Assembly: GCF_054482595.1 (NCBI RefSeq)
Contig: NZ_CM137008.1
Length of the DNA stretch: 64,000 bases
Direction: 5' to 3' (one strand)
Shown here: positions 1-64,000 of the stretch, in pieces
Position numbering within the stretch: the stretch's first letter is position 1
Layout: each line of letters starts with the position of its first letter
Program-made: the position numbers and the translations under genes
The notes under the pieces: generated by a model
Told to the model about the DNA's origin: nothing
The model's database searches: none
What the model saw: the letters and a program-made list of their open reading frames with translations, nothing else

Positions 1-1
1 G

Positions 2-1168
2 AACTACTCCGTCAGCCATAATGGGCGTTGGGATTACGGCACCAGCGAACTGAAATACTACGGTGAGAAAGTCGAGAACAAAAACCCTGGCAACAGCAGC
101 CCGATAACTTCCGAAAGCAATACGGTCGACGGCAAATACACCTTGCCGCTGACGGCGATTAATCAGTTTCTCACGGTTGGCGGTGAATGGCGTCACGACA
201 AACTTAGTGATGCGGTGAACCTGACCGGGGGAACCAGCTCCAAAACGTCTGCCAGCCAGTACGCGCTGTTTGTGGAAGATGAATGGCGGATCTTCGAGCC
301 GCTGGCGCTGACGACCGGCGTACGTATGGACGATCATGAAACCTACGGTGAACACTGGAGTCCGCGTGCCTACCTGGTTTATAACGCCACCGACACCGTA
401 ACGGTGAAAGGGGGCTGGGCGACGGCATTTAAAGCACCTTCTCTGTTGCAACTTAGCCCTGACTGGACGAGCAATTCCTGCCGTGGCGCATGTAAGATTG
501 TGGGTAGCCCGGATCTGAAACCAGAAACCAGCGAAAGTTGGGAGCTGGGGCTTTACTACATGGGCGAAGAAGGCTGGCTGGAAGGGGTTGAATCCAGCGT
601 TACCGTTTTCCGTAACGATGTGAAAGATCGTATCAGCATCAGCCGTACGTCTGACGTCAATGCTGCACCAGGCTACCAAAACTTTGTCGGTTTTGAGACG
701 GGCGCTAACGGACGGCGCATACCGGTATTTAGCTACTACAACGTTAACAAAGCTCGTATTCAGGGCGTGGAAACCGAACTGAAAATTCCGTTCAACGATG
801 AATGGAAACTGTCGATCAACTACACCTACAACGATGGTCGTGATGTCAGCAACGGCGAAAACAAACCGCTATCCGATCTGCCGTTCCATACTGCTAACGG
901 TACGCTGGACTGGAAACCGCTGGCGCTGGAAGACTGGTCATTCTATGTTTCTGGTCACTATACCGGGCAGAAACGCGCCGACAGCGCGACGGCTAAAACA
1001 CCGGGCGGTTATACCATCTGGAATACCGGCGCGGCCTGGCAGGTGACTAAAGACGTCAAACTGCGCGCAGGCGTGCTGAACCTTGGCGACAAGGATCTCA
1101 GTCGTGACGACTACAGCTATAACGAAGACGGACGTCGTTACTTTATGGCAGTGGATTATCGCTTCTGA
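2..1168 (+). CDS. cirA: TonB-dependent outer-membrane receptor CirA (catecholate siderophore / colicin Ia-Ib receptor), 5'-truncated by window edge
   Basis: Frame of ORF 143..1168 stays open back to nt 2; C-terminus ...MAVDYRF is the typical TonB-dependent receptor terminal Phe; sequence recognised as CirA. Confidence 0.9.
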
Positions 1169-1177
1169 TGAGAAGAT

Positions 1178-1193
1178 GCCCGGCGAACCGGGC
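1178..1193. terminator. GC hairpin (gcccgg-cgaa-ccgggc) between convergent cirA and yeiG; weak U-tract
   Basis: 6-bp perfect stem with 4-nt loop read directly; no strong T-run on either side, so termination efficiency uncertain. Confidence 0.35.
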
Positions 1194-1199
1194 GGACTT

Positions 1200-2069
<870 letters not shown>

Positions 2070-2293
2070 TCATCATACCGTTTATTCAATGTGCTGTGAG
2101 TAACTTTCACTTCCGTATTTGCATAACGATGTTTTAACATCTGCTGATGAAAGGCAGCGGCAATTACAATAATTATCGCTGTGAATACTGGATTATGTGC
2201 GCCGCCTCACGCACAATAATCAGGCTGTAAATCAGCTTAATAACTTTGCCCCCACGCAGGGCGGAGGCGTCACACCTGCAGGAGAAATCATAA

Positions 2294-2962
2294 ATGCCAT
2301 CACTCAGTAAAGAAGCGGCCCTGGTTCATGAAGCGTTAGTTGCGCGAGGACTGGAAACACCGCTGCGCCCGCCCGTGCATGAAATGGATAACGAAACGCG
2401 CAAAAGCCTTATTGCTGGTCATATGACCGAAATCATGCAGCTGCTGAATCTCGACCTGGCTGATGACAGTTTGATGGAAACGCCGCATCGCATCGCTAAA
2501 ATGTATGTCGATGAAATTTTCTCCGGTCTGGATTACGCCAATTTCCCGAAAATCACCCTCATTGAAAACAAAATGAAGGTCGATGAAATGGTCACCGTGC
2601 GCGATATCACTCTGACCAGTACCTGTGAACACCATTTTGTCACTATCGATGGCAAAGCGACGGTAGCCTATATCCCGAAAGATTCGGTGATCGGCCTGTC
2701 GAAAATTAACCGCATCGTGCAGTTCTTTGCCCAGCGCCCGCAGGTGCAGGAACGTCTGACTCAGCAAATCCTCATTGCGCTGCAAACGCTGCTGGGGACC
2801 AATAACGTGGCTGTCTCCATCGACGCGGTGCATTACTGCGTGAAAGCGCGTGGCATCCGCGATGCAACCAGTGCCACGACAACGACCTCTCTTGGTGGAT
2901 TGTTCAAATCCAGTCAGAATACGCGCCACGAGTTTCTGCGCGCTGTGCGTCATCACAACTGA
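2294..2962 (+). CDS. folE: GTP cyclohydrolase I
   Basis: 222-aa ORF recognised as FolE (…STCEHHFV… active-site region). Confidence 0.95.
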
Positions 2963-2978
2963 TTAAAAGGCAGGAACC

Positions 2979-4136
2979 ATGGAGCGCAACGTCACGCTCG
3001 ATTTTGTTCGCGGCGTCGCCATTCTGGGGATCCTGCTATTAAACATCAGCGCCTTTGGGCTACCAAAGGCGGCTTATCTCAATCCCGCCTGGTACGGTGC
3101 TATTACGCCGCAGGATGCATGGACCTGGGCATTTCTCGATCTCATCGGCCAGGTGAAATTCCTCACGCTTTTTGCGCTGCTGTTTGGTGCTGGCCTGCAA
3201 ATGTTGCTGCCCCGTGGCAGACGCTGGATCCAGTCGCGGTTAACGCTGTTAGTCTTGTTGGGCTTTATTCACGGTTTATTGTTCTGGGACGGCGATATTC
3301 TGCTGGCTTACGGGCTGGTGGGCTTAATCTGCTGGCGGCTGGTGCGCGATGCGCCATCGGTAAAAAGCCTGTTTAATACAGGCGTCATGCTTTATCTGGT
3401 GGGGCTTGGCGTTTTGCTGTTATTGGGGTTGATTTCCGACAGCCAGACCAGCCGCGCCTGGACGCCGGATGCATCGGCTATTTTGTATGAAAAATACTGG
3501 AAGCTTCACGGCGGCGTTGAAGCGATCAGTAATCGTGCCGATGGTGTTGGCAACAGTTTACTGGCACTGGGCGCACAGTATGGCTGGCAACTGGCAGGGA
3601 TGATGCTCATTGGTGCGGCGCTGATGCGCAGCGGCTGGCTGAAAGGGCAATTCAGCTTACGTCACTATCGTCGTACTGGTTTTGTGCTGGTGGCGATTGG
3701 GGTGACCATTAACCTTCCTGCCATCGCCCTGCAATGGCAGCTGGACTGGGCGTATCGCTGGTGTGCCTTCTTACTTCAAATGCCGCGGGAACTGAGTGCG
3801 CCGTTTCAGGCGATTGGCTATGCGTCGCTGTTTTATGGCTTCTGGCCGCAATTGAGCCGCTTTAAGCTGGTGCTTGCGATCGCCTGCGTCGGACGGATGG
3901 CGCTGACCAACTATCTATTGCAAACGCTGATTTGTACCACGCTTTTTTACCACCTCGGTTTGTTTATGCAGTTTGACCGTCTGGGATTGCTGGCGTTTGT
4001 TATTCCGGTATGGCTGGCGAATATCCTCTTCTCTGTTATCTGGCTGCGTTACTTCCGCCAGGGGCCGGTGGAATGGCTCTGGCGTCAGTTAACTTTGCGT
4101 GCTGCCGGACCGGCAATATCTAAAACATCAAGATAA
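2979..4136 (+). CDS. yeiB: DUF418-family inner-membrane protein
   Basis: 385-aa polytopic membrane ORF 17 nt downstream of folE; recognised as YeiB. Confidence 0.85.
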   Translation: MERNVTLDFVRGVAILGILLLNISAFGLPKAAYLNPAWYGAITPQDAWTWAFLDLIGQVKFLTLFALLFGAGLQMLLPRGRRWIQSRLTLLVLLGFIHGLLFWDGDILLAYGLVGLICWRLVRDAPSVKSLFNTGVMLYLVGLGVLLLLGLISDSQTSRAWTPDASAILYEKYWKLHGGVEAISNRADGVGNSLLALGAQYGWQLAGMMLIGAALMRSGWLKGQFSLRHYRRTGFVLVAIGVTINLPAIALQWQLDWAYRWCAFLLQMPRELSAPFQAIGYASLFYGFWPQLSRFKLVLAIACVGRMALTNYLLQTLICTTLFYHLGLFMQFDRLGLLAFVIPVWLANILFSVIWLRYFRQGPVEWLWRQLTLRAAGPAISKTSR

Positions 4137-4165
4137 CGATCTGGATCACATTCGTTAACAAAACG

Positions 4166-4183
4166 GCTGTAACCGTTTCCATT
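4166..4183 (+). promoter_or_regulatory. Candidate GalR/GalS operator upstream of galS (gctgtaaccgtttccat)
   Basis: Resembles gal operator half-sites (GTGTAAnCG…); galS is recalled to be autoregulated. Match is partial. Confidence 0.4.
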
Positions 4184-4185
4184 GC

Positions 4186-4201
4186 TGTGACTCGATTCAC
4201 G
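4186..4201 (+). promoter_or_regulatory. CRP-binding site candidate (TGTGA-ctcgat-TCACg) in galS promoter
   Basis: 9/10 match to TGTGA-N6-TCACA consensus read directly; about 80 nt upstream of galS ATG. Confidence 0.5.
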
Positions 4202-4277
4202 AAGTCCTGTATTCAGTGCTGACAAAATAGCCGCCAGCAAGCAGTCATTTACTGCAATCTCATAACAGGTAGTGAAT

Positions 4278-5318
4278 ATGATCACCATTCGTGATGTAGC
4301 GCGTCAGGCTGGCGTCTCTGTGGCAACGGTTTCCCGGGTGCTCAATAACAGCACGCTGGTCAGTGCCGACACGCGTGAAGCAGTAATGAAAGCCGTGAGT
4401 GAGCTGGATTATCGGCCAAACGCCAATGCCCAGGCGCTGGCAACTCAGGTTAGCGACACCATTGGCGTGGTGGTGATGGACGTTTCTGATGCGTTTTTCG
4501 GCGCGCTGGTAAAAGCGGTGGATCTGGTCGCCCAGCAGCATCAGAAATACGTGCTAATCGGCAATAGCTATCATGAAGCGGAAAAAGAACGTCACGCCAT
4601 TGAGGTGTTAATTCGCCAGCGTTGTAATGCATTGATTGTTCACTCAAAAGCATTGAGTGACGATGAACTGGCGCAATTTATGGATAACATTCCCGGTATG
4701 GTGTTAATCAACCGCGTTGTGCCGGGGTACGCCCATCGTTGCGTTTGCCTGGATAATCTCAGCGGTGCCCGAATGGCGACGCGCATGTTGCTGAATAACG
4801 GTCATCAACGTATTGGTTATCTTTCTTCCAGCCACGGCATTGAAGATGACGCCATGCGTAAAGCAGGCTGGATGAGTGCGTTGAAAGAGCAGGATATTAT
4901 TCCGCCGGAAAGCTGGATTGGCACTGGTACGCCGGACATGCCGGGCGGTGAGGCGGCGATGGTTGAACTGCTGGGGCGCAATCTACAACTTACCGCTGTA
5001 TTTGCTTATAACGACAATATGGCTGCTGGCGCACTGACAGCATTAAAAGATAATGGTATTGCGATTCCGTTACATCTCTCAATCATCGGTTTCGATGATA
5101 TTCCCATCGCCCGTTACACCGACCCGCAATTAACGACCGTGCGTTATCCCATTGCTTCAATGGCTAAATTAGCCACCGAACTGGCCTTGCAGGGGGCAGC
5201 AGGCAATATTGATCCTCGTGCCAGCCACTGTTTTATGCCGACGTTAGTGCGTCGTCATTCTGTCGCAACGCGCCAGAATGCGGCGGCGATCACTAACTCA
5301 ACAAATCAGGCGATGTAA
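4278..5318 (+). CDS. galS: Galactose isorepressor GalS (LacI/GalR family)
   Basis: Track ORF starts at GTG 4272; ATG at 4278 gives the 346-aa [14 protein letters not shown]… HTH protein recognised as GalS. Confidence 0.9.
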
Positions 5319-5330
5319 CCGCTTTCAATC

Positions 5331-5346
5331 TGTGAGTGATTTCACA
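5331..5346 (+). promoter_or_regulatory. Perfect CRP consensus site (TGTGA-gtgatt-TCACA) in galS-mglB intergenic region
   Basis: Exact consensus palindrome read directly; mgl is a known CRP-activated operon, but the site lies ~250 nt upstream of mglB ATG so promoter assignment is uncertain. Confidence 0.45.
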
Positions 5347-5597
5347 GTATCTTAACAATGTGATAGCTATGATTGCACCGTTTTAACGTTGTAACCCGTA
5401 TGTAACAGTGAATAATCACTTTCACCGAGGTAATAGCGTCATAACAACAATTAAAGCCGTTTTCTGGAGCGTTACCGGGCATGGAAGAACGAATTTTAAA
5501 AAGTGAGCTTCGGCGTTCAGTAACACTTCATTAACTCTACTGCCCCGCCGAGCATTTATCTCAAGCACTACCCTGCATAAGAAAAACCGGAGATACC

Positions 5598-6596
5598 ATG
5601 AATAAGAAGGTGTTAACCCTGTCTGCTGTGATGGCCAGCATGTTATTCGGTGCCGCTGCACACGCTGCTGATACTCGCATTGGTGTAACAATCTATAAGT
5701 ACGACGATAACTTTATGTCTGTGGTGCGCAAGGCTATTGAGCAGGATGCGAAAGCCGCGCCAGATGTTCAGCTGCTGATGAATGATTCTCAGAATGACCA
5801 GTCCAAGCAGAACGATCAGATCGACGTATTGCTGGCGAAAGGGGTGAAGGCACTGGCAATCAACCTGGTTGACCCGGCAGCTGCGGGTACGGTGATTGAG
5901 AAAGCGCGTGGGCAAAACGTGCCGGTGGTTTTCTTTAACAAAGAACCGTCTCGTAAGGCGCTGGATAGCTACGACAAAGCCTACTACGTTGGCACTGACT
6001 CCAAAGAGTCCGGCATTATTCAGGGCGATTTGATTGCTAAACACTGGGCGGCGAATCAGGGTTGGGATCTGAACAAAGACGGTCAGATTCAGTTCGTACT
6101 GCTGAAAGGTGAACCGGGCCATCCGGATGCAGAAGCACGTACCACTTACGTGATTAAAGAATTGAACGATAAAGGCATCAAAACTGAACAGTTACAGTTA
6201 GATACCGCAATGTGGGACACCGCTCAGGCGAAAGATAAGATGGACGCCTGGCTGTCTGGCCCGAACGCCAACAAAATCGAAGTGGTTATCGCCAACAACG
6301 ATGCGATGGCAATGGGCGCGGTAGAAGCACTGAAAGCACACAACAAGTCCAGCATTCCGGTGTTTGGCGTCGATGCGCTGCCAGAAGCGCTGGCGCTGGT
6401 GAAATCCGGTGCACTGGCGGGCACCGTACTGAACGATGCTAACAACCAGGCGAAAGCGACCTTTGATCTGGCGAAAAACCTGGCCGATGGCAAAGGTGCG
6501 GCTGATGGCACCAACTGGAAAATCGACAACAAAGTGGTCCGCGTACCTTATGTTGGCGTAGATAAAGACAACCTGGCTGAATTCAGCAAGAAATAA
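5598..6596 (+). CDS. mglB: Periplasmic D-galactose/D-glucose-binding protein
   Basis: 332-aa ORF with signal peptide (…[12 protein letters not shown]); recognised as MglB. Confidence 0.95.
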
Positions 6597-6604
6597 GACT
6601 GATT

Positions 6605-6635
6605 GGGCGCAGTCGTTTACTGCGCCCTTATTGTA
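6605..6635 (+). terminator. Intra-operon hairpin/partial terminator between mglB and mglA
   Basis: gggcgca…tgcgccc 7-bp stem followed by ttattgtat; position fits differential expression of binding protein versus transporter. Confidence 0.45.
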
Positions 6636-6656
6636 TGGCCAACAAGGTAAAATTAT

Positions 6657-8177
6657 ATGGTCAGCTCAACGACTCCGTCTTCCGGGGAATACTTGTTGGA
6701 AATGAGCGGTATCAACAAGTCCTTTCCTGGTGTTAAGGCACTTGATAACGTTAATTTAAAAGTCCGGCCACATTCTATCCATGCATTAATGGGGGAAAAC
6801 GGCGCAGGAAAATCAACATTATTAAAATGCCTGTTTGGTATTTATCAAAAAGACTCCGGCACCATTTTATTCCAGGGTAAAGAGATCGATTTCCATTCTG
6901 CCAAAGAAGCACTGGAAAATGGTATTTCGATGGTACACCAGGAGTTAAACCTGGTATTACAACGTTCGGTGATGGATAACATGTGGCTGGGGCGATATCC
7001 CACCAAAGGCATGTTTGTCGATCAGGACAAAATGTACCGCGAAACCAAAGCGATTTTTGATGAACTGGATATTGATATCGATCCGCGTGCGCGCGTCGGC
7101 ACATTATCTGTTTCGCAAATGCAGATGATCGAAATCGCCAAAGCGTTTTCCTATAACGCGAAAATTGTAATTATGGATGAACCGACTTCTTCGTTAACCG
7201 AAAAAGAGGTCAATCATCTGTTCACTATTATTCGTAAATTAAAAGAGCGCGGCTGCGGTATTGTTTATATCTCGCATAAAATGGAAGAAATCTTCCAGTT
7301 ATGTGATGAAGTTACCGTATTGCGCGACGGTCAGTGGATCGCCACCGAACCGCTGGCAGGGCTGACGATGGACAAGATTATCGCCATGATGGTTGGGCGT
7401 TCTCTTAACCAGCGTTTTCCTGACAAAGAAAACAAGCCGGGCGAAGTCATCCTCGAGGTGCGTAACCTGACGTCACTGCGCCAGCCGTCGATTCGCGATG
7501 TCTCGTTTGATCTGCATAAAGGGGAGATCCTCGGTATTGCCGGTCTGGTGGGGGCGAAACGTACCGATATTGTTGAGACGTTATTTGGTATTCGCGAGAA
7601 ATCGGCTGGCACCATTACGTTGCACGGCAAAAAGATCAATAACCATAATGCCAATGAAGCCATAAACCACGGATTTGCTCTGGTAACTGAGGAGCGCCGC
7701 TCAACGGGAATTTATGCCTATCTGGATATCGGTTTTAACTCGTTAATTTCCAATATTCGCAACTACAAAAATAAAGTTGGTTTACTGGATAACTCGCGGA
7801 TGAAAAGCGATACCCAGTGGGTGATTGATTCGATGCGGGTAAAAACACCGGGGCATCGGACGCAAATTGGTTCGCTCTCAGGTGGTAATCAGCAAAAGGT
7901 GATTATTGGGCGCTGGCTACTAACGCAACCGGAAATATTAATGCTCGATGAACCGACGCGCGGTATTGATGTCGGGGCGAAGTTTGAGATCTATCAGTTA
8001 ATTGCCGAACTGGCGAAGAAAGGCAAAGGGATTATTATTATCTCCTCTGAAATGCCTGAGTTGTTAGGGATAACAGACCGTATTCTGGTCATGAGCAATG
8101 GTCTCGTTTCCGGAATTGTCGACACAAAAACAACAACGCAAAACGAAATTCTGCGTCTTGCGTCTTTGCACCTTTAA
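6657..8177 (+). CDS. mglA: Galactose/methyl-galactoside ABC transporter ATP-binding protein (duplicated ABC domains)
   Basis: 506-aa ORF with two Walker A motifs (GENGAGKST, and a second ABC half); recognised as MglA. Confidence 0.95.
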
Positions 8178-8192
8178 GATTAGGGGCTTCCC

Positions 8193-9203
8193 ATGAGTGC
8201 GTTAAATAAGAAAAGTTTTCTTACTTACCTGAAAGAGGGCGGTATTTACGTCGTTCTTTTAGTTTTGCTGGCGATTATTATTTTCCAGGACCCAACATTT
8301 TTAAGTCTGTTGAACTTAAGTAATATTCTCACCCAGTCATCGGTGCGTATTATTATCGCGCTCGGTGTGGCAGGGTTAATTGTCACCCAGGGGACCGACC
8401 TTTCTGCGGGGCGTCAAGTAGGGCTGGCGGCAGTGGTGGCAGCGACATTATTGCAGTCCATGGATAACGCCAACAAAGTGTTCCCGGAAATGGCGACGAT
8501 GCCGATTGCGCTGGTTATTCTGATTGTCTGTGCCATTGGTGCGGTGATCGGTTTGATCAACGGTCTGATTATCGCTTATCTCAACGTGACGCCGTTCATT
8601 ACCACGCTCGGCACGATGATCATCGTCTATGGCATCAACTCGCTCTATTACGACTTTGTCGGGGCGTCGCCAATTTCTGGTTTTGACAGTGGCTTCTCTA
8701 CCTTTGCTCAGGGCTTTGTCGCGTTGGGGAGTTTCCGTCTCTCTTACATCACTTTCTACGCGTTGATTGCGGTGGCGTTCGTCTGGGTGTTGTGGAACAA
8801 AACCCGCTTCGGTAAGAACATTTTTGCCATTGGCGGTAACCCGGAAGCGGCAAAAGTATCTGGTGTCAATGTCGGCCTGAACCTGCTGATGATCTACGCG
8901 TTGTCTGGCGTGTTCTATGCCTTTGGCGGGATGTTAGAAGCCGGACGTATCGGCTCTGCCACCAACAACCTCGGCTTTATGTATGAGCTGGATGCTATCG
9001 CGGCGTGCGTGGTAGGCGGTGTATCGTTCAGCGGCGGTGTGGGGACGGTGATTGGTGTGGTTACCGGGGTAATTATTTTTACCGTCATCAACTATGGCCT
9101 GACGTATATCGGCGTAAACCCATACTGGCAGTACATCATCAAAGGGGCGATTATTATCTTCGCCGTGGCGCTGGATTCACTGAAATACGCGCGTAAGAAG
9201 TGA
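8193..9203 (+). CDS. mglC: Galactose/methyl-galactoside ABC transporter permease
   Basis: 336-aa hydrophobic ORF following mglA; recognised as MglC. Confidence 0.95.
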   Translation: MSALNKKSFLTYLKEGGIYVVLLVLLAIIIFQDPTFLSLLNLSNILTQSSVRIIIALGVAGLIVTQGTDLSAGRQVGLAAVVAATLLQSMDNANKVFPEMATMPIALVILIVCAIGAVIGLINGLIIAYLNVTPFITTLGTMIIVYGINSLYYDFVGASPISGFDSGFSTFAQGFVALGSFRLSYITFYALIAVAFVWVLWNKTRFGKNIFAIGGNPEAAKVSGVNVGLNLLMIYALSGVFYAFGGMLEAGRIGSATNNLGFMYELDAIAACVVGGVSFSGGVGTVIGVVTGVIIFTVINYGLTYIGVNPYWQYIIKGAIIIFAVALDSLKYARKK

Positions 9204-9217
9204 TGTGATTGTGGGTA

Positions 9218-9262
9218 TTGCCGGATGCGCCGCATCCGGCAATCGGTGCCAAATGCCGGATG
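9218..9262. repeat. REP-like palindromic unit(s) between convergent mglC and preA
   Basis: gccggatgcgccgcatccggc palindrome plus second gccggatgcg copy, typical REP core. Confidence 0.5.
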
Positions 9263-9273
9263 CGTCTCTGGTT

Positions 9274-10509
9274 TTACAACGTTACCGGGTGTTCTTTCTC
9301 GCCTTTCTTAAACTTCACTTCCCCGAGCTCAATACAACCCACCGGGCAGACGTGACCACAAAGCAGACAACCCACACATTTCTCGGTATTACAATGCGGT
9401 GTGCGGGTTTTCTCGCTCCATTCCATCGCCTGGTGACCGCCGTCGTAACAGGAAATATAACAGCGTCCACAGCCAACACATTTATCAAGATTGATACGGG
9501 GATAGACAATATAACTGCGGTCTAAATCTTCCGCCGGGACAATATTGTTATTCGCCAGACCTACCATCTCCTGCAACGAATCAAATCCCTGATCGGCGAG
9601 ATAATGCGACAACCCGCTCGCCATATCTTCCACTATCCGATACCCGTACTGCATAATGCCGGTGGTGACCTGTAACGTTGCTGCGCCGAGCAATAAAAAC
9701 TCCGCCGCATCCTCCCAGGTTTCAATGCCGCCGATACCGCTGATTGGGAAATCGCGCAGTTCTGGATGGGTGCGCATTTGCTGAATGAAGCGCAGGGCGA
9801 TCGGTTTTACCGCTTTACCGGAATATCCGGAAATACTCGATTTTCCGTTAACGATCGGCATACCGATTTTCTGATTAAGATCGATATTGGTGATGGATTT
9901 AACGGTGTTAATCGCCGCAATGCCATCTGCGCCGCCGCGCTTCGCCGCCAGCGCCACTTCGCACATATCACCGATATTCGGCGTCATCTTCGCCAGCATT
10001 GGCAGCGTGGAACCCCGTTTCACTGCCCGACAATATTTTTCTACTAGCTCCGGGCTTTGCCCGACATCGCTACCCATCGCATGAGAAGTCATTTGCGGAC
10101 AGGAGAAGTTACACTCGATCATATCCGCGCCAGCTTCTTGCACCAGGCGCGCCAGCTCCTCCCATTGCTGCTCATTTTCCCCCATGATCGAAGCGATCAA
10201 TACTTTGTCCGGGTAATCTTCCTTCAGCCGACGCAGGGCGGCCAGATTCTCTTCCAACGGATGTTCAGCAATCTGCTCCATATTTTTGAAGCCGATAAAA
10301 CCGGTATCTTCTTTCACCAGATGATCAAAACGCGGCGAGACTTCGTTGGCGATAAAAAAGCCGATCGTTTTAAACACCACACCGCCCCAACCTGTGTCGT
10401 AGGCTTTGGCACACATCTCATAGCAGTTGCCTACCGGCGAAGAAGAGAGGCAGAACGGGTTGGGAAACTTCACGCCGCAAAAAGTAATCGAAAGATCTTT
10501 CGTTAACAT
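9274..10509 (-). CDS. preA: NAD-dependent dihydropyrimidine dehydrogenase subunit PreA (DHOD-like, with 4Fe-4S ferredoxin domain)
   Basis: Track ORF begins at TTG 10515; ATG at 10509 gives the 411-aa [15 protein letters not shown]… protein; C-terminal CxxCxxCxxxCP ferredoxin motifs. Confidence 0.9.
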
Positions 10510-11741
10510 GAGCAAGCTCCCTCTAAATAGTGATGAATCGCCTCGGCGGCTTCTTTCCCGGTTTTCACGGCATAGACCACGGTTTTGTCACCCTCAACAA
10601 TATCGCCAGCAGCAAAGACTTGCGGATCGCGGGTCTGATAATTTTGTGTTTTGATGGTGTTACGCTGCGGCTCTAACTTCGCAAAGGCATCCAGTCTGGC
10701 ATGCTGACCGACGGCGAGAATAATTTTATCTGCCGCCATCGTCAGTTCGCCCGATAACCGTACATGCTTAAACGTGACTTTATTGCCTTCCACGGCTACT
10801 GGCGTGAATCCATCGATGATCGAAACGCCCAGCTCCCGGGCGCTGGCAAACTCTTTTTCGCTTGCCGGAAACTCATCTAACTCTTCACGCGCTATGCAGG
10901 TTACCGCCTGACAGCCGAGAACTTTCAGCGTGCTGGCTACGTCCATCGCGACATCACCGCCGCCGATAATTAATGCGCTTTGTGGAATGCTGATATCGCC
11001 TTGCGCCTGTCGTGCACGTAGCAGGAAGTCGACGGCAATCTCAACGTCGCTATGCTCAAACAGCGGTAGCCCGGAACCGCTTGATAACCCCACGGTGACC
11101 AGTACCGCGCGGTTTTCCGCTTTCAGTTGCTCCAGGGTGAGTGTTTTACCGATTTCGTTATTGCACTTAATGGTCACGCCCATTTTTTCAATACGGGCGA
11201 TCTCTGCATCCAGCACTGATTGCGGTAACCGGAATTGCGGAATACCGTTACGCAACCAGCCACCGGGGTGCGCTTCTTTCTCATAAATCGTGACGTCATA
11301 ACCCTGGTTTGTCAGTGTCACACTGGCCTGCAATCCGGCAGGACCTGCGCCAATAATCGCGACTTTGCCGAGCGTTTTAGTACCAGGCTGATAAATTTCC
11401 ATCCCGGTTTGTTGTTCAAAATCAGTAACAAAACGCTGTAAGCGGCCGATATCAATGGGAGCATCAACACCGGCACGGGTACAACCGCTTTGGCATAATT
11501 TCTCCGTCGGGCACACTCTGGCACAAACGGCACCGAGGGCATTATTTTCGCGAATTGTCTCGGCAGCGCCTTTAAAATTACGAAAGTAGATTGAGCGAAT
11601 AAATTTCCCCGGATCGGTCTGTGCCGGGCAAGCCTGACTACAGGGAGCGTCGTGACATAATAAACAGCGAGAGGCTTCTTTAATCGCCAGTAAAGGCGTA
11701 AAAGCCGGAGTGAGTTCATCCAGATAATTTTGTTGCGGCAT
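10503..11741 (-). CDS. preT: NAD-dependent dihydropyrimidine dehydrogenase subunit PreT (FAD/NAD-binding, GltD-like)
   Basis: 412-aa ORF with GAGPAG dinucleotide-binding motif; stop overlaps preA start by 7 nt (coupled). Confidence 0.9.
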
Positions 11742-11934
11742 GTGATCTTCCTTAATGCTATGAGTAATTAAGGCGAACGCTAAATAAATATTGCGTGCTG
11801 ATATTAAGGCTATGCGCGTGGGGAAATTTAAACTGTGAAAGGATTCACAAATAGCTGCGGTTCAGAATGTTATATCCGCAGCTTATTGAGTGAAGTAATA
11901 ATTATTCTCAATAATTAACAGAAAAGAGAAAATA

Positions 11935-13930
<1,996 letters not shown>

Positions 13931-14059
13931 GGCGTTGCCTCATAATCATGTAATGGGATAACAGTTTACGAACCCGTTATGGCTTTATATGTGATCTGAA
14001 TCTCATTAATTATGCAACGCGTGAAACTTACATCAAAAATGCGCGACGCATCGCAAATT

Positions 14060-15186
<1,127 letters not shown>

Positions 15187-15388
15187 TTAATTCGTAAAAC
15201 GTGCTACCGATCACATTAAGAAATCAGCGCTTATTTTTTCGCTCCCCGGTATTACGCAATGAGCAGCGAACTCAGGCATACATCAAGCATAGAGAGGGAT
15301 TGCAGTTTGCAGCAATCCCTCTTTGCAGACCTTTAATCCGCTGACCATAGGCGCTAACATAGCGCCTCATTTTTTTGCGGGTGATGAT

Positions 15389-16339
15389 ATGCGTGTGTTA
15401 CTGGCACCGATGGAGGGTGTGCTTGACTCTCTGGTGCGTGAATTGCTGACCGAAGTTAACGACTACGATCTGTGCATCACCGAGTTTGTCCGCGTGGTGG
15501 ATCAACTGCTGCCGGTAAAAGTCTTTCATCGCATTTGCCCTGAGTTACAAAACGCCAGCCGGACACCATCCGGTACGCTGGTGCGCGTTCAGTTGTTAGG
15601 TCAGTTCCCACAATGGCTGGCAGAGAACGCCGCCCGTGCGGTGGAGTTAGGTTCCTGGGGCGTGGATCTCAATTGCGGCTGCCCGTCGAAAACGGTTAAC
15701 GGTAGCGGCGGCGGGGCGACGTTACTCAAAGATCCTGAACTCATCTACCAGGGGGCAAAAGCGATGCGTGAAGCTGTACCGGCGCATTTGCCCGTCAGCG
15801 TGAAAGTGCGTCTGGGCTGGGACAGCGGTGAGAAGAAATTTGAAATCGCCGATGCGGTTCAACAGGCTGGTGCTACGGAGCTGGTGGTGCATGGACGGAC
15901 AAAAGAGCAGGGTTACCGCGCGGAGCATATTGACTGGCAGGCGATTGGTGAGATTCGCCAGCGGCTGAATATTCCGGTGATTGCCAACGGTGAAATCTGG
16001 GACTGGCAGAGCGCGCAACAATGCATGGCGATCAGCGGCTGCGACGCAGTGATGATTGGTCGCGGGGCGCTCAATATTCCCAACCTGAGCCGGGTGGTAA
16101 AATATAACGAACCGCGAATGCCGTGGCCGGAGGTGGTTGCTTTGCTGCAAAAATATACCCGTCTGGAAAAGCAGGGCGATACCGGGTTATATCACGTAGC
16201 GCGGATTAAACAGTGGTTGAGTTATTTGCGTAAAGAATACGATGAAGCAACGGAATTATTTCAGCATGTTCGGGTGTTGAATAATTCCCATGATATTGCA
16301 AGGGCTATTCAGGCAATTGATATCGATAAGCTGCGATAA
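15389..16339 (+). CDS. dusC: tRNA-dihydrouridine(16) synthase
   Basis: ATG at 15389 gives the 316-aa [14 protein letters not shown]… Dus-family TIM-barrel protein; track ORF starts upstream. Confidence 0.9.
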
Positions 16340-16450
16340 TAGTGGAATCGCAGTTTATCAGAGACAATGAATCGCTTATTCAGCTTCATCATCTTGTTGC
16401 GCTCCTTTCATGAGCTAAGCCACATATTGCCACTGGCGCAAGGAGCGCGC

Positions 16451-16640
16451 AGGGGGAGGACAATCGCCTCCTCCCCCTGCACCCCCGGGCTCTGGCGAAC
16501 AAAATCGCCGCTGCGCGGTACCTTCAGCTTATCCCCTTCGGCTACCGGGTCGGGCGCGAGGTAACGTCCTTGTAAGACGCGCCCTCAGCCCACATCCATG
16601 TGGGCTGCCCCGGCCTTCGGGGAACGCTTCAGCGATTTTG
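16451..16640. repeat. Cluster of GC-rich perfect palindromes in dusC-yohP intergenic region
   Basis: cagggggagga-N8-tcctccccctg (11-bp arms), ggcgcg-N19-cgcgcc, cagcccacat-cc-atgtgggctg (10-bp arms) and ccccg-gcctt-cgggg, all read directly; not a canonical REP or ERIC sequence. Confidence 0.4.
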
Positions 16641-16726
16641 ACGCCACCAACACCGGAGCTGTTTGCAAATCAAGTACACAAAATATCTAGTTCCTGACCT
16701 GACAACTTATATGCCATATCTGATTT

Positions 16727-16810
16727 TTAAAATATCATCTTAAATACGCCAGTCACCACCAGTAGCCCAATCAGGAAAATAATCAATACAGCCCAGAGTA
16801 TAATTTTCAT
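16727..16810 (-). CDS. yohP: 27-aa small membrane protein YohP (MKIILWAVLIIFLIGLLVVTGVFKMIF)
   Basis: Not in ORF track (below length cutoff); found by reverse-complement reading; sequence recognised as YohP. Confidence 0.8.
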   Translation of the reverse strand: MKIILWAVLIIFLIGLLVVTGVFKMIF

Positions 16811-17033
16811 TGGCGTTCCTTTATTTGTGAGTGCTGAATAAGTATAGGAAAAAACGAAGCCCTTTGCCGTTATCCATAAACGATTAAGATAAATCGGAGA
16901 ATATCATTCACTTAGTGTATATTTTTCTGGATATGTCGTTTTATTGCTACTGATGTATTGCCACGCGAAACTAAAAAATATATCGCAACACACGGTAATC
17001 TCCGCGCACCTTTTCTTACCTGATTATTCCCCC

Positions 17034-18470
17034 ATGAATCGTGATTCCTTTTATCCAGCCATCGCCTGTTTTCCGCTGTTACTGATGCTGGCCGGGTGTG
17101 CGCCTATGCATGAAACCCGCCAGGCGTTAAGCCAGCAAACGCCCGCTGCACAAGTTGACACCGCATTACCCACGGCGCTGAAAAATGGTTGGCCAGACAG
17201 CCAATGGTGGCTGGAGTATCACGATAATCAACTCACTTCATTAATTAACAATGCACTACAGAACGCACCGGATATGCAGGTGGCTGAACAGCGCATTCAG
17301 CTAGCTGAAGCCCAGGCGAAGGCAATTGCCACTCAGGATGGTCCGCAGATCGACTTTTCTGCGGATATGGAGCGGCAAAAAATGTCGGCAGAAGGGCTAA
17401 TGGGGCCGTTTGCTCTGAACGATCCGGCCGCAGGTACGACCGGTCCGTGGTACACCAACGGAACTTTTGGCTTAACGGCGGGCTGGCATCTCGATATCTG
17501 GGGAAAGAATCGGGCGGAGGTTACTGCCCGCCTGGGTACGGTTAAAGCACGGGCGGCGGAACGCGAGCAAACCCGCCAATTGCTGGCTGGCAGCGTAGCC
17601 CGCCTGTACTGGGAGTGGCAAACCCAGGCGGCGTTAAACACTGTCTTGCAGCAAATCGAAAAAGAGCAGAACACCATTATCGCGACCGATCGCCAGCTAT
17701 ATCAGAACGGGATTACTTCTTCAGTTGAAGGTGTGGAAACCGATATTAATGCCAGCAAAACCCGGCAGCAGCTCAACGATGTCGCGGGGAAAATGAAAAT
17801 TATTGAGGCACGGTTAAGCGCACTTACAAATCACCAGACAAAGTCATTGAAGCTTAAACCGGTCGCGTTGCCGAAAGTGGCAAGCCAGCTTCCTGATGAA
17901 CTGGGGTACTCCTTACTGGCCCGGCGGGCAGATTTGCAGGCGGCGCACTGGTACGTTGAGTCATCGCTAAGCACCATTGATGCGGCAAAAGCGGCATTTT
18001 ATCCTGACATCAACCTGATGGCCTTCCTGCAACAGGATGCGTTGCATTTAAGCGATCTGTTCCGTCATTCCGCGCAGCAAATGGGCGTTACGGCAGGCCT
18101 GACGCTACCCATTTTCGATAGTGGTCGTCTTAACGCCAACCTCGATATCGCAAAAGCCGAAAGCAACTTGTCTATCGCCAGCTACAACAAAGCGGTGGTT
18201 GAAGCGGTGAATGACGTGGCGCGGGCAGCCAGTCAGGTTCAGACACTGGCGGAGAAAAACCAGCATCAGGCGCAAATTGAGCGCGATGCCTTGCGTGTGG
18301 TAGGTCTTGCGCAGGCCCGCTTTAACGCGGGCATCATTGCTGGTTCCCGCGTCAGCGAAGCCAGAATCCCCGCGCTGCGTGAGCGGGCCAATGGCCTGTT
18401 ATTGCAAGGGCAGTGGCTGGATGCCTCCATTCAACTCACTGGTGCGTTGGGCGGGGGTTACAAACGCTGA
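17034..18470 (+). CDS. mdtQ: Outer-membrane efflux lipoprotein (OMF / NodT family), intact
   Basis: ATG at 17034 gives a 478-aa protein with lipobox LLMLAGC; track ORF starts upstream. Recalled as a pseudogene in K-12; intact here. Confidence 0.85.
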   Translation: MNRDSFYPAIACFPLLLMLAGCAPMHETRQALSQQTPAAQVDTALPTALKNGWPDSQWWLEYHDNQLTSLINNALQNAPDMQVAEQRIQLAEAQAKAIATQDGPQIDFSADMERQKMSAEGLMGPFALNDPAAGTTGPWYTNGTFGLTAGWHLDIWGKNRAEVTARLGTVKARAAEREQTRQLLAGSVARLYWEWQTQAALNTVLQQIEKEQNTIIATDRQLYQNGITSSVEGVETDINASKTRQQLNDVAGKMKIIEARLSALTNHQTKSLKLKPVALPKVASQLPDELGYSLLARRADLQAAHWYVESSLSTIDAAKAAFYPDINLMAFLQQDALHLSDLFRHSAQQMGVTAGLTLPIFDSGRLNANLDIAKAESNLSIASYNKAVVEAVNDVARAASQVQTLAEKNQHQAQIERDALRVVGLAQARFNAGIIAGSRVSEARIPALRERANGLLLQGQWLDASIQLTGALGGGYKR

Positions 18471-18522
18471 TGATATGTGACTTCTATACTTAACGTTTAT
18501 TCAGCGTTAAGTGGAGAACTCG

Positions 18523-19284
18523 ATGGCACAGGTAGCGATTATTACCGCCTCCGATTCGGGGATCGGCAAAGAGTGCGCGTTATTACTGGCGCAGCAAGGG
18601 TTTGATATTGGCATTACCTGGCACTCAGATGAAGAAGGGGCAAAAGATACCGCGCGTGAGGTAGTTAGCCACGGCGTACGTGCGGAGATTGTGCAGCTGG
18701 ATCTCGGTAAACTGCCAGAAGGTGCGCAGGCGCTGGAGAAACTCATTCAACGGCTGGGGCGTATTGATGTGCTGGTGAATAATGCGGGCGCAATGACCAA
18801 AGCGCCGTTTCTTGATATGGCTTTCTATGAGTGGCGCAAGATTTTTACCGTTGATGTCGATGGTGCATTTTTATGCTCGCAAATTGCTGCCCGCCAGATG
18901 GTGAAACAAGGGCAGGGTGGTCGCATCATCAACATTACGTCGGTACATGAACATACGCCGCTGCCGGATGCCAGCGGCTACACAGCCGCTAAACATGCGC
19001 TCGGTGGGTTAACCAAAGCAATGGCGCTGGAGTTGGTCAGGCATAAGATTTTGGTGAACGCAGTCGCACCTGGGGCGATCGCTACGCCAATGAACGGCAT
19101 GGATGATAGCGACGTGAAGCCCGACGCGGAGCCTTCGATTCCTCTGCGGCGTTTTGGCGCAACGCATGAGATTGCCAGCCTGGTGGCGTGGCTTTGTTCG
19201 GAGGGTGCAAATTACACCACCGGGCAGTCGTTGATAGTGGATGGCGGCTTTATGTTGGCGAATCCGCAGTTCAACCCAGAATAG
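18523..19284 (+). CDS. yohF: Short-chain dehydrogenase/reductase (SDR)
   Basis: ATG at 18523 gives 253-aa protein with TASDSGIGKE cofactor-binding motif and YTAAK catalytic motif. Confidence 0.9.
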   Translation: MAQVAIITASDSGIGKECALLLAQQGFDIGITWHSDEEGAKDTAREVVSHGVRAEIVQLDLGKLPEGAQALEKLIQRLGRIDVLVNNAGAMTKAPFLDMAFYEWRKIFTVDVDGAFLCSQIAARQMVKQGQGGRIINITSVHEHTPLPDASGYTAAKHALGGLTKAMALELVRHKILVNAVAPGAIATPMNGMDDSDVKPDAEPSIPLRRFGATHEIASLVAWLCSEGANYTTGQSLIVDGGFMLANPQFNPE

Positions 19285-19324
19285 CGCAGTGAGGTGCGTG
19301 GTTATTTCAATGGGTAAAATTTTG

Positions 19325-19406
19325 GTAGACATGATAAGACGCACAAGCGCCGCATCAGGCATGGTGCACCGGATGTCGGATGCGGTACGCACGCCTTATC
19401 CAGAGC
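19325..19406. repeat. BIME: two REP units in yohF-yohD intergenic region
   Basis: gtagacatgataagacgcacaagcgccgcatcaggc and ccggatgtcggatgcggtacgcacgccttatcc both match REP consensus. Confidence 0.6.
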
Positions 19407-19413
19407 AATGTTT

Positions 19414-19992
19414 TTACGCCTGATTATCCGGCTTTTTCTTCCCGCGCCGTTTCAGCCACCAGCGCACGCCTACCACCAGAACCACGACCAGAATCAACCA
19501 GACCCAGTGCTTCAAATGCTGGTCGAGATTGTGCAACCACGGCGCAATCACCTGACCACCAGCGTAACCGATAGTGGTAAAAATCAACGCCCAGGCAAAT
19601 GCGCCGAGAATATTCAGCGGCAGAAAGATTTTCGGCGGCAGCTGGCTGGCACCAATCAGCGTCGGGCCAATCACCCGAAAGCCATACATAAAGCGCGTAC
19701 CAATGACAAACAGATACGGATGGCGTTGGATCAGTTTCTGCGCCCGCTCAATTTTATCCTGATGTTTCGAGAAACGGCGTAACAGCTTGCCGCCAAACCG
19801 CCGCCCGCACAGATAGAGCACCTGGTCGCCAATCATGCCGCCAAGCGCTACAGAAAGTACCACCAGCGGGAACTTTAATAGCCCCTGATGCGCCGCAACG
19901 CCTCCCAGCAAAGTCACGGTTTCACCTTCCGCCAGGCTACCGATCACCAGCGCGGCATAACCATATTGTGAGATGAGTGTATTGAGATCCAT
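19414..19992 (-). CDS. yohD: DedA-family inner-membrane protein
   Basis: ATG at 19992 gives 192-aa MDLNTLISQYGYAALVIGSLAEGE… protein; track ORF starts upstream. Confidence 0.85.
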   Translation of the reverse strand: MDLNTLISQYGYAALVIGSLAEGETVTLLGGVAAHQGLLKFPLVVLSVALGGMIGDQVLYLCGRRFGGKLLRRFSKHQDKIERAQKLIQRHPYLFVIGTRFMYGFRVIGPTLIGASQLPPKIFLPLNILGAFAWALIFTTIGYAGGQVIAPWLHNLDQHLKHWVWLILVVVLVVGVRWWLKRRGKKKPDNQA

Positions 19993-20161
19993 AGGCCAGT
20001 CTGTCTCCCTTTGGTTGCCTGTAAGCATACACCCTGGAAATCATTCACGCTGAAAAAGGACGTACATCAGACGGTGCAAATTACATGAGCGAACAAAAAA
20101 TAATCACAAGCTGACTTATACTTGAACTGTCAGGTTCATGAACTCACAACAAGGGGGCGGT

Positions 20162-20749
20162 ATGAGCCATGTCTGGGGACTGTTTTCCCATCCCGATCGT
20201 GAAATGCAGGTGATTAATCGCGAAAACGAAACGATTTCTCACCATTACACCCACCACGTTTTGCTGATGGCGGCGATTCCGGTGATTTGCGCCTTCATTG
20301 GCACTACACAGATTGGCTGGAATTTTGGCGATGGCACTATCCTGAAGTTATCCTGGTTTACCGGACTGGCGCTGGCTGTCTTGTTTTACGGCGTTATGCT
20401 GGCTGGGGTTGCGGTGATGGGGCGGGTCATCTGGTGGATGGCGCGTAATTACCCGCAGCGTCCGTCACTTGCGCACTGCATGGTCTTCGCGGGCTACGTT
20501 GCAACTCCGCTGTTTTTAAGCGGTCTGGTGGCGCTTTATCCGCTGGTCTGGTTGTGTGCGCTGGTCGGCACGGTGGCACTGTTTTACACCGGTTACCTGC
20601 TTTACCTTGGTATTCCGAGCTTCCTGAATATCAACAAAGAGGAAGGCCTTAGCTTCTCCAGTTCGACGCTGGCGATTGGCGTGCTGGTACTGGAAGTGCT
20701 GCTCGCCCTAACCGTTATACTATGGGGCTACGGTTATCGTTTGTTCTAG
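20162..20749 (+). CDS. yohC: Yip1-family inner-membrane protein
   Basis: ATG at 20162 gives 195-aa MSHVWGLFSHPDREMQ… protein. Confidence 0.85.
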   Translation: MSHVWGLFSHPDREMQVINRENETISHHYTHHVLLMAAIPVICAFIGTTQIGWNFGDGTILKLSWFTGLALAVLFYGVMLAGVAVMGRVIWWMARNYPQRPSLAHCMVFAGYVATPLFLSGLVALYPLVWLCALVGTVALFYTGYLLYLGIPSFLNINKEEGLSFSSSTLAIGVLVLEVLLALTVILWGYGYRLF

Positions 20750-20922
20750 AAAGTTCTTTGACGTTGCATTGCTGGCGTAAATGTCAGCAATGCAGCATTT
20801 CCTCACGATTCTCCTTTGACGATCGCACTTTTTGCTCGTTATGATGGCGTCGCTAGCCTCAGTAAATCCTTACTCCGGCGGTGCGCAACCCGTGCGCGTG
20901 AACCACTATCTGAATGCTCATC

Positions 20923-21855
20923 ATGCCGAAATTTCGAGTTTCTTTATTTAGCCTGGCCCTTATGCTGGCTGTGCCTTTTGCACCGCAGGCCGTTGCGAAA
21001 ACGGCAGCAGCTACCACCGCTTCACAACCGGAAATTGCCTCCGGTAGCGCGATGATTGTTGATCTGAATACCAACAAAGTGATCTATTCGAACCACCCGG
21101 ATCTGGTGCGTCCGATTGCGTCTATCAGCAAATTAATGACCGCGATGGTTGTGCTGGATGCACGACTGCCGCTGGATGAAAAACTAAAAGTGGATATCAG
21201 CCAGACGCCGGAGATGAAAGGGGTCTATTCGCGCGTACGACTGAACAGCGAAATCAGCCGTAAAGATATGCTGTTGCTGGCGCTGATGTCTTCAGAAAAC
21301 CGCGCGGCGGCAAGCCTTGCGCACCATTATCCCGGTGGTTACAAAGCCTTTATTAAGGCGATGAATGCGAAAGCGAAATCGCTCGGAATGAACAACACGC
21401 GCTTTGTTGAACCGACCGGATTGTCGGTGCATAACGTTTCAACTGCCCGTGACTTAACCAAACTGCTCATTGCCAGCAAACAATATCCGTTGATCGGTCA
21501 GTTAAGTACTACCCGGGAAGATATGGCAACCTTCTCTAACCCGACGTATACGCTGCCGTTCCGCAATACTAACCATCTGGTGTATCGCGATAACTGGAAT
21601 ATTCAGTTAACCAAAACGGGCTTTACCAATGCGGCGGGCCATTGTCTGGTGATGCGTACGGTTATCAATAATAAACCGGTAGCGCTGGTAGTGATGGACG
21701 CGTTTGGCAAATATACCCATTTTGCCGATGCCAGCCGCCTGCGTACCTGGATTGAGACCGGTAAAGTGATGCCTGTTCCGGCAGCAGCGTTAAGCTATAA
21801 AAAACAAAAAGCCGCCCAAATGGCGGCGGCGGGGCAGACGGCACAGAACGATTGA
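20923..21855 (+). CDS. pbpG: D-alanyl-D-alanine endopeptidase PBP7
   Basis: ATG at 20923 gives 310-aa protein with signal peptide and SISK (SxxK) active-site motif. Confidence 0.9.
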
Positions 21856-21860
21856 GTGAA

Positions 21861-21896
21861 TTACGGATGGCGATACTCTGCCATCCGTAATTTTTA
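21861..21896. terminator. Bidirectional Rho-independent terminator between convergent pbpG and dld
   Basis: ttacggatggc…gccatccgtaa 11-bp stem followed by TTTTT on plus strand; A-rich on other side. Confidence 0.7.
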
Positions 21897-23609
21897 CTCC
21901 ACTTCCTGCCAGTTTTTCCGCTTACTGGTTTTACCGATCCCCGGATTCATACTGTTGGTCGGATCGTTCTCGCGATAAAACTTCTGCAACGTCTCCGGTG
22001 CTTTATACAAATGACCGACGTTATGTTCGGCAGGGTATTGCGCGCCGCGCTGCTGTAGCAGTTCCAGCATCTGTTCTTTCAACGCATGCACATCCACGCC
22101 TTTTTTAACGATGTAATCCTGATGGAAGACATAGCACATAAAATGGCCGTAATAGAGCTTGTGCACCAGCTGGCTGTCGATCTCCGGCGGTAAATGCTCA
22201 TACCACTCGGTGTCGTTACGCCGCAGAGCGATATCCAGCGCCAGAATGTCTTCGACTTCATCGGAATGCACCGCCTGATAACGAATTGCTGCGCCCGCAG
22301 CGGCGAAACGGTGTAAAAACGCTTTGCTGCCTTCCTCCGGCGTACAGACAAAGAAATCGCCTTCGGCCTGTTTGAAATAATCCACCAGCCACGATTTGGC
22401 TTCGCCCACGCCATCGCCCGCCATTTTTAACAGCAGATGATGCTCGTATTTATCGCGCCAGTTTTTCATGCGCGGCGGTAAATGGCTGGGGAACAGGTGA
22501 CCGAATTTTTGCATCGCACGGTCAGTAAAATGCGGACGGAAGAATTTCACTTTCTCCAGCATCGCATCGGTGCGTCCCTTGAGATTAAAGAAGAACGGCA
22601 TCTTATCGGTGCCTAACTTATCAATCATCAGGAAGGTGTCTTTGCCGTATTTTTCCGCAATATCGTAGATATCCCGGTGCATATATTCCCCGGCAACCGG
22701 CAGATTTTCGAAGTTAGCCAGAATATGACGGCGGATTTCGGTCAGCACTTCCGGCTGGTTGGTGCCGATATAAAACACCTGCTGATTTTTTTCCGCTTCG
22801 AAGGTATCAAGACGTACTGCAAAGACGGCCAGCTTCCCGGCGCAACCAGAAGATTCAAATAACCGATCCGGATCGGCGTTATAACGTGCGGGCGTGTCGG
22901 CTTCAATATCACGAACGCGGTGGACATAGTCATAATCGTGGGCGTGACGACCATCGTGACGCACATCGTCATCTTTGATGCGATCGTCATCCAGCTTGCT
23001 AAGGATCTGCTCCGGCGTTTCGCCCAGATCAATCCCCAGGTGGTTAACCAACGTCAGCTTGCCGTTTTCATCTATGCGTGCGAATAACGACATTTCGGTA
23101 TACGCCGGGCCACGTTGCACCAGCGAGCCGCCTGAGTTGTTACAAATACCGCCGATGACCGATGCGCCAATGCACGATGAACCAATCACCGAGTGCGGTT
23201 CGCGTCCCAGCGGTTTGAGGGCTTTTTCCAGCGAATAAAGCGTGGTGCCCGGATAGGCCAGCACCTGTTCGCCCTTGCCGAGAACGTGCAGCTTGTCGAG
23301 ACGCAGGGTGCTGATGATCACGATATCGCGATCATAATCGTTACCGTTTGGCGTCGATCCTTCGGTCAGGCCTGTATTGGCAGCCTGCATCAGAATAATT
23401 TTGTCGGCGGTGACGCAGGCTTTCAGCACCCGCCACAATTCCAGTAGTGAGCCAGGGAAAACGACAGCCAGCGCGTCGCCCTGACCAGAACGGAAGCCCT
23501 TGCGATAGCGGGCCGTTTTTGCGGGATCGGTGAGCAGGTGTGAATGACCGACCAGACGGGCAAGTTCATTCAAAAAGGCTTTATTATCAGTTGTTGTCAT
23601 GGAAGACAT
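21894..23609 (-). CDS. dld: FAD-dependent D-lactate dehydrogenase (membrane-associated)
   Basis: ATG at 23609 gives 571-aa MSSMTTTDNKAFLNEL… protein recognised as Dld; track ORF starts upstream. Confidence 0.9.
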   Translation of the reverse strand: MSSMTTTDNKAFLNELARLVGHSHLLTDPAKTARYRKGFRSGQGDALAVVFPGSLLELWRVLKACVTADKIILMQAANTGLTEGSTPNGNDYDRDIVIISTLRLDKLHVLGKGEQVLAYPGTTLYSLEKALKPLGREPHSVIGSSCIGASVIGGICNNSGGSLVQRGPAYTEMSLFARIDENGKLTLVNHLGIDLGETPEQILSKLDDDRIKDDDVRHDGRHAHDYDYVHRVRDIEADTPARYNADPDRLFESSGCAGKLAVFAVRLDTFEAEKNQQVFYIGTNQPEVLTEIRRHILANFENLPVAGEYMHRDIYDIAEKYGKDTFLMIDKLGTDKMPFFFNLKGRTDAMLEKVKFFRPHFTDRAMQKFGHLFPSHLPPRMKNWRDKYEHHLLLKMAGDGVGEAKSWLVDYFKQAEGDFFVCTPEEGSKAFLHRFAAAGAAIRYQAVHSDEVEDILALDIALRRNDTEWYEHLPPEIDSQLVHKLYYGHFMCYVFHQDYIVKKGVDVHALKEQMLELLQQRGAQYPAEHNVGHLYKAPETLQKFYRENDPTNSMNPGIGKTSKRKNWQEVE

Positions 23610-23804
23610 TTTCCACTCCTTGTGGTGGCGAAAAAATATCACAAACTAGAATAGCGCCTTGTATGACAATTCAGCGAGTGAATATTTTGAAAATTCAGAC
23701 AATAAACTGAGCATTCTTTTTCTCTCTCCATCATGCTTATGGCAAACTACGGTTTTTGCACCATTTTCGCTGCCACGTCGGGCAACAAAGGAAGAAAAAT
23801 CCAT

Positions 23805-26102
23805 ATGAAATGGCTATGTTCAGTAGGAATCGCGGTGAGTCTGGCCCTGCAGCCAGCACTGGCGGATGATTTATTCGGTAACCATCCATTAACGCCTGAA
23901 GCGCGGGATGCGTTCGTCACCGAACTGCTTAAGAAAATGACAGTTGATGAGAAAATTGGTCAGCTGCGCTTAATCAGCGTCGGCCCGGATAACCCGAAAG
24001 AGGCGATCCGCGAGATGATCAAAGACGGTCAGGTTGGGGCGATTTTCAACACCGTAACCCGTCAGGATATCCGCGCCATGCAGGATCAGGTGATGGAATT
24101 AAGCCGCCTGAAAATTCCTCTTTTCTTTGCTTACGACGTGCTGCACGGTCAGCGCACGGTGTTCCCGATTAGCCTCGGTCTGGCCTCGTCTTTTAACCTC
24201 GATGCAGTAAAAACGGTCGGACGTGTCTCTGCTTATGAAGCGGCAGATGATGGCCTGAATATGACCTGGGCACCGATGGTCGATGTCTCGCGCGATCCGC
24301 GCTGGGGACGTGCTTCCGAAGGTTTTGGCGAAGATACGTATCTCACCTCAATAATGGGTAAAACCATGGTGGAAGCGATGCAGGGTAAAAGCCCGGCAGA
24401 TCGCTACTCAGTGATGACCAGCGTCAAACACTTTGCCGCATACGGTGCGGTAGAAGGCGGTAAAGAGTACAACACCGTCGATATGAGTCCGCAGCGCCTG
24501 TTTAATGATTATATGCCGCCGTACAAAGCGGGGCTGGACGCAGGCAGCGGCGCGGTGATGGTGGCGCTGAACTCGCTGAACGGCACGCCAGCCACCTCCG
24601 ATTCCTGGCTGCTGAAAGATGTTCTGCGCGACCAGTGGGGTTTTAAAGGCATCACCGTTTCCGATCACGGTGCAATCAAAGAGCTGATTAAACATGGCAC
24701 GGCGGCAGATCCGGAAGATGCGGTGCGCGTGGCGTTGAAATCCGGAATCAACATGAGCATGAGCGACGAGTACTACTCGAAGTATCTGCCTGGGTTGATT
24801 AAATCCGGTAAAGTGACGATGGCAGAGCTGGACGATGCTGCCCGCCATGTACTGAACGTTAAATATGATATGGGGTTGTTTAACGACCCATACAGCCATC
24901 TCGGTCCGAAAGAGTCTGACCCGGTGGATACCAATGCCGAAAGCCGCTTGCACCGCAAAGAAGCGCGTGAAGTGGCGCGTGAAAGCCTGGTGTTGCTGAA
25001 AAACCGTCTCGAAACGTTACCGCTGAAAAAATCCGCAACCATTGCGGTGGTTGGCCCGCTGGCAGACAGCAAGCGTGACGTGATGGGAAGCTGGTCGGCG
25101 GCAGGTGTTGCAGATCAATCCGTGACCGTGCTGACCGGGATTAAAAATGCCGTCGGTGAAAACGGTAAAGTGCTGTATGCCAAAGGGGCGAACGTTACCA
25201 GTGACAAAGGCATTATCGATTTCCTGAATCAGTATGAAGAAGCGGTCAAAGTCGATCCGCGTTCGCCGCAAGAGATGATTGATGAAGCGGTGCAGACGGC
25301 GAAACAATCTGATGTGGTGGTGGCTGTAGTCGGTGAAGCACAGGGGATGGCGCACGAGGCCTCCAGCCGTACCGATATTACTATTCCGCAAAGCCAACGT
25401 GACTTGATTGCGGCGCTGAAAGCCACCGGTAAACCGCTGGTGCTGGTGCTGATGAACGGGCGTCCGCTGGCGCTGGTGAAAGAAGATCAGCAGGCTGATG
25501 CGATTCTGGAAACCTGGTTTGCGGGGACTGAAGGCGGTAATGCAATTGCCGATGTGTTGTTTGGCGATTACAACCCGTCCGGCAAGCTGCCGATGTCCTT
25601 CCCGCGTTCTGTCGGGCAGATCCCGGTGTACTACAGCCATCTGAACACCGGTCGTCCGTATAATGCCGACAAGCCGAACAAATACACTTCGCGTTATTTT
25701 GATGAAGCTAACGGGGCGCTTTATCCGTTCGGCTATGGTCTGAGCTATACCACTTTCACCGTCTCTGATGTGAAACTTTCTGCGCCGACCATGAAGCGTG
25801 ACGGCAAAGTGACGGCCAGCGTGCAGGTGACGAACACCGGTAAACGCGAAGGGGCCACGGTAGTGCAGATGTACTTGCAGGATGTGACGGCTTCCATGAG
25901 TCGTCCGGTGAAACAGCTGAAAGGCTTTGAGAAAATCACCCTGAAACCGGGCGAAACTCAGACCGTTAGCTTCCCGATTGATATCGAGGCGCTGAAGTTC
26001 TGGAATCAACAGATGAAATATGACGCCGAGCCTGGCAAGTTCAATGTCTTTATCGGCACTGATTCCGCACGCGTTAAGAAAGGCGAGTTTGAGTTGCTGT
26101 AA
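23805..26102 (+). CDS. bglX: Periplasmic beta-glucosidase (GH3)
   Basis: ATG at 23805 gives 765-aa signal-peptide protein MKWLCSVGIAVSLALQPALA…; recognised as BglX. Confidence 0.95.
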   Translation: MKWLCSVGIAVSLALQPALADDLFGNHPLTPEARDAFVTELLKKMTVDEKIGQLRLISVGPDNPKEAIREMIKDGQVGAIFNTVTRQDIRAMQDQVMELSRLKIPLFFAYDVLHGQRTVFPISLGLASSFNLDAVKTVGRVSAYEAADDGLNMTWAPMVDVSRDPRWGRASEGFGEDTYLTSIMGKTMVEAMQGKSPADRYSVMTSVKHFAAYGAVEGGKEYNTVDMSPQRLFNDYMPPYKAGLDAGSGAVMVALNSLNGTPATSDSWLLKDVLRDQWGFKGITVSDHGAIKELIKHGTAADPEDAVRVALKSGINMSMSDEYYSKYLPGLIKSGKVTMAELDDAARHVLNVKYDMGLFNDPYSHLGPKESDPVDTNAESRLHRKEAREVARESLVLLKNRLETLPLKKSATIAVVGPLADSKRDVMGSWSAAGVADQSVTVLTGIKNAVGENGKVLYAKGANVTSDKGIIDFLNQYEEAVKVDPRSPQEMIDEAVQTAKQSDVVVAVVGEAQGMAHEASSRTDITIPQSQRDLIAALKATGKPLVLVLMNGRPLALVKEDQQADAILETWFAGTEGGNAIADVLFGDYNPSGKLPMSFPRSVGQIPVYYSHLNTGRPYNADKPNKYTSRYFDEANGALYPFGYGLSYTTFTVSDVKLSAPTMKRDGKVTASVQVTNTGKREGATVVQMYLQDVTASMSRPVKQLKGFEKITLKPGETQTVSFPIDIEALKFWNQQMKYDAEPGKFNVFIGTDSARVKKGEFELL

Positions 26103-26112
26103 TGCTTTAGTA

Positions 26113-26135
26113 AGGGCGCGACGTTTGCGCCCTTT
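26113..26135 (+). terminator. bglX Rho-independent terminator
   Basis: agggcgcgacgtttgcgccct hairpin followed by ttgcctgatg T-rich tail. Confidence 0.55.
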
Positions 26136-26176
26136 GCCTGATGTTCATATCTTAACTTGCTGAATTTTCGCCCTTT

Positions 26177-26213
26177 GTAGGCCGGATAAGGCGCTCGCGC
26201 CGCATCCGGCAGG
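26177..26213. repeat. REP element downstream of bglX
   Basis: gtaggccggataaggcgctcgcgccgcatccggca is a near-consensus REP. Confidence 0.7.
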
Positions 26214-26353
26214 AAACGCCGGACCGAATATGCCTCTTAAGTATTTATCTGATTCTGCAACTGAATCCGTCCGCTCAGGCTAACTCTGTCATTATCAACT
26301 ATGCTTTTCTCTTAATTCGCTGAAAACAACAGTAAAAGAATGAGGAAAGCATC

Positions 26354-27271
26354 ATGCCACTCTCAAAGGTCTGGGCAGGTTCACTGGTTATGTTGGCAGC
26401 CGTGAGCCTGCCGCTACAGGCAGCTTCTCCCGTTAAAGTCGGTTCAAAAATCGATACCGAAGGCGCGCTGCTCGGCAATATCATTTTGCAAGTACTCGAA
26501 AGCCACGGCGTACCGACGGTGAATAAAGTGCAACTCGGAACGACTCCTGTGGTGCGCGGGGCGATTACTTCCGGTGAACTGGATATCTATCCGGAATATA
26601 CCGGCAATGGCGCTTTCTTCTTTAAAGATGAAAACGATGCGGCATGGAAAAACGCGCAGCAAGGTTACGAGAAAGTCAAAAAACTCGATGCAGAGCAAAA
26701 CAAGTTAATCTGGCTGACGCCTGCACCGGCGAATAACACCTGGACCATCGCCGTGCGTCAGGATGTGGCAGAGAAAAACAAACTCACTTCGCTTGCCGAT
26801 CTCGGTCGTTATCTGAAAGAGGGCGGCACCTTCAAACTGGCAGCCTCGGCAGAGTTTATCGAACGCGCCGATGCGTTACCCGCGTTTGAAAAAGCCTACG
26901 ACTTTAAACTCGATCAGGATCAGTTACTGTCACTGGCTGGCGGCGACACGGCGGTAACGATTAAAGCCGCTGCCCAACAAACTTCTGGCGTTAATGCCGC
27001 AATGGCTTACGGCACTGACGGTCCGGTCGCGGCGCTGGGGCTGCAAACCTTAAGCGATCCGCAAGGCGTGCAACCTATCTACGCGCCTGCACCAGTGGTG
27101 CGTGAATCGGTGTTGAAGGAGTATCCGCAAATGGCACAGTGGCTACAGCCAGTCTTCGCCAGCCTCGATGAAAAAACATTGCAGCAACTGAATGCCAGCA
27201 TTGCAGTTGAAGGACTGGATGCCAAAAAAGTGGCTGCCGACTACCTGAAACAAAAAGGGTGGACGAAGTAA
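26354..27271 (+). CDS. osmF: Periplasmic glycine-betaine-binding protein of osmoprotectant ABC transporter
   Basis: 305-aa ORF with signal peptide; first gene of osmF-yehYXW cluster. Confidence 0.9.
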   Translation: MPLSKVWAGSLVMLAAVSLPLQAASPVKVGSKIDTEGALLGNIILQVLESHGVPTVNKVQLGTTPVVRGAITSGELDIYPEYTGNGAFFFKDENDAAWKNAQQGYEKVKKLDAEQNKLIWLTPAPANNTWTIAVRQDVAEKNKLTSLADLGRYLKEGGTFKLAASAEFIERADALPAFEKAYDFKLDQDQLLSLAGGDTAVTIKAAAQQTSGVNAAMAYGTDGPVAALGLQTLSDPQGVQPIYAPAPVVRESVLKEYPQMAQWLQPVFASLDEKTLQQLNASIAVEGLDAKKVAADYLKQKGWTK

Positions 27272-27277
27272 TTTCCC

Positions 27278-28435
27278 GTGACTTATCTACGTATCAATCC
27301 TGTTCTGGCGCTGCTGCTGTTGCTGACGGCAATCGCAGCGGCGCTGCCGTTTATCAGTTACGCGCCTAATCGTTTAGTCTCGGGTGAAGGGCGACATCTC
27401 TGGCAGCTGTGGCCGCAAACGATTTGGATGCTGGTGGGCGTTGGTTGCGCCTGGCTGACAGCCTGTTTTATTCCCGCTAAAAAAGGCAGCATTTTTGCAC
27501 TCATTCTGGCGCAATTCGTCTTCGTATTGCTGGTGTGGGGAGCAGGAAAGGCGGCGACCCAACTGGCGCAAAATGGCAGTGCGCTGGCGCGTACCAGCCT
27601 CGGCAGTGGTTTCTGGCTGGCTGCGGCGCTGGCATTGCTGGCCTGTAGCGATGCCATCCGCCGAATCTCCACGCATCCGCTGTGGCGCTGGTTGTTGCAT
27701 ATGCAGATTGCCATTATTCCGCTGTGGTTGCTGTACTCCGGCACGCTTAACGATCTCTCACTAATGAAAGAATACGCCAACCGTCAGGATGTGTTTGACG
27801 ACGCGCTGGCACAACATCTGACGTTGCTGTTTGGTGCGGTGCTGCCTGCGTTAGTGATTGGTGTGCCGTTGGGCATCTGGTGCTACTTTTCCACTGCGCG
27901 GCAGGGGGCAATTTTTTCTCTGCTCAATGTCATTCAGACCGTGCCTTCGGTGGCGCTCTTTGGCCTGCTGATTGCGCCGCTTGCCGGACTGGTTACGGCC
28001 TTTCCGTGGCTGGGGAAGTTCGGCATAGCAGGAACCGGAATGACACCCGCACTGATTGCGCTGGTGCTCTATGCCTTGCTGCCGCTGGTGCGCGGCGTGG
28101 TAGTAGGCTTGAACCAGATCCCGCGCGATGTGCTGGAGAGCGCCAGAGCGATGGGGATGAGCGGGGCGCAGCGATTCCTGCATGTTCAGTTACCGCTGGC
28201 GTTACCGGTATTTCTGCGCAGCCTGCGGGTGGTGATGGTGCAAACTGTAGGCATGGCGGTGATTGCGGCGTTAATCGGCGCAGGCGGTTTTGGTGCGCTG
28301 GTTTTCCAGGGGCTGCTAAGCAGCGCCATTGATTTAGTGTTGCTGGGGGTGATCCCGGTAATTGTTCTGGCGGTGCTGATCGATGCGCTGTTCGATTTAC
28401 TTATCGCACTGTTGAAGGTGAAACGTAATGATTGA
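27278..28435 (+). CDS. yehY: ABC transporter permease (osmoprotectant uptake)
   Basis: 385-aa hydrophobic ORF, GTG start 6 nt after osmF stop. Confidence 0.85.
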
Positions 28436-29354
28436 ATTTAGCCATGTCAGCAAACTGTTCGGCGCACAAAAAGCCGTTAACGATCTCAATCTCAATTTTC
28501 AGGAAGGGAGTTTTTCGGTGCTGATTGGCACATCTGGTTCCGGCAAATCCACCACCCTGAAAATGATTAACCGCCTGGTGGAACATGACAGCGGAGAGAT
28601 CCGCTTTGCCGGAGAAGAAATTCGCTCGCTGCCAGTACTGGAGTTGCGCCGCCGTATGGGCTATGCCATTCAATCTATTGGCCTGTTTCCCCACTGGAGC
28701 GTGGCGCAAAACATTGCCACCGTGCCGCAATTACAAAAATGGTCGCGGGCGAGGATTGACGATCGTATCGACGAATTAATGGCGCTACTGGGGCTGGAGT
28801 CAAATTTACGTGAGCGTTATCCACATCAGCTTTCCGGTGGTCAGCAGCAACGTGTGGGAGTGGCGCGCGCACTGGCTGCCGATCCGCAAGTCTTACTGAT
28901 GGATGAACCTTTTGGCGCACTGGACCCGGTAACGCGCGGCGCGTTGCAACAAGAGATGACGCGCATTCACCGTTTGCTGGGGCGCACTATTGTGCTGGTC
29001 ACTCATGATATTGATGAGGCGCTACGGCTGGCAGAACATCTGGTATTGATGGATCACGGTGAAGTGGTGCAGCAGGGGAATCCGCTGACGATGCTGACTC
29101 GTCCGGCGAATGATTTTGTCCGCCAGTTTTTTGGACGTAGTGAACTGGGTGTGCGCCTGCTTTCGTTACGTAGTGTGGTGGATTACGTGCGTCGCGAAGA
29201 ACGAGCAGAAGGTGAGGCACTGGCAGAAGAGATGACGCTACGCGATGCGCTCTCTCTGTTTGTCGCGCGGGGATGCGAGGTGCTGCCGGTGGTGAACACG
29301 CAGGGCCAGCCTTGCGGCACGCTGCATTTTCAGGATCTGCTGGTGGAGGCGTAA
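28428..29354 (+). CDS. yehX: ABC transporter ATP-binding protein with C-terminal CBS domain
   Basis: 308-aa ORF with Walker [10 protein letters not shown] and LSGGQQQRV signature; start overlaps yehY by 8 nt. Confidence 0.9.
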
Positions 29355-29358
29355 GCGT

Positions 29359-30090
29359 ATGAAGATGTTGCGCGATCCGCTGTTCTGGCTCATTGCTTTG
29401 TTTGTGGCACTGATTTTCTGGCTGCCTTACAGCCAGCCGCTGTTTGCTGCCTTGTTCCCACAACTGCCACGACCCGTTTATCAGCAAGAAAGTTTTGCAG
29501 CTCTGGCACTGGCTCATTTCTGGCTGGTGGGAATTTCGAGTTTGTTTGCGGTGATCATTGGTACTGGTGCCGGAATTGCTGTCACTCGCCCGTGGGGCGC
29601 GGAATTTCGCCCACTGGTGGAAACTATTGCCGCCGTTGGACAGACTTTTCCGCCCGTCGCGGTGCTGGCGATCGCCGTTCCGGTGATCGGGTTTGGTCTG
29701 CAACCAGCGATTATCGCCTTGATCCTTTACGGTGTGCTGCCCGTCCTGCAGGCGACACTTGCCGGGCTGGGAGCGATTGATGCCAGCGTGACAGAAGTTG
29801 CGAAAGGTATGGGAATGAGTCGAGGTCAGCGACTGCGTAAGGTCGAGCTACCGCTGGCGGCTCCGGTGATTCTGGCGGGCGTGCGAACTTCGGTGATTAT
29901 CAACATTGGTACGGCGACGATCGCCTCAACGGTAGGGGCCAACACGCTGGGTACGCCCATCATCATCGGGCTTAGCGGATTTAATACCGCGTATGTGATC
30001 CAGGGGGCGTTACTGGTGGCACTGGCGGCGATCATCGCAGACCGCCTGTTTGAAAGGCTGGTGCAGGCGCTTAGCCAGCACGCAAAATAA
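29359..30090 (+). CDS. yehW: ABC transporter permease (osmoprotectant uptake)
   Basis: 243-aa hydrophobic ORF immediately after yehX. Confidence 0.9.
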
Positions 30091-30178
30091 AGGTATAACC
30101 TGCGAGCATGACGCCACCAATTCCGCCTAACGCCATAAACAGGAACAGGGCGATGACCCCAATTTTAGCTATGCGCAT
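30071..30178 (-). CDS. yohO: 35-aa small membrane protein YohO ([35 protein letters not shown])
   Basis: Not in ORF track; found on reverse strand; its last 20 nt overlap the 3' end of convergent yehW; sequence recognised as YohO. Confidence 0.75.
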
Positions 30179-30237
30179 AATGCACTCCTTATGTTAACGA
30201 AAGGATTGTACAGTAAAGCGCATTTGTTAACGAATCA

Positions 30238-30969
30238 TTAAATGCCGAGTGGGAAAATATCATAGCCTTGTTCTTGCCAACTGGTGAGTTGCTGCTGTTG
30301 GGCGGAGGTTCGATTTTCACCGCACCACACCAGCAATGTACGGCCTTCGAACAGTTCAGGGCGTAGTTGATTGAGCGAGTGGGCGAGGACATCAATGCGC
30401 CATCCTTGTTGACTGGCAATCCAGCCCTCCAGCCACAGACGGGTGGTATCCTGAATATTCCAGCCAACCACCAGCGCATCTTTACCCTGTTTTTTACGTG
30501 CCGAAGCCAGACAAATGGCGATGTAGTTGATCAGTACGCCGTCGAGGATCGCCAGCAGCGCCTGGAGAGTCGGTTGTTGGCACTGAAGCCGTCGGCGCAG
30601 AGGAATAAACAAATGCGTGGTGAGCGTCTGGGCGGGGTAATCCTGACCGCGCTCTTTGATCCACGTTCGCAGGCTATGCAGATTGCCGCTTTGCAAGTAA
30701 GTCAGTAATGTTTCTTGCTGATCGCGCCAGCCGTTCTGCACATCAACATTTTCATTACTGAGCAGCATTTTAACTTTGCTGACCTGCACGCCGTTGTCGA
30801 TCCAGCGTTTGATCTCGCGGATCCGGTCAATATCGGCATCGTTGAACAGCCGATGACCGCCGTCTGTCCGTTGCGGTTTCAGCAATCCGTAACGCCTCTG
30901 CCACGCGCGTAACGTGACAGGGTTAATATCACAAAGCAACGCCACTTCACCAATTGTGTAAAGCGCCAT
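30238..30969 (-). CDS. mlrA: MerR-family transcriptional regulator MlrA (activator of csgD / curli)
   Basis: 243-aa ORF with N-terminal MerR HTH (MALYTIGEVALLCDINPVTLRAWQRRYGLL). Confidence 0.9.
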   Translation of the reverse strand: MALYTIGEVALLCDINPVTLRAWQRRYGLLKPQRTDGGHRLFNDADIDRIREIKRWIDNGVQVSKVKMLLSNENVDVQNGWRDQQETLLTYLQSGNLHSLRTWIKERGQDYPAQTLTTHLFIPLRRRLQCQQPTLQALLAILDGVLINYIAICLASARKKQGKDALVVGWNIQDTTRLWLEGWIASQQGWRIDVLAHSLNQLRPELFEGRTLLVWCGENRTSAQQQQLTSWQEQGYDIFPLGI

Positions 30970-31190
30970 CGTCTCACCCTTGCTCGCGAGGTCCCGGTTT
31001 AACTTTAGACGCAGTTTTGCGAACCAGGTAGTTTTGCCCGTTTTTTGTGCATTTATAGGGTGATTTTATTTTTGCCAGGCGATTTTGAGTGATCGTACTC
31101 ACGAATTCTCATTTTTCTGCAAGAGTTCAAAGAAAGTTAAACGCAGGCAATGTATGTTACGCGTTTTAAAGGGAAGTGTGGTTTGCGGGT

Positions 31191-32876
31191 ATGTACGATT
31201 TTAATCTGGTGTTGCTGCTGCTTCAGCAGATGTGCGTTTTTTTAGTCATTGCATGGTTAATGAGTAAAACGCCATTATTCATACCGTTAATGCAGGTCAC
31301 GGTTCGTCTGCCGCATAAGTTTCTCTGCTACATCGTCTTTTCCATCTTCTGCATCATGGGCACCTGGTTTGGGTTGCACATTGACGATTCTATTGCCAAT
31401 ACCCGTGCGATAGGCGCGGTAATGGGCGGCTTACTCGGCGGTCCGGTCGTCGGTGGGCTGGTTGGCCTGACCGGCGGGTTACATCGATATTCGATGGGGG
31501 GCATGACCGCGCTAAGTTGCATGATCTCGACCATCGTTGAAGGATTACTCGGTGGCCTGGTACACAGCATCCTGATCCGCCGCGGGCGCACTGATAAAGT
31601 CTTTAACCCCATTACCGCCGGTGCCGTCACGTTCGTCGCTGAAATGGTGCAAATGTTGATCATCCTGGCGATCGCCCGACCTTATGAAGATGCGGTGCGT
31701 CTGGTGAGTAATATTGCTGCGCCAATGATGGTCACCAATACCGTCGGCGCGGCGCTGTTTATGCGTATATTGCTCGATAAACGCGCGATGTTTGAAAAAT
31801 ACACTTCAGCTTTTTCTGCCACTGCGCTGAAAGTGGCGGCCTCGACGGAAGGCATTTTGCGCCAGGGGTTTAACGAAGTGAACAGCATGAAAGTGGCACA
31901 GGTGCTGTATCAGGAGCTGGATATTGGTGCAGTCGCGATTACCGATCGAGAGAAATTGCTGGCCTTTACCGGAATTGGTGACGACCACCATTTACCCGGC
32001 AAACCGATTTCTTCGACTTACACCTTAAAAGCGATTGAAACCGGTGAAGTGGTCTACGCTGATGGCAACGAAGTACCTTATCGTTGCTCTTTGCATCCGC
32101 AATGCAAACTGGGGTCGACGCTGGTAATTCCGTTGCGTGGCGAAAATCAGCGGGTGATGGGTACCATCAAATTGTATGAAGCCAAAAACCGTTTATTCAG
32201 TTCAATCAACCGCACGCTGGGCGAGGGGATTGCGCAACTGCTTTCGGCGCAGATCCTCGCCGGGCAATATGAGCGGCAAAAAGCGATGCTCACCCAGTCA
32301 GAGATCAAACTGCTTCACGCCCAGGTGAACCCCCATTTTTTGTTTAATGCGCTTAACACCATTAAAGCGGTGATCCGTCGCGACAGCGAACAGGCCAGCC
32401 AGCTGGTGCAGTATCTTTCCACTTTTTTCCGCAAAAACTTAAAGCGGCCTTCGGAGTTTGTTACTCTCGCCGACGAAATTGAACATGTGAACGCTTATCT
32501 GCAAATTGAAAAGGCGCGCTTCCAGTCGCGGTTGCAGGTCAACATTGCTATTCCGCAAGAATTATCCCAGCAGCAATTGCCCGCGTTTACCCTGCAACCG
32601 ATAGTGGAAAACGCCATTAAACATGGGACATCACAACTGCTGGATACAGGGCGAGTGGCAATCAGCGCCAGACGTGAGGGGCAACATTTAATGCTGGAGA
32701 TCGAAGACAATGCCGGTTTGTATCAACCGGTAACCAATGCCAGTGGGCTGGGGATGAATCTGGTGGATAAGCGTTTACGTGAACGGTTTGGCGATGACTA
32801 TGGGATAAGCGTCGCCTGTGAGCCTGATAGTTACACCCGAATAACGTTACGACTACCATGGAGGGACGAGGCATGA
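31191..32876 (+). CDS. btsS: LytS-type sensor histidine kinase BtsS (pyruvate-responsive)
   Basis: ATG at 31191 gives 561-aa protein with 5TM-Lyt membrane domain, GAF region and histidine-kinase core (…[10 protein letters not shown]…). Confidence 0.9.
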
Positions 32877-33592
32877 TTAAAGTCTTAATTGTCGATGATG
32901 AACCGTTAGCACGGGAGAACCTGCGCGTATTTTTGCAGGAGCAGAGCGATATTGAAATCGTTGGAGAGTGTTCAAACGCCGTGGAAGGGATCGGCGCGGT
33001 GCATAAACTGCGCCCGGATGTGCTGTTTCTCGATATCCAGATGCCGCGCATCAGTGGTCTGGAAATGGTGGGGATGCTTGACCCGGAACATCGCCCGTAT
33101 ATCGTTTTTCTCACCGCGTTTGACGAATACGCTATTAAAGCCTTTGAAGAACATGCCTTTGATTATCTGCTGAAGCCAATTGATGAAGCGCGACTGGAGA
33201 AAACGCTGGCGCGTTTGCGTCAGGAACGCAGCAAGCAGGATGTTTCGCTGTTACCGGAAAATCAACAGGCGCTGAAATTTATCCCTTGTACGGGGCATAG
33301 TCGGATTTATTTGCTGCAAATGAAAGATGTGGCATTTGTCAGCAGTCGGATGAGCGGTGTCTACGTTACCAGCCACGAAGGGAAAGAGGGCTTTACCGAA
33401 TTGACATTACGTACCCTGGAAAGTCGTACACCACTACTGCGCTGCCATCGTCAGTATCTGGTTAACCTCGCGCATTTACAGGAGATTCGTCTGGAAGATA
33501 ACGGCCAGGCCGAGTTGATTTTGCGTAATGGCTTAACCGTGCCGGTCAGCCGCCGTTATCTGAAAAGCTTAAAAGAGGCGATTGGCCTGTAA
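32873..33592 (+). CDS. btsR: LytTR-family response regulator BtsR
   Basis: ATG at 32873 overlaps btsS stop (ATGA); 239-aa REC + LytTR protein [16 protein letters not shown]…. Confidence 0.9.
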
Positions 33593-33638
33593 AAGACTGC
33601 TAAAATGGCTTTTTGCCTCATCAACACCTGAAGGCCTC

Positions 33639-34109
33639 ATGCTAAGTAACGATATTCTGCGCAGCGTGCGCTACATTTTGAAAGCCAATAACAATGACCT
33701 GGTGCGTATTCTGGCGTTGGGTAATGTCGAAGCCACCACGGAACAGATCGCCGTCTGGCTACGTAAAGAAGACGAAGAGGGTTTTCAGCGTTGTCCGGAC
33801 ATTGTTTTGTCGTCATTCCTCAATGGCCTGATTTATGAAAAACGCGGCAAGGATGAGTCTGCTCCGGCACTGGAGCCGGAACGTCGCATTAATAACAACA
33901 TCGTGCTGAAAAAATTACGCATCGCGTTTTCGCTGAAAACCGATGACATTCTGGCGATCCTCACCGAACAGCAGTTCCGCGTTTCGATGCCGGAAATTAC
34001 GGCGATGATGCGTGCACCGGATCATAAAAATTTCCGCGAATGCGGCGATCAATTTTTACGTTATTTTCTGCGTGGACTGGCAGCGCGCCAGCATGTGAAG
34101 AAAAGCTAA
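33639..34109 (+). CDS. yehS: DUF1456-family protein
   Basis: ATG at 33639 gives 156-aa MLSNDILRSVRYILK… protein; track ORF begins at upstream TTG. Confidence 0.8.
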   Translation: MLSNDILRSVRYILKANNNDLVRILALGNVEATTEQIAVWLRKEDEEGFQRCPDIVLSSFLNGLIYEKRGKDESAPALEPERRINNNIVLKKLRIAFSLKTDDILAILTEQQFRVSMPEITAMMRAPDHKNFRECGDQFLRYFLRGLAARQHVKKS

Positions 34110-34118
34110 GACGGGTAT

Positions 34119-34143
34119 GGCGGCCATGCGAAACATGGCCGCC
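34119..34143. terminator. Hairpin between convergent yehS and yehR
   Basis: ggcggccatg-cgaaa-catggccgcc 10-bp perfect stem; flanking T/A runs modest. Confidence 0.5.
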
Positions 34144-34149
34144 GACAGA

Positions 34150-34611
34150 TTATTTCACTTCTTTAAAACCAGCGGCTTTCATCACCAGTTCCATTTGCGC
34201 CATAGTGATACCTTTTTTGGCATCTTCAGCAGAAACGTTGATTCCTGAAATACCCTGCAGGGCTTTAAAATCTACTTTTTCCATATCGATAGTCACGTTT
34301 TCCTGCGCGTAGGTATCGGTATAGGTTAATTTTTCTTCAACACCCGCGATGTTTTTGTATTTGGCGCTTAACGGCTCAAGTGTCTTGGCAGCATCTTCTT
34401 TGGTGGTTGCACCAATGGAGGCAAATTGAATTTTGGTTTCAGAAGATTGCTTAAGCACCTTGTCACCTTTGTAGACATAGGTAATGGCAATTTCAGTGCC
34501 GTTCAGATTGGCGCTGAATTTCTTCGATTCTTCTTTGTCACCGCAGCCAGCAAGAGAGAAAACCAGAACAGATGCAACAACAAGGGAAAACAGCTTATTG
34601 AAAGCCTTCAT
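34150..34611 (-). CDS. yehR: Lipoprotein, DUF1307 family
   Basis: ATG at 34611 gives 153-aa protein with lipobox (…FSLAGCGDKEE). Confidence 0.85.
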   Translation of the reverse strand: MKAFNKLFSLVVASVLVFSLAGCGDKEESKKFSANLNGTEIAITYVYKGDKVLKQSSETKIQFASIGATTKEDAAKTLEPLSAKYKNIAGVEEKLTYTDTYAQENVTIDMEKVDFKALQGISGINVSAEDAKKGITMAQMELVMKAAGFKEVK

Positions 34612-34735
34612 GTAAAACTCCATTTTATTTAATCAAGGAACTGGTGACTCTCACCAGGGGCTATATAGGATATGCCTAATACCGTGGCGTGAGCAGTCCG
34701 GAACTGGAGTAGAACTCTTAGTAAAAAGCACTATT

Positions 34736-36736
34736 TCATCCTTGTTGCTGAAGCATAGGGAATAATTGTTCGCACAGCAAAACACCGTTATTCATTGTTT
34801 CTACCCGTGCCTCGCTTTCTGTATTACGAAATTGTCCCAACACATGTGCCAGCCGATAAAAACCCACCGCGGTGAGGTCATTCGCCAGCAACTCTGCCTG
34901 ACCAATAGCACTCTGTTCCTGATAGCGCCAGCCGTTATGGAGCAGTTGAATAAGTAATGCCTGGCAGCGCATCAGCAACTGATGAGCAGTAGACGGCACA
35001 GGCAGAACGCTGGCAGAAGGTAGCGGTGCCACAGGCGCAGTTTCTGCGTCCAGCGCCCAGGCACGAGTCTTTGTCATCATTACCTGTGGTTCCAGTGTCA
35101 ATTGCCCATCAACAAAACTGACAAAGCCAGAAACCAGACACACGGGGTCGTCTGTTTGTTGCAAAAGCGCCGCCATGCGTTCAACGGCATAAGGCGCGCT
35201 GGCTGAGGCTGGCAGTGATAACGTCAGCTGATTATCTTCACCTTCGCCGCTGATTACCTGCGCATCCAGCGTTTGGCGGCTGCTATCCCAACCTAGTGAA
35301 ATACACTCAGCGACCGGCAGAATAAATAAGTTATCGACCTGATTAAGAGGCCGTATGCAGGCGGGGGGACGCTGGCGTAAATATTCCCGCAAAGCCACAA
35401 TGCCCGGCTGGCGCAACGGCGCGCTCAACATTTGCCAGGCATCTGGCGACAGTGGAACAACACTACTCAAGCGGTTACGGGTCGCGAACAGCAGTTCGCC
35501 TTCGGCACTGCGACGCGCTGCTTGTGAAACAATTTGCCCACCTGCCAGTGCGCCAGCCTGAAAACTAAACAGCCGACGTTTTGCCGCGGGAGCGTTTTCT
35601 TGTTCGCTTCTCGGCCAACTACGCGAAAGATGCAAAATACTGCCGGTGTCGGGATCGGTAAACCAGATGCGTAAACCATAATGCTCAATATCCTGCCAGC
35701 AACGCATACCTAAAGACACCAGCCGCAGATGATCAAGCTTTGCTTCTCCGGCAATGCCAGAGCCAACGACCGTGCGCCACGGCACAGGAGGAACTTCACC
35801 AACACTGTCGCGCCGGGCCATCTCTTGTGCGCAATTTAATCGACTGTTTAATGCCGCAAGCTGACGTAAGCATTCTCCGGCATGATAGTGGCTGGCGCGG
35901 GCGTGGAAGGCATCAACGCTGGCGCGCAGTTGCCGTAGCGATTCACTCACCCAGCGCCAGTTGCAGGCCTCTGCCGCCTGCAATGCGCGGTTGAAAGCGG
36001 CCTCGTAGTGAATAAGCGGCTGGCTGATGCCGCTCAGCCATAATGCCTGGCTTAGTTGTTGAACATATTGACGACACGTTTTGCCTTCTTCGCTGGCAAA
36101 CGGATCGTCAGATGATGTGACGTGTTCGCTGCGCATCTGCCAGATTAAATGAGTAAATTCCGCTTGCTGAGTTTTTGCCTGGACAAAGGCCTGTACTGCC
36201 AGTACGACATGTTCGCAAAGTGTGCCTTCAATACAATCACAACGGGCGAAACGAATGCTGCTACGGGAATAAAAACGCACATCGCTCATCGGTAAGCGGG
36301 CAGAGGGAATTTCGCCCGGCGTACAGAACAACTCAATGGTGATGCCTTTAGCGACCAGCGCCTGTGCGCGTTTGCGGGTGGTATCGGGCAGGGTAGCCAG
36401 TTCTTCCAGCCAGATTGCCGGATCCCACTCTTCTTCTTTTTCCGTGGGCTGGACGGTGGCACAAAGTCGTTGATAACTTAACACCAGCATCACGCGATGA
36501 CGGCACATGCCGCTGGCCCCGCAGCTGCACTGAGCCTCTTTCAGTGCCTGGCTGTTCGCCAGCTGGGTACGGACACCGTCACTGAAGGTGGCGATTAAAG
36601 CGCCGTTCTCATGGCTGATCTCCGGGACGTTGCCATTTTCCAGTTCCTTAAGACTGCGCTTAACAAAACCGGCATTGCTTAACGCTGTCAGGGCCTGCGG
36701 TGTCAGTTCTAATAATTCCGGACGTAGTGAATTCAT
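34736..36736 (-). CDS. yehQ: SWIM zinc-finger protein (two CxCx5CxH motifs), last gene of yehLMPQ operon
   Basis: Start chosen at ATG 36736, which forms ATGA overlap with yehP stop (track ORF extends to 36760); motifs CSCGASGMCRH and CDCIEGTLCEH read directly. Exact start uncertain. Confidence 0.8.
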   Translation of the reverse strand: MNSLRPELLELTPQALTALSNAGFVKRSLKELENGNVPEISHENGALIATFSDGVRTQLANSQALKEAQCSCGASGMCRHRVMLVLSYQRLCATVQPTEKEEEWDPAIWLEELATLPDTTRKRAQALVAKGITIELFCTPGEIPSARLPMSDVRFYSRSSIRFARCDCIEGTLCEHVVLAVQAFVQAKTQQAEFTHLIWQMRSEHVTSSDDPFASEEGKTCRQYVQQLSQALWLSGISQPLIHYEAAFNRALQAAEACNWRWVSESLRQLRASVDAFHARASHYHAGECLRQLAALNSRLNCAQEMARRDSVGEVPPVPWRTVVGSGIAGEAKLDHLRLVSLGMRCWQDIEHYGLRIWFTDPDTGSILHLSRSWPRSEQENAPAAKRRLFSFQAGALAGGQIVSQAARRSAEGELLFATRNRLSSVVPLSPDAWQMLSAPLRQPGIVALREYLRQRPPACIRPLNQVDNLFILPVAECISLGWDSSRQTLDAQVISGEGEDNQLTLSLPASASAPYAVERMAALLQQTDDPVCLVSGFVSFVDGQLTLEPQVMMTKTRAWALDAETAPVAPLPSASVLPVPSTAHQLLMRCQALLIQLLHNGWRYQEQSAIGQAELLANDLTAVGFYRLAHVLGQFRNTESEARVETMNNGVLLCEQLFPMLQQQG

Positions 36737-37869
36737 GACTGAAGATTCTCCGCAAGCCATGATGCCAGCTCGCCCGGTGTCATGGCGGCTATTTGTGCGC
36801 CGACATTTACCAGCACCTGGGCCGTATCGTGGTCATAGCAAGGTGTTGCGGTGCTATCGAGCGCCGCCAGTCCCAGCACTTTGATGCCGCTCTGGACACA
36901 CTTTTTCACCTGATGCGTCAGTAATGATGATGAACCCCCTTCGTAAAAATCGCTCACGAGGATAATGACGCTTTTCGCTGGTTGTTCAATAAGTTGCCGA
37001 CCATATTCCACGGCACTGGCGATATTGGTTCCGCCGCCTAATTGCACTTTCATTAATAACTCTACCGGATCGGCAACGTCTGCCGTGAGATCAACCACGC
37101 TGGTGTCAAACGCCACCAGATGGGTACGAATGCCGGGTAACTGCCATAAACAGGCCGCCATCACCGCAGAGTGGATCACCGAATCGACCATCGAGCCGCT
37201 TTGATCAACCAGTAAGACCAGTTGCCATTGTTCGCTTTGGCGTTTAATGCGGCTGTTAAAGCGGGGGGATTCGATATACAACTTGCCGTGTTGCGGGTGC
37301 CAGTGTTGCAGGTTGGCGCGCAGAGTACTTTTGAAATCAAAGTTTCGCGCCAGTGGAATAAATGAGCGGCGACGGCGATCGCGGACACCAGAAAAAGCCT
37401 GACGAACTTCCTTTGCCAGTCGAGCCATAATTTCTTCAACAACCTGGCGCACTATCCGGCGGGCGGCAGCCAGTACTTCGGGATTCATCAGATGTTTGGT
37501 GTGCAAAACGGCGCGTAGCAGGCTTTCAGAAGGCTGCATACGTTCCAGCACGTCGAGATTCGTCACCACATCTTCAATGCCATAGCGCAGTACGGCATCG
37601 CTTTCCAGCCGCTCAATCACCTGTTGCGGAAACAGCGTGTGAATACTGTTGATCCACTCAGGGGGGGTGAGATTTGAGCCACCTAATCCACCGGAGCGTT
37701 CACCACGCTGGAGCCGTTCAGGATCGCGCCCATACAGCCACTCCAGCGCGTGGTCTATCTGCCGGGCGTTGTCATCCAGCCCACAAAGCGTCGTTTCTGC
37801 CGCTTCGCCAAGAATTAATCGCCAGCGTTGTAGCTCACGGGTGGTCAGAAGATCGTTCAGTTCAGACAT
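36733..37869 (-). CDS. yehP: von Willebrand factor A (vWA) domain protein with MIDAS motif
   Basis: ATG at 37869 (MSELNDLLTTRELQRWRL…, 378 aa) overlaps yehM stop by 8 nt; MIDAS DQSGSM…GGT…SDF read directly; track ORF extends further upstream inside yehM. Confidence 0.85.
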   Translation of the reverse strand: MSELNDLLTTRELQRWRLILGEAAETTLCGLDDNARQIDHALEWLYGRDPERLQRGERSGGLGGSNLTPPEWINSIHTLFPQQVIERLESDAVLRYGIEDVVTNLDVLERMQPSESLLRAVLHTKHLMNPEVLAAARRIVRQVVEEIMARLAKEVRQAFSGVRDRRRRSFIPLARNFDFKSTLRANLQHWHPQHGKLYIESPRFNSRIKRQSEQWQLVLLVDQSGSMVDSVIHSAVMAACLWQLPGIRTHLVAFDTSVVDLTADVADPVELLMKVQLGGGTNIASAVEYGRQLIEQPAKSVIILVSDFYEGGSSSLLTHQVKKCVQSGIKVLGLAALDSTATPCYDHDTAQVLVNVGAQIAAMTPGELASWLAENLQS

Positions 37870-40141
37870 GGAAAACTCCCCAGTTTTGCAGCGATGCCAG
37901 TGCCTGCTGTTCGAGTTGTTGATGATGTGCAATGGCTTGTGGTGGACAATGCAACGGCATTTGCAGCGCCGAAACGGGAAGTTGCGCCAGTTGATAATGC
38001 TCAAGCACCTGATGCGCCAGCGTCCCGCGTTCTCGTGGTGGTAGCCAGGCCATCGCCGCGCGTAAATCGGGCAGGGCATTGATAAAATTGGCATCACTCA
38101 GTTGATTTAAATGACTGCTGAAACCGGCGATAAATGCCGGCTGACAGGCCAGTTGATGACGGGCTAATGCCAGCAAACCGTGCAGCGCTTCGCCGGATTG
38201 TGCCGGGGATAACTGCGCCAGCATCGTCAGCGCCGCTTCGGCACTGGCGTTGGGATGTTCCAGACGCATCAGTGCGCCAAGAGCCGCGCCGCGATCCAGC
38301 GCCGGGGCATGGATTGCCTGACTGCGTCGCTCCAGTAAGGCTACCGCCGCAGAAAGAGAAATGCCGGGGAGCTGCACACCGCTATGCAGATCGCGCAGGA
38401 TATGACACAACGCTTGCCAGCTATGCAGGTGAGCGTGAAACTCCTTTTCATCCGGTCTGCCGTTGGATTCACACAGCCACAGCGTGCGATCGATAGCCGC
38501 GCATAACGTCGTTTGTAATATCTGCGCGCCTTGCATACCGCTAATTTCATCCAGCCGCCATAAGGCATATAGCACTTCCAGCGCCTGGCCCATTTCGGCA
38601 AATTGATTTTCCTGGGCTATTAATAATGTGAGTTGTTCCAGTAATTGTTGACTGAAGGACGCCAGACCCGCTAACGCTGCCTGGCTAAGACATGTGGTGA
38701 TACTGCCGATTCCACCCGCGTCCAGCATATCGGCTTCTAATTTATGGCGTGCGGCTTCCTGGAGTGTGGCACCAAAGCAGGCGGCCTCAATCAATGCCGC
38801 ATGCTGGCTAAGCGGGCGGGTTAATTTCCAGCGTTCTTCACCGTTGCCTGCAAGTGTCAGTGTGCTTCCCTGCTGGCGTACAATCCCTGGGATCTCCAGT
38901 ATTGCCAGCCGATGTAACACCTGACTTTGCGCTAGTCCATTGGGGTTAAAGCGATTTAAGGTAAGCTCCGCCGGAAGAGAGATTGCGGTACGTTCCAGTT
39001 CGCAGGTGACATCTTTTGGCAGAGGCGGTTGTGGCGTAGAAGGGGCAAGTTTACCGAATCCGTCACCCGCTAATGTGTCTATCAACGTTAGCAGAATCGG
39101 ATCGGTGTCGGGATGAATAACTCCGCGATAGCTCCACGGCAACGGCGCGTTCAGGGCTTCTTTAATCAGCGAGCCTGCTATGGCATCCAGCCAGTCAGTG
39201 CGTAACGGTAGTTTATGTCCGCGCAACTGTGCCAGCGCCATCGCATGCAGATGAGCGGCAGCCATATCCGCGGTCGAAGCAGGCAAGTGGTGTTGGCGCA
39301 AACGGGTAAGAACCGTTTTTAGCAGTTGTTCTCCCGCCTGCTGTAAGCCCCACTGCCAGCACCAGCTTTGCCAGACCGGGGCAGGCATTCCTGAAAGGTA
39401 TCCTGCCAGCACATCAAGGCGCTTTTCACTGTAGGGTGTGAGATAACAACCTGTAACGGCATCTGCCAGCGAGGGCAATTCTGGCTTGTTAATGTCCTGC
39501 GGGCATTCGCGCCACATTTTTGCCAGTGCCGGAGCGTGCCAGCCACCGCAGACGACTAACACGTCGCCATTATTTTGCTGCACCGCCCATGCAATCCAGC
39601 GAGCCATAAAGGCTTCGCGCTGACGATTGAGTGCATCGCCGGGGAAATCGCCCCGCAGTTGGGCAAAATAGTGCGCCAGTGCAGAGGGTAATGCAGTTTG
39701 CTGGCTTTCATCTTCGAACAAGTGATCCCACAGGGTATCGCTGTTATCCATGCGGGTGGCACGCAGCAGCAAGGTCTGGCTTTCCTCTTGCGTATCAGGC
39801 GAATCGTCCTCTTCTTCACTCTGTGCCCAGCAAGGCAAATCGATGAAGTAAGTTTGTGCCTGAATACGACGAGCGGCTTGTAGCGCCTGCCACTCCGGCG
39901 AAAATTCAGCAAATGGCGTCCAGGCACCACGCCCGGGGGCTGCACCGTCCTGATACTGGCAATAACTGTAAATAGCTACCGGAAGCTGGTGGGCTAAAAA
40001 CAGTTCGTCTACCCGGTCATTAAAATCAGCCGGGCCTTCAATCAACACGTATCGTGGCCGCTGGCTTTCGATTAACGATTTCACCAGCCGGGCGCAGGCC
40101 GGACTATGATGCCGGATGCCGACAATTAACGGCTCGCTCAT
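37862..40141 (-). CDS. yehM: Large protein of unknown function (YehM family)
   Basis: ATG at 40141 (MSEPLIVGIRHHSPACARL…, 759 aa) lies 10 nt after yehL stop; the track's 815-aa version would overlap yehL. Confidence 0.85.
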   Translation of the reverse strand: MSEPLIVGIRHHSPACARLVKSLIESQRPRYVLIEGPADFNDRVDELFLAHQLPVAIYSYCQYQDGAAPGRGAWTPFAEFSPEWQALQAARRIQAQTYFIDLPCWAQSEEEDDSPDTQEESQTLLLRATRMDNSDTLWDHLFEDESQQTALPSALAHYFAQLRGDFPGDALNRQREAFMARWIAWAVQQNNGDVLVVCGGWHAPALAKMWRECPQDINKPELPSLADAVTGCYLTPYSEKRLDVLAGYLSGMPAPVWQSWCWQWGLQQAGEQLLKTVLTRLRQHHLPASTADMAAAHLHAMALAQLRGHKLPLRTDWLDAIAGSLIKEALNAPLPWSYRGVIHPDTDPILLTLIDTLAGDGFGKLAPSTPQPPLPKDVTCELERTAISLPAELTLNRFNPNGLAQSQVLHRLAILEIPGIVRQQGSTLTLAGNGEERWKLTRPLSQHAALIEAACFGATLQEAARHKLEADMLDAGGIGSITTCLSQAALAGLASFSQQLLEQLTLLIAQENQFAEMGQALEVLYALWRLDEISGMQGAQILQTTLCAAIDRTLWLCESNGRPDEKEFHAHLHSWQALCHILRDLHSGVQLPGISLSAAVALLERRSQAIHAPALDRGAALGALMRLEHPNASAEAALTMLAQLSPAQSGEALHGLLALARHQLACQPAFIAGFSSHLNQLSDANFINALPDLRAAMAWLPPRERGTLAHQVLEHYQLAQLPVSALQMPLHCPPQAIAHHQQLEQQALASLQNWGVFHV

Positions 40142-40151
40142 GCATCTTTCC

Positions 40152-41240
40152 TCACGGCAGGCGGTGGCGGGCTTGATAATAAGCCTGCCAGTGAGCTTCT
40201 TTATGTGTGGCGACACGCTGTTCGAAGTAACGGCGCAGACGAGCGCGATCTTCTTCGTTATCTTTGACGATGGTTCCGGCAATGCAGTCCACCAGATCGG
40301 CTGGCTCACCTGCGCGATTCGCTAAAAACCAGGCGCGGACGCCCACGGCGTGGGCCACGTTCACGGCTTCAGCGGTGGACATAATCGCTGTTAGTGTATC
40401 CATTGACGTTTTCTTTTCGCCGTTGGCACGCAGATCGCGGAAGGTGCGGACCAGTAACTCCAGTACCGCGTCAGGCACTTTATGCGGAATACCGCTATGG
40501 GCCAGCAAACGCGCCGAAGCACTGGCGACAAGCTCCAGCTCCTGGGCGAAATCCATAATCGGAAAGACAGTTTCAAAATCGAAGCGACGCTTTAGCGCAG
40601 CACTCATTTCATTGACGCCGCGATCGCGGGTATTGGCAGTGGCAATAATATTAAAGCCTTCTCGCGCATAGAGCTGACTGGCTTCACCAGTGAGTTCCGG
40701 CACCGTCATCACCCTGTCAGAAAGCATACCTAACAGACAGTCTTGCACTTCCAGCGGTGTACGCGTTATCTCTTCAAAACGGACGATTTTGCCGTCGCGC
40801 ATTCCCTGGTAAAGCGGGGCAGGGACCAGCGCTTCCGTTGATGGACCATGATTGATAAGCAGGGCGTAGTTCCAGCCGTACTTGATTTGATCTTCGGTAG
40901 TAGATGCGCCGCCCTGGATGGTTAACCCGGCATCGCCGCTAATAGCGGTTACCAGTAATTCAGACAGGAGAGATTTTGCGGTGCCAGGTTCCCCCACCAA
41001 CATCAAACCGCGTCCGGTGGCAAGAGTGACTAACATACGTTCGACAGCGGAGGGACTAATCACCACTTTACGGCTAATATTTTGCGCGCTATCGCCAAGG
41101 ATAAAAGCACGGGCCGCAGGCAAACTTAACTGCCAACCGGGCGGGCAAGGTGCGTTATCATTTTGTTTTAATTTTGCCAGTTCATCGGCGTATAACACAG
41201 CAGCAGGCGGACGCTGCAGATGATTATTCTGCGGTGACAT
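40152..41240 (-). CDS. yehL: MoxR-like AAA+ ATPase
   Basis: ATG at 41240 (MSPQNNHLQRPP…, 362 aa); Walker A GEPGTAKS, sensor-1-like ATANT read directly. Confidence 0.85.
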   Translation of the reverse strand: MSPQNNHLQRPPAAVLYADELAKLKQNDNAPCPPGWQLSLPAARAFILGDSAQNISRKVVISPSAVERMLVTLATGRGLMLVGEPGTAKSLLSELLVTAISGDAGLTIQGGASTTEDQIKYGWNYALLINHGPSTEALVPAPLYQGMRDGKIVRFEEITRTPLEVQDCLLGMLSDRVMTVPELTGEASQLYAREGFNIIATANTRDRGVNEMSAALKRRFDFETVFPIMDFAQELELVASASARLLAHSGIPHKVPDAVLELLVRTFRDLRANGEKKTSMDTLTAIMSTAEAVNVAHAVGVRAWFLANRAGEPADLVDCIAGTIVKDNEEDRARLRRYFEQRVATHKEAHWQAYYQARHRLP

Positions 41241-41351
41241 ATATTCATCCCTGAAATGTATTAATGAAATAAACGATATTTTACGCGCAATAAATGTTTG
41301 GCTCATTAGTTGTTTGAGCGAAAAATATCTGGAAAGCAGATCACAGTAAAT

Positions 41352-41434
41352 AAAAAAACCTGCTGGTGAGGCAGGTTCTTTTATTTACTATTTTCAGGCC
41401 TAACACCACAGCCTGTGCAACATCGTGTTCCAAC
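41352..41434 (-). ncRNA. orzO: Antisense sRNA antitoxin of the first zor toxin copy (OrzO/OrzP type)
   Basis: Minus-strand sigma70 promoter (-35 TTGCAA 41469..41464, 17-nt spacer, -10 TATAAT 41446..41441); terminator hairpin cctgctggtgaggcagg (41359-41375) followed by U7 on minus strand; 5' 19 nt complementary to the toxin leader. O versus P copy assignment is from memory and uncertain. Confidence 0.55.
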
Positions 41435-41440
41435 GAACGA

Positions 41441-41491
41441 ATTATAACCACGGCTGGACCCCGTTGCAATTAAGATAATGAGATTTATAAT
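41441..41491. promoter_or_regulatory. Back-to-back divergent promoters of sRNA and toxin mRNA sharing one palindromic -35 hexamer
   Basis: Plus strand: -35 TTGCAA 41464-41469, 16-nt spacer, -10 TATAAT 41486-41491; minus strand uses the same TTGCAA with -10 TATAAT at 41446..41441. Confidence 0.5.
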
Positions 41492-41672
41492 CCAGACCGT
41501 TGGGACGTTGCGCCGGATCGAACCTATTTCAAGTCCTGGCTACCGGACGGGTGGTGCTTCAGGTGGTGCCCTGAGCCGGAGTGCAACATCGTGGTCCAAC
41601 ATACGTAAACCAGTATTGACAGGCAGTGTAAGGGTAAGGTGCTGGTGTTGCGCTCCTTAATAAGGAGAGCGG

Positions 41673-41762
41673 ATGGACTCGCTGACACAAAAGTTAACCG
41701 TGCTCATTGCTGTACTGGAGCTATTAGTAGCTCTGTTACGGTTGATTGATTTGTTGAAGTAA
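41673..41762 (+). CDS. zorO: Type I toxin, 29 aa (MDSLTQKLTVLIAVLELLVALLRLIDLLK), ZorO/ZorP family
   Basis: Not in ORF track; AAGGAG Shine-Dalgarno 5 nt upstream; ~175-nt leader from predicted TSS; sequence recognised as Zor toxin. Which copy is zorO and which zorP is not certain. Confidence 0.8.
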   Translation: MDSLTQKLTVLIAVLELLVALLRLIDLLK

Positions 41763-41784
41763 CGGGCAAATTGAAACGCATCTA

Positions 41785-41812
41785 AGGGGGAAAACCGCTT
41801 CCCCCTTTAATA
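41785..41812 (+). terminator. Rho-independent terminator of first zor toxin gene
   Basis: gggggaaaaccgcttccccc hairpin followed by TTTAATAAAAT. Confidence 0.6.
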
Positions 41813-41961
41813 AAATGATTACTGTTTTTATTAATTCATCATATAACTCATTTTTATTTATAAATTCATCGATTTTATATTCAACGCACCATTTGACCGG
41901 GATGTGAATATTTATGGTGGGCTATTGGCAAAAAATATCTGGAAAGTAGATCGCAGAAAAT

Positions 41962-42042
41962 AAAAAAACCTGCTGGTGAGGCAGGTTCTTTTATTTACTA
42001 CAGTGACGCTAACTTGCTGATTGTGCAACATTTCGTACCAAC
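41962..42042 (-). ncRNA. orzP: Antisense sRNA antitoxin of the second zor toxin copy
   Basis: Same architecture as copy 1: -10 TATAAT at 42054..42049, -35 TTGCAA 42076..42071, terminator hairpin 41969-41985 with U-run; 5' 18 nt complementary to cognate leader (42190-42207). Confidence 0.55.
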
Positions 42043-42048
42043 GAATAA

Positions 42049-42099
42049 ATTATAACCATATCCACACTCCATTGCAATTCAGTGAGTGAGATTTATAAT
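42049..42099. promoter_or_regulatory. Second copy of the divergent sRNA/toxin promoter pair with shared palindromic -35
   Basis: TTGCAA 42071-42076 flanked by TATAAT on plus strand (42094-42099) and on minus strand (42054..42049). Confidence 0.5.
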
Positions 42100-42280
42100 C
42101 CTGCCCGTTGGGAGGTTGTGCCGGATCGGACCAATTTTAAGTCCTGGCTGCCGGACGGGTGGTGCCGCAGGCGGTGCCCTGATCCGGAGAGCAACGTTTC
42201 GTACCAACATACGTAAACCAGTATCGACAGGCAGTGTAAGGGTAAGGTGCTGGTGTTGCGCTCCTTAATAAGGAGAGCGG

Positions 42281-42370
42281 ATGGACACGCTGACACAAAA
42301 GTTAACCGTGCTCATTGCCGTACTGGAGTTATTAGTGGCTCTGTTACGGTTGATTGATTTGTTGAAGTAA
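42281..42370 (+). CDS. zorP: Type I toxin, 29 aa (MDTLTQKLTVLIAVLELLVALLRLIDLLK), ZorO/ZorP family
   Basis: Not in ORF track; second tandem copy 608 bp downstream of the first; differs by Ser3Thr; AAGGAG SD present. Confidence 0.8.
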   Translation: MDTLTQKLTVLIAVLELLVALLRLIDLLK

Positions 42371-42393
42371 CGGGCAAATTGAAACGCATCTAA

Positions 42394-42418
42394 GGGGGAA
42401 TACCGTTCCCCCCTTTAA
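42394..42418 (+). terminator. Rho-independent terminator of second zor toxin gene
   Basis: gggggaataccgttcccccc hairpin followed by TTTAAG. Confidence 0.55.
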
Positions 42419-42479
42419 GAAAGCTATACTCGTCATACTTCAAGTTGCATGTGCTGCGACTTTAATTATCTAGAGTATA

Positions 42480-42797
42480 TTATTCTATTTCTTGGTTGAA
42501 TATATTCTGTAGTTTACGATTAAAAATTGCTATTACAGTTTCAGGTGATTCACCTCGTAATTTCCGCTCATCAATACACTCATCTCTTATATAAATCAAC
42601 GCATCATTTATTAGCGGGTCAGCATCTTCTCGATCACGTTGATGAAATGTTGAACGTAGCCGGAATCGCTCCAGTCGATAGACGGAACCTGTAAATAATT
42701 CAGAGCATTTATGGATCTCAAGTCTGAAGGAAAACGGATCTTCAGGTACAGGGACCTCATAATCGTAAATAGCAACCAGCTCTTTTTGCACGATCAT
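42480..42797 (-). CDS. yehK: Small protein of unknown function
   Basis: 105-aa ORF 61 nt downstream of yehI on the same strand; recognised as YehK. Confidence 0.75.
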   Translation of the reverse strand: MIVQKELVAIYDYEVPVPEDPFSFRLEIHKCSELFTGSVYRLERFRLRSTFHQRDREDADPLINDALIYIRDECIDERKLRGESPETVIAIFNRKLQNIFNQEIE

Positions 42798-42858
42798 CGC
42801 TTTCCCCGCTGGTAAGTCGTGTTGATAACGGGCAGTTGCATCAATGCCCGCTGTGTTT

Positions 42859-45800
42859 TTAATGGAAAATGACGTCAGGTGCGCTTAACGCCTCACTCAA
42901 ATTAAACACATCAAGTTCGGCAAAAGTGACGGATTTATTGTCACGGTACACTCGAAGAGAACGGAAGCTCATTAACGCTTTGCTATCAACATTGTAGTGG
43001 TTAAAACCGGGTGAAAACTTAAGGACCAGCCGGTACTCGCCCAGGTCATAGACAAATGCATCCTCATAGCCTGACTCCCAGCCTTTGTATCGCATTCCCA
43101 TAAGCTGCCCAACGGTAGCGGATTTACCTTCCCAGCGAGTCAGGCTGTTACTGGTTGACTCGTCAGGTGTGAGCAGCACCGTGCGCCGCGCCAACTGGCG
43201 AAAAGGCGGCATAATTTCGTAATCGGCAAAAAGCTGTGCAAATTCACTGCGCATTTCTACTGTCATTTCTAACGGGTGGGCAATGCCAATCAGAGCGTCC
43301 GCAGGCAGGTCAATTGGCTCATCTTGCGCATTGCAGAACTCCCCCTCTGCGGCCACACGAAAGGCGTTGAGTAAACAACGCGGTTCATTTGCCGGATAAG
43401 CCCCCCATATTAATCGCTGGGTAACCAGACGGGTAAAGGGATGATTAACAAACAGAGAATGAAAATCTGCCAGCGACCAGCGTCGGGTGGTACGTAGGGC
43501 CGTTTCAAGACGCGGGAGCAGGTTTTTGCTCACCTGAGTAGCATCTTTTTTTAGCCCTTTTAGTCGGGCCAGTGCCTCGGGCGCTTTCAGTTGATCGTCA
43601 TCGGCACGCAACCGGGGAACACTTTTCTGGCGAACGTTTTGTTGATCAAAGATAACCGGGTTGAGGTTTTCATCGAAGCGAACGGTAAACTGCCGGGGAC
43701 CAAAATCAAAAATCAACGCCTGCGGATCATCAAGACCTAGTGTTGGGACTAATCTGTCCGCTAACTCTTCCTGGCTTAGCCCGCGATTTTCTGCGACCAC
43801 CTGAAGAAATTCCGCTGCGTTTTCACGTAATGAAGAGGATTTCGCCCGTTGTGATACATGATGCAGCTGTATCAGCGCCATATCATTATTCATCAAGGTA
43901 AGTATATTCAGACCAATGACAGCACGGGCAGATTTGCCTTCTTGTGGCCAGGCGAGGATCTGTGTCGTCAGATCCCGAGCCGTGCTTTCGTCACCAAAGA
44001 GACTTAACGCCAGAAATGCCCAGTTGTCTTTTGCGGGGGCACCAGCTTGTTGCCACGCAGTGAAGAGATCCCAGGCAAAAGCGGCCAGCGTTTGTGGCTG
44101 GCAAAACGTTTTCAGTTGTTCCAGACCGCTATAAAAACGTCCGCCCTGGGTAAAGCGCAGCATTTCGCCGATAATTTCCAGAGCGTCATCGGTAACAGGC
44201 TGATTATTAGTGATAAGTCGCGGCCTGGACCACATTGCCGGATGCCAGAAATCAGGGGCTTTTGGAATGCGTGCCGGGTAAATGTCCATTGGACCCTGTT
44301 TCAGTAAATGCTCCAGGGCAGGCCATACATCTGTACGCTGCCAGCGGTTTGCCACGGTTTGCAGCAATTCACCATGTCCCTGTTCGTAAAGTAAACGCAG
44401 GGCAAGTAATGCAGCTTCGCTATTATCGCTGGATTTGGTGAAGACAAGAGGGATAAGTGCAGTAGCCGTATGTTCCGGCCAATGTAAAATCCACTGGCGA
44501 GCCAGATCACGCTGCACCGCGAAACGTCGCCAGACGCGGGCAACGGGCAGGGCCAGTTCTGTTGCGCCAAAATTTAAAATTAACGGAAATGTTTCTTTTG
44601 GACGATGTAAAAAAGCCAACATCAGACCTGGTAGCGCATCCAACCCGAGGATACTGAGAAAATAGTCCTCACCCGCGAACAGATGTTTTTTCTCATTGAT
44701 ACGCAGCCAGAAGGTCAAAGCCATCTCACGCGGCAACTGTGCCAATAAATACAGGTTCCAGACACTCTTTTCCGGACGATAACGTGAGTAGTTGTCATTT
44801 TCCCATATGTTAATTAACGCTTCTATGTGACCGCTGCGGAGCGCCTGTTCTGCTAATTGTGCTTCCGGGGAGTTCCAGCCATTCAGGATCTCTTCAACCC
44901 GCCCCTGGTAGTAATGCCACTGAACAATGAGTGAATTGCGTGCAGCATCCAGTTTTCCGGGGAGTATATAATTCAGAAACAGCCATACATCATCCCCAAA
45001 ACCCAGTTCCTGTAATACAACTCGCCCACTTTTTTGTTCCATGCGTTCCGCAAGAGATTCCGTGCTGAAATAACGGGCAGACTCAGTGGAGGCAAGCCAC
45101 TCTTGTTCGCCTGGTTGCCAGTAAACTTGCGGGGTTAATTCGAGCGGTGCCAAATCAAGACGTGGAGCTGTCATTTTTTTCTTACTACGCCACGGTGGTG
45201 AAACGAGGATTTCAGGCAGATTGCTGTTATCGGTGCCATCAATAACCGGTTTGGGCGGTGCCAATAAATAACTATTCAGTACTGCCCGGGCTTGAGTACT
45301 TAACCACTGCATCACCTCTTCTGCCAGTTGTGGCTGCGATGCCATCAGCGTTTGTAACAGCGTACGCCAGTATTCATCGCGTGCTTTTTGCTGGGCAGGC
45401 AGCTTTTTGTCTTCGATGATTGGATAACCAAGGCGGGCTGGTGGTTCTTTTAACGCCAGCAGTTCTGCCAGTGCCGCGAGCGTCGCGTGGGGGAAGTTTT
45501 TACTGTATTTAGCCACACGTTGCAGGCTGGGTTTGTTTTTATCAGCCACCAGTAGCAAGGTGTGGATGACCTGCGGATGGTTAATTTGTACCAACAGACT
45601 GCCGCAATCTTCTTTATGGGCATACATCGCGAGGCGCGGAATGGCTGCCAGTCCTTGTTCGCGCAAAAGGGCGGCGCAGGCCGCGTAGCCGAAGTGGTTT
45701 TTTTGTGACATGTAGCTGGCTTCGCGATCGCTAAATACGTCCAGGCCCCAGTATCGTTCGAGTTTTTTTACCGCCGTATTATCAGTAGCAACGACCTTTA

Positions 45801-46491
45801 ACCACTCCTTTGAATGGAGACTTGACCGGGAGCTTTCAAGACTGGCGAGTTCATTGGCTATTTCAGGCTTTTCCGGGAGGATCAGCGCAATAAAAGGACG
45901 GCGAATTTTGGGTATTCCTGGCAGTGCGGCAATGAGTTTATCGGCACAACGCTGCCAGCAACTTTCCTCTGCCAGCGACAGATGCTTACGCAAACGGAGA
46001 TCGAAATCGTTATAGGTCGCGGAGCCATAACCGTAGCCATAGTCCTCGTCCTGATACTGCAAAGTGACGACCAGTGAATCACTCTCATAACGCCGCGCAA
46101 TGCACTGACGCGCCATCACTACATCCGTCGCATATTCCAGCCCCTCTTGTTGGACGATTTCGTCGAGCAACTGTTGGCTGTCATTTTGCGCGATACAGGC
46201 TAGCGCCGCCATTGTCCGGGCCGGGATTGAGGGTTTGTGTTCGCCGATCAAGTTGATGGCCTGCGTGATGGCGGACTGCCACTCCAGTGAAAAATTTTCA
46301 TAACGCCAGACAATGTTTTTTTTCTTCTCAGCTTTTTGTAGCAATTCATCACCCAGTGTCTGAATGATGCTTTCAGTGATAACAGGCACTGGTTCGCCCG
46401 GCCAATTGCGATGGCTGAGTGGTGTTTTACCCTTTTTATATTTCAGTTCCAGTTGGGCGTTATCAGCCAGCCACGGTAATTCCTTGTCCAT
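42859..46491 (-). CDS. yehI: Giant DUF4132-family protein (1210 aa), paralog of MolR without the N-terminal WGR domain
   Basis: C-terminal ~450 aa strongly similar to the two upstream paralogs (e.g. AWDLFTAW…GAPAK…NWAF; LADYE…PPFRQL); recognised as YehI. Confidence 0.9.
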   Translation of the reverse strand: MDKELPWLADNAQLELKYKKGKTPLSHRNWPGEPVPVITESIIQTLGDELLQKAEKKKNIVWRYENFSLEWQSAITQAINLIGEHKPSIPARTMAALACIAQNDSQQLLDEIVQQEGLEYATDVVMARQCIARRYESDSLVVTLQYQDEDYGYGYGSATYNDFDLRLRKHLSLAEESCWQRCADKLIAALPGIPKIRRPFIALILPEKPEIANELASLESSRSSLHSKEWLKVVATDNTAVKKLERYWGLDVFSDREASYMSQKNHFGYAACAALLREQGLAAIPRLAMYAHKEDCGSLLVQINHPQVIHTLLLVADKNKPSLQRVAKYSKNFPHATLAALAELLALKEPPARLGYPIIEDKKLPAQQKARDEYWRTLLQTLMASQPQLAEEVMQWLSTQARAVLNSYLLAPPKPVIDGTDNSNLPEILVSPPWRSKKKMTAPRLDLAPLELTPQVYWQPGEQEWLASTESARYFSTESLAERMEQKSGRVVLQELGFGDDVWLFLNYILPGKLDAARNSLIVQWHYYQGRVEEILNGWNSPEAQLAEQALRSGHIEALINIWENDNYSRYRPEKSVWNLYLLAQLPREMALTFWLRINEKKHLFAGEDYFLSILGLDALPGLMLAFLHRPKETFPLILNFGATELALPVARVWRRFAVQRDLARQWILHWPEHTATALIPLVFTKSSDNSEAALLALRLLYEQGHGELLQTVANRWQRTDVWPALEHLLKQGPMDIYPARIPKAPDFWHPAMWSRPRLITNNQPVTDDALEIIGEMLRFTQGGRFYSGLEQLKTFCQPQTLAAFAWDLFTAWQQAGAPAKDNWAFLALSLFGDESTARDLTTQILAWPQEGKSARAVIGLNILTLMNNDMALIQLHHVSQRAKSSSLRENAAEFLQVVAENRGLSQEELADRLVPTLGLDDPQALIFDFGPRQFTVRFDENLNPVIFDQQNVRQKSVPRLRADDDQLKAPEALARLKGLKKDATQVSKNLLPRLETALRTTRRWSLADFHSLFVNHPFTRLVTQRLIWGAYPANEPRCLLNAFRVAAEGEFCNAQDEPIDLPADALIGIAHPLEMTVEMRSEFAQLFADYEIMPPFRQLARRTVLLTPDESTSNSLTRWEGKSATVGQLMGMRYKGWESGYEDAFVYDLGEYRLVLKFSPGFNHYNVDSKALMSFRSLRVYRDNKSVTFAELDVFNLSEALSAPDVIFH

Positions 46492-46500
46492 GCTCTTTCC

Positions 46501-49500
46501 TTATTCAAACAGGGCTTCAATATCGTTAATTAGCTCGCTGGCGGTGATGGCATCGAGTACGGAGAGCTGCGCTTCCTGTGTTGAATTACTCCCCCAGCCA
46601 TAGCTTTCCGCTTTGCCTTCCCATAGCCACTGCTTGCTTAAGAGTTGCTCGGCACTCAGTTCGGCTGGCGACATGCCTACCGCAAAGCCTTCATCGATTT
46701 CCATGATTAACGACCAGCGGCCCAGAGGTTTGATCATCCAGCCGATCCAGCCTCCATCCTGTGGTTCGCCCTTTATCCAGCCTTTATTCGCCAGCCCCAT
46801 TACCCGACCGCTCGGGCATTTTCTGCCTGCCCAGCGGGTCAGTTCGCTGGCATTGCGCTCGGTTTCTGTCAGGGCGTAACTGTTACGGTCGAGCTGGCGG
46901 AACGGCGGTAGCAGTTCGTAGTCGGCAAAAAGCTGCCCAAATGCGGCGGCATCCGTCGGTGATATTTCCAGAACGTGAGGAATACCAACAGAGATATCGC
47001 CTTCCGGCAGGGTGAAAAGATCATCGTCAGCGGTGCTGTAGCTGTTATCTTCCGCTACCCGGAAACAGGCCAGTAGCTGGTTTTCGGCGCTATAAACGCC
47101 CCAAATCAGACGGCGGGTTAAGTGGCGAACTAGCGGATGCTCAACCAGGAAGAGCTGAAAGTTATCCGGTGACCAGCGGCGACGCAGGCACATGGCGGAT
47201 TCCAGCCTTGCTACCTGCTGGGCGGCGACGGTACGCGCATCTTTTTTCAGCAGTTTGTAGCGGTTAACAGCATCGTTCGCCTGTGATTCATCATCGCTTT
47301 TGTTTGGTTTGGGCAGGTCTTTCAGACGGCTGCCAGAAACATCACGCACAAACGGTTTTAAGGTTTCATCAAAGCTGACGGTGAACTGGCGTGAGCCGAA
47401 ATCCAGCAGCAACGAACCGTTATCATCCAGACCGAGATCCGGTGCTAACCGATCTTCAAGCTCTGCCACCGTGAGTTCGCGGCTTTCGGCAATGTCGGCA
47501 ATTTTTTCTTTTGCCCGCTCCTGTAATGCTTTGAATTTCAGTTTCTGGGCAATACCGTTAAGCTGCATCAGGGCGATATCACTACCGATAGCGGCGAGAA
47601 TATCCAACCCAACGGTGGCGCGTTTATGCTGGGATTCACCAGGCCAGGCGCGTATTAATGGCGTCAGTTTGCGGGCGGTGTCATCGTTACCAAGAACGCC
47701 TAACGCAGTGAACGCCCAACTCTCTTTCGACGGTGCGCCCGCAGTCAGCCAGGCGGTAAACAGATCCCAGGCAAATTCAGCCAGTGAGTCGGCGGTACAG
47801 GCATCTTTCACCTGCAATAATCCCGGATACAGGGCCTCTTCCTGAGGGAAGCGGAGCATTTCACCGAGGTGCTGGAGTGCGCTATCTGGCAGTGATTGGG
47901 CGTTTGTATTTAATACCGGGCGCGTCCAGAGCGATGGCTGATAAAAGGCCGGAAGAGTGGGGATTTTTGTCGGGTGATTATCTAAGGGATCGAGCGCAAG
48001 CAGAGCGTTCACCGCGTCGGTTACTTCCGGCTGGTTATAACGCCGGGCGATTTCTTGCAGTAATGGCTGATGACCGTTTTCGGTAAGCATACGTAAGGCA
48101 GCGCGAGCGTTATCTTGTGCTTCACCGGCTTTGCCGAGCGCCGAAGGCAGCAGGCCGGTTATGGCGTGTTCCGGGTATTTTAGCAGCCAGCTACGGGCGT
48201 CTTGTCGTAGGGTTTTGAGTTTGTTGAAGGCGCGGGCAATGAATGGAGCCAATTCGACAGCCGCGAAATATTGTGCCACGGGAAGAGCTTCCTGCGGATA
48301 GCGAGATGCTGAGTGGATAAAACCTGTTAAACCAGCAAGTCGAAGATGCAACATTACTTGTTTTTCACCTGTATGTGGTTCTTTACTAAGGATATTCCAC
48401 ATCTCAATAGCTTTATTTATGGGTAAAACATGGAGTGAAGAAAGCTTCCATTCGCCCTGATAAGGGGCGTTATAGGACTTAAAAGCATCGATCAAAGTTA
48501 AATAATCTTCACGCTGCCAAGCATCCAACGCTATTTCTGGAATATCAATATAGCCTCTATGTTTGTTCCAATCCCAGCGGTCGAATCCCAGGGAATTCAG
48601 AAAACCTTTTTCTCCCTCTGCTTGCTGACGAGGTTGCCAATTATGCTGCACTTGTAGTCTTTTGCTTTTTGTTTCATTTATTGTACAGAAAGATTCCAGG
48701 GGTAATGGTGCTAAATCCAGCACTGGAGTCGGCGATTTTTTCTTTTTAGCCTGCCACGGCGGTGAGACTAATACGGCAGGCAGCATATCGGCGTTCGCAT
48801 AAACTGAAGGTTGTGTCAGTTGTTGCTGGCATGACTTAAGAACGGTAACTGTCGGGGCAGATAGCCAGGAGATCACCCGTTCTACTAATGTTGGTTGTGA
48901 GATAAGCATCGTCATTAGCATCATGCGCCAGCGCTTTTCATCTTTTTGTGCCAGAAGTTCTGCTAATGCCGCCAGCGCTGCATGTGGAAAGCGAACGAAA
49001 GCCTTTGTCATGCGATCGTGGCAACGCTTTCCCTGCTCACTTGCATGGATAAGTAGTGTAAGTGCTTGCGGGTGGTTGATATGCATCAACACTTCCCCAC
49101 ATGTGTCACCAGCAGCGTAAGGGGCAAAACGGGCCAACGCAGCGACACCTTGCTCCTTGAGTACTGTCGCACACCAGATTTTACCGCCGTAATAATCATC
49201 AAATACCTGCCCTGGCTGTCCTGGATAGTATTTCCCCAGTTCTGCCAATACCTGCTCGTCGGTGGTCGTCAGTTTTAGCCATTCCAGCGCATATACCCCT
49301 TTTTGTCCGCAAAGATGTCTGGCAATCTCATGAGCTACTTCTGGTTTTTCCGGCAACAATAGTGCGACCAGCGGCTGGTTCCAGGCGGGCATGTTTCCGA
49401 GAGCGGCAATCAGTTTGTCGGCGCAGCGCTGCCATACATCGTCATTTGCAAGTGAGAGATGCTTACGCAGGCGCATTTCAACCGAAGCGAAGCGTGACAG

Positions 49501-50259
49501 ATAGTCAGGCTGCTTGTTATCCGGGGTAAAAGTAATGAGGTGGGCATCATAATTCCAGTCAAATCGGATGAATTGCAATGCGATGACAACCTCAGTGGCA
49601 TATTCCAGACCACCTTCCTGGACAATTTGATCCATTAACTCTTCGTGATCGTTACGATTGAAGCCTTGCTCCAGCGCAACCAGTACCGCCAGAACCATCG
49701 GTAGTAGTGTGGTGCTAATCGGCGAGTCGATAAGGCCCACTGCTTGTGTAATCGCCTGCTGCCAGTCCAGTGAACAGGTGCTGTAATCGAAGGTGATCAC
49801 CTTTTTAAAACGCCGGTGAGTATTCGCGGAGACGGAGCGTAGCAGGGTTAATTCATTCTCCTTTGGCACAGGATCGCCAGGCCAGCGTCGATGACTTAGT
49901 GTGGTTGGCGCAACCTCTGTCGGTAAAATGATTTGGGCGTCGTCTGCCAGCCAGGGGAGGTGGTCTCCAGTCAATGCTGGTTTGTCTTGTGGCAAAGGGG
50001 CTATTTCAGGGCATTCGATAACCTGGGTGGGTACAGATGTCGGTGTCATCACGGATACTTCTTCTACGTAGCCCTTTTTTGTTTTCTCCGCAATCAGCTT
50101 CAGTTCCGCTTTTTCCGCCGCCGCAGCATCTGCAAAGCTTTTTACCTGACTTTGCCCGTTAGTGCCGACTTTACCCCAGGTTATATGCAGCTCGTTTCTC
50201 TGCTGCTCCACCGCCCAGAATTTATGTGATTTTTCGTCCTGATAAATATAGGTTTTCAT
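46501..50259 (-). CDS. molR: MolR-like giant protein (1252 aa): N-terminal WGR domain + C-terminal DUF4132
   Basis: N-terminus MKTYIYQDEKSHKFWAVEQQRNELHITWGKVGTNGQ… is a WGR domain; intact reading frame; 9 nt upstream of yehI. Which of the two copies corresponds to K-12 molR/yehH is unresolved. Confidence 0.85.
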   Translation of the reverse strand: MKTYIYQDEKSHKFWAVEQQRNELHITWGKVGTNGQSQVKSFADAAAAEKAELKLIAEKTKKGYVEEVSVMTPTSVPTQVIECPEIAPLPQDKPALTGDHLPWLADDAQIILPTEVAPTTLSHRRWPGDPVPKENELTLLRSVSANTHRRFKKVITFDYSTCSLDWQQAITQAVGLIDSPISTTLLPMVLAVLVALEQGFNRNDHEELMDQIVQEGGLEYATEVVIALQFIRFDWNYDAHLITFTPDNKQPDYLSRFASVEMRLRKHLSLANDDVWQRCADKLIAALGNMPAWNQPLVALLLPEKPEVAHEIARHLCGQKGVYALEWLKLTTTDEQVLAELGKYYPGQPGQVFDDYYGGKIWCATVLKEQGVAALARFAPYAAGDTCGEVLMHINHPQALTLLIHASEQGKRCHDRMTKAFVRFPHAALAALAELLAQKDEKRWRMMLMTMLISQPTLVERVISWLSAPTVTVLKSCQQQLTQPSVYANADMLPAVLVSPPWQAKKKKSPTPVLDLAPLPLESFCTINETKSKRLQVQHNWQPRQQAEGEKGFLNSLGFDRWDWNKHRGYIDIPEIALDAWQREDYLTLIDAFKSYNAPYQGEWKLSSLHVLPINKAIEMWNILSKEPHTGEKQVMLHLRLAGLTGFIHSASRYPQEALPVAQYFAAVELAPFIARAFNKLKTLRQDARSWLLKYPEHAITGLLPSALGKAGEAQDNARAALRMLTENGHQPLLQEIARRYNQPEVTDAVNALLALDPLDNHPTKIPTLPAFYQPSLWTRPVLNTNAQSLPDSALQHLGEMLRFPQEEALYPGLLQVKDACTADSLAEFAWDLFTAWLTAGAPSKESWAFTALGVLGNDDTARKLTPLIRAWPGESQHKRATVGLDILAAIGSDIALMQLNGIAQKLKFKALQERAKEKIADIAESRELTVAELEDRLAPDLGLDDNGSLLLDFGSRQFTVSFDETLKPFVRDVSGSRLKDLPKPNKSDDESQANDAVNRYKLLKKDARTVAAQQVARLESAMCLRRRWSPDNFQLFLVEHPLVRHLTRRLIWGVYSAENQLLACFRVAEDNSYSTADDDLFTLPEGDISVGIPHVLEISPTDAAAFGQLFADYELLPPFRQLDRNSYALTETERNASELTRWAGRKCPSGRVMGLANKGWIKGEPQDGGWIGWMIKPLGRWSLIMEIDEGFAVGMSPAELSAEQLLSKQWLWEGKAESYGWGSNSTQEAQLSVLDAITASELINDIEALFE

Positions 50260-50271
50260 TGTTAAATCCTT

Positions 50272-53200
50272 TTAATCAAACAGTGATTCAATGTCGTTAA
50301 TCAGCTCGCTGGCGGTGATGTCGTCGAGCATGGAGAAAGTGGGTGAGGATTGTTTACCATAGCGATCATAAGGGGCGGTGATTTTTACGCTTTCGACAGG
50401 CAGCAGGTCGCTATACCCCGTTTCGCCATAAATTAATGAAAAAGGTTCTGTTTCAAGTTCGAGAGCACCATAAGGGGTAGATTTGCGCATCGCATAGACG
50501 CTGCCGCTTTCTTCCAGACGTTGCCAGCCTCTGCGTTCCAGCCCGACAATGCGTCCGGCCTGGCAGAGACGTCCGTTCCAGCGTGACAATTCATGGACAT
50601 TACGTTCGTTATCAGCAAGGTGGTAACTACCACGTTCGAGCTGTTGGAAAGGGGGAAGCAGTTCGTAATCAACGTAAATTTGCCTGAATGCAGCGGCGGA
50701 TTCAGGGGGGATTTCCAGCACATGCGGTATACCGATGTTTCCTGCTGGCAGCGTGAATAACTCATCCTGCGCATCGCTGTAAGTGCTGTCTTCTGCCACG
50801 CGAAAACAGGTGATAAGAGCGTTTTCATCGTTATAAACCCCCCATAACAGCCGTCGGGTTAAGTGACGTACCAGCGGATGCTCCACCAGAAACAGGCGGA
50901 ACTGCTCTGCCGTCCAGCGTCTGCGCTGGCACATAGCCTGTTCCAGACGGGTAATTTGCTGGCTGGCGATAGCACGAACATCTTTTTTCAACTGTTTGAA
51001 GAGATTAACTGCGTCAGTTGCCAGTGTTTTATCATCGCTCTGGTTTGGCTTAGGTAAATCTTTCAGGACTTTGCCGTTTGCATCGCACACTACAGGTTTT
51101 AAGGTTTCGTCAAAACCAACGGTGAATTTGCGGGGGCCGAAATCCAGTATCAGCGAGCCACTGCTATCAAGCCCTAAATCCGGTGCCAGGCGATCTTCCA
51201 GTTCGGCCATTGTCAGTCCGCGATTTTCGGCGACCATATTGATTCTGTCGCTGGCATTTTCCTGTAATGCAACGAATTTAATCTTTTGCGCAATGCCATT
51301 AAGCAACATAAGCGCAATGTCGCTACCGATACTGGCTAACACATCCAGCCCGTAAACCGCGCGTTTATGCTGGGATTCACCCGGCCAGGCGCGGATGAGC
51401 GGGGTTAGTTTACGCGCGGTGTCGTCATTGCCTAGAATCCCCAGCGAGGTAAATGCCCAGTTCTCTTTTGCGGGTGCGCCTGCTTCTGTCCATGCCGTGT
51501 AGAGATCCCAGCCAAAGTCAGCCAGTGATTCGCGGGTGAAGGTCTCTTTGATGATCGCCAGCCCAGCGTAGGAGGTAATGTCGCGTGGAAAGCTCAACAT
51601 TGTGCCGAGGTGGCGCATAGCGTCATCTGGCAGAGGCAGGTTGTTACTTTTAAGCCGAGGTCTGCGCCATAAGGTGAACTGATAAAAGCCGGGCAGTGGG
51701 GCGATTTTTGCAGGATATTCTTCCAGTGGGGCGCTATCAAATAATGTTGCCAGCGCAGATAAAACATCAGGTTGATTATATCCTTGGGCGATTTCCTCAA
51801 TCGTTTCTCGCTGGTTTAATTTCACTAGCAGGAGGAGTGCCTGGCGGGCATATTCCCGATTTTGGCACGGTTTGCCCAGCGCCAAAGGCAGTAGCCCGGC
51901 GGCGGCATGGCGCGGGTTATTTGCCAGCCAATTAACGGCATCCTTGTAAGCTATTTTTTTCTGTAACCGCTGCGCCATTGGTAAGGCTAGTTCACTGGCT
52001 CCAATAAAAAGGGTGAATATCCACAGGCGTTGATGATCTCGTTGCAAGCAGGTCATAAACGCAGGAATGGCCGTACTACCAAAAACCGCCAGAATCTCTT
52101 TCTCACCTGAATATCGCTCCTCAATGATTATTTGGTTGAGAAATGAAATCGCCTGTTGTCCCGGTAAGTAACAAAGCGCAGATAGATTCCAGCTTTTGTT
52201 GGCATTGTTGTGATATTTCGCAAACTCAGCTTTTAGTGCTGGAAAATCAAAGCGCAACAAGGCATCAACAGCGCTTTGCGGTATATATTTTTTTTCATGT
52301 AAGTCATTTTCGCAATGCAGCCATTCATTAAAACCTAATTGCCAAAGGATTTGTTGTTCTGGTGTAAAAGGAATGAAAGATGTCTCCCAGCTTTCTTTTT
52401 CAATTAGTGGCAGAACGGTAAATAAGGTTTGCTGTGATGCCTGATATTGCGCAATTTCACTGAATCTGGATATGTCAGTATGACTGATTAACTCTGTAAT
52501 TCCTGGTGTGATATCCGTGACGGCAGGAATGGGAAGTACCGGTAAATCAAATACGGGTATGACATTCTTTTTCTTATTTATTACCCACGGTGGAGCGACA
52601 AGCAGCTCCGGCAACATATCCACAGTGGCATATTCACATTCTTCAGCTACTGGCAGCGGACGACATTCAGATAAGATGCCTGCCGCCTTAGCATTAACCC
52701 AGGGAATGACCTCGCATACTAACTCTGGCGTGGCGGTAATCAGTTTGACAAGCGCTTTACGCCACTCATTATTTTCATGTATTGCCAGCAAAGTAGCATA
52801 AGCGGCAATAGCCGCAGCGGGATGTTTTTGGCAGGCTTTGCTTAAGTATTCCAGGTGCTTTTTCTTGCCATTTACACCGAGGATCAGAATTTGAATCGCA
52901 TCCGGGTGATTCGTTTTCCATAGCCATTTGACAAGATCTTCAGCATTGGCGTGTATGTGAGTGAAAAGGTCCGTGTATTTTACGGGATAGTCGACAGGTA
53001 GCTTGAGAAGAATCCGGCTTACACCACGCATTCCATTATTTGCCAGCAACGTAGCCAGATATTTGCGGAAATCATTATATAGCGGTGGGAAACCATATTT
53101 TTCCTGGATGGCCAGGGCAACATCATCGCTTACCATCATACTTAACCAGGTCATCGCCGGAACGTTTTGGTCTGCATAACGTAGCGCCATAGCATTGGCA

Positions 53201-54072
53201 ATATCCGGGCATTCGGGGAGCAGTAACGCCGCAAAAGGTTGCCGTGCTGGGGATAGCGTCGGAATGGCGGCGAGTACTTTATCTACACAGCGTTGCCACT
53301 CATCTTCTGAAGCGAGTGAAAGATGATGACATAGACGTTGATGCCAACTCGGCAGCGATTCTGCTTTGTGATTAGGTGGAATGATGGTGGTTACTGCGCC
53401 TTTTACTGGTTTATATCTAAGTTGAAGAGCGAGAAGGGCAATTTCAACGGCACTTTCCAGACCACAGCGAATGACTAAGTCATCGACCAGTTCATCTGCA
53501 GAGTAAGAGTTCCAGAAACTCCAGAGCAATGCTGCATCAGATTGTGCACTCCCTGTCTGTTGATTACCCTGAACTCGCATTTGTAACTCAGCAAAAGCCT
53601 GCTGCCAGTTTTCTGGATAAGAACGGTAATTGTTGGCGGGATCATATGCCCTGGTGTTATTCGCGATGAGCTGCCATATTTGACCATCTTTGTGCAGATA
53701 ATTGATCTCTCTGGGGCGAGAGCGATGAGGAAAAGCAAATCGATTAATATCGTCAGTTAGCCGAATGACCGCATCATCAGCCAGCCAGGGGCGTTGGTTT
53801 TTACTCTCAGGGGAAGTTTCAACTTCAGGAGTGGCTTTGGTAATGGGGGGGATATGCACGTTTGCTGAAGCATTTTCCACATAGCCTTTTTTCGTTTTCT
53901 CTGCGATCAGCTTAAGCTCCGCTTTTGCCGCTGCCGCAGCATCCGCAAAACTTTTTATCTGGCTTTGCCCGTTAGTGCCGACTTTGCCCCAGTTGATATG
54001 CAGCTCGTTTCCCTGCTGCTCAACCGCCCAGAATTTATGTGATTTTTCGTCCTGATAGATAAAGTGTCTCAT
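50272..54072 (-). CDS. Second MolR-like giant protein (1266 aa): N-terminal WGR domain + C-terminal DUF4132
   Basis: N-terminus MRHFIYQDEKSHKFWAVEQQGNELHINWGKVGTNGQ… nearly identical to downstream paralog; 12 nt upstream of it. Confidence 0.85.
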   Translation of the reverse strand: MRHFIYQDEKSHKFWAVEQQGNELHINWGKVGTNGQSQIKSFADAAAAAKAELKLIAEKTKKGYVENASANVHIPPITKATPEVETSPESKNQRPWLADDAVIRLTDDINRFAFPHRSRPREINYLHKDGQIWQLIANNTRAYDPANNYRSYPENWQQAFAELQMRVQGNQQTGSAQSDAALLWSFWNSYSADELVDDLVIRCGLESAVEIALLALQLRYKPVKGAVTTIIPPNHKAESLPSWHQRLCHHLSLASEDEWQRCVDKVLAAIPTLSPARQPFAALLLPECPDIANAMALRYADQNVPAMTWLSMMVSDDVALAIQEKYGFPPLYNDFRKYLATLLANNGMRGVSRILLKLPVDYPVKYTDLFTHIHANAEDLVKWLWKTNHPDAIQILILGVNGKKKHLEYLSKACQKHPAAAIAAYATLLAIHENNEWRKALVKLITATPELVCEVIPWVNAKAAGILSECRPLPVAEECEYATVDMLPELLVAPPWVINKKKNVIPVFDLPVLPIPAVTDITPGITELISHTDISRFSEIAQYQASQQTLFTVLPLIEKESWETSFIPFTPEQQILWQLGFNEWLHCENDLHEKKYIPQSAVDALLRFDFPALKAEFAKYHNNANKSWNLSALCYLPGQQAISFLNQIIIEERYSGEKEILAVFGSTAIPAFMTCLQRDHQRLWIFTLFIGASELALPMAQRLQKKIAYKDAVNWLANNPRHAAAGLLPLALGKPCQNREYARQALLLLVKLNQRETIEEIAQGYNQPDVLSALATLFDSAPLEEYPAKIAPLPGFYQFTLWRRPRLKSNNLPLPDDAMRHLGTMLSFPRDITSYAGLAIIKETFTRESLADFGWDLYTAWTEAGAPAKENWAFTSLGILGNDDTARKLTPLIRAWPGESQHKRAVYGLDVLASIGSDIALMLLNGIAQKIKFVALQENASDRINMVAENRGLTMAELEDRLAPDLGLDSSGSLILDFGPRKFTVGFDETLKPVVCDANGKVLKDLPKPNQSDDKTLATDAVNLFKQLKKDVRAIASQQITRLEQAMCQRRRWTAEQFRLFLVEHPLVRHLTRRLLWGVYNDENALITCFRVAEDSTYSDAQDELFTLPAGNIGIPHVLEIPPESAAAFRQIYVDYELLPPFQQLERGSYHLADNERNVHELSRWNGRLCQAGRIVGLERRGWQRLEESGSVYAMRKSTPYGALELETEPFSLIYGETGYSDLLPVESVKITAPYDRYGKQSSPTFSMLDDITASELINDIESLFD

Positions 54073-54172
54073 TCTGCATCCCTGTAATTTTATCCAGTTG
54101 AATGCAGATGCTACCAGTATTTATGCGGGTTAGAGAGAGACAAAATCGTAAGAAAACAACTTTAGGAATTTA

Positions 54173-54201
54173 TAAAGAAAAGGCGCTGTCGATGCAGCGC
54201 C
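54173..54201 (-). terminator. metG terminator (minus strand)
   Basis: ggcgctg-tcgat-cagcgcc hairpin immediately after metG stop, followed on minus strand by TTTTCTTTAT. Confidence 0.55.
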
Positions 54202-54212
54202 TTGAAGGGGGA

Positions 54213-56246
54213 TTATTTCACCTGATGACCCGGTTTAGCACCGGCATCCGGGCTTAGCAGGAAAATATCTTTCCCGCCAGGACCGGCAGCCATCACCATG
54301 CCTTCAGAGATACCGAAGCGCATTTTACGTGGTGCCAAGTTAGCCACCATAATGGTGTGACGACCAATCAGTGCCTGCGGATCCGGGTAAGCAGAACGAA
54401 TGCCGGAGAAGACATTGCGTTTTTCACCGCCGAGATCCAGCGTCAGGCGCAGCAGTTTGTCAGAACCTTCAACAAACTCTGCGTTTTCAATCAGCGCCAC
54501 GCGCAGGTCAACTTTAGCGAAGTCGTCAAAGGTGATGGTTTCCTGAATCGGATCATCTGCCAGTGGGCCAGTAACTGGCGCGGCAGCTGCTTTCACTTCT
54601 TCTTTAGACGCTTCCACCAGTGCTTCAACCTGCTTCATATCGATGCGGTTATACAGCGCTTTGAACGGATTCACTTTGTGGCCCAGCAGCGGTTGCTGGA
54701 TACCATCCCAGGTCAGTTCCGTATTTAGGAATGCTTCTGCGCGCTCGGTCAGTTTCGGCAGTACCGGCTTCAGGTAAGTCATCAGCACGCGGAACAGGTT
54801 TATGCCCATCGAGCAAATTGCCTGCAGGTCAGCATCGCGGCCTTCCTGTTTCGCCACCACCCACGGAGCCTGTTCATCGACATAGCGGTTAGCCAGATCA
54901 GCCAGCGCCATAATTTCGCGCACTGCTTTACCAAATTCGCGGCTTTCCCACGCTTCACCAATCACTTCAGCGGCATCAGTGAAGGTTTTGTACAACTGCG
55001 GGTCAGCCAGTTCGCTTGCCAGCACGCCGTCAAAACGCTTATTAATAAAGCCTGCGTTGCGGGAGGCCAGGTTAACCACTTTGTTCACGATATCGGCATT
55101 CACACGCTGAACGAAATCTTCCAGGTTGAGATCGATATCATCAATGCGCGAAGAGAGTTTCGCAGTGTAGTAGTAACGCAGGCTGTCGGCGTCAAAATGA
55201 TTCAGCCAGGTGCTGGCTTTAATAAAGGTGCCGCGAGACTTGGACATCTTCGCACCGTTCACTGTCACATAGCCGTGAACAAACAAGTTGGTCGGCTTGC
55301 GGAAGTTGCTGCCTTCCAGCATTGCAGGCCAGAACAGGCTGTGGAAGTAAACAATATCTTTACCGATGAAGTGGTACAGCTCGGCGGTGGAGTCTTTCTT
55401 CCAGTATTCATCGAAGCTTACGCTGTCGCCGCGCTTATCGCACAGATTCTTGAAAGAACCCATGTAGCCAATCGGTGCGTCCAGCCAGACGTAGAAATAT
55501 TTGCCCGGCGCGTTCGGAATTTCAAAACCGAAGTACGGTGCGTCGCGGGAGATATCCCACTGTTGCAGGCCAGATTCAAACCACTCCTGCATTTTGTTTG
55601 CCACCTGCTCCTGCAACGCACCGCTGCGGGTCCATGCCTGCAACATTTCGCTGAAAGAGGGCAGATCAAAGAAGAAGTGTTCAGAATCACGCATTACCGG
55701 GGTAGCGCCAGAAACCACCGATTTCGGCTCGATCAGTTCAGTCGGGCTGTAGGTCGCGCCGCAGACTTCGCAGTTATCGCCGTATTGATCCGGGGATTTA
55801 CATTTCGGGCAGGTGCCTTTCACAAAACGGTCCGGCAGGAACATGCCTTTTTCCGGATCGTACAGCTGAGAGATGGTGCGGTTTTTAATAAAACCGTTTT
55901 CTTTCAAGCGAGTATAGATAAGCTCAGACAACTGGCGGTTCTCTTCGCTGTGCGTCGAGTGATAGTTGTCATAGCTGATGTTAAAGCCTGCGAAATCAGT
56001 CTGATGCTCCTGACTCATTTCGCCAATCATCTGCTCCGGGGTGATACCAAGCTGCTGAGCTTTCAGCATGATCGGTGTACCGTGGGCATCGTCGGCGCAG
56101 ATGAAGTTGACCTCGTGGCCGCGCATTCGCTGGTAACGGACCCAGACATCAGCCTGGATGTGCTCCAGCATATGGCCGAGGTGGATTGAGCCGTTAGCGT
56201 ACGGCAGTGCGCACGTCACCAGAATTTTCTTCGCGACTTGAGTCAT
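54213..56246 (-). CDS. metG: Methionyl-tRNA synthetase
   Basis: ATG at 56246 gives 677-aa [29 protein letters not shown]… with HIGH-type and KMSKS motifs; track ORF starts 3 codons upstream. Confidence 0.95.
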
Positions 56247-56377
56247 AGTAGGCATTACTTCTTAATAGTGAAAAGGGGTTAGATAGTACCAAATGGGAAA
56301 ATGTTAAGTAAGTACTTCTCTATATTCTTCAGGTAAACTATCAGCTGATGGTTTATCTATACAAAAAAGGAGTCGGG

Positions 56378-57487
56378 ATGAACGAACAATCCCAGGCCAA
56401 ATCACCAGAAGCCTTGCGCGCAATGGTCGCCGGGACACTGGCCAATTTTCAGCACCCAACCCTGAAGCATAACCTCACTACGCTGAAAGCGTTGCACCAT
56501 GTCGCCTGGATGGACGACACGTTGCATGTGGAACTGGTTATGCCATTCGTCTGGCATAGCGCGTTTGAAGAGTTAAAAGAGCAATGTAGCGCCGAACTGC
56601 TGCGTATCACCGGGGCGAAAGCTATCGACTGGAAACTGTCGCACAATATCGCCACCTTAAAACGCGTGAAGAATCAGCCGGGTATTAATGGCGTGAAGAA
56701 CATCATTGCGGTCAGTTCCGGTAAAGGCGGCGTGGGTAAATCCTCCACGGCGGTAAACCTGGCGCTGGCACTGGCGGCGGAAGGGGCGAAAGTCGGCATT
56801 CTGGACGCCGATATCTACGGCCCATCAATTCCCACCATGCTGGGCGCAGAAAATCAGCGTCCAACTTCGCCGGACGGTACCCATATGGCACCGATTATGT
56901 CTCATGGCCTGGCAACCAATTCAATTGGTTATCTGGTCACTGACGACAATGCGATGGTGTGGCGTGGACCGATGGCGAGCAAGGCGTTAATGCAGATGTT
57001 GCAGGAAACCTTGTGGCCGGATCTCGACTATCTGGTGCTTGATATGCCGCCAGGCACCGGTGACATTCAATTGACGCTGGCGCAAAACATTCCAGTAACT
57101 GGTGCAGTCGTGGTCACCACCCCGCAGGACATCGCGTTGATCGATGCGAAAAAAGGCATTGTGATGTTCGAGAAAGTCGAGGTTCCGGTGCTCGGTATTG
57201 TCGAGAACATGAGTGTGCATATTTGCAGTAACTGTGGTCACCATGAACCGATTTTCGGTACCGGTGGTGCAGAGAAACTGGCTGAAAAATACCATACACA
57301 GCTGCTGGGGCAGATGCCGTTACACATCTCCTTACGTGAGGATCTCGATAAAGGCACGCCAACGGTTATCAGCCGTCCGGAGAGCGAATTTACCGCTATC
57401 TACCGCCAGCTGGCTGACCGCGTTGCAGCTCAGCTCTACTGGCAGGGTGAAGTCATTCCAGGCGAGATTTCCTTCCGCGCGGTCTAA
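56378..57487 (+). CDS. apbC: Fe-S cluster carrier ATPase ApbC/Mrp
   Basis: ATG at 56378 gives 369-aa protein with deviant Walker A SGKGGVGKSS and CxxC motif (CSNCGH). Confidence 0.9.
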   Translation: MNEQSQAKSPEALRAMVAGTLANFQHPTLKHNLTTLKALHHVAWMDDTLHVELVMPFVWHSAFEELKEQCSAELLRITGAKAIDWKLSHNIATLKRVKNQPGINGVKNIIAVSSGKGGVGKSSTAVNLALALAAEGAKVGILDADIYGPSIPTMLGAENQRPTSPDGTHMAPIMSHGLATNSIGYLVTDDNAMVWRGPMASKALMQMLQETLWPDLDYLVLDMPPGTGDIQLTLAQNIPVTGAVVVTTPQDIALIDAKKGIVMFEKVEVPVLGIVENMSVHICSNCGHHEPIFGTGGAEKLAEKYHTQLLGQMPLHISLREDLDKGTPTVISRPESEFTAIYRQLADRVAAQLYWQGEVIPGEISFRAV

Positions 57488-57516
57488 CGCCTATTAACCA
57501 TTCTGGTTATTCTTCA

Positions 57517-57558
57517 TACACCGCAGAGATGTTATATTGATGCGGTGTATTTGTTTTT
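57517..57558 (+). terminator. apbC Rho-independent terminator
   Basis: acaccgca…tgcggtgt stem followed by ATTTGTTTTT. Confidence 0.65.
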
Positions 57559-57748
57559 GCCGCATTAATGAACACTTATTTAATACTGCGAATATTCTGC
57601 GGACCTTCGTCCGAAACTCTACAAAGTCGATTGATCGTACAGGCAATGCTTCATTATCATCCTTCGTGCTGTGTAGTGGATGTACAGCTATAGTTTGTTA
57701 TGCACTCATTCTATCCAGGCATAACCTTTACTACAGGGATAACGTTCA

Positions 57749-58030
57749 ATGAATAAGTATTGGCTGTCAGGAATTATTTTTCTTGCCTATGGATTGGCTT
57801 CTCCCGCGTTCTCTTCAGAGACTGCCACATTAACGATTAATGGCAGGATCAGTCCCCCAACATGCAGTATGGCTATGGTTAATAGTCAACCTCAACAGCA
57901 TTGTGGTCAGTTAACGTATAATGTCGATACCCGTCATCAGGTTTCTTCGCCCGTCAAAGGTGTAACGACAGAAGTGGTTGTTGCAGGTAGTGATAGCAAA
58001 CGTCGAATCGTGTTAAATCGCTACGATTAA
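57749..58030 (+). CDS. yehE: DUF2574-family secreted protein preceding yeh fimbrial genes
   Basis: 93-aa ORF with signal peptide (…LASPAFS/SE). Confidence 0.8.
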   Translation: MNKYWLSGIIFLAYGLASPAFSSETATLTINGRISPPTCSMAMVNSQPQQHCGQLTYNVDTRHQVSSPVKGVTTEVVVAGSDSKRRIVLNRYD

Positions 58031-58322
58031 TTTGGCAACCTGATTTTAATTGCATTTAGAAAGCCGAAATCATTTATATAAATGATTTCGGCTTTTTTAT
58101 TGATATCAACAATACCATTTACATAAATCTACATTAATTAATAGATGCGATAAATATTTAATGCTCTTAAGCATTTGTTGTAATTATATTGCAATGGTTA
58201 ATTTGTTTTAAATCAATAAAACAATATGTTTACATTGCGGTAACTTTTTTGATGTGAGAAATTTGTTTCCAAGAGATACAGACTCTTAACAACCAAAAAT
58301 AAATTTTATTAAGGAACATATT

Positions 58323-58865
58323 ATGAAACATTCAATCATTGCTGCCGCTGTCTTTTCTTCTTTTTTTATGAGCGCTGGAGTATTTGCTGCAGACGTTGAT
58401 ACCGGAACATTAACCATTAAAGGAAATATTGCAGAATCTCCGTGTAAATTCGAAGCGGGTGGTGATTCAGTAAGTATTAATATGCCAACTGTACCAACCA
58501 CTGTCTTTGAAGGTAAAGCTAAATATTCTACCTATGATGATGCAGTCGGTGTAACCAGCAGCATGTTAAAAATTAGCTGCCCGAAAGAAGTTGCTGGTGT
58601 AAAACTCTCGTTGATTACCAACGATAAAATAACTGGTAACGATAAGGCGATAGCCAGTAGCAACGATACTGTGGGTTACTATCTCTATTTAGGTGATAAC
58701 AGCGATGTCCTGGATGTTTCTGCACCTTTTAATATTGAGAGTTATAAAACAGCGGAAGGTCAATATGCTATTCCGTTTAAAGCAAAATACCTGAAACTGA
58801 CAGATAACTCAGTGCAATCAGGTGATGTATTATCTTCTCTGGTTATGCGTGTGGCGCAGGATTAA
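58323..58865 (+). CDS. yehD: Fimbrial major subunit (chaperone-usher pathway)
   Basis: 180-aa ORF with signal peptide, single Cys pair and C-terminal beta-strand typical of fimbrial subunits. Confidence 0.85.
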   Translation: MKHSIIAAAVFSSFFMSAGVFAADVDTGTLTIKGNIAESPCKFEAGGDSVSINMPTVPTTVFEGKAKYSTYDDAVGVTSSMLKISCPKEVAGVKLSLITNDKITGNDKAIASSNDTVGYYLYLGDNSDVLDVSAPFNIESYKTAEGQYAIPFKAKYLKLTDNSVQSGDVLSSLVMRVAQD

Positions 58866-58945
58866 TAAATAAAATTGCAAGTTTCTCCAGGTAATAAACA
58901 TGGCCGCTATCCCCATGGCGGCTTTTTAATTTAAGAGGCATTAAA

Positions 58946-59620
58946 ATGAAAGGATTATCATCTTTACTCATTTTTTCTATGGTCCTTCCTGCACATGCCG
59001 GAATTGTTATCTACGGGACGCGCATTATTTACCCGGCAGAAAATAAAGAAGTGATGGTGCAGTTGATGAACCAGGGAAACCGTTCTTCGCTGCTGCAGGC
59101 GTGGATTGATGATGGCGATACGTCATTACCACCAGAAAAAATTCAGGTTCCTTTCATGTTAACGCCACCAGTGGCAAAAATAGGGGCAAATTCCGGGCAG
59201 CAAGTAAAAATCAAAATTATGCCGAATAAACTGCCCACTAATAAAGAAAGCATTTTTTATCTGAATGTTCTGGATATTCCACCAAATAGTCCAGAACAAG
59301 AAGGTAAGAATGCACTGAAGTTTGCGATGCAAAACAGAATCAAATTGTTTTACCGGCCGGCGGGTATTGCTCCGGTAAATAAAGCGACCTTTAAAAAGTT
59401 ACTGGTAAATCGCAGTGGCAATGGATTGGTGATAAAAAATGACTCAGCTAATTGGGTGACGATTTCGGATGTCAAAGCTAATAATGTCAAAGTCAATTAT
59501 GAAACTATTATGATTGCCCCCTTAGAAAGTCAGAGTGTTAATGTCAAAAGTAATAATGCAAATAACTGGCATCTGACCATTATCGATGACCATGGCAACT
59601 ATATTAGTGACAAAATTTAA
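58946..59620 (+). CDS. yehC: Periplasmic fimbrial chaperone (PapD-like)
   Basis: 224-aa ORF with signal peptide; AAGAGG SD 7 nt upstream; an in-frame upstream extension has no ATG before the stop in this strain. Confidence 0.85.
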   Translation: MKGLSSLLIFSMVLPAHAGIVIYGTRIIYPAENKEVMVQLMNQGNRSSLLQAWIDDGDTSLPPEKIQVPFMLTPPVAKIGANSGQQVKIKIMPNKLPTNKESIFYLNVLDIPPNSPEQEGKNALKFAMQNRIKLFYRPAGIAPVNKATFKKLLVNRSGNGLVIKNDSANWVTISDVKANNVKVNYETIMIAPLESQSVNVKSNNANNWHLTIIDDHGNYISDKI

Positions 59621-59635
59621 TTGCAGGAACTGCCT

Positions 59636-62116
59636 ATGTTGAGAATGACCCCACTTGCATCAGCAATCGTAGCGTTATTGCTCGGCATTGAAGCTTATGC
59701 AGCTGAAGAAACCTTTGATACCCATTTTATGATAGGTGGAATGAAAGACCAGCAGGTTGCAAATATTCGTCTTGATGATAATCAACCCTTGCCGGGGCAG
59801 TATGACATCGATATTTATGTCAATAAGCAATGGCACGGGAAATATGAGATCATTGTTAAAGACAACCCGCAAGAAACATGTTTATCAAGGGAAATTATCA
59901 AGCGGTTAGGCATTAATAGCGATAACTTCGCCAGCGGTAAGCAATGTTTAACATTTGAGCAACTTGTTCAGGGTGGGAGCTATACCTGGGATATCGGGGT
60001 TTTTCGTCTCGATTTCAGTGTCCCGCAGGCCTGGGTGGAAGAACTGGAAAGTGGCTATGTTCCACCGGAAAACTGGGAGCGGGGTATTAATGCGTTTTAT
60101 ACCTCTTATTATGTGAGTCAGTATTACAGTGACTATAAAGCGTCGGGTAATAGTAAGAGTACATATGTACGTTTTAACAGCGGGTTAAATTTACTGGGGT
60201 GGCAACTGCATTCTGATGCCAGTTTCAGTAAAACAAATAACAATCCAGGGGCGTGGAAAAGCAATACCCTGTATCTGGAACGTGGATTTGCCCAACTTCT
60301 CGGCACGCTTCGCGTGGGTGATATGTACACATCAAGCGATATTTTTGATTCTGTTCGCTTCAGAGGTGTGCGGTTGTTTCGTGATATGCAGATGTTGCCT
60401 AACTCGAAACAAAATTTTACGCCACGGGTGCAGGGGATTGCTCAGAGTAACGCGCTGGTAACTATTGAACAGAACGGTTTTGTGGTTTATCAGAAAGAGG
60501 TTCCCCCTGGCCCGTTTGCAATTACAGATTTGCAGTTGGCCGGTGGTGGAGCAGATCTTGATGTCAGCGTGAAAGAGGCGGACGGTTCGGTAACCACCTA
60601 TCTGGTGCCTTATGCAGCCGTGCCAAATATGCTGCAACCCGGCGTGTCGAAATATGATTTTGCGGCGGGTCGTAGCCATATTGAAGGGGCGAGCAAACAA
60701 AGTGATTTTGTCCAGGCGGGTTATCAGTATGGTTTTAATAACTTATTGACGCTGTATGGTGGCTCGATGGTCGCGAATAATTATTACGCGTTCACTTTGG
60801 GGACTGGCTGGAATACACGCATTGGTGCCATTTCCGTCGATGCCACGAAGTCGCATAGTAAACAAGACAACGGCGATGTGTTTGACGGGCAAAGTTATCA
60901 AATTGCCTACAACAAATTTGTGAGCCAAACGTCGACGCGTTTTGGTCTGGCGGCCTGGCGTTATTCGTCGCGTGACTACCGGACATTTAACGATCACGTT
61001 TGGGCAAACAATAAAGATAATTATCGCCGTGATGAAAACGATGTCTATGACATTGCCGATTATTACCAGAATGATTTTGGTCGCAAAAATAGCTTTTCCG
61101 CCAATATGAGCCAGTCATTGCCAGAAGGTTGGGGTTCTGTGTCATTAAGTACGTTATGGCGAGATTACTGGGGGCGTAGCGGCAGTAGTAAGGATTATCA
61201 GTTGAGTTATTCCAACAACCTGCGACGGATAAGCTATACCCTCGCGGCAAGCCAGGCTTATGACGAGAATCATCATGAAGAGAAACGTTTTAATATTTTT
61301 ATATCGATTCCCTTTGATTGGGGTGATGACGTTTCGACGCCTCGTCGGCAAATATATATGTCTAACTCAACGACGTTTGATGATCAGGGGGTTGCCTCAA
61401 ATAATACGGGATTATCAGGAACAGTAGGGAGTCGGGATCAGTTCAATTATGGTGTCAACCTGAGTCATCAACATCAGGGAAATGAAACGACAGCTGGAGC
61501 GAATTTAACCTGGAACGCGCCGGTGGCAACAGTGAATGGCAGTTATAGTCAGTCGAGTACTTATCGACAGGCTGGAGCCAGTGTTTCAGGGGGCATTGTC
61601 GCCTGGTCGGGTGGCGTTAATCTGGCGAACCGTCTTTCCGAAACGTTTGCTGTGATGAATGCGCCAGGAATTAAAGATGCTTATGTCAATGGGCAAAAAT
61701 ATCGCACAACAAACCGTAATGGAGTGGTGGTATACGACGGAATGACACCTTATCGGGAAAATCACCTGATGCTGGATGTGTCGCAAAGCGATAGCGAAGC
61801 AGAATTACGTGGCAACCGGAAAATTGCCGCCTCTTATCGCGGCGCGGTTGTACTGGTTAATTTTGATACCGATCAGCGCAAGCCCTGGTTTATAAAAGCG
61901 TTAAGAGCGGATGGGCAACCATTAACGTTTGGTTATGAAGTCAATGATATCCATGGTCATAATATTGGCGTTGTCGGCCAGGGAAGTCAGTTATTTATTC
62001 GCACCAATGAAGTACCGCCATCGGTTAATGTAGCAATTGATAAGCAACAAGGACTTTCATGCACAATCACCTTCGGTAAAGAGATTGATGAAAGTAGGAA
62101 TTATATTTGCCAGTAA
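59636..62116 (+). CDS. yehB: Outer-membrane fimbrial usher
   Basis: ATG at 59636 gives 826-aa usher-family protein (MLRMTPLASAIVALLLG…). Confidence 0.9.
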   Translation: MLRMTPLASAIVALLLGIEAYAAEETFDTHFMIGGMKDQQVANIRLDDNQPLPGQYDIDIYVNKQWHGKYEIIVKDNPQETCLSREIIKRLGINSDNFASGKQCLTFEQLVQGGSYTWDIGVFRLDFSVPQAWVEELESGYVPPENWERGINAFYTSYYVSQYYSDYKASGNSKSTYVRFNSGLNLLGWQLHSDASFSKTNNNPGAWKSNTLYLERGFAQLLGTLRVGDMYTSSDIFDSVRFRGVRLFRDMQMLPNSKQNFTPRVQGIAQSNALVTIEQNGFVVYQKEVPPGPFAITDLQLAGGGADLDVSVKEADGSVTTYLVPYAAVPNMLQPGVSKYDFAAGRSHIEGASKQSDFVQAGYQYGFNNLLTLYGGSMVANNYYAFTLGTGWNTRIGAISVDATKSHSKQDNGDVFDGQSYQIAYNKFVSQTSTRFGLAAWRYSSRDYRTFNDHVWANNKDNYRRDENDVYDIADYYQNDFGRKNSFSANMSQSLPEGWGSVSLSTLWRDYWGRSGSSKDYQLSYSNNLRRISYTLAASQAYDENHHEEKRFNIFISIPFDWGDDVSTPRRQIYMSNSTTFDDQGVASNNTGLSGTVGSRDQFNYGVNLSHQHQGNETTAGANLTWNAPVATVNGSYSQSSTYRQAGASVSGGIVAWSGGVNLANRLSETFAVMNAPGIKDAYVNGQKYRTTNRNGVVVYDGMTPYRENHLMLDVSQSDSEAELRGNRKIAASYRGAVVLVNFDTDQRKPWFIKALRADGQPLTFGYEVNDIHGHNIGVVGQGSQLFIRTNEVPPSVNVAIDKQQGLSCTITFGKEIDESRNYICQ

Positions 62117-62129
62117 TAGTCAGGTGGTT

Positions 62130-63164
62130 ATGAATATTCGTATAATGTTATTTATAGTAATGATGATGGTTATGCCTGTGAGTTATGCTGCATGTTATGG
62201 CGAGTTGTCAGCACAGCATAATTTGGTTGTTCAGGGGGATTTTGCGCTAACTCAAAATCAAACAGCAACTCATACATATACTTTTAATGATACTTCTTGC
62301 GTCAGTACTAATACAGTAGCGCAGATAGACCCCTCGGATATTGTGATTGGACTCTATAATGACACCATCAAACTTAAGTTGCATTTTGAATGGGAGAAAA
62401 AAGGTAGCATCACGCTTTCAAATAACCAAACTAGTTTTACGAGTGGATATAATGTCACTGTGACATCGGCAGCGAGCGATGCCATAGTGAATTTGTCTGG
62501 TGGGGGAAGTGGATCTCTCATGATTAACAGTGTCGCGACATTAAGCAGTGCTTCATCATCTACTCGTTTGGCTGCTTTTTTACAATTTGCAGGTTGTTTT
62601 CTAGGCGGCACCTCATGGGATATCTGTGTGCAAAACTATAAAAATGCATTATCAAAAAATGCAGGTGTCTATTCCTTTAATCTGGCATTGTCATATAACC
62701 CGATAACAACGACCTGCAAACCTGATGATTTATTAATTACTTTAGAGAGTATTCCAATTTTACAATTACCAACCACAGGTAACAAAGCAACAATAAATAG
62801 CAAAAAAGGGGATATTATTCTGCGCTGTAAAAATTTATTAGGTCAGCAGAATCAAACATCACGGAAAATGCAGGTGTATTTATCAAGTTCTGACTTGTTA
62901 ACCAACAGCAACACAATACTGAAAGGTGCGGAAGATAATGGCGTAGGATTTATTCTTGAAAGTAATGGTTCGCCAGTCACACTTTTAAATATCACTAACA
63001 GCAGTAAAGGATACACAAATTTAAAAGAAATTGCGGCAAAGTCAAAACTTACAGATACAACGGTTTCAATTCCGATAACAGCCAGTTACTACGTCTACGA
63101 TACAAACAAAGTTAAATCTGGCGCACTGGAGGCAACCGCACTAATCAACGTGAAATACGACTAA
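62130..63164 (+). CDS. yehA: Fimbrial adhesin-like / minor subunit
   Basis: ATG at 62130 gives 344-aa signal-peptide protein; track ORF starts upstream inside yehB. Confidence 0.8.
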   Translation: MNIRIMLFIVMMMVMPVSYAACYGELSAQHNLVVQGDFALTQNQTATHTYTFNDTSCVSTNTVAQIDPSDIVIGLYNDTIKLKLHFEWEKKGSITLSNNQTSFTSGYNVTVTSAASDAIVNLSGGGSGSLMINSVATLSSASSSTRLAAFLQFAGCFLGGTSWDICVQNYKNALSKNAGVYSFNLALSYNPITTTCKPDDLLITLESIPILQLPTTGNKATINSKKGDIILRCKNLLGQQNQTSRKMQVYLSSSDLLTNSNTILKGAEDNGVGFILESNGSPVTLLNITNSSKGYTNLKEIAAKSKLTDTTVSIPITASYYVYDTNKVKSGALEATALINVKYD

Positions 63165-63219
63165 TAACAAGCAAGACGAGCAAGTGGCTAATAATAAAAA
63201 ATAACAAGGTGTCTGCATT

Positions 63220-63247
63220 GCCCCCTCATGATGAGGGGGCTTTTTTT
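63220..63247. terminator. Bidirectional terminator between convergent yehA and rcnB
   Basis: gccccctcat/gatgagggggc perfect hairpin followed by TTTTTTT; A-rich on opposite side. Confidence 0.75.
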
Positions 63248-63584
63248 AGCGATGATAAAAAATCTCACCGTCGTAGGCTTTAATGATTTTACCGTCGGTG
63301 TCGCTGATCAACACGTACGCGCCACCCATATAGGTCCAGTGGGTTCCGGCGTCAGGTGCGGGCAGGTTACGTAACTGCCACTGCTTAATGTTGTACTCAT
63401 CGGTTCGGTACATCTCTGGGACGGTATCACCTGGTTTGAAATGCTTAAAGTCAGCAATGAAACTACTTAACTCATACTTAGAAATTCCCGAGGTATTGGT
63501 CGAACCCGCGGTGGCTGGTGCGGCCCAGGCGGCACTGGTAACCAGCAAAAGCGCACCCAGCAACATCTTATTTTTAATGGTCAT
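63246..63584 (-). CDS. rcnB: Periplasmic Ni/Co homeostasis protein RcnB (YohN)
   Basis: ATG at 63584 gives 112-aa signal-peptide protein MTIKNKMLLGALLLVTSAAWA…; track ORF extends upstream. Confidence 0.85.
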   Translation of the reverse strand: MTIKNKMLLGALLLVTSAAWAAPATAGSTNTSGISKYELSSFIADFKHFKPGDTVPEMYRTDEYNIKQWQLRNLPAPDAGTHWTYMGGAYVLISDTDGKIIKAYDGEIFYHR

Positions 63585-63802
63585 AAACTCTCCACTTTGG
63601 GGATCTGTAATATCAGTCGCATATCTTTCCTGCCATACAATATAACTGACAAGCGATATTTTGTTAGTGATCCCATGATTTCGTAAAAAGTGTAAATGAA
63701 AGGATGCCCTAAAAGCATCCTTAGCGAGCAGAGAGTCAGCGGAAATAGCTGATTTAAGAATCATCCTGGGCTGAAGATAACATGCAAGCCTAAAGGATTG
63801 AG

Positions 63803-64000
63803 TTATCGCATTATGCCCATGAATCCATGTACGCCCATATACACACCAACTAAGCCAATCAACAGACTGGAAAAATAGGGGGCGCGTTTAGCGAGAGTGT
63901 TAAATCCGCTCCAGCGTTTTGCGACCTGCTGAACGCTGATTGCTGCGCCAACGCCTACGGTGACAAGCGTTAACGCCAGGCCAATGCTGAAACTGACGAC
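63803..64000 (-). CDS. rcnA: Ni/Co efflux protein RcnA, C-terminal 65 codons (5' end beyond window)
   Basis: Reverse-strand translation from window edge: VVSFSIGLALTLVTVGVGAAISVQQVAKRWSGFNTLAKRAPYFSSLLIGLVGVYMGVHGFMGIMR*; recognised as RcnA C-terminus. Confidence 0.8.
   Translation of the reverse strand, partial: VVSFSIGLALTLVTVGVGAAISVQQVAKRWSGFNTLAKRAPYFSSLLIGLVGVYMGVHGFMGIMR

Follow-up and report, generated by a model that had tools for sequence, protein, structure and literature searches.

Among described systems, the closest to the locus studied here are the E. coli K-12 promoters mglBp and galSp as recorded in RegulonDB and EcoCyc, which occupy the same loci and coincide with it in sequences, regulators and spacing (-41.5/-59.5 for the CRP site and operator of mglBp, -42.5/-61.5/+92 for those of galSp). 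Relative to K-12, the strain that provided the window, i.e. the whole stretch of 64,000 nucleotides that was analysed, carries a few SNPs in the mglB leader, for instance CACTTTCACC (window) against CACTTTTGCC near 5417-5426. Promoter P1 of galETKM, where the operator OE is centred at -60.5 and CRP at -41.5, likewise carries this module, with identical spacing and regulators. However, gal additionally possesses an overlapping P2 promoter plus an internal operator used for DNA looping by GalR and HU, whereas mglBp has a single annotated operator and galSp has its downstream operator at +92.

The lacI-lacZYA region provides a further parallel, as a gene for a LacI-family repressor immediately precedes its target operon in the same orientation, and an operator overlapping the end of this gene is followed by a CRP site (PMC3711431). 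At lac, however, CRP binds at -61.5 (class I), the main operator is located downstream of the transcription start site (TSS) and roadblocking at O3 needs looping between O1 and O3, whereas at mglBp CRP is centred at -41.5 and the sole operator lies upstream. Finally, should the candidate second CRP sites near -93.5 (see below) be real, the layout CRP(-93.5)-LacI-family repressor-CRP(-41.5) would resemble that of the CytR-type tandem-CRP promoters cddP and deoP2. GalS and GalR bind strong operators on their own, while DNA binding by CytR requires that it contacts CRP. A difference to cddP and deoP2 is that the second CRP sites of galSp and mglBp are weak candidates in E. coli, scoring 6.6 and 3.3 bits, respectively. 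The cdd gene is located in the same window and has matrix matches centred at 13997.5 and 14047.5, that is 50 bp apart.

Two operator-CRP modules in the galS-mglB region

The window derives from the E. coli chromosome and includes the yeiB-galS-mglBAC region. Among 5,426 complete E. coli genomes, 5,425 matched bases 3900-5700, which span yeiB, galS and mglB, with 95-100% identity. One annotated genome shows 100% identity to this 1,801-base query, and its genes are arranged in the order cirA, yeiG, folE, yeiB, galS, mglB, mglA, mglC. The mglB gene starts at 5598 and the TAA stop codon of galS occupies 5316-5318; all further coordinates are compiled in Table 1.

Table 1. Coordinates of genes, promoter elements, leader features and candidate sites in the window
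Feature	Sequence	Position	Strand	Basis
Candidate second galSp CRP-like site	GATAACGATCTGGATCACATTC	4132-4153, centre 4142.5, ~-93.5	+	hypothesis; conservation, matrix offset
galS external operator for GalR/GalS	CTGTAACCGTTTCCAT	4167-4182, centre 4174.5 = -61.5	+	motif match, 80/80 loci, annotation, ChIP-chip
galSp CRP site	core 4186-4201, TGTGACTCGATTCACG	4183-4204, centre 4193.5 = -42.5	+	motif, conservation, annotation, mutational footprint, SELEX
galSp extended -10	TGACAAAAT	4220-4228	+	read from sequence
galSp TSS		4236	+	published TSS 42 nt before ATG; agrees with annotated site positions
galS coding sequence (Gal isorepressor)		4278-5318	+	annotation
galS internal operator OI	GTGGCAACGGTTTCCC	4320-4335, ~+92	+	inside helix-turn-helix codons; annotated +91.5/+92.5
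Candidate second mglBp CRP-like site (E. coli)	GAATGCGGCGGCGATCACTAAC	5276-5297, centre 5286.5 = -93.5	+	hypothesis; inside galS 3' end
mgl operator for GalS/GalR	ATGTAACCGCTTTCAA	5313-5328, centre 5320.5 = -59.5	+	overlaps galS stop; motif, annotation, ChIP-chip, constitutive mutation
mglBp CRP site	core 5331-5346, TGTGAGTGATTTCACA	5328-5349, centre 5338.5 = -41.5 (class II)	+	motif, annotation, footprint, SELEX
mglBp -10 hexamer	TATGAT	5368-5373 (-12 to -7)	+	conserved
mglBp TSS		5380	+	TSS-seq, K-12 2,238,588
mglB 5' leader, 218 nt		5380-5597	+	TSS-seq
Spot 42 seed-pairing site	UACCCUGC	5569-5576	+	pairing register inferred
Shine-Dalgarno	GGAG	5589-5592	+	sequence

An earlier note on this DNA had reported a near-consensus CRP site upstream of galS next to a gal-operator-like sequence (delimited as 4166-4183), and a perfect CRP palindrome behind galS. 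All three elements are indeed present. When compared with TGTGA-N6-TCACA, the core of the galS site has one mismatch and the palindrome, which precedes the mglB start codon by 252-267 bp, has none; the 16-bp operator within the delimited segment deviates from GTGTAANCGNTTACAC at three positions. While the positions given for these sites are exact, their description as a pair flanking galS does not hold, as they are parts of two distinct promoters that were already known. Moreover, two elements were absent from the earlier note, namely the internal operator of galS and the mgl operator at the galS stop codon. The CRP palindrome is consequently not isolated but represents one half of a second operator-CRP module, and with this second operator the sites read as two copies of one operator-then-CRP module.

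Raw motif counts were discarded as evidence as they equal chance expectation. The window contains four matches to the CRP core as compared to 1.92 expected, and at least four were obtained in 13 out of 100 shuffles. Likewise, two operator matches were found in the 64-kb window versus 2.02 expected, and these two are the galS external operator and the mgl operator. The case is carried by adjacency, conservation and the literature. Operator-CRP pairs with the operator upstream and the centres 18-19 bp apart occur twice, whereas dinucleotide-preserving shuffles yielded 0.053 such pairs on average; any operator-CRP pair was present in 16 out of 300 shuffles. From a Poisson estimate we infer a probability of about 0.001 for at least two such pairs arising by chance. 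That is, the operator-CRP arrangement exceeds chance, whereas the motif counts do not. All four CRP core matches (at 4186, 5331, 11834 and 13990) reside in promoter regions, which are those of galS, mglB, preT and cdd, respectively. A scan of 63,979 positions with a CRP weight matrix, which is approximate and derives from 17 classical sites, ranked the mglB site third and the galS site 18th.

Conservation was assessed in 80 species-level genomes from about 25 genera of Enterobacteriaceae, which were fetched with MglB as query. A perfect TGTGA-N6-TCACA is present 237-268 bp upstream of mglB in all of them, including one locus with an insertion in the leader, and ATGTAACCGNTTTCAA invariably begins exactly 18 bp ahead of this CRP site (80/80). 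Upstream of galS, TGTGA-N6-TCACG is found in 80/80 loci (TCTCA instead in locus L058) and here the operator begins exactly 19 bp ahead of the CRP site, again in 80/80. As is to be expected of real CRP sites, the half-sites are invariant in the alignment of the 80 genomes, with free variation in the N6 spacers. Beyond this sample, both modules were detected in Rahnella, Hafnia, Pantoea, Erwinia, Morganella and a Serratia-like locus. Yersinia lacks galS, and the mgl module is still there. The operators also agree with the genetics of the gal operator, a 16-bp dyad of the form GTGNAANCGNTTNCAC with genetically critical positions 3, 5, 9 and 15: G3, A5, G9 and A15 are all present in the mgl operator and in the galS external operator, and also in OI when read on the opposite strand (GGGAAACCGTTGCCAC).

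Mapping and regulation of galSp and mglBp

The annotated promoters mglBp and galSp are reportedly to be credited to Hogg et al. 1991 and Weickert & Adhya 1993. Genome-wide TSS-seq places the mglB start at K-12 position 2,238,588, generating a 5'UTR of 218 nt. The upstream sequence listed in this data set, CTGTGAGTGATTTCACAGTATCTTAACAATGTGATAGCTATGATTGCACCG, is identical to window positions 5330-5380, which assigns the TSS to 5380 and thereby the centres of the CRP site and the operator to -41.5 and -59.5, respectively. These values match exactly the RegulonDB positions of CRP and GalR/GalS at mglBp as quoted in the Reg-Seq supplement. Thus, the palindrome belongs to a long-leader mgl promoter, which was one of the two possibilities raised in the earlier note. 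The only TSS-seq 5' ends in this interval are 5380 and 5458, both in gene-sense orientation, leaving no mglB start close to the ATG, and the targets retrieved by genomic SELEX with CRP include both galS and mglB. The 5' end at 5458 is covered by slightly more reads than that at 5380, and part of the mglB mRNA may be initiated or processed at this downstream position.

Functional data point in the same direction. Reg-Seq recovered the CRP site of mglBp as an activator site, whose mutation lowers reporter expression, and cAMP was reported to induce mglB in a cyaA mutant. In ChIP-chip experiments GalR produced peaks at all three operators, and the listed sites are the reverse complements of the operators in the window: ATGGAAACGGTTACA corresponds to the galS external operator and GTGGCAACGGTTTCC, with K-12 coordinates 2241611-2241626, maps onto OI. 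Evidence for the function of the mgl module also comes from evolution experiments. In glucose-limited chemostats, a G-to-T exchange 3 bp after galS sweeps repeatedly, which was designated a mgl operator mutation and de-represses mgl. This exchange affects the central G of the operator dyad, at window position 5321. Another adaptive mutation from chemostat selection, at K-12 position 2,238,630, maps to 5338 and thus falls within the CRP site of mglBp.

For galSp, the Reg-Seq supplement cites RegulonDB as placing CRP at -42.5, GalR/GalS at -61.5 and the downstream operator at +91.5/+92.5. The former two equal the values calculated in the window from the TSS and the site centres (Table 1). [quoted passage not shown] Footprints of the GalR/GalS operators were recovered by Reg-Seq at neither galSp nor mglBp. 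At the extended -10 element of galSp, the motif CTGnCAnAATA is conserved in the alignment of galS-upstream loci.

Taken together, the locus almost certainly comprises two independent gal-regulon promoters of E. coli, each with a GalR/GalS operator near -60 that is followed by a CRP site near -42. Site positions, mapped TSSs, occupancy, mutational footprints and adaptive mutations in the operator and in the CRP site all document this organization. A CRP site centred at -41.5 or -42.5, overlapping the -35 region, corresponds to the class II position in the nomenclature of Busby and Ebright. Both promoters combine a consensus match centred near -41.5 of the mapped TSS with a weak -35 element; the respective hexamers are CAGTAT and GTCCTG, both poor matches. 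At both promoters CRP near -42 takes the place of the -35 element. The poor native -35 hexamers fit the report that galSp and mglBp are silent in vitro in the absence of regulators. In the Reg-Seq supplement this CRP position is labelled class I.

The regulation can be summarized as follows. When glucose is scarce, cAMP-CRP recruits RNA polymerase to both promoters. In the absence of galactose, the operator is occupied by GalS (mainly) or GalR and activation is blocked, whereas galactose leads to release of the repressor. As the operator abuts the CRP site, its occupation would cover the DNA that the alpha C-terminal domain of RNA polymerase uses upstream of CRP. In case of mglBp, the 16-bp operator and the 22-bp CRP site even have one base pair in common; partial overlap of the repressor and activator sites at mglB has been noted in the literature, where GalS was also reported to preclude formation of the open complex. 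The repressor presumably excludes either CRP or the alpha C-terminal domain, and this is how we would picture the exact steric mechanism. At galSp, activation by cAMP-CRP at -42.5 is counteracted by auto- and cross-repression through the operator at -61.5, with the second operator at ~+92. mglBp, directly behind galS, drives expression of mglBAC through the 218-nt leader, at the 3' end of which an Hfq/Spot 42 target is located. It has been reported that CRP activates galS and mglBAC and that GalS represses mglBAC. Because CRP activates galS too, these interactions form an incoherent feed-forward loop.

The mglB leader and alternative roles of the galS-mglB junction

The length of the mglB leader is conserved, ranging from 188 to 219 nt in the 80 genomes; a published description gives about 250 bp for E. 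coli and Yersinia (PMC3119520). An Hfq/Spot 42 target in the mglB 5'UTR has been validated in Salmonella. In the leader alignment, both CTACCCTGC and CUACCCUGC, the latter at 5568-5576, are invariant. Judged from complementarity, CUACCCUGC would pair with the 5' end of Spot 42 in the register given in Table 1. The leader does not appear to represent a known RNA family or a globally structured RNA: Rfam covariance models gave no match to it at E<=1, its folding stability is unremarkable (z-score -0.35) and RNAalifold yielded no consensus structure across the leader alignment. At the local level, a stem formed by 5507-5515 with 5546-5553 shows 76% pairing as compared to 26-48% in slid controls. 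The leader block 5400-5425 was considered as an internal gal operator and rejected, as the match is limited to a TGTAAC half-site.

The position of the mgl module right at the end of galS raises the question whether its sites could serve additional or other roles. By analogy with lac, the mgl operator on the galS stop codon could, in addition to its role at the promoter, act as an O3-like roadblock that would give rise to non-stop galS mRNA and to feedback on GalS. At the lac junction LacI bound to O3 blocked transcription in vitro and CRP did not, which suggests that it is the operator rather than CRP that could stop polymerases coming from galSp. The geometry is that of lacI and O3, i.e. a repressor gene directly upstream on the same strand, no terminator and an operator over the last codons, and both the LacI roadblock at O3 and SsrA tagging of the truncated product are documented (PMC3711431). 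However, the block at lac O3 needs looping between O1 and O3 (PMC3711431), so a single operator without looping may block weakly, and no paper connecting galS with roadblocking or SsrA tagging was found in the searched literature. We regard this additional role as unlikely.

The second possibility raised in the earlier note was that the CRP palindrome itself acts as a terminator-proximal roadblock, that is as a protein barrier or as part of a termination signal instead of a promoter element. As the palindrome lies 13 bp past the galS stop codon and the galS-mglB interval lacks an intrinsic terminator, galS transcripts must indeed cross it. However, at the equivalent lacI-lacZ junction cAMP-CRP failed to block transcription in vitro (PMC3711431), and there is no terminator nearby to which the palindrome could be proximal: a terminator scan of 5318-5598 on the galS strand found no G+C-rich hairpin with a U-tract behind it, and the sole terminator-like match in the vicinity, on the minus strand, is the operator dyad itself. 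In addition, the centre of the palindrome is at a distance of exactly 41.5 bp from the mapped TSS downstream of it, the -10 element in between is conserved, and in the reporter footprints expression drops when this site is mutated. A role of the CRP palindrome as roadblock or termination signal is thus highly improbable and this suggestion was abandoned. Still more remote is the idea that an antisense promoter reading into galS is driven by the CRP site at 5331-5346, be it in addition to or in place of mglBp: the symmetry of CRP sites and the divergent activation known from single sites at other loci count in its favour, but a promoter scan revealed no promoter-like -10 or -35 element at the required distance on the minus strand, no TATAAT-like hexamer exists on this strand around 5300-5312, and the two 5' ends mapped in the interval are both on the plus strand.

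Candidate second CRP-like sites near -93.5

The two operator-CRP modules that make up galSp and mglBp are already known in detail: the flagged sites have RegulonDB entries, were footprinted, are bound in genome-wide assays and represent classic targets of selection under glucose limitation. Their value here is that of a positive control, as real regulatory sites were pinpointed with single-base accuracy by reading nothing but the sequence. The new element is confined to the hypothesis of a second CRP site at each promoter.

At galSp, a block of about 32 bp (4131-4163) is nearly invariant. It overlaps the yeiB stop codon, and the neighbouring C-terminal codons of yeiB vary. The block contains GATCACATT, a perfect right half of a CRP site; in the candidate site the N6 spacer differs among genera, whereas G32, A33 and TCACA are constant. 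The best matrix offset is exactly -51 from the primary site in 80/80 loci. The score in E. coli is 6.6 bits, which corresponds to chance level, as 54 positions in the window reach it versus about 50 in shuffles. Given that the matrix is approximate and that the galSp score occurs at chance frequency, the matrix alone cannot establish sites at -93.5. By-eye comparison of the block with the consensus sequences for IHF, DnaA boxes, Fur-like sites and FlhDC suggested that none of these fits. Reg-Seq (2025-26) detected an activator footprint at ~-95 of galSp, which was strongest in stationary phase, acetate and galactose, conditions of high cAMP, and to which no factor was assigned.

At mglBp, the candidate site lies inside the galS reading frame. 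Conservation of third codon positions has a mean of 0.648 in galS, and the nine most conserved stretches of 7 codons, the best of which reaches 0.915, are all located within 5271-5315. Around this segment second codon positions vary and adjacent first and third positions are invariant, which is not the pattern of a constraint at the protein level. The conserved letters of the candidate site read TG(T/C)G-N7-TCACT. In 80/80 mgl loci the best matrix score within 20 bp is found at -52 or -51, the median being 8.6 bits and the value for E. coli 3.3 bits, i.e. chance level. Scores of 12-14 bits are reached at -52 in Rahnella, Hafnia and Pantoea, which represent three other families. Yersinia, Morganella and the Serratia-like locus lack the candidate second site or have it at a shifted position, and the same holds for galSp in Rahnella and Hafnia. 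No extra footprint was reported by Reg-Seq at mglBp, and no paper linking a site at -93.5 with these genes was found in the searched literature outside subscription journals.

Based on these conservation patterns, we tentatively propose that galSp and mglBp may both be tandem-CRP promoters (class III or CytR-type), in which the operator would be sandwiched between two CRP dimers. If this reading is true, the factor behind the Reg-Seq activator footprint at ~-95 of galSp would be CRP, and the candidate sites provide a specific identity for this footprint that can be tested cheaply. The promoters of the transport and isorepressor genes of the gal regulon would then share a common three-site architecture, which would persist even where it has to be accommodated within the reading frame of galS.

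Conserved elements flanking the galS and mglB promoters

The synonymous sites of galS are most strongly conserved at its 3' end (Table). A CRP-like sequence can be read there, TG(T/C)G-N7-TCACT, whose centre lies 52 bp 5' of the CRP site of the mglBAC promoter, mglBp. E. coli has a weak version of it (TGCGG), and strong ones, scoring 12–14 bits with our approximate CRP matrix, occur in Rahnella, Hafnia and Pantoea. At the galS promoter, galSp, the DNA 5' of the operator includes a nearly invariant 32-bp block that overlaps the stop codon of yeiB. Within this block, the right half of a CRP-like site is perfect and lies 51 bp 5' of the primary CRP site (~-93.5); a conserved TTAAC and an A-tract come after it. 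The position of the block coincides with a published activator footprint of galSp at ~-95, for which the source names no factor.

Table. Coordinates of the features in the window (bit scores from the approximate CRP matrix)
Feature	Window position	Details
Block 5' of galS operator	4131-4163	
galS 3' end	5271-5312	
mglB leader block	5400-5425	ATGTAACAGTGAATAATCACTTTCAC; +21 to +46
Second mglB 5' end	5458	K-12 2,238,510
Candidate leader stem	5507-5515 with 5546-5553	GC-UCGGCG : CGCCGA-GC
Putative GalR operator in mglB	6399-6414	GTGAAATCCGGTGCAC; K-12 2239532-2239547
CRP-like site upstream of preT (yeiT)	11831-11852	perfect core TGTGAAAGGATTCACA; 18.5 bits
CRP-like pair upstream of cdd	13987-14058	centres 13997.5 and 14047.5
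CRP-like site between yohJ and dusC	15197-15218	AAACGTGCTACCGATCACATTA; 16.7 bits

The mglB leader and coding sequence

At the conserved block in the mglB leader, most genera show the perfect palindrome GTGATTAATCAC. The block also holds a start codon paired with a stop codon (ATG-TAA) and half of an operator site, TGTAAC. Further downstream, published TSS-seq data place a second mglB 5' end (UTR of 140 nt), whose read count is slightly above that of the main start. This second end is preceded by no convincing -10 hexamer, and therefore it may represent a processing site. In the candidate leader stem, 76% of cells are paired across 44 sequences, compared to 26–48% in slid controls, and some of its G-C pairs are exchanged for A-U. 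The stem is followed by the U-rich AUUUAUCU; it does not amount to a canonical terminator. Within the mglB coding sequence, one stretch of the window corresponds to a site that a 3C study gives as a putative GalR operator.

Variant loci in relatives

In Citrobacter amalonaticus S646 (L024, 2589-3012), the mglB leader is longer than in every other genome by an insertion of ~194 bp, which extends the distance from the TSS to ATG+12 to 424 nt as compared to ~230 nt elsewhere. The module of GalR/GalS operator and adjoining CRP site is intact. In Escherichia albertii (L004) and another C. amalonaticus locus (L009), tblastn matches to galS are only partial (residues 73-346 and 100-227, respectively), suggesting a possibly disrupted gene. 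Both loci nevertheless retain the promoter modules of galS and mgl.

Other CRP-like sites in the window

The top match to the approximate matrix in the window lies 93–108 bp upstream of preT (yeiT), and a CRP SELEX paper includes yeiT among known CRP targets. Another strong site is present in the divergent yohJ-dusC intergenic region. Upstream of cdd, two CRP-like sites are spaced 50 bp apart, the distal one with the half-sites TGCGC/TCGCA. This pair is the classical tandem-CRP cdd promoter, which provides a useful comparator inside the same window.

Follow-up and report, generated by a model that had tools for sequence, protein, structure and literature searches.

The palindrome cluster downstream of dusC as a probable reversed copy of the TRIP1c/RRS-dusC repeat, with a fold conserved across Enterobacteriaceae

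Two lines of work have described the GC-rich repeat that most closely resembles the locus analysed here. As the TRIP1 repeat, its copies TRIP1a-c were named by Rudd in 1999, and Li et al. (Genes 2024, PMC10888264) have surveyed TRIP1a-e; the K-12 copies measure ~264-273 bp and contain 62-65% G+C, and TRIP1c follows the stop codon of dusC (yohI) at a distance of ~43 bp and lies upstream of mdtQ (yohG) (Li et al., PMC10888264). In TRIP1c, 2,952 forward versus 2,789 reverse orientations were counted, so that the orientation polymorphism at dusC is already published (Li et al. 2024, PMC10888264). Recombination between TRIP1a and TRIP1c has been documented to yield chromosomal inversions of ~1.3 Mb (Li et al. 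2024, PMC10888264), and the idea of a recombination site downstream of dusC, which was put forward in a preliminary description of this DNA, was therefore right in spirit.

The repeat has also been studied as the "Replication Risk Sequence" (RRS) by Pham, Cox, Goodman et al. (NAR 2023, PMC10287960; 2024, PMC10592627; Kusi-Appauh et al., bioRxiv 2026). RRS-dusC and RRS-lysO are two near-identical GC-rich sequences of 222 bp, one on each side of the terminus region, of which one strand carries the G-quadruplex (G4) motif GGGGGTGCAGGGGGCGGCGG and is the lagging-strand template at both K-12 loci (Pham et al., PMC10287960, PMC10592627). The G4 motif blocks Pol I, II and IV, and RecA and SSB build up over 1.4-2.5 kb beside the RRS in peaks that are lost on deletion of the RRS and gained wherever it is inserted; an engineered inverted RRS is viable, gives no RecA/SSB peak in vivo and alters the supercoiling map, and at least one RRS has been reported to be conditionally essential in K-12 (Pham et al., PMC10287960, PMC10592627). 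In vitro, a gap forms at essentially every encounter in the forward orientation (~698 nt), and lagging-strand gaps still form, at a frequency of ~66% and with a size of ~328 nt, when the G4 is on the leading strand (RRS papers; Kusi-Appauh et al., bioRxiv 2026).

According to the mechanism reported and shown in K-12 by these authors, the RRS folds into a G-quadruplex and stable hairpins once the fork unwinds the duplex, the lagging-strand polymerase halts at the folded RRS and re-primes downstream, and a single-strand gap of hundreds of nucleotides to ~2 kb, bound by SSB and RecA, remains. Relief of topological stress is the role that they propose for this gap. As the only bacterial precedent they cite a Neisseria gonorrhoeae G4 that lies upstream of pilE and is likewise reported to trigger gaps; unlike the RRS, it has an unrelated sequence, acts in pilin antigenic variation and is not a terminus-flanking repeat.

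Identity, extent and parts of the repeat copy

On the evidence given below, it is highly probable that the palindrome cluster downstream of dusC in the window (the whole stretch of 64,000 nucleotides that was analysed) is the known E. coli TRIP1c/RRS-dusC repeat in an allele reversed with respect to K-12, and that the reported gap mechanism belongs to it. The element itself is already published, and the window copy adds nothing new to the catalogue.

The neighbouring genes, taken from the annotation of the 100%-identical record NZ_CP027544.1, are dusC on the left (15389-16339, + strand), yohP on the right (16727-16810, - strand), which is convergent with dusC, and, beyond yohP, mdtQ (17034-18470). 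The same genes flank the element in K-12, and the last few dusC codons vary between the two spacer alleles that are described below. By megablast, 16385-16688 (304 bp) is 91% identical to the K-12 TRIP1a copy between aqpZ and lysO, and by blastn 16379-16650 (272 bp) matches the K-12 dusC-yohP spacer (TRIP1c) at 89% in inverted orientation. We therefore place the whole TRIP1c copy at 16379-16688 on the - strand, which is the strand with the G4 motif and the GGA loops; the feature recognised in the preliminary description is real, and the ~190 bp assigned to it were too few. Since dusC ends at 16339, the element starts (16379-16385) ~40 bp after the stop codon, as described for TRIP1c. The window copy fits TRIP1c by position, by its "reverse" orientation class and by the copy-number range, and nothing essential is different. 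In its ends, this reverse copy is nearer to TRIP1a (304 bp, 91%; 93.8% to reverse TRIP1a alleles) than to the K-12 TRIP1c (272 bp, 89%).

Within this copy, the 222-bp RRS core (RRS-dusC) occupies 16431-16652 (- strand), with limits drawn where both K-12 copies are near-identical, and aligns without gaps to K-12 RRS-dusC (92.7%) and RRS-lysO (92.8%). Homology to TRIP1 and the RRS core are thus both present, and the window shares with K-12 RRS-dusC the dusC-adjacent locus, the core, the G4 motif and the hairpins. The G4 motif, GGGGGTGCAGGGGGAGGAGG, lies at 16467-16486 (- strand) and differs from its K-12 counterpart GGGGGTGCAGGGGGCGGCGG (Pham et al.) by two substitutions that leave the G-runs intact. 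The G4Hunter maximum is 1.92 for the - strand and 1.24 for the opposite strand, compared with 1.84 in K-12. Judged by motif and score, GGGGGTGCAGGGGGAGGAGG is a predicted G-quadruplex.

All four inverted repeats that had been noted after dusC were found at their positions. The first is perfect, with 12-bp arms that are 100% complementary (GCAGGGGGAGGA, 16449-16460; TCCTCCCCCTGC, 16469-16480) and an 8-nt spacer, and the palindrome as a whole (16449-16480) contains half of the G4 motif. The second, GGGCGCG (16552-16558) with CGCGCCC (16578-16584), forms together with a short inner stem a hairpin at 16552-16584, hereafter hairpin B, whose loop is GTCCTT (AAGGAC on the - strand). The third has 10-bp arms and a 2-nt spacer (CAGCCCACAT, 16586-16595; ATGTGGGCTG, 16598-16607) and corresponds to hairpin A (16586-16607), with the loop ATCCAT on the + strand and AUGGAU on the - strand. 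The fourth pairs CCCCG (16608-16612) with CGGGG (16618-16622). Two further pairs were found, namely AAAATCGC (16501-16508) with GCGATTTT (16632-16639), and GCGCTCCTT (16399-16407) with AAGGAGCGC (16440-16448). The former is a closing stem (16501-16639) around the two-hairpin domain and the junction helices (16523/16631, 16526/16628, 16532-16536/16619-16623 and 16546-16549/16609-16612). The latter belongs to a left extension (16385-16430) that could be aligned only in Escherichia and a few close relatives, the homology of the element with Klebsiella and Enterobacter beginning near 16434.

This clustering of palindromes is non-random and goes beyond chance. As single-stranded DNA, 16434-16656 folds with -65.7 kcal/mol (z -6.11) on the + strand and -69.7 kcal/mol (z -6.33) on the - strand, and none of 200 dinucleotide shuffles folded equally well. 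As had been stated before, no U-tract follows any of the hairpins, and there is no terminator-like site. Neither a promoter nor a terminator was found in the element, the sole promoter-like match (16711-16738) lying outside it and being at shuffle expectation.

Two coding readings of the segment were tried and rejected. A 65-aa ORF (16367-16564) crosses the repeat and was not considered a gene, and the Shine-Dalgarno-like AAAGGAGCG with an ATG on the - strand, which might have pointed to a small protein or a toxin-antitoxin system, is followed in different copies by unrelated ORFs of 3-12 codons.

Conservation of the fold

Homologues were collected by scanning 100,044 species genomes for the invariant 18-mer AAAATCGCCGCTGCGCGG, which gave 110 loci, a set biased to copies that keep the 18-mer. 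Those confirmed by blastn, often several per genome, come from Escherichia, Klebsiella, Raoultella, Enterobacter, Kluyvera, Citrobacter, Pseudescherichia, Atlantibacter, Silvania, Mangrovibacter, Pluralibacter and Entomohabitans. The RNAalifold consensus of a 56-copy alignment consists of the closing stem, the junction helices, the two adjacent hairpins and a separate G-rich hairpin, and 29 of its 45 pairs have changed on both sides. Paired cells amount to 96.9%, versus 84.8% in shuffles and 36-48% with slid partners, and the covariation score is 0.354 versus 0.131, a value attained by none of 500 shuffles. The fold is thus under selection and conserved across Enterobacteriaceae.

The individual helices agree with this result. 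In hairpin A (helix 6), each of the five modelled pairs has changed at both positions and every cell (100%) is paired; in hairpin B (helix 7), five of six pairs covary; and in the palindrome that holds half of the G4 motif (helices 10 and 11), six of seven modelled pairs do so. The comparison with K-12 RRS-dusC shows the same, as 10 of the 16 core differences make up five compensated base pairs (16457/16472, 16460/16469, 16523/16631, 16526/16628 and 16536/16619), the first two in the perfect palindrome with the 12-bp arms and the other three in the region of the closing stem.

What the stems vary, the loops keep: the hairpin loops read CATCC(A/C)TG on the + strand, i.e. CA(U/G)GGAUG on the G4 strand. 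Because the central CATCC(A/C)TG is conserved and the outer stem covaries across relatives, the real loop of hairpin A is ~6 nt. The preliminary view that the 2-nt-spaced palindrome looks more like a cruciform or protein-binding site than an RNA hairpin agrees in spirit with the published work, in which the element acts as a DNA secondary structure (Pham et al.); the 2-nt spacer on which it drew is misleading. The repeat CCCCG/CGGGG is likewise present in the sequence, and the family-wide fold pairs each of its arms elsewhere and not with the other: CCCCG takes part in a long-range pairing (16609-16612 with 16546-16549), and CGGGG in a covarying helix (16619-16623 with 16532-16536). Since the sequences of the two hairpin loops are conserved, the notion that any stable structure blocks the polymerase is not sufficient by itself. 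The potential to form a G4 is high in the Escherichia-Klebsiella-Enterobacter group and falls to 0.84-0.92 in the Pluralibacter copies, although these keep the hairpin fold. We found no publication on the covariation, on the compensated differences from K-12 or on the link to Rfam that is discussed below.

Orientation at dusC and its bearing on replication gaps

The K-12 dusC-yohP spacer holds the same element in the opposite orientation to that of the window. The window orientation occurs in ~37% of complete E. coli genomes, i.e. in 1,999 of 5,426 by megablast and in 22 of 58 sampled spacers (measured among 60 evenly spaced rows of the 5,426 genomes). The spacer of the window allele spans 694 bp (22/58), and most of the others span 676 bp, as in K-12. 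Homology with K-12 is collinear up to 16332 and again from 16725 onwards; between these points, only 16379-16650 matches (inverted, 89%), and the rest of the spacer is barely alignable, whereas the flanks are 98-100% identical. Alleles that are 11% apart, in a spacer that can barely be aligned between such flanks, point to old haplotypes and not to a recent flip. The aqpZ-lysO spacer shows a comparable two-haplotype pattern among strains.

Over nearly all of the 64 kb the + strand has a positive GC skew, which marks it as the lagging-strand template, so that the G4 sits on the template of the leading strand; the same assignment follows from synteny with K-12. In this the window copy departs from K-12, where the lagging-strand template carries the G4 at both loci. 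The lagging-strand position of the G4 is a feature of the K-12 arrangement and not of the sequence family. Nor would one expect the window orientation in ~37% of genomes if a lagging-strand G4 at dusC were under strong selection. Across the family, the G4-sense strand was the negative-skew strand in 38 and the positive-skew strand in 21 of the 59 informative copies (out of 60), and among the copies with |skew| >= 0.02 it was the negative-skew strand in 25 of 33 and not in 8, local GC skew being a noisy proxy for fork polarity and the copies not being independent of each other. This evidence does not support a family-wide rule of a lagging-strand G4.

For the window allele, the weaker structure of the C-rich strand would give fewer and smaller gaps. 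The published engineered inversions, together with the single-molecule work, indicate that gaps at this copy should be smaller and rarer than in the K-12 orientation, and since the engineered inverted RRS shows no RecA/SSB peak in vivo, gap formation by the window allele may be weak.

The pairing of the two loci can also differ. Strain 2013C-3264 is a 100% match to the window and has an aqpZ-lysO spacer of the K-12 type (97%), so that it carries one forward and one reverse RRS, which are direct repeats ~1.68 Mb apart (counted across the record origin). In K-12, by contrast, the two RRS are inverted repeats; there they lie roughly equidistant from dif (Pham et al.).

Alternative readings of the element

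The alternative that survives best is that the element is first of all an intergenic repeat of the REP or MITE kind, dispersed and possibly once mobile, which would persist through recombination and its own spreading and whose gaps would be a by-product of its hairpins and not the reason for its presence; we regard this as possible, though on balance unlikely, and it overlaps with the RRS explanation without the two being mutually exclusive. Copy number speaks for it. Of 5,426 complete E. coli genomes, 5,425 contain the core, which megablast located at 17,478 places in all (1-8 per genome, median 3); this also supports the identification as TRIP1, being in agreement with TRIP1a-e (Li et al., PMC10888264) and with the expectation in the preliminary description that copies might exist elsewhere. 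There are 13 places in one K. pneumoniae chromosome, at least 12 copies in Pluralibacter gergoviae and 9 in Entomohabitans, and tandem and inverted pairs occur (L008, L062 and L087 in our numbering). The copies lie mostly at gene 3' ends (16 between convergent, 28 between co-directional and 3 between divergent genes), both orientations exist at both E. coli loci, and the dusC-yohP alleles differ across the entire spacer, as described above. Outside Escherichia, no fetched copy adjoins dusC, lysO or aqpZ; consistent with this, tblastn with DusC, MdtQ, AqpZ and LysO found these neighbours only at Escherichia loci, which is weak evidence as many loci have short flanks.

On the other side, neither terminal inverted repeats nor a target-site duplication were seen, and no associated transposase was identified. 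An alignment of eight Entomohabitans copies with their flanks did not reveal the ends of a mobile element, since homology runs on for more than 130 bp on both sides. The 58 sampled E. coli spacers contained no empty site, and the reported conditional essentiality of at least one RRS in K-12 also speaks against this reading. An origin from a phage or plasmid was rejected, as there were no matches in 50,697 phage records and several plasmid matches proved to be multi-megabase chromosomes filed as plasmids (CP125156.1, 5.37 Mb; NZ_CP134663.1, 4.9 Mb).

The comparison with the well-known intergenic repeats is also of interest here. REP has a consensus of ~35 bp and ERIC of ~127 bp, and both occur in hundreds of copies per genome. 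The element is not known to have sequence similarity to the REP/BIME or ERIC/IRU consensus. It resembles them as a GC-rich palindromic intergenic repeat at gene 3' ends from which hairpins could be extruded, but it is far longer (222-310 bp), has fewer copies (1-8) and adopts a multi-helix fold instead of a single hairpin. The earlier judgement that it is neither REP nor ERIC is borne out by the small number of places per genome and by K-12 RefSeq, which annotates no repeat feature here. According to the introduction of Pham et al., one BIME family reportedly binds DNA gyrase.

A second set of alternatives arises from Rfam. For the window and both K-12 copies, the top match was TwoAYGGAY (RF01731), over the full length of the model and on the G4/GGA strand. 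In the window, the end-to-end alignment covers 16502-16641 (- strand) with 28.4 bits (E 0.05), and the K-12 copies score 30.9 and 30.6 bits, all below the gathering threshold of 43. The Rfam scan that had been proposed for this segment thus yields a match, though one below threshold, and otherwise miRNA and snoRNA noise. Six relatives (Pluralibacter and Entomohabitans) exceed the threshold with 43.2-53.4 bits, and four of these six matches overlap the shared 18-mer AAAATCGCCGCTGCGCGG. Loop A, AUGGAU, fits AYGGAY, whereas loop B, AAGGAC (AGGGAU in K-12), has a purine at the second position; a P1-like stem is present. The original TwoAYGGAY alignment contains several copies from one genome, NC_008709.1, which we take to be that of Psychromonas ingrahamii. 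TwoAYGGAY (Weinberg et al. 2010) is similar in that a long closing stem surrounds two adjacent hairpins with A-N-GGA-Y loops and in that it is multi-copy; it differs in that the Rfam consensus is AT-rich and the window element GC-rich, the latter having an additional G-rich hairpin. TwoAYGGAY has been proposed to be a CsrA-binding sRNA (PMC4333381). In the searched library, no paper that uses the term "TwoAYGGAY" deals with RRS or TRIP1, neither Rfam nor CsrA nor sRNA is named in the RRS paper, and nothing relevant was found in the literature on CsrA at the dusC-yohP locus.

One way to join these observations is to regard RRS/TRIP1 not as a pair of G-quadruplex elements peculiar to Escherichia but as a diverged branch of a multi-copy TwoAYGGAY family of structured repeats, in which the fold with its two GGA-loop hairpins, and not the G4 or its orientation to the fork, would be selected; the family would have a partner specific for structure and sequence, which might be CsrA, bound to a transcript, or a protein recognising the loops of extruded single-stranded DNA, and the gaps in K-12 would be only one manifestation. 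We put this forward tentatively and consider it improbable.

Less probable still is that the element encodes or belongs to a TwoAYGGAY-type structured RNA on the - strand, whose predicted GGA loops (ACAUGGAUGU, ACAAGGACGU) could bind CsrA. This would account for TwoAYGGAY being the top Rfam match of all three E. coli copies tested, on the GGA strand, for the six relatives above the gathering score, for loops that are conserved while stems covary, and for the proposed CsrA binding of TwoAYGGAY (PMC4333381). It is opposed by the sub-threshold scores of the E. coli copies and by the lack of any promoter- or terminator-like site in the element. The strand counts of G-U versus A-C pairs vary with the set of pairs (94:25 and 28:63); they point to the - strand for the pairs predicted from both strands (28:6) and are flat for the union of pairs (94 versus 82). 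Nor is the element read in a preferred sense, since it lies in either sense to the upstream gene (33 same, 26 opposite) and, between co-directional genes, 17 copies have the C-sense and 11 the GGA-sense; at one locus, both orientations are common (Li et al., PMC10888264). Moreover, effects at the DNA level have been demonstrated experimentally (RRS papers). The evidence does not favour a dedicated RNA, and the suggestion of an sRNA finds no support, given the missing promoter and terminator, the lack of an orientation bias with respect to genes and an Rfam match below threshold. If read from the - strand, an RNA of the TwoAYGGAY type would, in the strain of the window, be the yohP 3' UTR.

The two remaining readings can be dealt with briefly. 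A site-specific invertible switch that flips in place, as in phase variation, could explain why both orientations are found at the dusC-yohP and aqpZ-lysO spacers of different strains, but this is very improbable, as the alleles differ by 11% inside the element within a barely alignable spacer between genes that are 98-100% identical, the inverted block has neither flanking inverted repeats nor an adjoining invertase gene, and the discrete spans (694 and 676 bp) appear to follow strain background. Inversion in situ between flanking inverted repeats was rejected as well, because there are none and the remaining spacer is not the reverse complement of that of K-12. The earlier suggestion of a strain-specific insert, i.e. 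an indel relative to K-12, has a negligible probability, because the match of the query over >=80% of its length in only 1,999 of 5,426 genomes reflects the orientation and not the presence of the element, K-12 carries it inverted in the same spacer, and in the 60-row sample each spacer is one of the two alleles (57 of 58 spacers of 674-695 bp and one of 635 bp), with no empty site.

The preferred reading therefore remains that of a reversed TRIP1c/RRS-dusC copy, and its meaning lies in what such a copy offers. With its reversed dusC copy, the window is a natural representative of approximately one third of E. coli genomes, and strains such as 2013C-3264, in which the copy at dusC is reversed and that at lysO is not, are ready tests of whether orientation plays a role in the proposed "topological relief valve". 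The recognition of the relatives by TwoAYGGAY means either that a supposed RNA motif is an element acting at the DNA level, or that the RRS has an RNA side, and the covariation of the fold together with the link to Rfam may interest those who work on the RRS or on orphan Rfam motifs.

The left extension and the flanking genes

In the alignments, the left extension of the TRIP1c/RRS-dusC repeat (window 16385-16448) is carried through in no copies other than those of Escherichia and a few closely related bacteria. Read on the minus strand, it terminates in a conserved motif, AAAGGAGCG-N5-9-ATG, the Shine-Dalgarno-like part of which is able to pair with GCGCTCCTT (16399-16407 with 16440-16448). 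The ORFs that lie 3' of this ATG are short and unrelated from copy to copy, and the stretch is therefore probably not a gene.

The final few codons of dusC are not the same in the two dusC-yohP spacer alleles (window 16325-16339 versus 5439-5445 of the comparison locus L004), the protein ending in ...IDIDKLR* in the window allele; the boundary between the haplotypes lies at about 16332, just within dusC. Further along the window, mdtQ (17034-18470, plus strand) is intact, and the record that matches the window at 100% gives its product as an outer-membrane efflux protein of full length, whereas K-12 mdtQ is a pseudogene. Outside the window, the matching strain 2013C-3264 carries an IS621 (IS110-family) transposase gene between rhlE and ybiA (locus L120, 5962-6942).

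Copies in plasmid records

Several of the "plasmid" records in PLSDB are multi-megabase in size, such as CP125156.1 (5.37 Mb) and NZ_CP134663.1 (4.9 Mb), and are evidently whole chromosomes or pieces of chromosomes; apparent plasmid matches to chromosomal elements therefore need checking. A partial TRIP1b copy is present on plasmid pEC16-AU-EG1 (243 kb) of strain EC16 (locus L003, 2905-3060), where it is accompanied by its chromosomal neighbours putA, putP and efeUOB. This is a chromosomal segment transferred to the plasmid.

Family copies in other genera

The Klebsiella pneumoniae chromosome that contains locus L008 has copies at 13 places in total, and hence the copy number in Klebsiella is far above that in E. 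coli; L008 itself (1564-2222) holds a tandem pair with a start-to-start distance of 437 bp. Two oppositely oriented copies (7727-7912 and 8018-8156) are found in Citrobacter koseri (locus L087, 7727-8722), and the glmY sRNA gene (8574-8722, 147.8 bits) directly adjoins this pair.

The copies of Entomohabitans teleogrylli (L062 10420-11216, and loci L064-L069) are embedded in a longer repeat, with more than 130 bp of common sequence upstream and a series of tandem-like units of about 37 nt (GAACGGAAT..CC..CAGG..AAAAAT.ACCACAGC) downstream. The top match to the TwoAYGGAY model, at 53.4 bits, is located in one of these loci (L067 1230-1295, minus strand), and corresponds to a second two-hairpin module that lies about 400 bp from the copy detected by blast and in the opposite orientation to it. 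The existence of this module means that the element family is larger than the sample obtained with the invariant 18-mer.

What the first reader, a model, noticed from the sequence alone, without database searches (positions are those of the whole stretch)
16727..16810. 27-codon membrane peptide gene yohP missed by the ORF track
Reverse-strand ORF MKIILWAVLIIFLIGLLVVTGVFKMIF, a single-TM peptide, sits between dusC and mdtQ. It is the kind of small protein that length-filtered ORF calls omit.
Basis: partly seen in the sequence, partly recalled or inferred. Interest (0 to 1): 0.3.

Follow-up and report, generated by a model that had tools for sequence, protein, structure and literature searches.

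The report
Known small membrane protein gene yohP

Summary
The ORF at 16727-16810 (-) translates exactly as reported, to MKIILWAVLIIFLIGLLVVTGVFKMIF. The window is E. coli chromosome, and the ORF is yohP (K-12 b4679), lying between dusC and mdtQ.

RefSeq annotates it as "small membrane protein YohP". It scores above the curated cut-offs of NCBIfam NF011345 and Pfam PF25659. It is single-copy in 5421 of 5426 complete E. coli genomes.

My own cross-species test used loci fetched through dusC, not through the peptide. In 20 sequences from seven genera the frame always has 27 codons, an ATG and a Shine-Dalgarno. pN/pS is 0.04-0.26, variable columns by codon position are 14/3/24, and the flanks diverge immediately outside the ORF. 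A conserved CCTATACT motif fits a sigma-S type -10.

It also supplies a mechanism. YohP inserts through SRP and then SecYEG or YidC, dimerises through G15, and causes sublethal depolarisation that leads to metabolic silencing.

Verdict: observation confirmed, interpretation supported, already known, low interest.

By-products:
- The 3' flank is the TRIP1c repeat, inverted relative to K-12, with two GGA-loop hairpins resembling CsrA-binding sites.
- An unannotated zorO/zorP toxin pair lies at about 41.7-42.4 kb.

The parts
16727..16810 (-). yohP coding sequence: 27 codons plus a TAA stop. It encodes one transmembrane helix flanked by K2 and K24. G15 (reported as needed for dimerisation) and G21 are present.
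   Evidence: sequence and translation; RefSeq and K-12 annotation, identical peptide; family models above cut-off; 27 codons in all 20 orthologous sequences; pN/pS 0.04-0.26; only this frame is free of stops in every sequence; G15 dimerisation, PMC7549839.
16816..16822 (-). Shine-Dalgarno region AAAGGAA. The AGGA core is at 16817-16820, 6 nt before the ATG.
   Evidence: Read from the sequence. A purine-rich SD (AAGGA, AGGGA, AGGAG or GGGAG) sits at the same distance in all 20 orthologous sequences.
16840..16848 (-). Inferred promoter -10 element CCTATACTT: hexamer TATACT at 16841-16846, with C at the -13 position (16847). It has the sigma-S type extended -10 look. The inferred transcription start is near 16834-16835, giving a 5' UTR of about 24 nt.
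   Evidence: The motif CCTATACT is conserved at the same distance in Escherichia, Citrobacter, Salmonella and Buttiauxella, with CTACACTT in Enterobacter, while the surrounding DNA diverges. Salmonella YohP production is sigma-S and growth-phase dependent (PMC5437024). The generic sigma-70 scan found no - strand site here, as expected where there is no -35 match. The start site is inferred, not mapped.
16651..16726 (-). Strain-variable 3' flank of yohP (76 nt), without a recognisable intrinsic terminator.
   Evidence: It diverges from K-12 immediately after the stop codon. No terminator-like site was found in 16300-17100. The fold of 16640-16835 is no better than shuffled sequence, z -0.03. 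In Citrobacter and Enterobacter a GC hairpin follows the stop directly.
16379..16650 (-). TRIP1c repeat element (structured core about 16397-16648) in the yohP-dusC spacer, oriented opposite to K-12. It carries two adjacent GGA-loop hairpins on the yohP-sense strand: 16586-16607 (loop AUGGAU) and 16552-16584 (loop region UUACAAGGACGUUAC).
   Evidence: 89% identical to the K-12 copy but inverted between collinear flanks; 1999 genomes in the window orientation, 3307 in the K-12 orientation; MFE -151 kcal/mol, z -6.5; 80 consensus pairs; compensatory changes in both hairpin stems in the alx-sstT copy while the loop is kept; weak TwoAYGGAY hit, 28.4 bits against a threshold of 43; identified as TRIP1c, PMC10888264.
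15389..16339 (+). dusC (tRNA dihydrouridine(16) synthase), the convergent downstream neighbour.
17034..18470 (+). mdtQ (outer-membrane efflux lipoprotein), the divergent upstream neighbour. It is intact here and a pseudogene in K-12.

Best explanation
This is yohP, a known gene for a 27-residue inner-membrane protein.

Shown by sequence here: it has a strong Shine-Dalgarno, an ATG start and an unusually U-rich reading frame, and it is under purifying selection across Enterobacterales.

Inferred here, supported by Salmonella data: it is transcribed from a sigma-S type promoter about 24 nt upstream of the ATG, so it is made mainly in stationary phase and under nutrient limitation.

Shown in the literature on the identical E. 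coli peptide:
- The full-length peptide is recognised post-translationally by SRP and FtsY and is inserted by SecYEG or YidC.
- When (p)ppGpp inhibits SRP, the U-rich mRNA itself localises to the membrane and insertion becomes SRP-independent.
- In the membrane YohP adopts a mainly N-out/C-in topology and forms SDS-resistant dimers that need G15.
- When it is produced early, in exponential phase, it partly dissipates the membrane potential. That induces the phage-shock response, raises (p)ppGpp, lowers global protein synthesis and condenses the nucleoid. The authors call this state 'metabolic silencing'.
- Deletion increases sensitivity to ciprofloxacin and oxidative stress.

Still inferred: how the helix dimer lowers the membrane potential, and whether the same chain of events occurs at native stationary-phase expression.
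For: Identity. Prevalence: single copy in 5421 of 5426 complete E. coli genomes, with at least 99% identity in 5354 records, and annotated as yohP in 13 of the 14 sampled rows (the other is a 29% partial match). Coding selection: 20 sequences fetched through dusC, not through the peptide; all have 27 codons with an ATG and a stop; variable columns by codon position 14/3/24; pN/pS 0.04-0.26; only this frame is open in all of them. K2, W6, G15, G21 and K24 are invariant, with synonymous codon variation at most of these positions. Promoter: conserved CCTATACT and sigma-S dependence in Salmonella. U content: 40.7% against a median of 24% and a maximum of 30% for 50 long ORFs in the window, matching the published uracil-dependent membrane targeting of the mRNA. 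Literature: expression conditions and the SPA-tagged strain; membrane fractionation, tag-free pulse labelling, topology and G15; SRP/SecYEG/YidC insertion; depolarisation, Psp, ppGpp and the deletion phenotype; nucleoid condensation and about 1000 copies per cell.
Against: Nothing argues against the identification. On the mechanism, the physiological effects were measured with premature, plasmid-driven production, and the authors list this as a limitation. The deletion has only a minor proteome effect and no growth phenotype under inducing conditions. The earlier report of induction by SDS/EDTA and H2O2 could not be reproduced. The gene is dispensable in nature: E. albertii NBRC 107761 has a deletion covering window 16455-16868. 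The gene is not next to dusC in about 60 of the 80 Enterobacterales loci examined. The promoter and transcription start are inferred here, not mapped, and no terminator was found.
Confidence: 0.95

Rival explanations
1. YohP acts mainly as a modulator of one specific membrane-protein partner, as AcrZ does for AcrB, MgtS for MgtA and MgrB for PhoQ. The partner might be related to the neighbouring efflux component MdtQ. On this view depolarisation is a side effect of overproduction.
For: Most characterised small membrane proteins work this way (introduction of PMC12719787). yohP sits next to an mdtQ homologue in 16 of the 19 fetched loci that carry it. The deletion phenotypes concern antibiotic and oxidative stress.
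Against: mdtQ is a pseudogene in K-12, yet yohP there is identical, expressed and functional. Franconibacter, Buttiauxella and Yersinia keep yohP with no mdtQ hit in the locus. No partner was reported in the papers I read, which included proteomics and site-directed cross-linking.
Confidence: 0.12
2. yohP is the toxin of an unrecognised type I toxin-antitoxin-like module, a TisB/ZorO-type depolarising peptide held in check by an RNA.
For: It is a small hydrophobic peptide whose production depolarises the membrane and condenses the nucleoid, as TisB, DinQ and LdrD do. One promoter-like site on the + strand (16711-16738) would drive an antisense transcript across the ORF.
Against: No Rfam family reaches its threshold at the locus, whereas the genuine type I pair elsewhere in the same window gives OrzO-P hits of 99.9 and 88.8 bits. 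Only the ORF, the SD and the -10 are conserved across genera, and the flanks where an antitoxin RNA would lie diverge completely. The inferred 5' UTR is about 24 nt, against 174 nt for zorO. The single antisense promoter-like site is at chance level (1 found, 1.4 expected), and its first hexamer lies in strain-variable DNA. The protein is abundant in growing cells and its effect is sublethal.
Confidence: 0.05
3. The locus is a non-coding small RNA (catalogued in Salmonella as STnc1330), or simply intergenic DNA, and the 27-codon frame is fortuitous.
For: The Salmonella transcript was first listed as a non-coding sRNA. Short ORFs are common: the window holds 291 ATG ORFs of 20-40 aa.
Against: pN/pS is 0.04-0.26 with near-saturated synonymous change. 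The length is fixed at 27 codons. The ATG, SD and stop are conserved. Every other frame contains stops in at least some of the sequences. Tagged and untagged protein has been detected in E. coli and Salmonella. A second, RNA-level role for the mRNA is not excluded, and membrane localisation of the RNA is documented.
Confidence: 0.01

Closest known systems
YohP of E. coli K-12 (b4679; NCBIfam NF011345; Pfam PF25659)
   Same: The 27-aa peptide is identical, the ORF DNA is identical, and the roughly 220-nt upstream region differs at only three positions. It has the same neighbours, dusC and mdtQ.
   Different: mdtQ is intact here and a pseudogene in K-12. The DNA just 3' of the stop codon differs, and the TRIP1c repeat is in the opposite orientation.
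Salmonella YohP / STnc1330
   Same: It has 27 aa with 2 substitutions (MKILLWAILIIFLIGLLVVTGVFKMIF), the same CCTATACT -10 motif and SD position, and it is convergent with dusC. Its production is sigma-S and growth-phase dependent.
   Different: The dusC-yohP spacer is 58 nt with no TRIP1 element, against 387 nt here.
Type I toxins such as TisB and ZorO
   Same: They are small, single-helix inner-membrane peptides whose production lowers the membrane potential and condenses the nucleoid.
   Different: No antitoxin RNA, no long 5' UTR, a sublethal effect and high native abundance. A genuine zorO/zorP-orzO/orzP pair in the same window shows what such a locus looks like.
Partner-binding small membrane proteins (AcrZ, MgtS, MgrB)
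   Same: Size class, single transmembrane helix and stress-linked expression.
   Different: No specific protein partner is reported for YohP. Its described effect is on the bilayer and the proton motive force.

Membership tests
YohP (NCBIfam NF011345 equivalog / Pfam PF25659) | Full-length match to the family HMM above the curated cut-off | tested here: met
   NF011345: 67.3 bits against a cut-off of 58, residues 1-27 on profile 1-27. PF25659: 50.6 bits against 27.
YohP (NCBIfam NF011345 equivalog / Pfam PF25659) | A peptide of about 27 residues with one hydrophobic helix flanked by lysines (K2, K24) and a mid-helix glycine (G15) | tested here: met
   Sequence. GRAVY 2.47 and best 19-mer 2.96. 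K2, G15, G21 and K24 are invariant in 20 orthologous sequences.
YohP (NCBIfam NF011345 equivalog / Pfam PF25659) | Orthologous position, convergent with dusC | tested here: met
   Adjacency holds in Escherichia, Citrobacter, Salmonella and one Enterobacter. The gene is 1-2 kb from dusC in Franconibacter, Buttiauxella and Yersinia.
YohP (NCBIfam NF011345 equivalog / Pfam PF25659) | Translated, integral inner-membrane protein | not testable with these tools
   Reported for the identical peptide: SPA-tag western, tag-free pulse labelling, fractionation and carbonate resistance, and about 1000 copies per cell from Li et al. 2014 as cited in PMC12542507.
Type I toxin-antitoxin system | An antisense or adjacent small-RNA antitoxin conserved together with the toxin ORF | tested here: not met
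   No Rfam match at the locus. The flanks are not conserved across genera. The only antisense promoter-like site is at chance level.
Type I toxin-antitoxin system | Growth arrest or killing when the peptide is overproduced | not testable with these tools
   The literature reports slower growth and sublethal depolarisation, not killing.
TRIP1 repeats (for the 3'-flanking element) | A GC-rich repeat of about 265-273 bp at the yohI(dusC)-yohG(mdtQ) locus, homologous to the copies at aqpZ-ybjE, putP-ycdN, alx-sstT and copA-ybaP | tested here: met
   The 272-nt match to the K-12 copy. Copies at the other four loci were found independently. The description in PMC10888264 agrees.
TwoAYGGAY RNA (Rfam RF01731), for the hairpin pair inside TRIP1c | Score at or above the Rfam gathering threshold | tested here: not met
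   28.4 bits against 43. The match spans the whole model, but 13 positions are missing on each strand of the outer helix. It is not filed as a member; the resemblance is limited to the two adjacent GGA-loop hairpins.
TwoAYGGAY RNA (Rfam RF01731), for the hairpin pair inside TRIP1c | Two terminal loops that read AYGGAY | tested here: inconclusive
   Loop 1 is AUGGAU, an exact fit, invariant in 84 of 98 full-length copies and kept through compensatory stem changes. Loop 2 is AAGGAC, AGGGAU or AGGAC, which keeps GGA but does not fit AYGGAY strictly.

The most novel reading that the evidence does not exclude
The orientation polymorphism of TRIP1c decides which of the two convergent genes carries its twin GGA-loop hairpins in a 3' UTR. 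In the window allele (about 37% of complete E. coli genomes) they lie on the yohP-sense strand, 76 nt after a stop codon that is followed by no terminator. The sigma-S-driven, abundant yohP transcript could then end in a CsrA-binding module of the TwoAYGGAY type, tying this small protein, or its mRNA acting as a sponge, to the Csr network in a strain-specific way. In K-12-type strains the same module would instead lie on the dusC-sense strand. Neither the TRIP1 paper nor the YohP papers I read mention this.
Probability: 0.1. Interest if true: 0.45.

Novelty: already known. Interest (0 to 1): 0.07.

Why it matters
It matters little for discovery. yohP was found in 2008, is in K-12 and RefSeq annotation, has dedicated Pfam and NCBIfam models, and is a model substrate for small-membrane-protein insertion with a published physiological role.

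Its use here is as a positive control. A simple screen (short ATG ORF, TM-like 19-mer, Shine-Dalgarno) picked out exactly the three genuine small membrane peptides in 64 kb. It also showed that two of them, zorO and zorP, remain unannotated in RefSeq because no family model exists for them.

The locus also corrects a small point in the TRIP1 literature: the nearest gene to TRIP1c on the mdtQ side is yohP, not mdtQ (yohG).

Tried and rejected
I fetched 80 loci through the neighbouring gene dusC instead, which also avoids selecting loci by peptide similarity.
- The primary Storz-lab papers (PMC2614699, PMC2798279, PMC3173172) are not held. Their results are cited only as described in PMC12719787 and PMC7549839.
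- The generic sigma-70 scan found no - strand promoter and no terminator at the locus. The promoter assignment rests on cross-genus conservation of CCTATACT and on the Salmonella sigma-S data, not on the scan.
- Rfam has no hit for the yohP mRNA (STnc1330).
- I first read the 3'-flank element as a possibly undescribed invertible repeat. A literature search then showed it is TRIP1c, with its orientation polymorphism already reported.
- I thought the two sequence subtypes of the element tracked orientation. Copies L004 and L006 break that link, so I dropped the idea.
- Mixed flank pairs among the metagenome contigs could be assembly chimeras or the published TRIP1a/TRIP1c rearrangements. I did not resolve this.
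- Folding of the yohP transcript region showed nothing beyond shuffled controls.

Full report
**1. Observation**

The - strand of window 16727-16810 reads ATG AAA ATT ... TTT TAA and translates to MKIILWAVLIIFLIGLLVVTGVFKMIF*. The mechanical ORF list shows it as a 27-aa ATG ORF. AAAGGAA lies 6 nt upstream of the ATG. The peptide is extremely hydrophobic: GRAVY is 2.47 and the best 19-residue window averages 2.96. Lysines sit at positions 2 and 24.

**2. Identity and context**

An 801-nt query around the ORF is 100% identical to many complete E. coli chromosomes. There the features are annotated as dusC, yohP ("small membrane protein YohP", WP_000691708.1) and mdtQ. In K-12 MG1655 the same peptide is b4679 / YP_002791249.1.

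The peptide passes the NCBIfam equivalog NF011345 (67.3 bits, cut-off 58) and Pfam PF25659 (50.6 bits, cut-off 27). The exact sequence is held on at least 1000 contigs, where the look-up stops counting, under YohP names.

A 141-nt query covering the promoter and the ORF matches 5421 of 5426 complete E. coli genomes. It matches once per genome, at 99% identity or more in 5354 records, and is annotated as yohP in 13 of the 14 sampled rows; the exception is a 29% partial match.

So the gene is "missed" only by a length filter. The ORF lister's default is 60 aa.

**3. Independent test of coding potential**

The homology tools refuse queries under 30-40 aa. I therefore fetched 80 Enterobacterales loci through the neighbouring DusC protein, so that loci were not chosen by similarity to YohP.

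A full-length 27-aa match lies within 3 kb of dusC in 19 of them. These are Escherichia species, several Citrobacter, two Salmonella enterica subspecies, one Enterobacter, Franconibacter, Buttiauxella and one Yersinia.

With the window that makes 20 sequences and 17 distinct ORF DNAs.
- Every one has exactly 27 codons, an ATG, a stop at codon 28 and a purine-rich SD at the same distance.
- The DNA diverges completely right after the stop and upstream of the promoter.
- Variable alignment columns by codon position are 14/3/24.
- Nei-Gojobori pN/pS against the window is 0.04-0.26, with pS at 0.58-0.98.
- Only the proposed frame is free of stops in all sequences.
- K2, W6, G15, G21 and K24 are invariant.

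As a chance control, only 3 of 291 ATG ORFs of 20-40 aa in the window combine a TM-like segment with an SD. All three are genuine small membrane peptides.

The gene is dispensable in some lineages. E. albertii NBRC 107761 has a deletion corresponding to window 16455-16868. About 60 of the 80 loci have no yohP near dusC, and I could not check whether it lies elsewhere in those genomes.

**4. Anatomy of the transcription unit**

About 30 nt upstream of the ATG, the motif CCTATACT(T) (window 16840-16848, - strand) is conserved in Escherichia, Citrobacter, Salmonella and Buttiauxella. Enterobacter has CTACACTT there. The surrounding sequence is not conserved.

From general knowledge, a TATACT hexamer preceded by C at -13 and lacking a -35 match is the sigma-S signature. 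PMC5437024 shows that Salmonella YohP, previously listed as the sRNA STnc1330, is abundant in stationary phase and nearly undetectable in an rpoS mutant. The generic sigma-70 scan reports nothing on this strand. The transcription start near 16834-16835 is my inference.

The ORF is 40.7% U. The 50 long ORFs of the window have a median of 24% and a maximum of 30%. This matches the published finding that uracil content of the coding sequence drives translation-independent membrane localisation of yohP mRNA.

No intrinsic terminator is detectable between the stop codon and dusC. The region up to 16640 folds no better than shuffled sequence.

**5. Mechanism, from the literature on the identical peptide**

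- **Expression.** A chromosomal YohP-SPA fusion under its native promoter rises from early to late stationary phase, in minimal medium and under oxygen limitation. The earlier report of SDS/EDTA and H2O2 induction was not reproduced. Copy number is about 1000 per cell in MOPS medium, from Li et al. 2014 as cited in PMC12542507.
- **Localisation.** Both His-tagged and untagged pulse-labelled YohP fractionate with inner-membrane vesicles. More than 90% is carbonate-resistant, and the topology is mainly C-in/N-out. It forms SDS-resistant dimers that require G15 but not G21.
- **Insertion.** SRP binds it post-translationally, and FtsY plus either SecYEG or YidC then insert it. When (p)ppGpp inhibits SRP, mRNA targeting substitutes.
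- **Function.** Production in exponential phase lowers membrane potential and fluidity and raises cardiolipin. It induces PspA and PspC, raises (p)ppGpp, lowers protein synthesis and condenses the nucleoid. Deletion sensitises cells to ciprofloxacin and oxidative stress but has little effect on the proteome.

The authors themselves note that native-level consequences remain to be shown. How a 27-residue helix dimer lowers the proton motive force is not established.

**6. Rivals**

- **Specific protein partner.** This is possible by analogy with AcrZ, MgtS and MgrB, and mdtQ co-occurs in 16 of 19 loci. Against it, mdtQ is a pseudogene in K-12 and absent next to yohP in three genera, and no partner was reported in the papers I read.
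- **Type I toxin.** This fits the phenotype but not the locus. There is no antitoxin RNA, no conserved non-coding flank and only a short 5' UTR. The genuine zor-orz pair in the same window is detected at once.
- **Fortuitous ORF or purely non-coding RNA.** The codon-level conservation and the protein detection exclude this.

**7. By-product: the 3' flank is TRIP1c, inverted relative to K-12**

The window and K-12 are identical through the ORF and differ at only three positions in the yohP upstream region. They diverge right after the stop codon. A 272-nt segment (window 16379-16650) is 89% identical to K-12 but inverted, between collinear flanks. Collinear matches count 1999 genomes with the window orientation and 3307 with the K-12 orientation.

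The element folds very stably: -151 kcal/mol, z -6.5 on the yohP-sense strand and z -5.2 on the other.

One metagenome scan used a pattern taken from outside the hairpins. Together with annotation look-ups it placed copies at five loci: yohP-dusC, aqpZ-lysO, putP-efeU, alx-sstT and copA-ybaP.

A literature search then showed that this is the TRIP1 family (Rudd 1999; Li et al. 2024, PMC10888264). That paper reports the same five loci, orientation polymorphism at TRIP1a and TRIP1c, a "double-Y" RNA fold and transporter genes as neighbours. So this too is known.

Two small additions come from this analysis.
- The paper never mentions yohP. It describes TRIP1c as 363 bp upstream of yohG (mdtQ), whereas yohP lies between them, 40 nt (K-12) or 76 nt (window) from the element.
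- TRIP1 contains two adjacent hairpins with GGA loops, AUGGAU and AAGGAC/AGGGAU. They give a full-length but sub-threshold match to Rfam TwoAYGGAY: 28.4 bits against 43. In the alx-sstT copy, the stem of hairpin 1 differs at three pairs by compensatory changes while its loop is unchanged, and hairpin 2 shows a G-C to A-U swap. PMC4333381 proposed TwoAYGGAY RNAs as CsrA binders because they have this kind of hairpin pair. My comparison with the CsrA SELEX consensus is from memory.

Whether TRIP1c is transcribed from yohP and whether it binds CsrA are both untested. I do not file TRIP1 as a TwoAYGGAY member.

**8. Verdict**

The feature is an already-known, annotated and experimentally characterised gene, so interest is low. 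The most novel reading still open concerns TRIP1c orientation and a possible CsrA-type module in the yohP 3' UTR. It is speculative, and I put its probability at about 0.1.

Noticed in passing
window 16379-16650 (structured core about 16397-16648; hairpins at 16586-16607 and 16552-16584, - strand): The yohP-dusC spacer holds the TRIP1c repeat, oriented opposite to K-12. 1999 complete genomes carry the window orientation and 3307 the K-12 orientation. The published TRIP1 survey (PMC10888264) overlooks yohP as the adjacent gene. The element carries two GGA-loop hairpins that give a sub-threshold TwoAYGGAY match (28.4 bits against 43) and look like CsrA-binding sites. Their stems show compensatory changes in the alx-sstT copy while the loop is conserved. 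Transcription and CsrA binding are untested.
   Followed up: yes
window 41673-41762 (+) and 42281-42370 (+); Rfam OrzO-P hits at 41352-41427 (-) and 41962-42035 (-): A tandem zorO-orzO / zorP-orzP type I toxin-antitoxin pair lies between yehL and yehK. The two 29-aa toxin ORFs are MDSLTQKLTVLIAVLELLVALLRLIDLLK and MDTLTQKLTVLIAVLELLVALLRLIDLLK. The antitoxin RNAs score 99.9 and 88.8 bits against a threshold of 60. RefSeq annotates nothing in this 1.2-kb gap and NCBIfam has no model for the peptide, so unlike yohP these small ORFs really are left out of public annotation. The system is known from the literature (PMC3919570).
   Followed up: yes
window 17034-18470 (+): mdtQ (an outer-membrane efflux lipoprotein of 478 aa, annotated by RefSeq as MdtQ) is intact in this strain, whereas it is a pseudogene in K-12.
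   Followed up: partly
L005 (E. albertii NBRC 107761), 1208-1226; corresponds to window 16455-16868: A natural deletion removes yohP, its promoter and most of TRIP1c, leaving dusC and mdtQ in place. This shows that yohP is dispensable in that lineage.
   Followed up: partly
H42-H46 (for example NZ_CM180508.1, 2297062-2298598): Some K-12-type E. coli strains carry an IS1 insertion inside the mdtQ-yohP-dusC stretch. The match there splits into two pieces with an IS1 transposase annotated between them. I did not determine the exact insertion point relative to yohP.
   Followed up: no
window 20838-20918 (+): An Rfam Peptidase-S11 RNA motif (72.8 bits against a threshold of 34.8) lies immediately upstream of pbpG (window 20923-21855). 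This is the expected association.
   Followed up: no
window about 42860-54070: Three diverged direct repeats spaced about 3.7 kb apart correspond to yehI and two DUF4132 paralogues. The paralogues are annotated as partial or frameshifted pseudogenes in the identical RefSeq strain.
   Followed up: partly
window 30071-30178 (-): Another annotated small protein gene, yohO (35 aa), overlaps the 3' end of yehW. It is also below a 60-aa ORF filter.
   Followed up: no
metagenome loci (flank pairs such as yohP side with aqpZ or lysO side): About ten contigs join the flank of one TRIP1 locus to the flank of another. They could be assembly chimeras at the repeat or the TRIP1a/TRIP1c chromosomal rearrangements reported in PMC10888264. 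This is unresolved.
   Followed up: no

What the first reader, a model, noticed from the sequence alone, without database searches (positions are those of the whole stretch)
17034..18470. mdtQ outer-membrane efflux lipoprotein is intact here
The 478-aa lipobox-containing OMF protein reads through without interruption. I recall this gene as a pseudogene in K-12, so this strain may retain a functional outer-membrane channel for an efflux pump.
Basis: partly seen in the sequence, partly recalled or inferred. Interest (0 to 1): 0.3.

Follow-up and report, generated by a model that had tools for sequence, protein, structure and literature searches.

The report
Intact mdtQ outer-membrane channel gene
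This E. coli window carries the normal, uninterrupted copy of mdtQ, an outer-membrane efflux-channel lipoprotein gene that is broken only in the K-12 laboratory lineage by loss of a single A, so the finding is correct but ordinary and already documented.

Summary
ATG 17034 to TGA 18470 (+) is an uninterrupted 478-codon ORF with a lipobox (LAG-C22). It matches NCBI's MdtQ equivalog model end to end (1025 bits, cut-off 650).

K-12 MG1655 annotates mdtQ (b2139) as a 1436-bp pseudogene. I located the lesion: one A is lost from the A5 run at window 17181-17185 (codons K50-N51), so K-12 stops after 69 codons.

The intact state is not special to this strain. Of 5,426 complete E. coli genomes, 4,941 carry the A5 allele and 355 carry the K-12 A4 allele. 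All 60 sampled A4 genomes carry K-12 sequence, and no genome has A6.

A natural isolate (MLI105) equals "repaired" K-12 apart from one synonymous site. Pairwise dN/dS among six lineages is 0.05-0.09. Orthologues in E. albertii, Salmonella and Citrobacter are intact and syntenic.

A 2025 review already states that mdtQ is conserved in the E. coli core genome despite its pseudogene annotation.

By homology, MdtQ is a NodT-type outer-membrane factor. No pump is encoded beside it, its partner is unknown and its function is untested.

Verdict: real, correctly interpreted, already known, low interest.

The parts
17034..18470 (+). mdtQ (yohG) coding sequence, 478 aa plus stop, uninterrupted
   Evidence: ORF listing and sequence. 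NCBIfam NF008524 MdtQ equivalog, 1025.1 bits against a cut-off of 650, aligned 1-478/478. TIGR01845 NodT subfamily, 273.9 bits against a cut-off of 210. Pfam OEP PF02321, two stretches. RefSeq annotates the identical sequence in strain XH990 as mdtQ, WP_021556979.1.
17034..17099 (+). Lipoprotein signal peptide (residues 1-22) ending in lipobox L-A-G-C22. Ala23 at +2 implies outer-membrane sorting by Lol.
   Evidence: Read directly from the translation. G21, C22, A23 and P24 are invariant in 12 orthologues. Lipidation and sorting are inferred from the established lipobox and +2 rules, not tested.
17181..17185 (+). A5 homopolymer (codons K50 AAA and N51 AAt). This is the site of the K-12 lesion, where K-12 has A4.
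   Evidence: Pairwise alignment of the window with NC_000913.3 b2139. The K-12 frame then reads ...LK-MVGQTANGGWSITIINSLP-stop, 69 codons in all. L49-K50-N51-G52-W53 is invariant in orthologues from four genera, so A5 is ancestral. Allele counts: 4,941 A5, 355 A4, 0 A6.
17238..17831 (+). First OEP repeat (residues 69-266). A second OEP stretch follows in the C-terminal half.
   Evidence: Pfam PF02321, two stretches, best stretch 69-266. Homology to solved outer-membrane factors spans residues 51-478.
16727..16810 (-). yohP, a 27-aa small membrane protein gene, divergent from mdtQ. The 223-bp yohP-mdtQ spacer should hold the mdtQ promoter.
   Evidence: Coordinates mapped from the RefSeq XH990 annotation, which is 100% identical over window 1-38700. 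No strong sigma-70 consensus and no purine-rich Shine-Dalgarno lie before ATG 17034.
18523..19284 (+). yohF, an SDR oxidoreductase gene 52 bp downstream on the same strand. It is probably co-transcribed with mdtQ.
   Evidence: RefSeq annotation mapped onto the window. No terminator-like site lies between 18470 and 18523. yohF is absent from the Citrobacter locus, so it is not an obligatory partner.

Best explanation
Window 17034-18470 is the wild-type, intact allele of mdtQ (formerly yohG). mdtQ is one of the four outer-membrane factor (OMF) genes of E. coli, alongside tolC, cusC and mdtP.

Shown here:
- The ORF is uninterrupted and full length relative to the MdtQ family model.
- It has a lipoprotein signal peptide.
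- The K-12 pseudogene results from loss of one A from the A5 run at codons 50-51.
- That lesion is confined to K-12-derived sequence.
- The gene evolves under strong purifying selection and is intact and syntenic in neighbouring genera.

Inferred from family knowledge:
- The precursor is exported by Sec, acylated on Cys22, cleaved by signal peptidase II and sent to the outer membrane by Lol (Ala at +2).
- There it forms a TolC/OprM-like trimer, with a 12-stranded beta-barrel pore and a long periplasmic alpha-helical tunnel.
- The trimer docks, through a periplasmic adaptor protein, onto an inner-membrane transporter and serves as its exit duct.

No adaptor or pump gene is adjacent, so like TolC it must work with a pump encoded elsewhere. 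Its closest characterised relatives are MdtP of the MdtNOP system and VceC of the VceCAB system. By my recollection both partner with non-RND pumps of the EmrAB/MFS type, which makes such a pump the best guess for the partner.
For: - Intact ORF.
- MdtQ equivalog 1025 bits, 1-478/478; NodT subfamily above cut-off; MdtP model 356 bits as next best.
- Two OEP repeats.
- Homology to solved OMFs over residues 51-478: VceC 1yc9 at E 1.5e-39, or 7e-45 with a profile; also OprM, CusC, SilC, CmeC, OprN, OprJ and MtrE.
- K-12 b2139 is annotated as a pseudogene, and J53 as 'frameshifted'.
- The lesion was mapped.
- Allele census: A5 in 4,941 genomes, A4 in 355, A6 in 0, out of 5,426.
- All 60 sampled A4 genomes are K-12 laboratory derivatives, apart from EcN_Sk, whose mdtQ is 100% K-12 sequence.
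- MLI105 equals repaired K-12 apart from one synonymous change, and dN/dS is 0.05-0.09 across six lineages.
- Orthologues are intact at 478-479 aa in E. albertii (94%), Salmonella (82%) and Citrobacter (81%).
- Synteny is conserved and no pump is adjacent.
Against: - No direct evidence of expression or activity.
- The 30 nt before the ATG (GCGCACCTTTTCTTACCTGATTATTCCCCC) lack a Shine-Dalgarno-like purine run. The consensus scan found no promoter-like site in the yohP-mdtQ spacer beyond a weak 9/12 match inside yohP.
- No partner pump is known.
- The gene is dispensable in culture: K-12 lacks it, MRE162 has lost mdtQ-yohF to an IS1, and Salmonella Typhi and Paratyphi A isolates carry independent truncations (PMC9241588).
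- The drug-sensitivity phenotype cited for mdtQ null mutants (Sulavik 2001, via PMC11762307) is hard to reconcile with the K-12 frameshift if a K-12 strain was used. I could not check the strain.
- My own structure prediction failed (pLDDT 34), so the fold rests on sequence homology and on the published model.
Confidence: 0.88

Rival explanations
1. The gene is intact but effectively silent. It would be a cryptic, poorly expressed gene that contributes nothing measurable under most conditions, so its intactness has no phenotypic consequence compared with K-12.
For: There is no recognisable Shine-Dalgarno and no good sigma-70 consensus upstream. The review notes that the mdtQ promoter has not been confirmed experimentally and the function is unknown. 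The gene is dispensable in K-12, in MRE162 and in some Salmonella Typhi isolates.
Against: dN/dS of 0.05-0.09 across E. coli lineages, together with intact orthologues at about 81% identity in Salmonella and Citrobacter, means the protein is made and matters somewhere in nature. Outside K-12 sequence, none of the 37 non-K-12 full-length matches in a 40-row spread sample showed a net indel.
Confidence: 0.2
2. MdtQ is a true outer-membrane factor, but its natural job is not multidrug efflux. It could export an endogenous metabolite, siderophore, peptide or toxin, or act as a back-up duct when TolC is limiting.
For: The 'multidrug resistance' name comes only from modest sensitivities of null mutants. 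The gene is an orphan in three genera, with no drug pump beside it. Family members such as TolC, CusC, SilC and TdeA handle ions, toxins and proteins as well as drugs.
Against: Nothing in the sequence discriminates between substrates, and no candidate cargo system is linked to the gene. This refines the best explanation more than it contradicts it.
Confidence: 0.25
3. The K-12 'pseudogene' is an annotation or sequencing artefact, and the two sequences do not really differ in coding capacity.
For: None found. Homopolymer errors are common in assemblies, which is why I checked.
Against: The A4 allele is present in 355 independently assembled genomes. These include MG1655, BW25113, DH1, DH5alpha, JM109, MC4100, C600, TG1, HMS174 and NCM3722. 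It is flagged frameshifted or pseudogene in both records inspected. Frame 0 of K-12 stops after 69 codons.
Confidence: 0.01

Closest known systems
MdtQ (YohG) of E. coli, e.g. O157:H7 UniProt Q8X659; NCBIfam NF008524
   Same: This is the same gene. It aligns full length (1-478/478, 1025 bits). It differs by 3 aa from an O157:H7 copy and by 2 aa from the repaired K-12 and MLI105 copy. It sits in the same position, dusC-yohP-mdtQ-yohF-yohD.
   Different: Nothing of substance. The two substitutions relative to K-12 and MLI105 (I98 for V, H267 for N) fall in columns that vary among orthologues.
K-12 mdtQ pseudogene (b2139, formerly split as yohG/yohH)
   Same: Same locus and 99% nucleotide identity. 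12 of the 14 substitutions are synonymous.
   Different: K-12 lacks one A of the A5 run, at window 17181-17185 (about NC_000913.3 2,228,608-2,228,611, complement strand). Its product ends after 69 codons, and the remaining 427 codons are out of frame and have no signal peptide.
MdtP, outer-membrane factor of the E. coli mdtNOP operon (NCBIfam NF007390)
   Same: Closest paralogous family, at 356 bits over residues 17-477. It is also a NodT-type lipoprotein of unknown physiological role.
   Different: The score is below the MdtP cut-off of 597, so this is not MdtP. mdtP lies in an operon with an adaptor and a pump, whereas mdtQ stands alone.
VceC of Vibrio cholerae (PDB 1yc9), with OprM, CusC, CmeC and TolC as solved outer-membrane factors
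   Different: The relationship is distant, and the review gives 12% identity to TolC. Those proteins have defined pump partners and MdtQ has none known. Unlike TolC, MdtQ is a lipoprotein.

Membership tests
MdtQ equivalog (NCBIfam NF008524) | Whole-protein score above the curated cut-off, with an end-to-end alignment | tested here: met
   1025.1 bits against a cut-off of 650, aligned 1-478 of 478.
MdtQ equivalog (NCBIfam NF008524) | Orthologous chromosomal position, between dusC/yohP and yohF/yohD | tested here: met
   Same order in the window (via XH990), in K-12 and in Salmonella. Citrobacter has the same order but lacks yohF.
Outer-membrane factor family (Pfam OEP PF02321; TC 1.B.17), NodT lipoprotein subfamily (TIGR01845) | Two tandem OEP repeats and a subfamily HMM score above cut-off | tested here: met
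   PF02321 at 106 bits with two stretches. TIGR01845 at 273.9 bits against a cut-off of 210.05.
Outer-membrane factor family, NodT lipoprotein subfamily | N-terminal signal peptide with a lipobox cysteine and a non-Asp residue at +2 | tested here: met
   L19-A20-G21-C22-A23, with G21, C22 and A23 invariant in orthologues. Actual acylation was not tested.
Outer-membrane factor family | TolC-like fold: trimer with a 12-stranded beta-barrel and an alpha-helical periplasmic tunnel | tested here: inconclusive
Tripartite efflux system (OMF plus periplasmic adaptor plus inner-membrane pump) | Cognate adaptor and pump genes linked to the OMF gene | tested here: not met
   No MFP, RND, MFS-pump or ABC genes lie within the flanks inspected (about 17-20 kb each side in E. 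coli, about 6 kb each side in Salmonella and Citrobacter). As with tolC, this does not exclude function with unlinked pumps.
Tripartite efflux system | Outer-membrane localisation and demonstrable efflux or export activity | not testable with these tools
   [quoted passage not shown] The primary paper is not held.
K-12-type mdtQ pseudogene | A4 instead of A5 at codons 50-51, giving a frameshift | tested here: not met
   The window has A5 at 17181-17185 and an open frame. The window is therefore not the pseudogene allele.

The most novel reading that the evidence does not exclude
K-12 alone lost mdtQ, through a very recent single-base deletion, yet the gene is kept under strong purifying selection across Escherichia, Salmonella and Citrobacter. 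Decades of K-12-based efflux genetics may therefore have overlooked a second general-purpose exit duct. In natural isolates such as this one, MdtQ could give TolC-independent export, of drugs or of an endogenous or host-related substrate, through an unlinked non-RND pump of the EmrAB or MdtNO type.
Probability: 0.25. Interest if true: 0.45.

Novelty: already known. Interest (0 to 1): 0.08.

Why it matters
The practical point is modest. K-12 is not a faithful model for the E. coli complement of outer-membrane efflux channels. Wild isolates, including clinical strains like the one this window resembles (XH990, a urine isolate), carry four intact outer-membrane factor genes rather than three.

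Anyone wishing to learn what MdtQ does should work in a natural isolate or repair the single missing A in K-12. The exact lesion and its restriction to K-12 make that experiment simple.

The finding does not reveal a new gene, mechanism or system. The conservation of mdtQ despite its pseudogene label is already in the literature (PMC11762307).

Tried and rejected
1. **Slippage hot spot or phase variation at the A5 run.** Rejected. No genome of 5,426 has A6. The one apparent non-K-12 carrier of A4 (EcN_Sk) has a mdtQ identical to K-12 at all 14 diagnostic SNPs, so it is K-12 DNA rather than an independent event.

2. **Structure prediction to test the fold directly.** The 12-sequence alignment (at least 80% identity) was too shallow. 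The model had pLDDT 34 and pTM 0.18, and I did not use it for fold search. I chose not to spend the large representative-library search and a second prediction, because the fold is not in doubt.

3. **Primary source for the null-mutant phenotype.** Sulavik 2001 (PMC90435) is not held. I could not check which strain was used, or how a phenotype arose from a gene that is already frameshifted in K-12.

4. **Non-coding RNA or regulatory elements around mdtQ.** The Rfam scan of 15000-20500 at E<=1 gave nothing at gathering score. There was one sub-threshold naRNA4/REP-like hit at 19328-19405 and three chance-level hits.

5. **Promoter and terminator scan.** No more sites were found than in shuffled sequence, and none was convincing upstream of mdtQ.

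6. **Longer ORF from TTG 16944 (508 aa).** Rejected as the start. The family model and all orthologues begin at the ATG 17034 methionine, and only that start places the lipobox correctly.

7. **Genomic context of orthologues as a clue to the partner pump.** There is no linked pump in Salmonella or Citrobacter either.

Full report
**Observation**

The stretch 17034-18470 on the + strand is an open reading frame from ATG to TGA. It is 1437 nt long and encodes 478 residues.

- The N-terminus, MNRDSFYPAIACFPLLLMLAG-C22-APM, is a typical lipoprotein signal peptide.
- It carries the lipobox L-A-G-C, with alanine at +2.
- The mechanical ORF list extends the frame upstream to a TTG at 16944 (508 aa).
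- The family model nevertheless aligns 1-478/478 from the ATG.
- All orthologues start M-N-R, so 17034 is the start.

**Identity**

- It scores 274 bits against the NodT outer-membrane-factor subfamily TIGR01845 (cut-off 210).
- It scores 356 bits against the MdtP model, which is below that model's cut-off of 597.
- Pfam finds two OEP repeats.
- Against solved structures, it is homologous over residues 51-478 to VceC (1yc9; E 1.5e-39, or 7e-45 with an orthologue profile).
- More distantly, it matches OprM, CusC, SilC, CmeC, OprN, OprJ and MtrE.

Window positions 1-38700 are 100% identical to the chromosome of E. coli XH990, a urine isolate from China. RefSeq annotates the same ORF in that record as mdtQ. 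The rest of the window differs from that record by one SNP and one base in a G-run. The window therefore comes from a near-identical strain or assembly.

**The K-12 comparison**

NC_000913.3 annotates mdtQ (b2139) as a pseudogene of 1436 bp.

Aligning the two genes gives 14 substitutions and one gap. K-12 has AAAA where the window has AAAAA, at 17181-17185 (codons K50 AAA and N51 AAT).

- In K-12 the frame then reads ...L49-K50-MVGQTANGGWSITIINSLP-stop, 69 codons in all.
- The remaining 427 codons continue in another frame without a signal peptide.
- Only 2 of the 14 substitutions change an amino acid (I98V and H267N), and both are at variable positions.
- L49-K50-N51-G52-W53 is invariant in orthologues from Escherichia, Salmonella and Citrobacter.

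The window therefore has the ancestral state and K-12 the derived deletion.

**How unusual is the intact allele?**

It is not unusual at all.

- The 1.9-kb region is present at 95-100% identity in 5,423 of 5,426 complete E. coli genomes, and at 80% coverage or more in 5,406.
- I used short queries designed so that the wrong allele cannot seed a megablast hit.
- The A5 41-mer is found in 4,941 genomes.
- The K-12 A4 40-mer is found in 355 genomes.
- An A6 version is found in none.
- 130 genomes are left unclassified.

I sampled 60 A4 genomes evenly. They are MG1655, BW25113, DH1, DH5alpha, JM109, MC4100, C600, TG1, HMS174, NCM3722, J53, S17-1 and similar laboratory strains. The one exception is EcN_Sk, whose mdtQ is identical to K-12 at every diagnostic site, so it is K-12 DNA and not a recurrence.

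A natural phylogroup-A-like isolate, MLI105 (human stool, Mali), has an intact mdtQ. It differs from 'repaired' K-12 by a single synonymous base. The K-12 lesion is therefore very recent and specific to that lineage.

Rare other losses exist. MRE162 substr. NOR has an IS1 in place of mdtQ-yohF.

**Selection and distribution**

- Nei-Gojobori dN/dS among the window, repaired K-12, MLI105, UPEC 536, O157:H7 611 and A37 ranges from 0.05 to 0.09. The near-identical K-12/MLI105 pair is uninformative.
- Orthologues of 478-479 aa occur in E. albertii (94%), Salmonella enterica (about 82%) and Citrobacter (about 81%).
- In Salmonella the gene order is dusC-yohP-mdtQ-yohF-yohD-yohC-pbpG-dld-bglX, as in E. 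coli.
- In Citrobacter yohF is missing and a methyltransferase gene replaces yohP, but mdtQ still stands alone.

No periplasmic adaptor or inner-membrane pump gene is linked in any of the three genera.

**How it probably works**

What is shown is the sequence anatomy and the family membership. The rest follows from established knowledge of outer-membrane factors and of lipoprotein biogenesis.

1. The precursor is exported by Sec.
2. Lgt diacylates Cys22.
3. Signal peptidase II cleaves the precursor.
4. The N-terminus is acylated.
5. Lol delivers the protein to the outer membrane, because +2 is Ala and not Asp.
6. The protein assembles into a trimer that forms a beta-barrel pore and an alpha-helical periplasmic tunnel.
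7. The tunnel tip engages a periplasmic adaptor, and so opens an exit path for an inner-membrane transporter.

The nearest characterised relatives are MdtP (mdtNOP) and VceC (VceCAB). By my recollection both serve non-RND pumps, so a pump of the EmrAB/MFS type is my best guess for the partner. This is inference only.

Expression signals are unimpressive.

- There is no purine-rich Shine-Dalgarno in the 30 nt before the ATG.
- No convincing sigma-70 consensus lies in the 223-bp yohP-mdtQ spacer.
- No terminator-like site lies in the 52 bp before yohF, so mdtQ-yohF co-transcription is likely.

Weak signals fit low or conditional expression. The low dN/dS argues against a dead gene.

**What is already known**

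A 2025 review of TolC lists MdtQ as one of three TolC homologues in E. coli (PMC11762307). It makes the following points:

- mdtQ is encoded independently of any pump.
- Its function is not elucidated and its promoter is unconfirmed.
[quoted passage not shown]'

A 2025 paper on YohP likewise refers to 'the mdtQ pseudogene' of K-12 (PMC12719787). Independent truncations of mdtQ in some Salmonella Typhi and Paratyphi A isolates have also been reported (PMC9241588).

What I add is limited:

- the exact lesion;
- its restriction to K-12 sequence, with counts;
- the absence of other length variants at the homopolymer;
- the dN/dS figures.

One oddity remains. A drug-sensitivity phenotype for a yohG deletion is hard to understand if the parent was K-12, where the gene is already frameshifted. 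I could not read the primary paper. Polarity on yohF, small MIC noise, or rare -1 ribosomal slippage at CUG-AAA-AUG are possible explanations. None was tested.

**Verdict**

The one correction is that the intact gene is the species norm and K-12 is the outlier.

The gene is a member of a known family and is the known gene itself. Nothing about its sequence or context is new. Interest is low. The residual value is as a reminder that the function and pump partner of MdtQ are still open, and are best studied outside K-12.

Noticed in passing
window 41352-42370 (gap between yehL and yehK): A tandem pair of zor-orz type I toxin-antitoxin loci. Rfam OrzO-P antitoxin sRNAs lie at 41352-41427(-) (99.9 bits) and 41962-42035(-) (88.8 bits), against a gathering score of 60. 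Each has a divergent 29-aa ORF, MD(S/T)LTQKLTVLIAVLELLVALLRLIDLLK, at 41673-41762(+) and 42281-42370(+). The two units are about 87% identical. Nothing is annotated here in the RefSeq XH990 record.
   Followed up: partly
window 46501-50259 (-) and 50272-54072 (-): Two large tandem WGR + DUF4132 ORFs (1252 aa and 1266 aa) read through without interruption, next to yehI. In the near-identical XH990 RefSeq record they are annotated as 'incomplete' or 'frameshifted' pseudogenes. The window has one extra G in a G-run at about 50710, which keeps the second ORF open. From memory, this is the molR region, which is a pseudogene in K-12.
   Followed up: partly
window ~16383-16670: The GC-rich structured element between dusC and yohP corresponds to the published TRIP1c repeat, which lies 43 bp after yohI/dusC and 363 bp before yohG. 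TRIP1c is reported to mediate chromosomal rearrangements with other TRIP1 copies (PMC10888264). Perfect 12-nt and 10-nt hairpin arms were seen.
   Followed up: partly
window 20838-20918 (+): Peptidase-S11 RNA motif (Rfam RF03039, 72.8 bits against a gathering score of 34.8), just upstream of pbpG.
   Followed up: no
L009 (E. coli MRE162 substr. NOR) 4157-4854: An IS1B element sits where mdtQ and yohF should be, between yohP and yohD. This is a natural or laboratory deletion of the whole gene.
   Followed up: no
L004 (E. coli EcN_Sk, 5.06 Mb) 1876-3311: A genome labelled as a Nissle-type strain carries a mdtQ that is base-for-base identical to K-12, including the frameshift, together with the K-12 YohF protein. 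This suggests a K-12-derived segment, a hybrid or a labelling problem.
   Followed up: partly
window 45431 and ~50710: These are the only two differences from the XH990 chromosome across the 64 kb: one SNP and one G-run length difference. The window therefore comes from a near-identical strain or a different assembly of the same strain.
   Followed up: yes
window 19328-19405 (-): A sub-threshold match to naRNA4/CssrE, a REP-derived nucleoid-associated RNA (41.9 bits against a gathering score of 59.5), between yohF and yohD. It is probably a REP element.
   Followed up: no

Follow-up and report, generated by a model that had tools for sequence, protein, structure and literature searches.

The stretch of DNA analysed here, hereafter the window, comprises 64,000 nucleotides of contig NZ_CM137008.1 (RefSeq assembly GCF_054482595.1), and all coordinates refer to it unless MG1655 or another locus is named. 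At the end of the operon encoding the OsmF-YehYXW glycine betaine ABC transporter, the last gene, yehW, runs towards a small gene of the opposite strand, yohO, which is itself preceded by mlrA. The features of this locus and the basis on which they were assigned are the following:

29359-30090, plus strand: yehW, which closes the operon and encodes the permease component of the glycine betaine ABC transporter OsmF-YehYXW (ORF, RefSeq); its stop codon, TAA, occupies 30088-30090.
29840-30021, minus strand: zone of read-through on the yohO strand, up to a published Rho-dependent region located about 180 nt beyond the yohO 3' end.
30022-30070, minus strand: 3' untranslated region of yohO, antisense to yehW codons, bounded by a Term-seq end and holding a hairpin, GGCGGTC/GATCGCC, at 30027-30046.
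30071-30090, unstranded: stretch shared by the convergent coding sequences of yohO and yehW, 20 nt with both stop codons included or 14 nt when sense codons alone are counted.
30071-30178, minus strand: yohO coding sequence, 35 codons and TAA (ORF listing, RefSeq 'protein YohO', NCBIfam NF010225, conservation).
30185-30190, minus strand: Shine-Dalgarno sequence AAGGAG, 6 nt 5' of the yohO ATG (read from sequence).
30205-30210, minus strand: predicted -10 element of the yohO promoter, TACAAT in E. coli and TATAAT in most genera (26-genus alignment).
30224-30244, unstranded: ArcA box, TTGTTAACGAATCATTAAATG (ttgttaacgaatcattaa), lying over the -35 region of the predicted yohO promoter and spanning the mlrA stop codon.
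30238-30969, minus strand: mlrA, the same-strand upstream neighbour of yohO, given for context (ORF and annotation).

The ORF listing and its translation place an ATG-started reading frame of 35 codons, closed by a TAA stop, at 30071-30178 (-), inside the 147-nt gap that separates yehW from the end of mlrA at 30238. By itself, such a frame is not beyond chance, since the listing holds 40 ORFs of at least 20 aa within 2.5 kb around yohO. It can nevertheless be considered non-random because it is preceded by a Shine-Dalgarno sequence, recurs at this position in 79 of 80 other species, shows a pN/pS of 0.26 and reaches a hydropathy of 2.41. The Shine-Dalgarno sequence itself is shared, as an (A/C)AGGAG motif lies at an equal distance from the yohO start in nearly all orthologous loci. 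With a 701-nt query and a threshold of at least 95% identity, the yohO region was matched in 5423 of the 5426 complete E. coli genomes, and the RefSeq features beneath the match are yehW, yohO and mlrA. Among the 5427 E. coli matches to window 29800-30500, two sit on plasmid-typed records.

A CDS named 'protein YohO' is annotated in the identical region of strain XH990 and in MG1655 (b4542; 2215657-2215764), where yehW occupies 2215745-2216476 on the opposite strand and overlaps yohO by the same 20 nt. The protein of the window is identical to RefSeq WP_001216963.1 and scores 80.1 bits, above the cut-off of 57, with the NCBIfam equivalog NF010225, 'protein YohO', residues 1-35 falling on profile positions 1-35. 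A public gene catalogue records PF27791 (UPF0387_membrane) on YohO orthologues; in the Pfam copy that we used, a profile search of YohO itself matched no model. Taken together, yohO is very probably a genuine and already curated gene encoding a YohO/UPF0387 family protein of 35 residues that spans the inner membrane once. A preliminary description of this DNA had given the name of the gene, its protein sequence and its position in the yehW-mlrA gap, in agreement with the ORF listing, RefSeq and MG1655, and had noted the 20-nt convergent overlap with yehW, which both the window coordinates and the MG1655 annotation confirm. It had also reported yohO as absent from the ORF track. The gene is indeed missing from the default listing of 60 aa and appears when the minimum is set at 20 aa, an absence best explained by the length threshold, but RefSeq does annotate it. 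The presentation of yohO as an unannotated feature was thus wrong because it belongs to a curated gene family.

In order to follow the gene across genera, 80 loci, one per species, were collected with YehW as an anchor from Escherichia, Citrobacter, Salmonella, Enterobacter, Klebsiella, Kosakonia, Cedecea, Buttiauxella, Pantoea and others. In 79 of these 80 other species, a YohO ORF was found at the 3' end of yehW, reading on the opposite strand. Pooled over 78 unique sequences, pN/pS amounts to 0.26 in the yohO frame and to 1.12, 2.52, 1.12, 0.46 and 2.37 in the other five frames, and the variable sites are distributed 20/11/28 by codon position. At the level of substitution patterns, this shows that yohO is under purifying selection across Enterobacteriaceae and in at least one Pantoea. 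A search among 1.84 billion cluster representatives returned 17 YohO relatives, all at least 60% identical, many of which are frameshift chimeras. Judged by homology, the family is confined to Enterobacteriaceae and their close neighbours.

Three of the collected loci deserve a separate mention. The only scanned species without yohO is Enterobacterales bacterium CwR94 (L080), where pta is convergent with yehW (3785-5929 of that locus), and it marks roughly where the distribution of the family ends. In Citrobacter amalonaticus AUH_CA_2023_1 (L007), the first 11 yohO codons are out of frame (around 3787-3820) and the N-terminus is disrupted, reflecting either an assembly error or a pseudogene. 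Finally, a 799-kb contig labelled Chryseobacterium sp. 18061 (L077, CACSKA010000001.1) carries an Enterobacteriaceae-type yehW-yohO-mlrA arrangement, with 74% identity for YehW and 76% for MlrA; this assembly is probably mislabelled or contaminated.

Published data show that yohO is translated. Ribo-seq covers the gene, cited there as a known membrane small protein, and the protein was detected by top-down mass spectrometry in a 2025 proteomics paper. Its membrane localisation is taken from the literature, the discovery papers (Hemm et al. 2008, 2010) being cited here second-hand. The Kyte-Doolittle profile of YohO displays a single hydrophobic transmembrane segment, with a 19-residue mean of up to 2.41. 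Over the 78 unique sequences, residues M15, A16, G19, G22, V23, M24, L25, G27 and Y28 are invariant and draw a face of small residues on the hydrophobic helix. We propose that YohO would act inside the membrane through this invariant face (M15 A16, G19, G22 V M L, G27 Y28), which, by analogy with other bacterial small membrane proteins, may pack against another transmembrane protein or mediate self-association. YohO is absent from every solved structure of the PDB.

The tail-to-tail overlap is as widespread as the gene. It is kept in all 79 other species bearing yohO, with a length of 26 nt in 42 of them, 20 nt in 34, 17 nt in two and 14 nt in one. The passage from 20 to 26 nt corresponds to a single 6-nt indel within the overlap, confined to one clade, by which YehW and YohO each gain two residues. 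The inserted nucleotides are CGCCGC or CACCGC and are found in loci L012, L016 and 40 others of the Enterobacter/Klebsiella/Kosakonia group (around 3713-3738 of these loci, equivalent to window 30071-30090). This insertion is in frame for both yehW and yohO and has been accepted by two genes at once. The last 10 residues or so of YehW, which follow a conserved FERL motif, are highly variable between genera, and where the two genes overlap yohO seems to be under the stronger constraint. The overlap may be viewed as an old architectural feature in which the coding sequence for YehW's variable cytoplasmic tail extends into the end of yohO. Such an arrangement would give the two mRNAs a complementarity of at least 69 nt and keep the genes physically linked, and it need not be regulatory.

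Across the loci, yohO follows yehW and not mlrA. The latter is missing within 3 kb or displaced in L040, L046, L060, L075, L081 and the Klebsiella loci. Two family members, the most divergent ones, have either metG with an ArsR-like regulator or a fepA-like receptor gene upstream of yohO, and both retain the full 20-nt overlap with the permease gene. Seen from gene order, the association of yohO with yehW could reflect a functional tie to the transporter or could equally be passive, since an overlap is hard to break by rearrangement.

The 3' end of the yohO mRNA has been mapped by Term-seq at MG1655 2215813 (+), where it is classified as 'primary yohO, antisense yehW' (PMC7815308, suppl. 1), with three entries in a curated table covering three growth conditions. 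MG1655 positions were converted to the window by means of the MG1655 annotation and exact sequence match, and this end corresponds to 30022, i.e. 49 nt past the yohO stop and within yehW. It falls 5 nt after the 3' hairpin, which consists of 7 bp (-12.5 kcal/mol) and carries no U tract. Farther along the same strand, a Rho termination region antisense to yehW was reported at MG1655 2215995 (+), with a score of 5.6 and a significance of 9e-16 (PMC7815308, suppl. 2). The positions of the Term-seq end and of the Rho region indicate that at least 69 nt of the yehW coding sequence lie under the yohO mRNA, and about 250 nt in the case of some transcripts. The overlap of the two mRNAs, implied by the preliminary description, is therefore borne out by the mapped 3' end as well as by the published excludome discussed below. 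Terminator prediction gave no intrinsic terminator between the genes on either strand, and its one match inside yohO is a weak, G-U-dependent hairpin.

We also looked for a structure in this mRNA. In E. coli, it is predicted to fold into a long stem that pairs the GGIGGV codons with the 3' untranslated region (-66 kcal/mol), with a z of -1.78 for a slightly longer segment of 211 nt. A conserved mRNA structure was rejected because 78 sequences gave a consensus fold with next to no pairing (-5.7). Of 72 unique sequences, 45 keep the local 3' hairpin with a folding energy of -8 kcal/mol or lower; as this hairpin is built from conserved YehW codons, it is not separable from protein constraint. An Rfam search at the locus returned no family, a chance IRES being the only match.

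The 130 nt located upstream of the yohO start codon were aligned over 26 genera. Three conserved elements emerge from the alignment, namely the -10, the block TTAATGnTTCATTAACA and a second TTAACA just before the Shine-Dalgarno sequence, and all three are present whether or not mlrA lies upstream. We propose that yohO would be transcribed from its own conserved promoter, whose predicted start near 30197 leaves a leader of about 20 nt. Among the -35-like hexamers, the best one, TTAACA, is only 14 nt away from the -10, a spacing atypical for sigma-70. This promoter is a prediction, since the published data that we searched contain no mapped yohO transcription start, including the SMRT-Cappable-seq files, from which yohO is absent. 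No terminator-like site was predicted in the 59-nt gap between mlrA and yohO, so that read-through from mlrA is also possible. The sequence TGTACAAT at the -10, which we take to resemble an MlrA half-site, had suggested an MlrA box; the idea was dropped because TGTACAAT is Escherichia-specific and other genera have CGTATAAT.

The conserved block TTAATGnTTCATTAACA coincides exactly with the predicted ArcA box, and the box of the window is identical to the one predicted beneath an ArcA ChIP peak from published work (PMC3798270). In that work, the peak was obtained in vivo and assigned to yohO (Tables S1, S3, S4, S8), and deletion of arcA raised yohO expression by no more than the step from 7.17 to 7.77 log2, under a condition where expression was low. 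Without oxygen, the RNA of yohO is down by 2.96 log2 (about 8-fold) in Shigella flexneri, with no effect of FNR. An ArcA box placed over the -35 region would lead to anaerobic repression of the yohO promoter, and the ChIP peak, the slight rise in the arcA mutant and the oxygen effect in Shigella together fit such an ArcA-mediated repression.

Two observations were made beside these elements. The motif TGTTAACG occurs twice on the plus strand, at 30192-30199 and 30225-30232, 33 bp apart and flanking the predicted -10; the distal copy is part of the published ArcA box, and the proximal copy, located at the predicted transcript start, is equally conserved across genera. In addition, a terminator-like hairpin with a GCGTTGCTTT tail is found 38 nt into mlrA (30931-30965, minus strand), at the same place as an 'internal' 3' end detected by Term-seq at MG1655 2214904, which is window 30931 (PMC7815308). 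It may cause premature termination or attenuation at the start of mlrA.

Several explanations of the locus go beyond a curated gene whose end happens to be shared with its neighbour. In the first one, an excludon or cis-antisense arrangement in line with the antisense interplay put forward in the preliminary description, convergent transcription of yohO (or mlrA-yohO) and of yehZYXW through their common 3' region would lower the expression of the other side, either by polymerase collision or by RNase III cleavage of the duplex, and would couple oxygen/ArcA status to osmoprotectant uptake. The yohO-yehW pair is found in the published E. coli excludome, among 165 convergent 'excludons' present in at least 50% of 58 MG1655 RNA-seq samples (ExcludonFinder 2025, PMC12288877). 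The transcripts do overlap, with the yohO 3' end 49 nt inside yehW and read-through to the Rho site about 230 nt in, the overlap is conserved in 79 species, and no intrinsic terminator is predicted between the genes on either strand. Moreover, just beyond the stop of yehW, the plus strand shows a moderate richness in C (C/G 1.37), which would fit Rho-dependent read-through across yohO. However, ExcludonFinder scores overlap only, and the conservation of the overlap is no proof of selection for regulation, because overlapping coding sequences guarantee overlapping transcripts whenever both genes are on. On the yehW strand, no 3' end is reported in the Term-seq data (PMC7815308) and none is predicted. 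The synonymous variability of yehW under the yohO 3' untranslated region equals that of the rest of the gene (1.35 vs 1.27-1.55 bits), indicating no extra synonymous constraint there, a weak test for cis-antisense pairs, and the fold of the whole mRNA is not conserved. Furthermore, mlrA and yehZYXW are both sigma-S dependent and would for that reason tend to be on together and not alternately. Antisense regulation of this kind appears unlikely.

Another explanation could be that YohO is a dedicated in-membrane partner of OsmF-YehYXW, either an accessory subunit or a regulator, and that this role is what keeps the gene at the end of the operon, a proposal drawn from linkage. Consistent with it, yohO is joined to the yehW 3' end in every genus where it was found while the upstream neighbour varies (mlrA, metG/ArsR-like, fepA-like and others), and the invariant face of YohO is glycine-zipper-like, as is typical of helix-helix packing. 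Precedents exist with KdpF for KdpABC, AcrZ for AcrB and MgtS for MgtA. However, since yohO lies on the opposite strand and its predicted regulator, ArcA, is a different one, the gene is not transcribed together with the yehW operon. The overlap also makes separation by rearrangement unlikely, in which case the linkage is maybe passive, and the closest solved homologue of YehW (OpuA, 7AHC) shows, by sequence, no such subunit. We regard a dedicated role in the transporter as improbable. We hold it similarly improbable that the conserved tail-to-tail overlap is functional in one of two ways, YohO being the in-membrane partner of OsmF-YehYXW or ArcA-controlled yohO transcription acting as an oxygen-dependent antisense brake on the transporter operon; in either case, respiratory state would be linked to osmoprotectant uptake.

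A toxic role was also considered, in which YohO would be a type I toxin-like hydrophobic peptide kept in check by an antisense RNA from the yehW strand. The protein is small and hydrophobic, a complementary transcript exists on the other strand, and a sigma-70-like match is present on the plus strand at 30153-30181. But this promoter-like match is at chance level (one found, 1.3 expected), is built on the complement of the start codon and has flanks that vary between species. Neither promoter prediction nor the Rfam search pointed to a dedicated antisense sRNA with its own promoter at yohO, and no Rfam antisense RNA is found at the locus. Normal cultures, moreover, readily yield YohO, and a screen returned a living ASKA clone of yohO under IPTG induction. 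Whereas type I loci are multi-copy and patchy, yohO belongs to the core genome as a single copy (5423 of 5426 genomes). Together, these points make a toxin very unlikely. As for a chance ORF that is not a gene, the local abundance of short ORFs (40 of at least 20 aa in 2.5 kb) speaks for it, but conservation, the codon-position pattern, the Shine-Dalgarno sequence, the NCBIfam model and published translation and mass spectrometry data refute it, and we give it practically no credit.

We thus favor the reading of yohO as a genuine gene for a small inner-membrane protein. As a discovery it matters little, because public annotation and papers already cover yohO, its overlap with yehW and the overlapping transcripts. 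What the present analysis adds is the breadth of the conserved overlap (about 80 species), its independence from mlrA and the promoter region with an ArcA box shared across genera. An overlap maintained whatever lies upstream, a conserved, predicted promoter region of its own with a published ArcA site and an invariant helix face are leads for a targeted experiment, and they do not change how the locus is understood.

The locus can be compared with four known systems. Like the excludons of the ExcludonFinder concept (PMC12288877), yohO and yehW form a convergent pair with overlapping transcripts, and the E. coli table of that paper names them. The likeness concerns transcript overlap alone, whereas excludons are defined by mutually exclusive expression through interference or RNase III. 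Small hydrophobic peptides such as Hok, Ldr, Ibs and TisB belong to type I toxin-antitoxin systems. YohO resembles them as a short hydrophobic peptide with a complementary RNA on the other strand, but yohO has no dedicated antisense sRNA and is expressed, tolerated, single-copy and core. Small membrane-protein partners are exemplified by KdpF with KdpABC, AcrZ with AcrB, MgtS with MgtA and CydX with cytochrome bd. YohO is alike in its size, its single helix, its face of small residues and the location of its gene beside a transporter operon, a likeness drawn from linkage and sequence, but yohO is convergent to the operon instead of being inside it and is apparently regulated differently. Finally, with the YohO/UPF0387 family (b4542; NF010225; PF27791), the match is full-length, the position between yehW and mlrA is the same and no difference was found.
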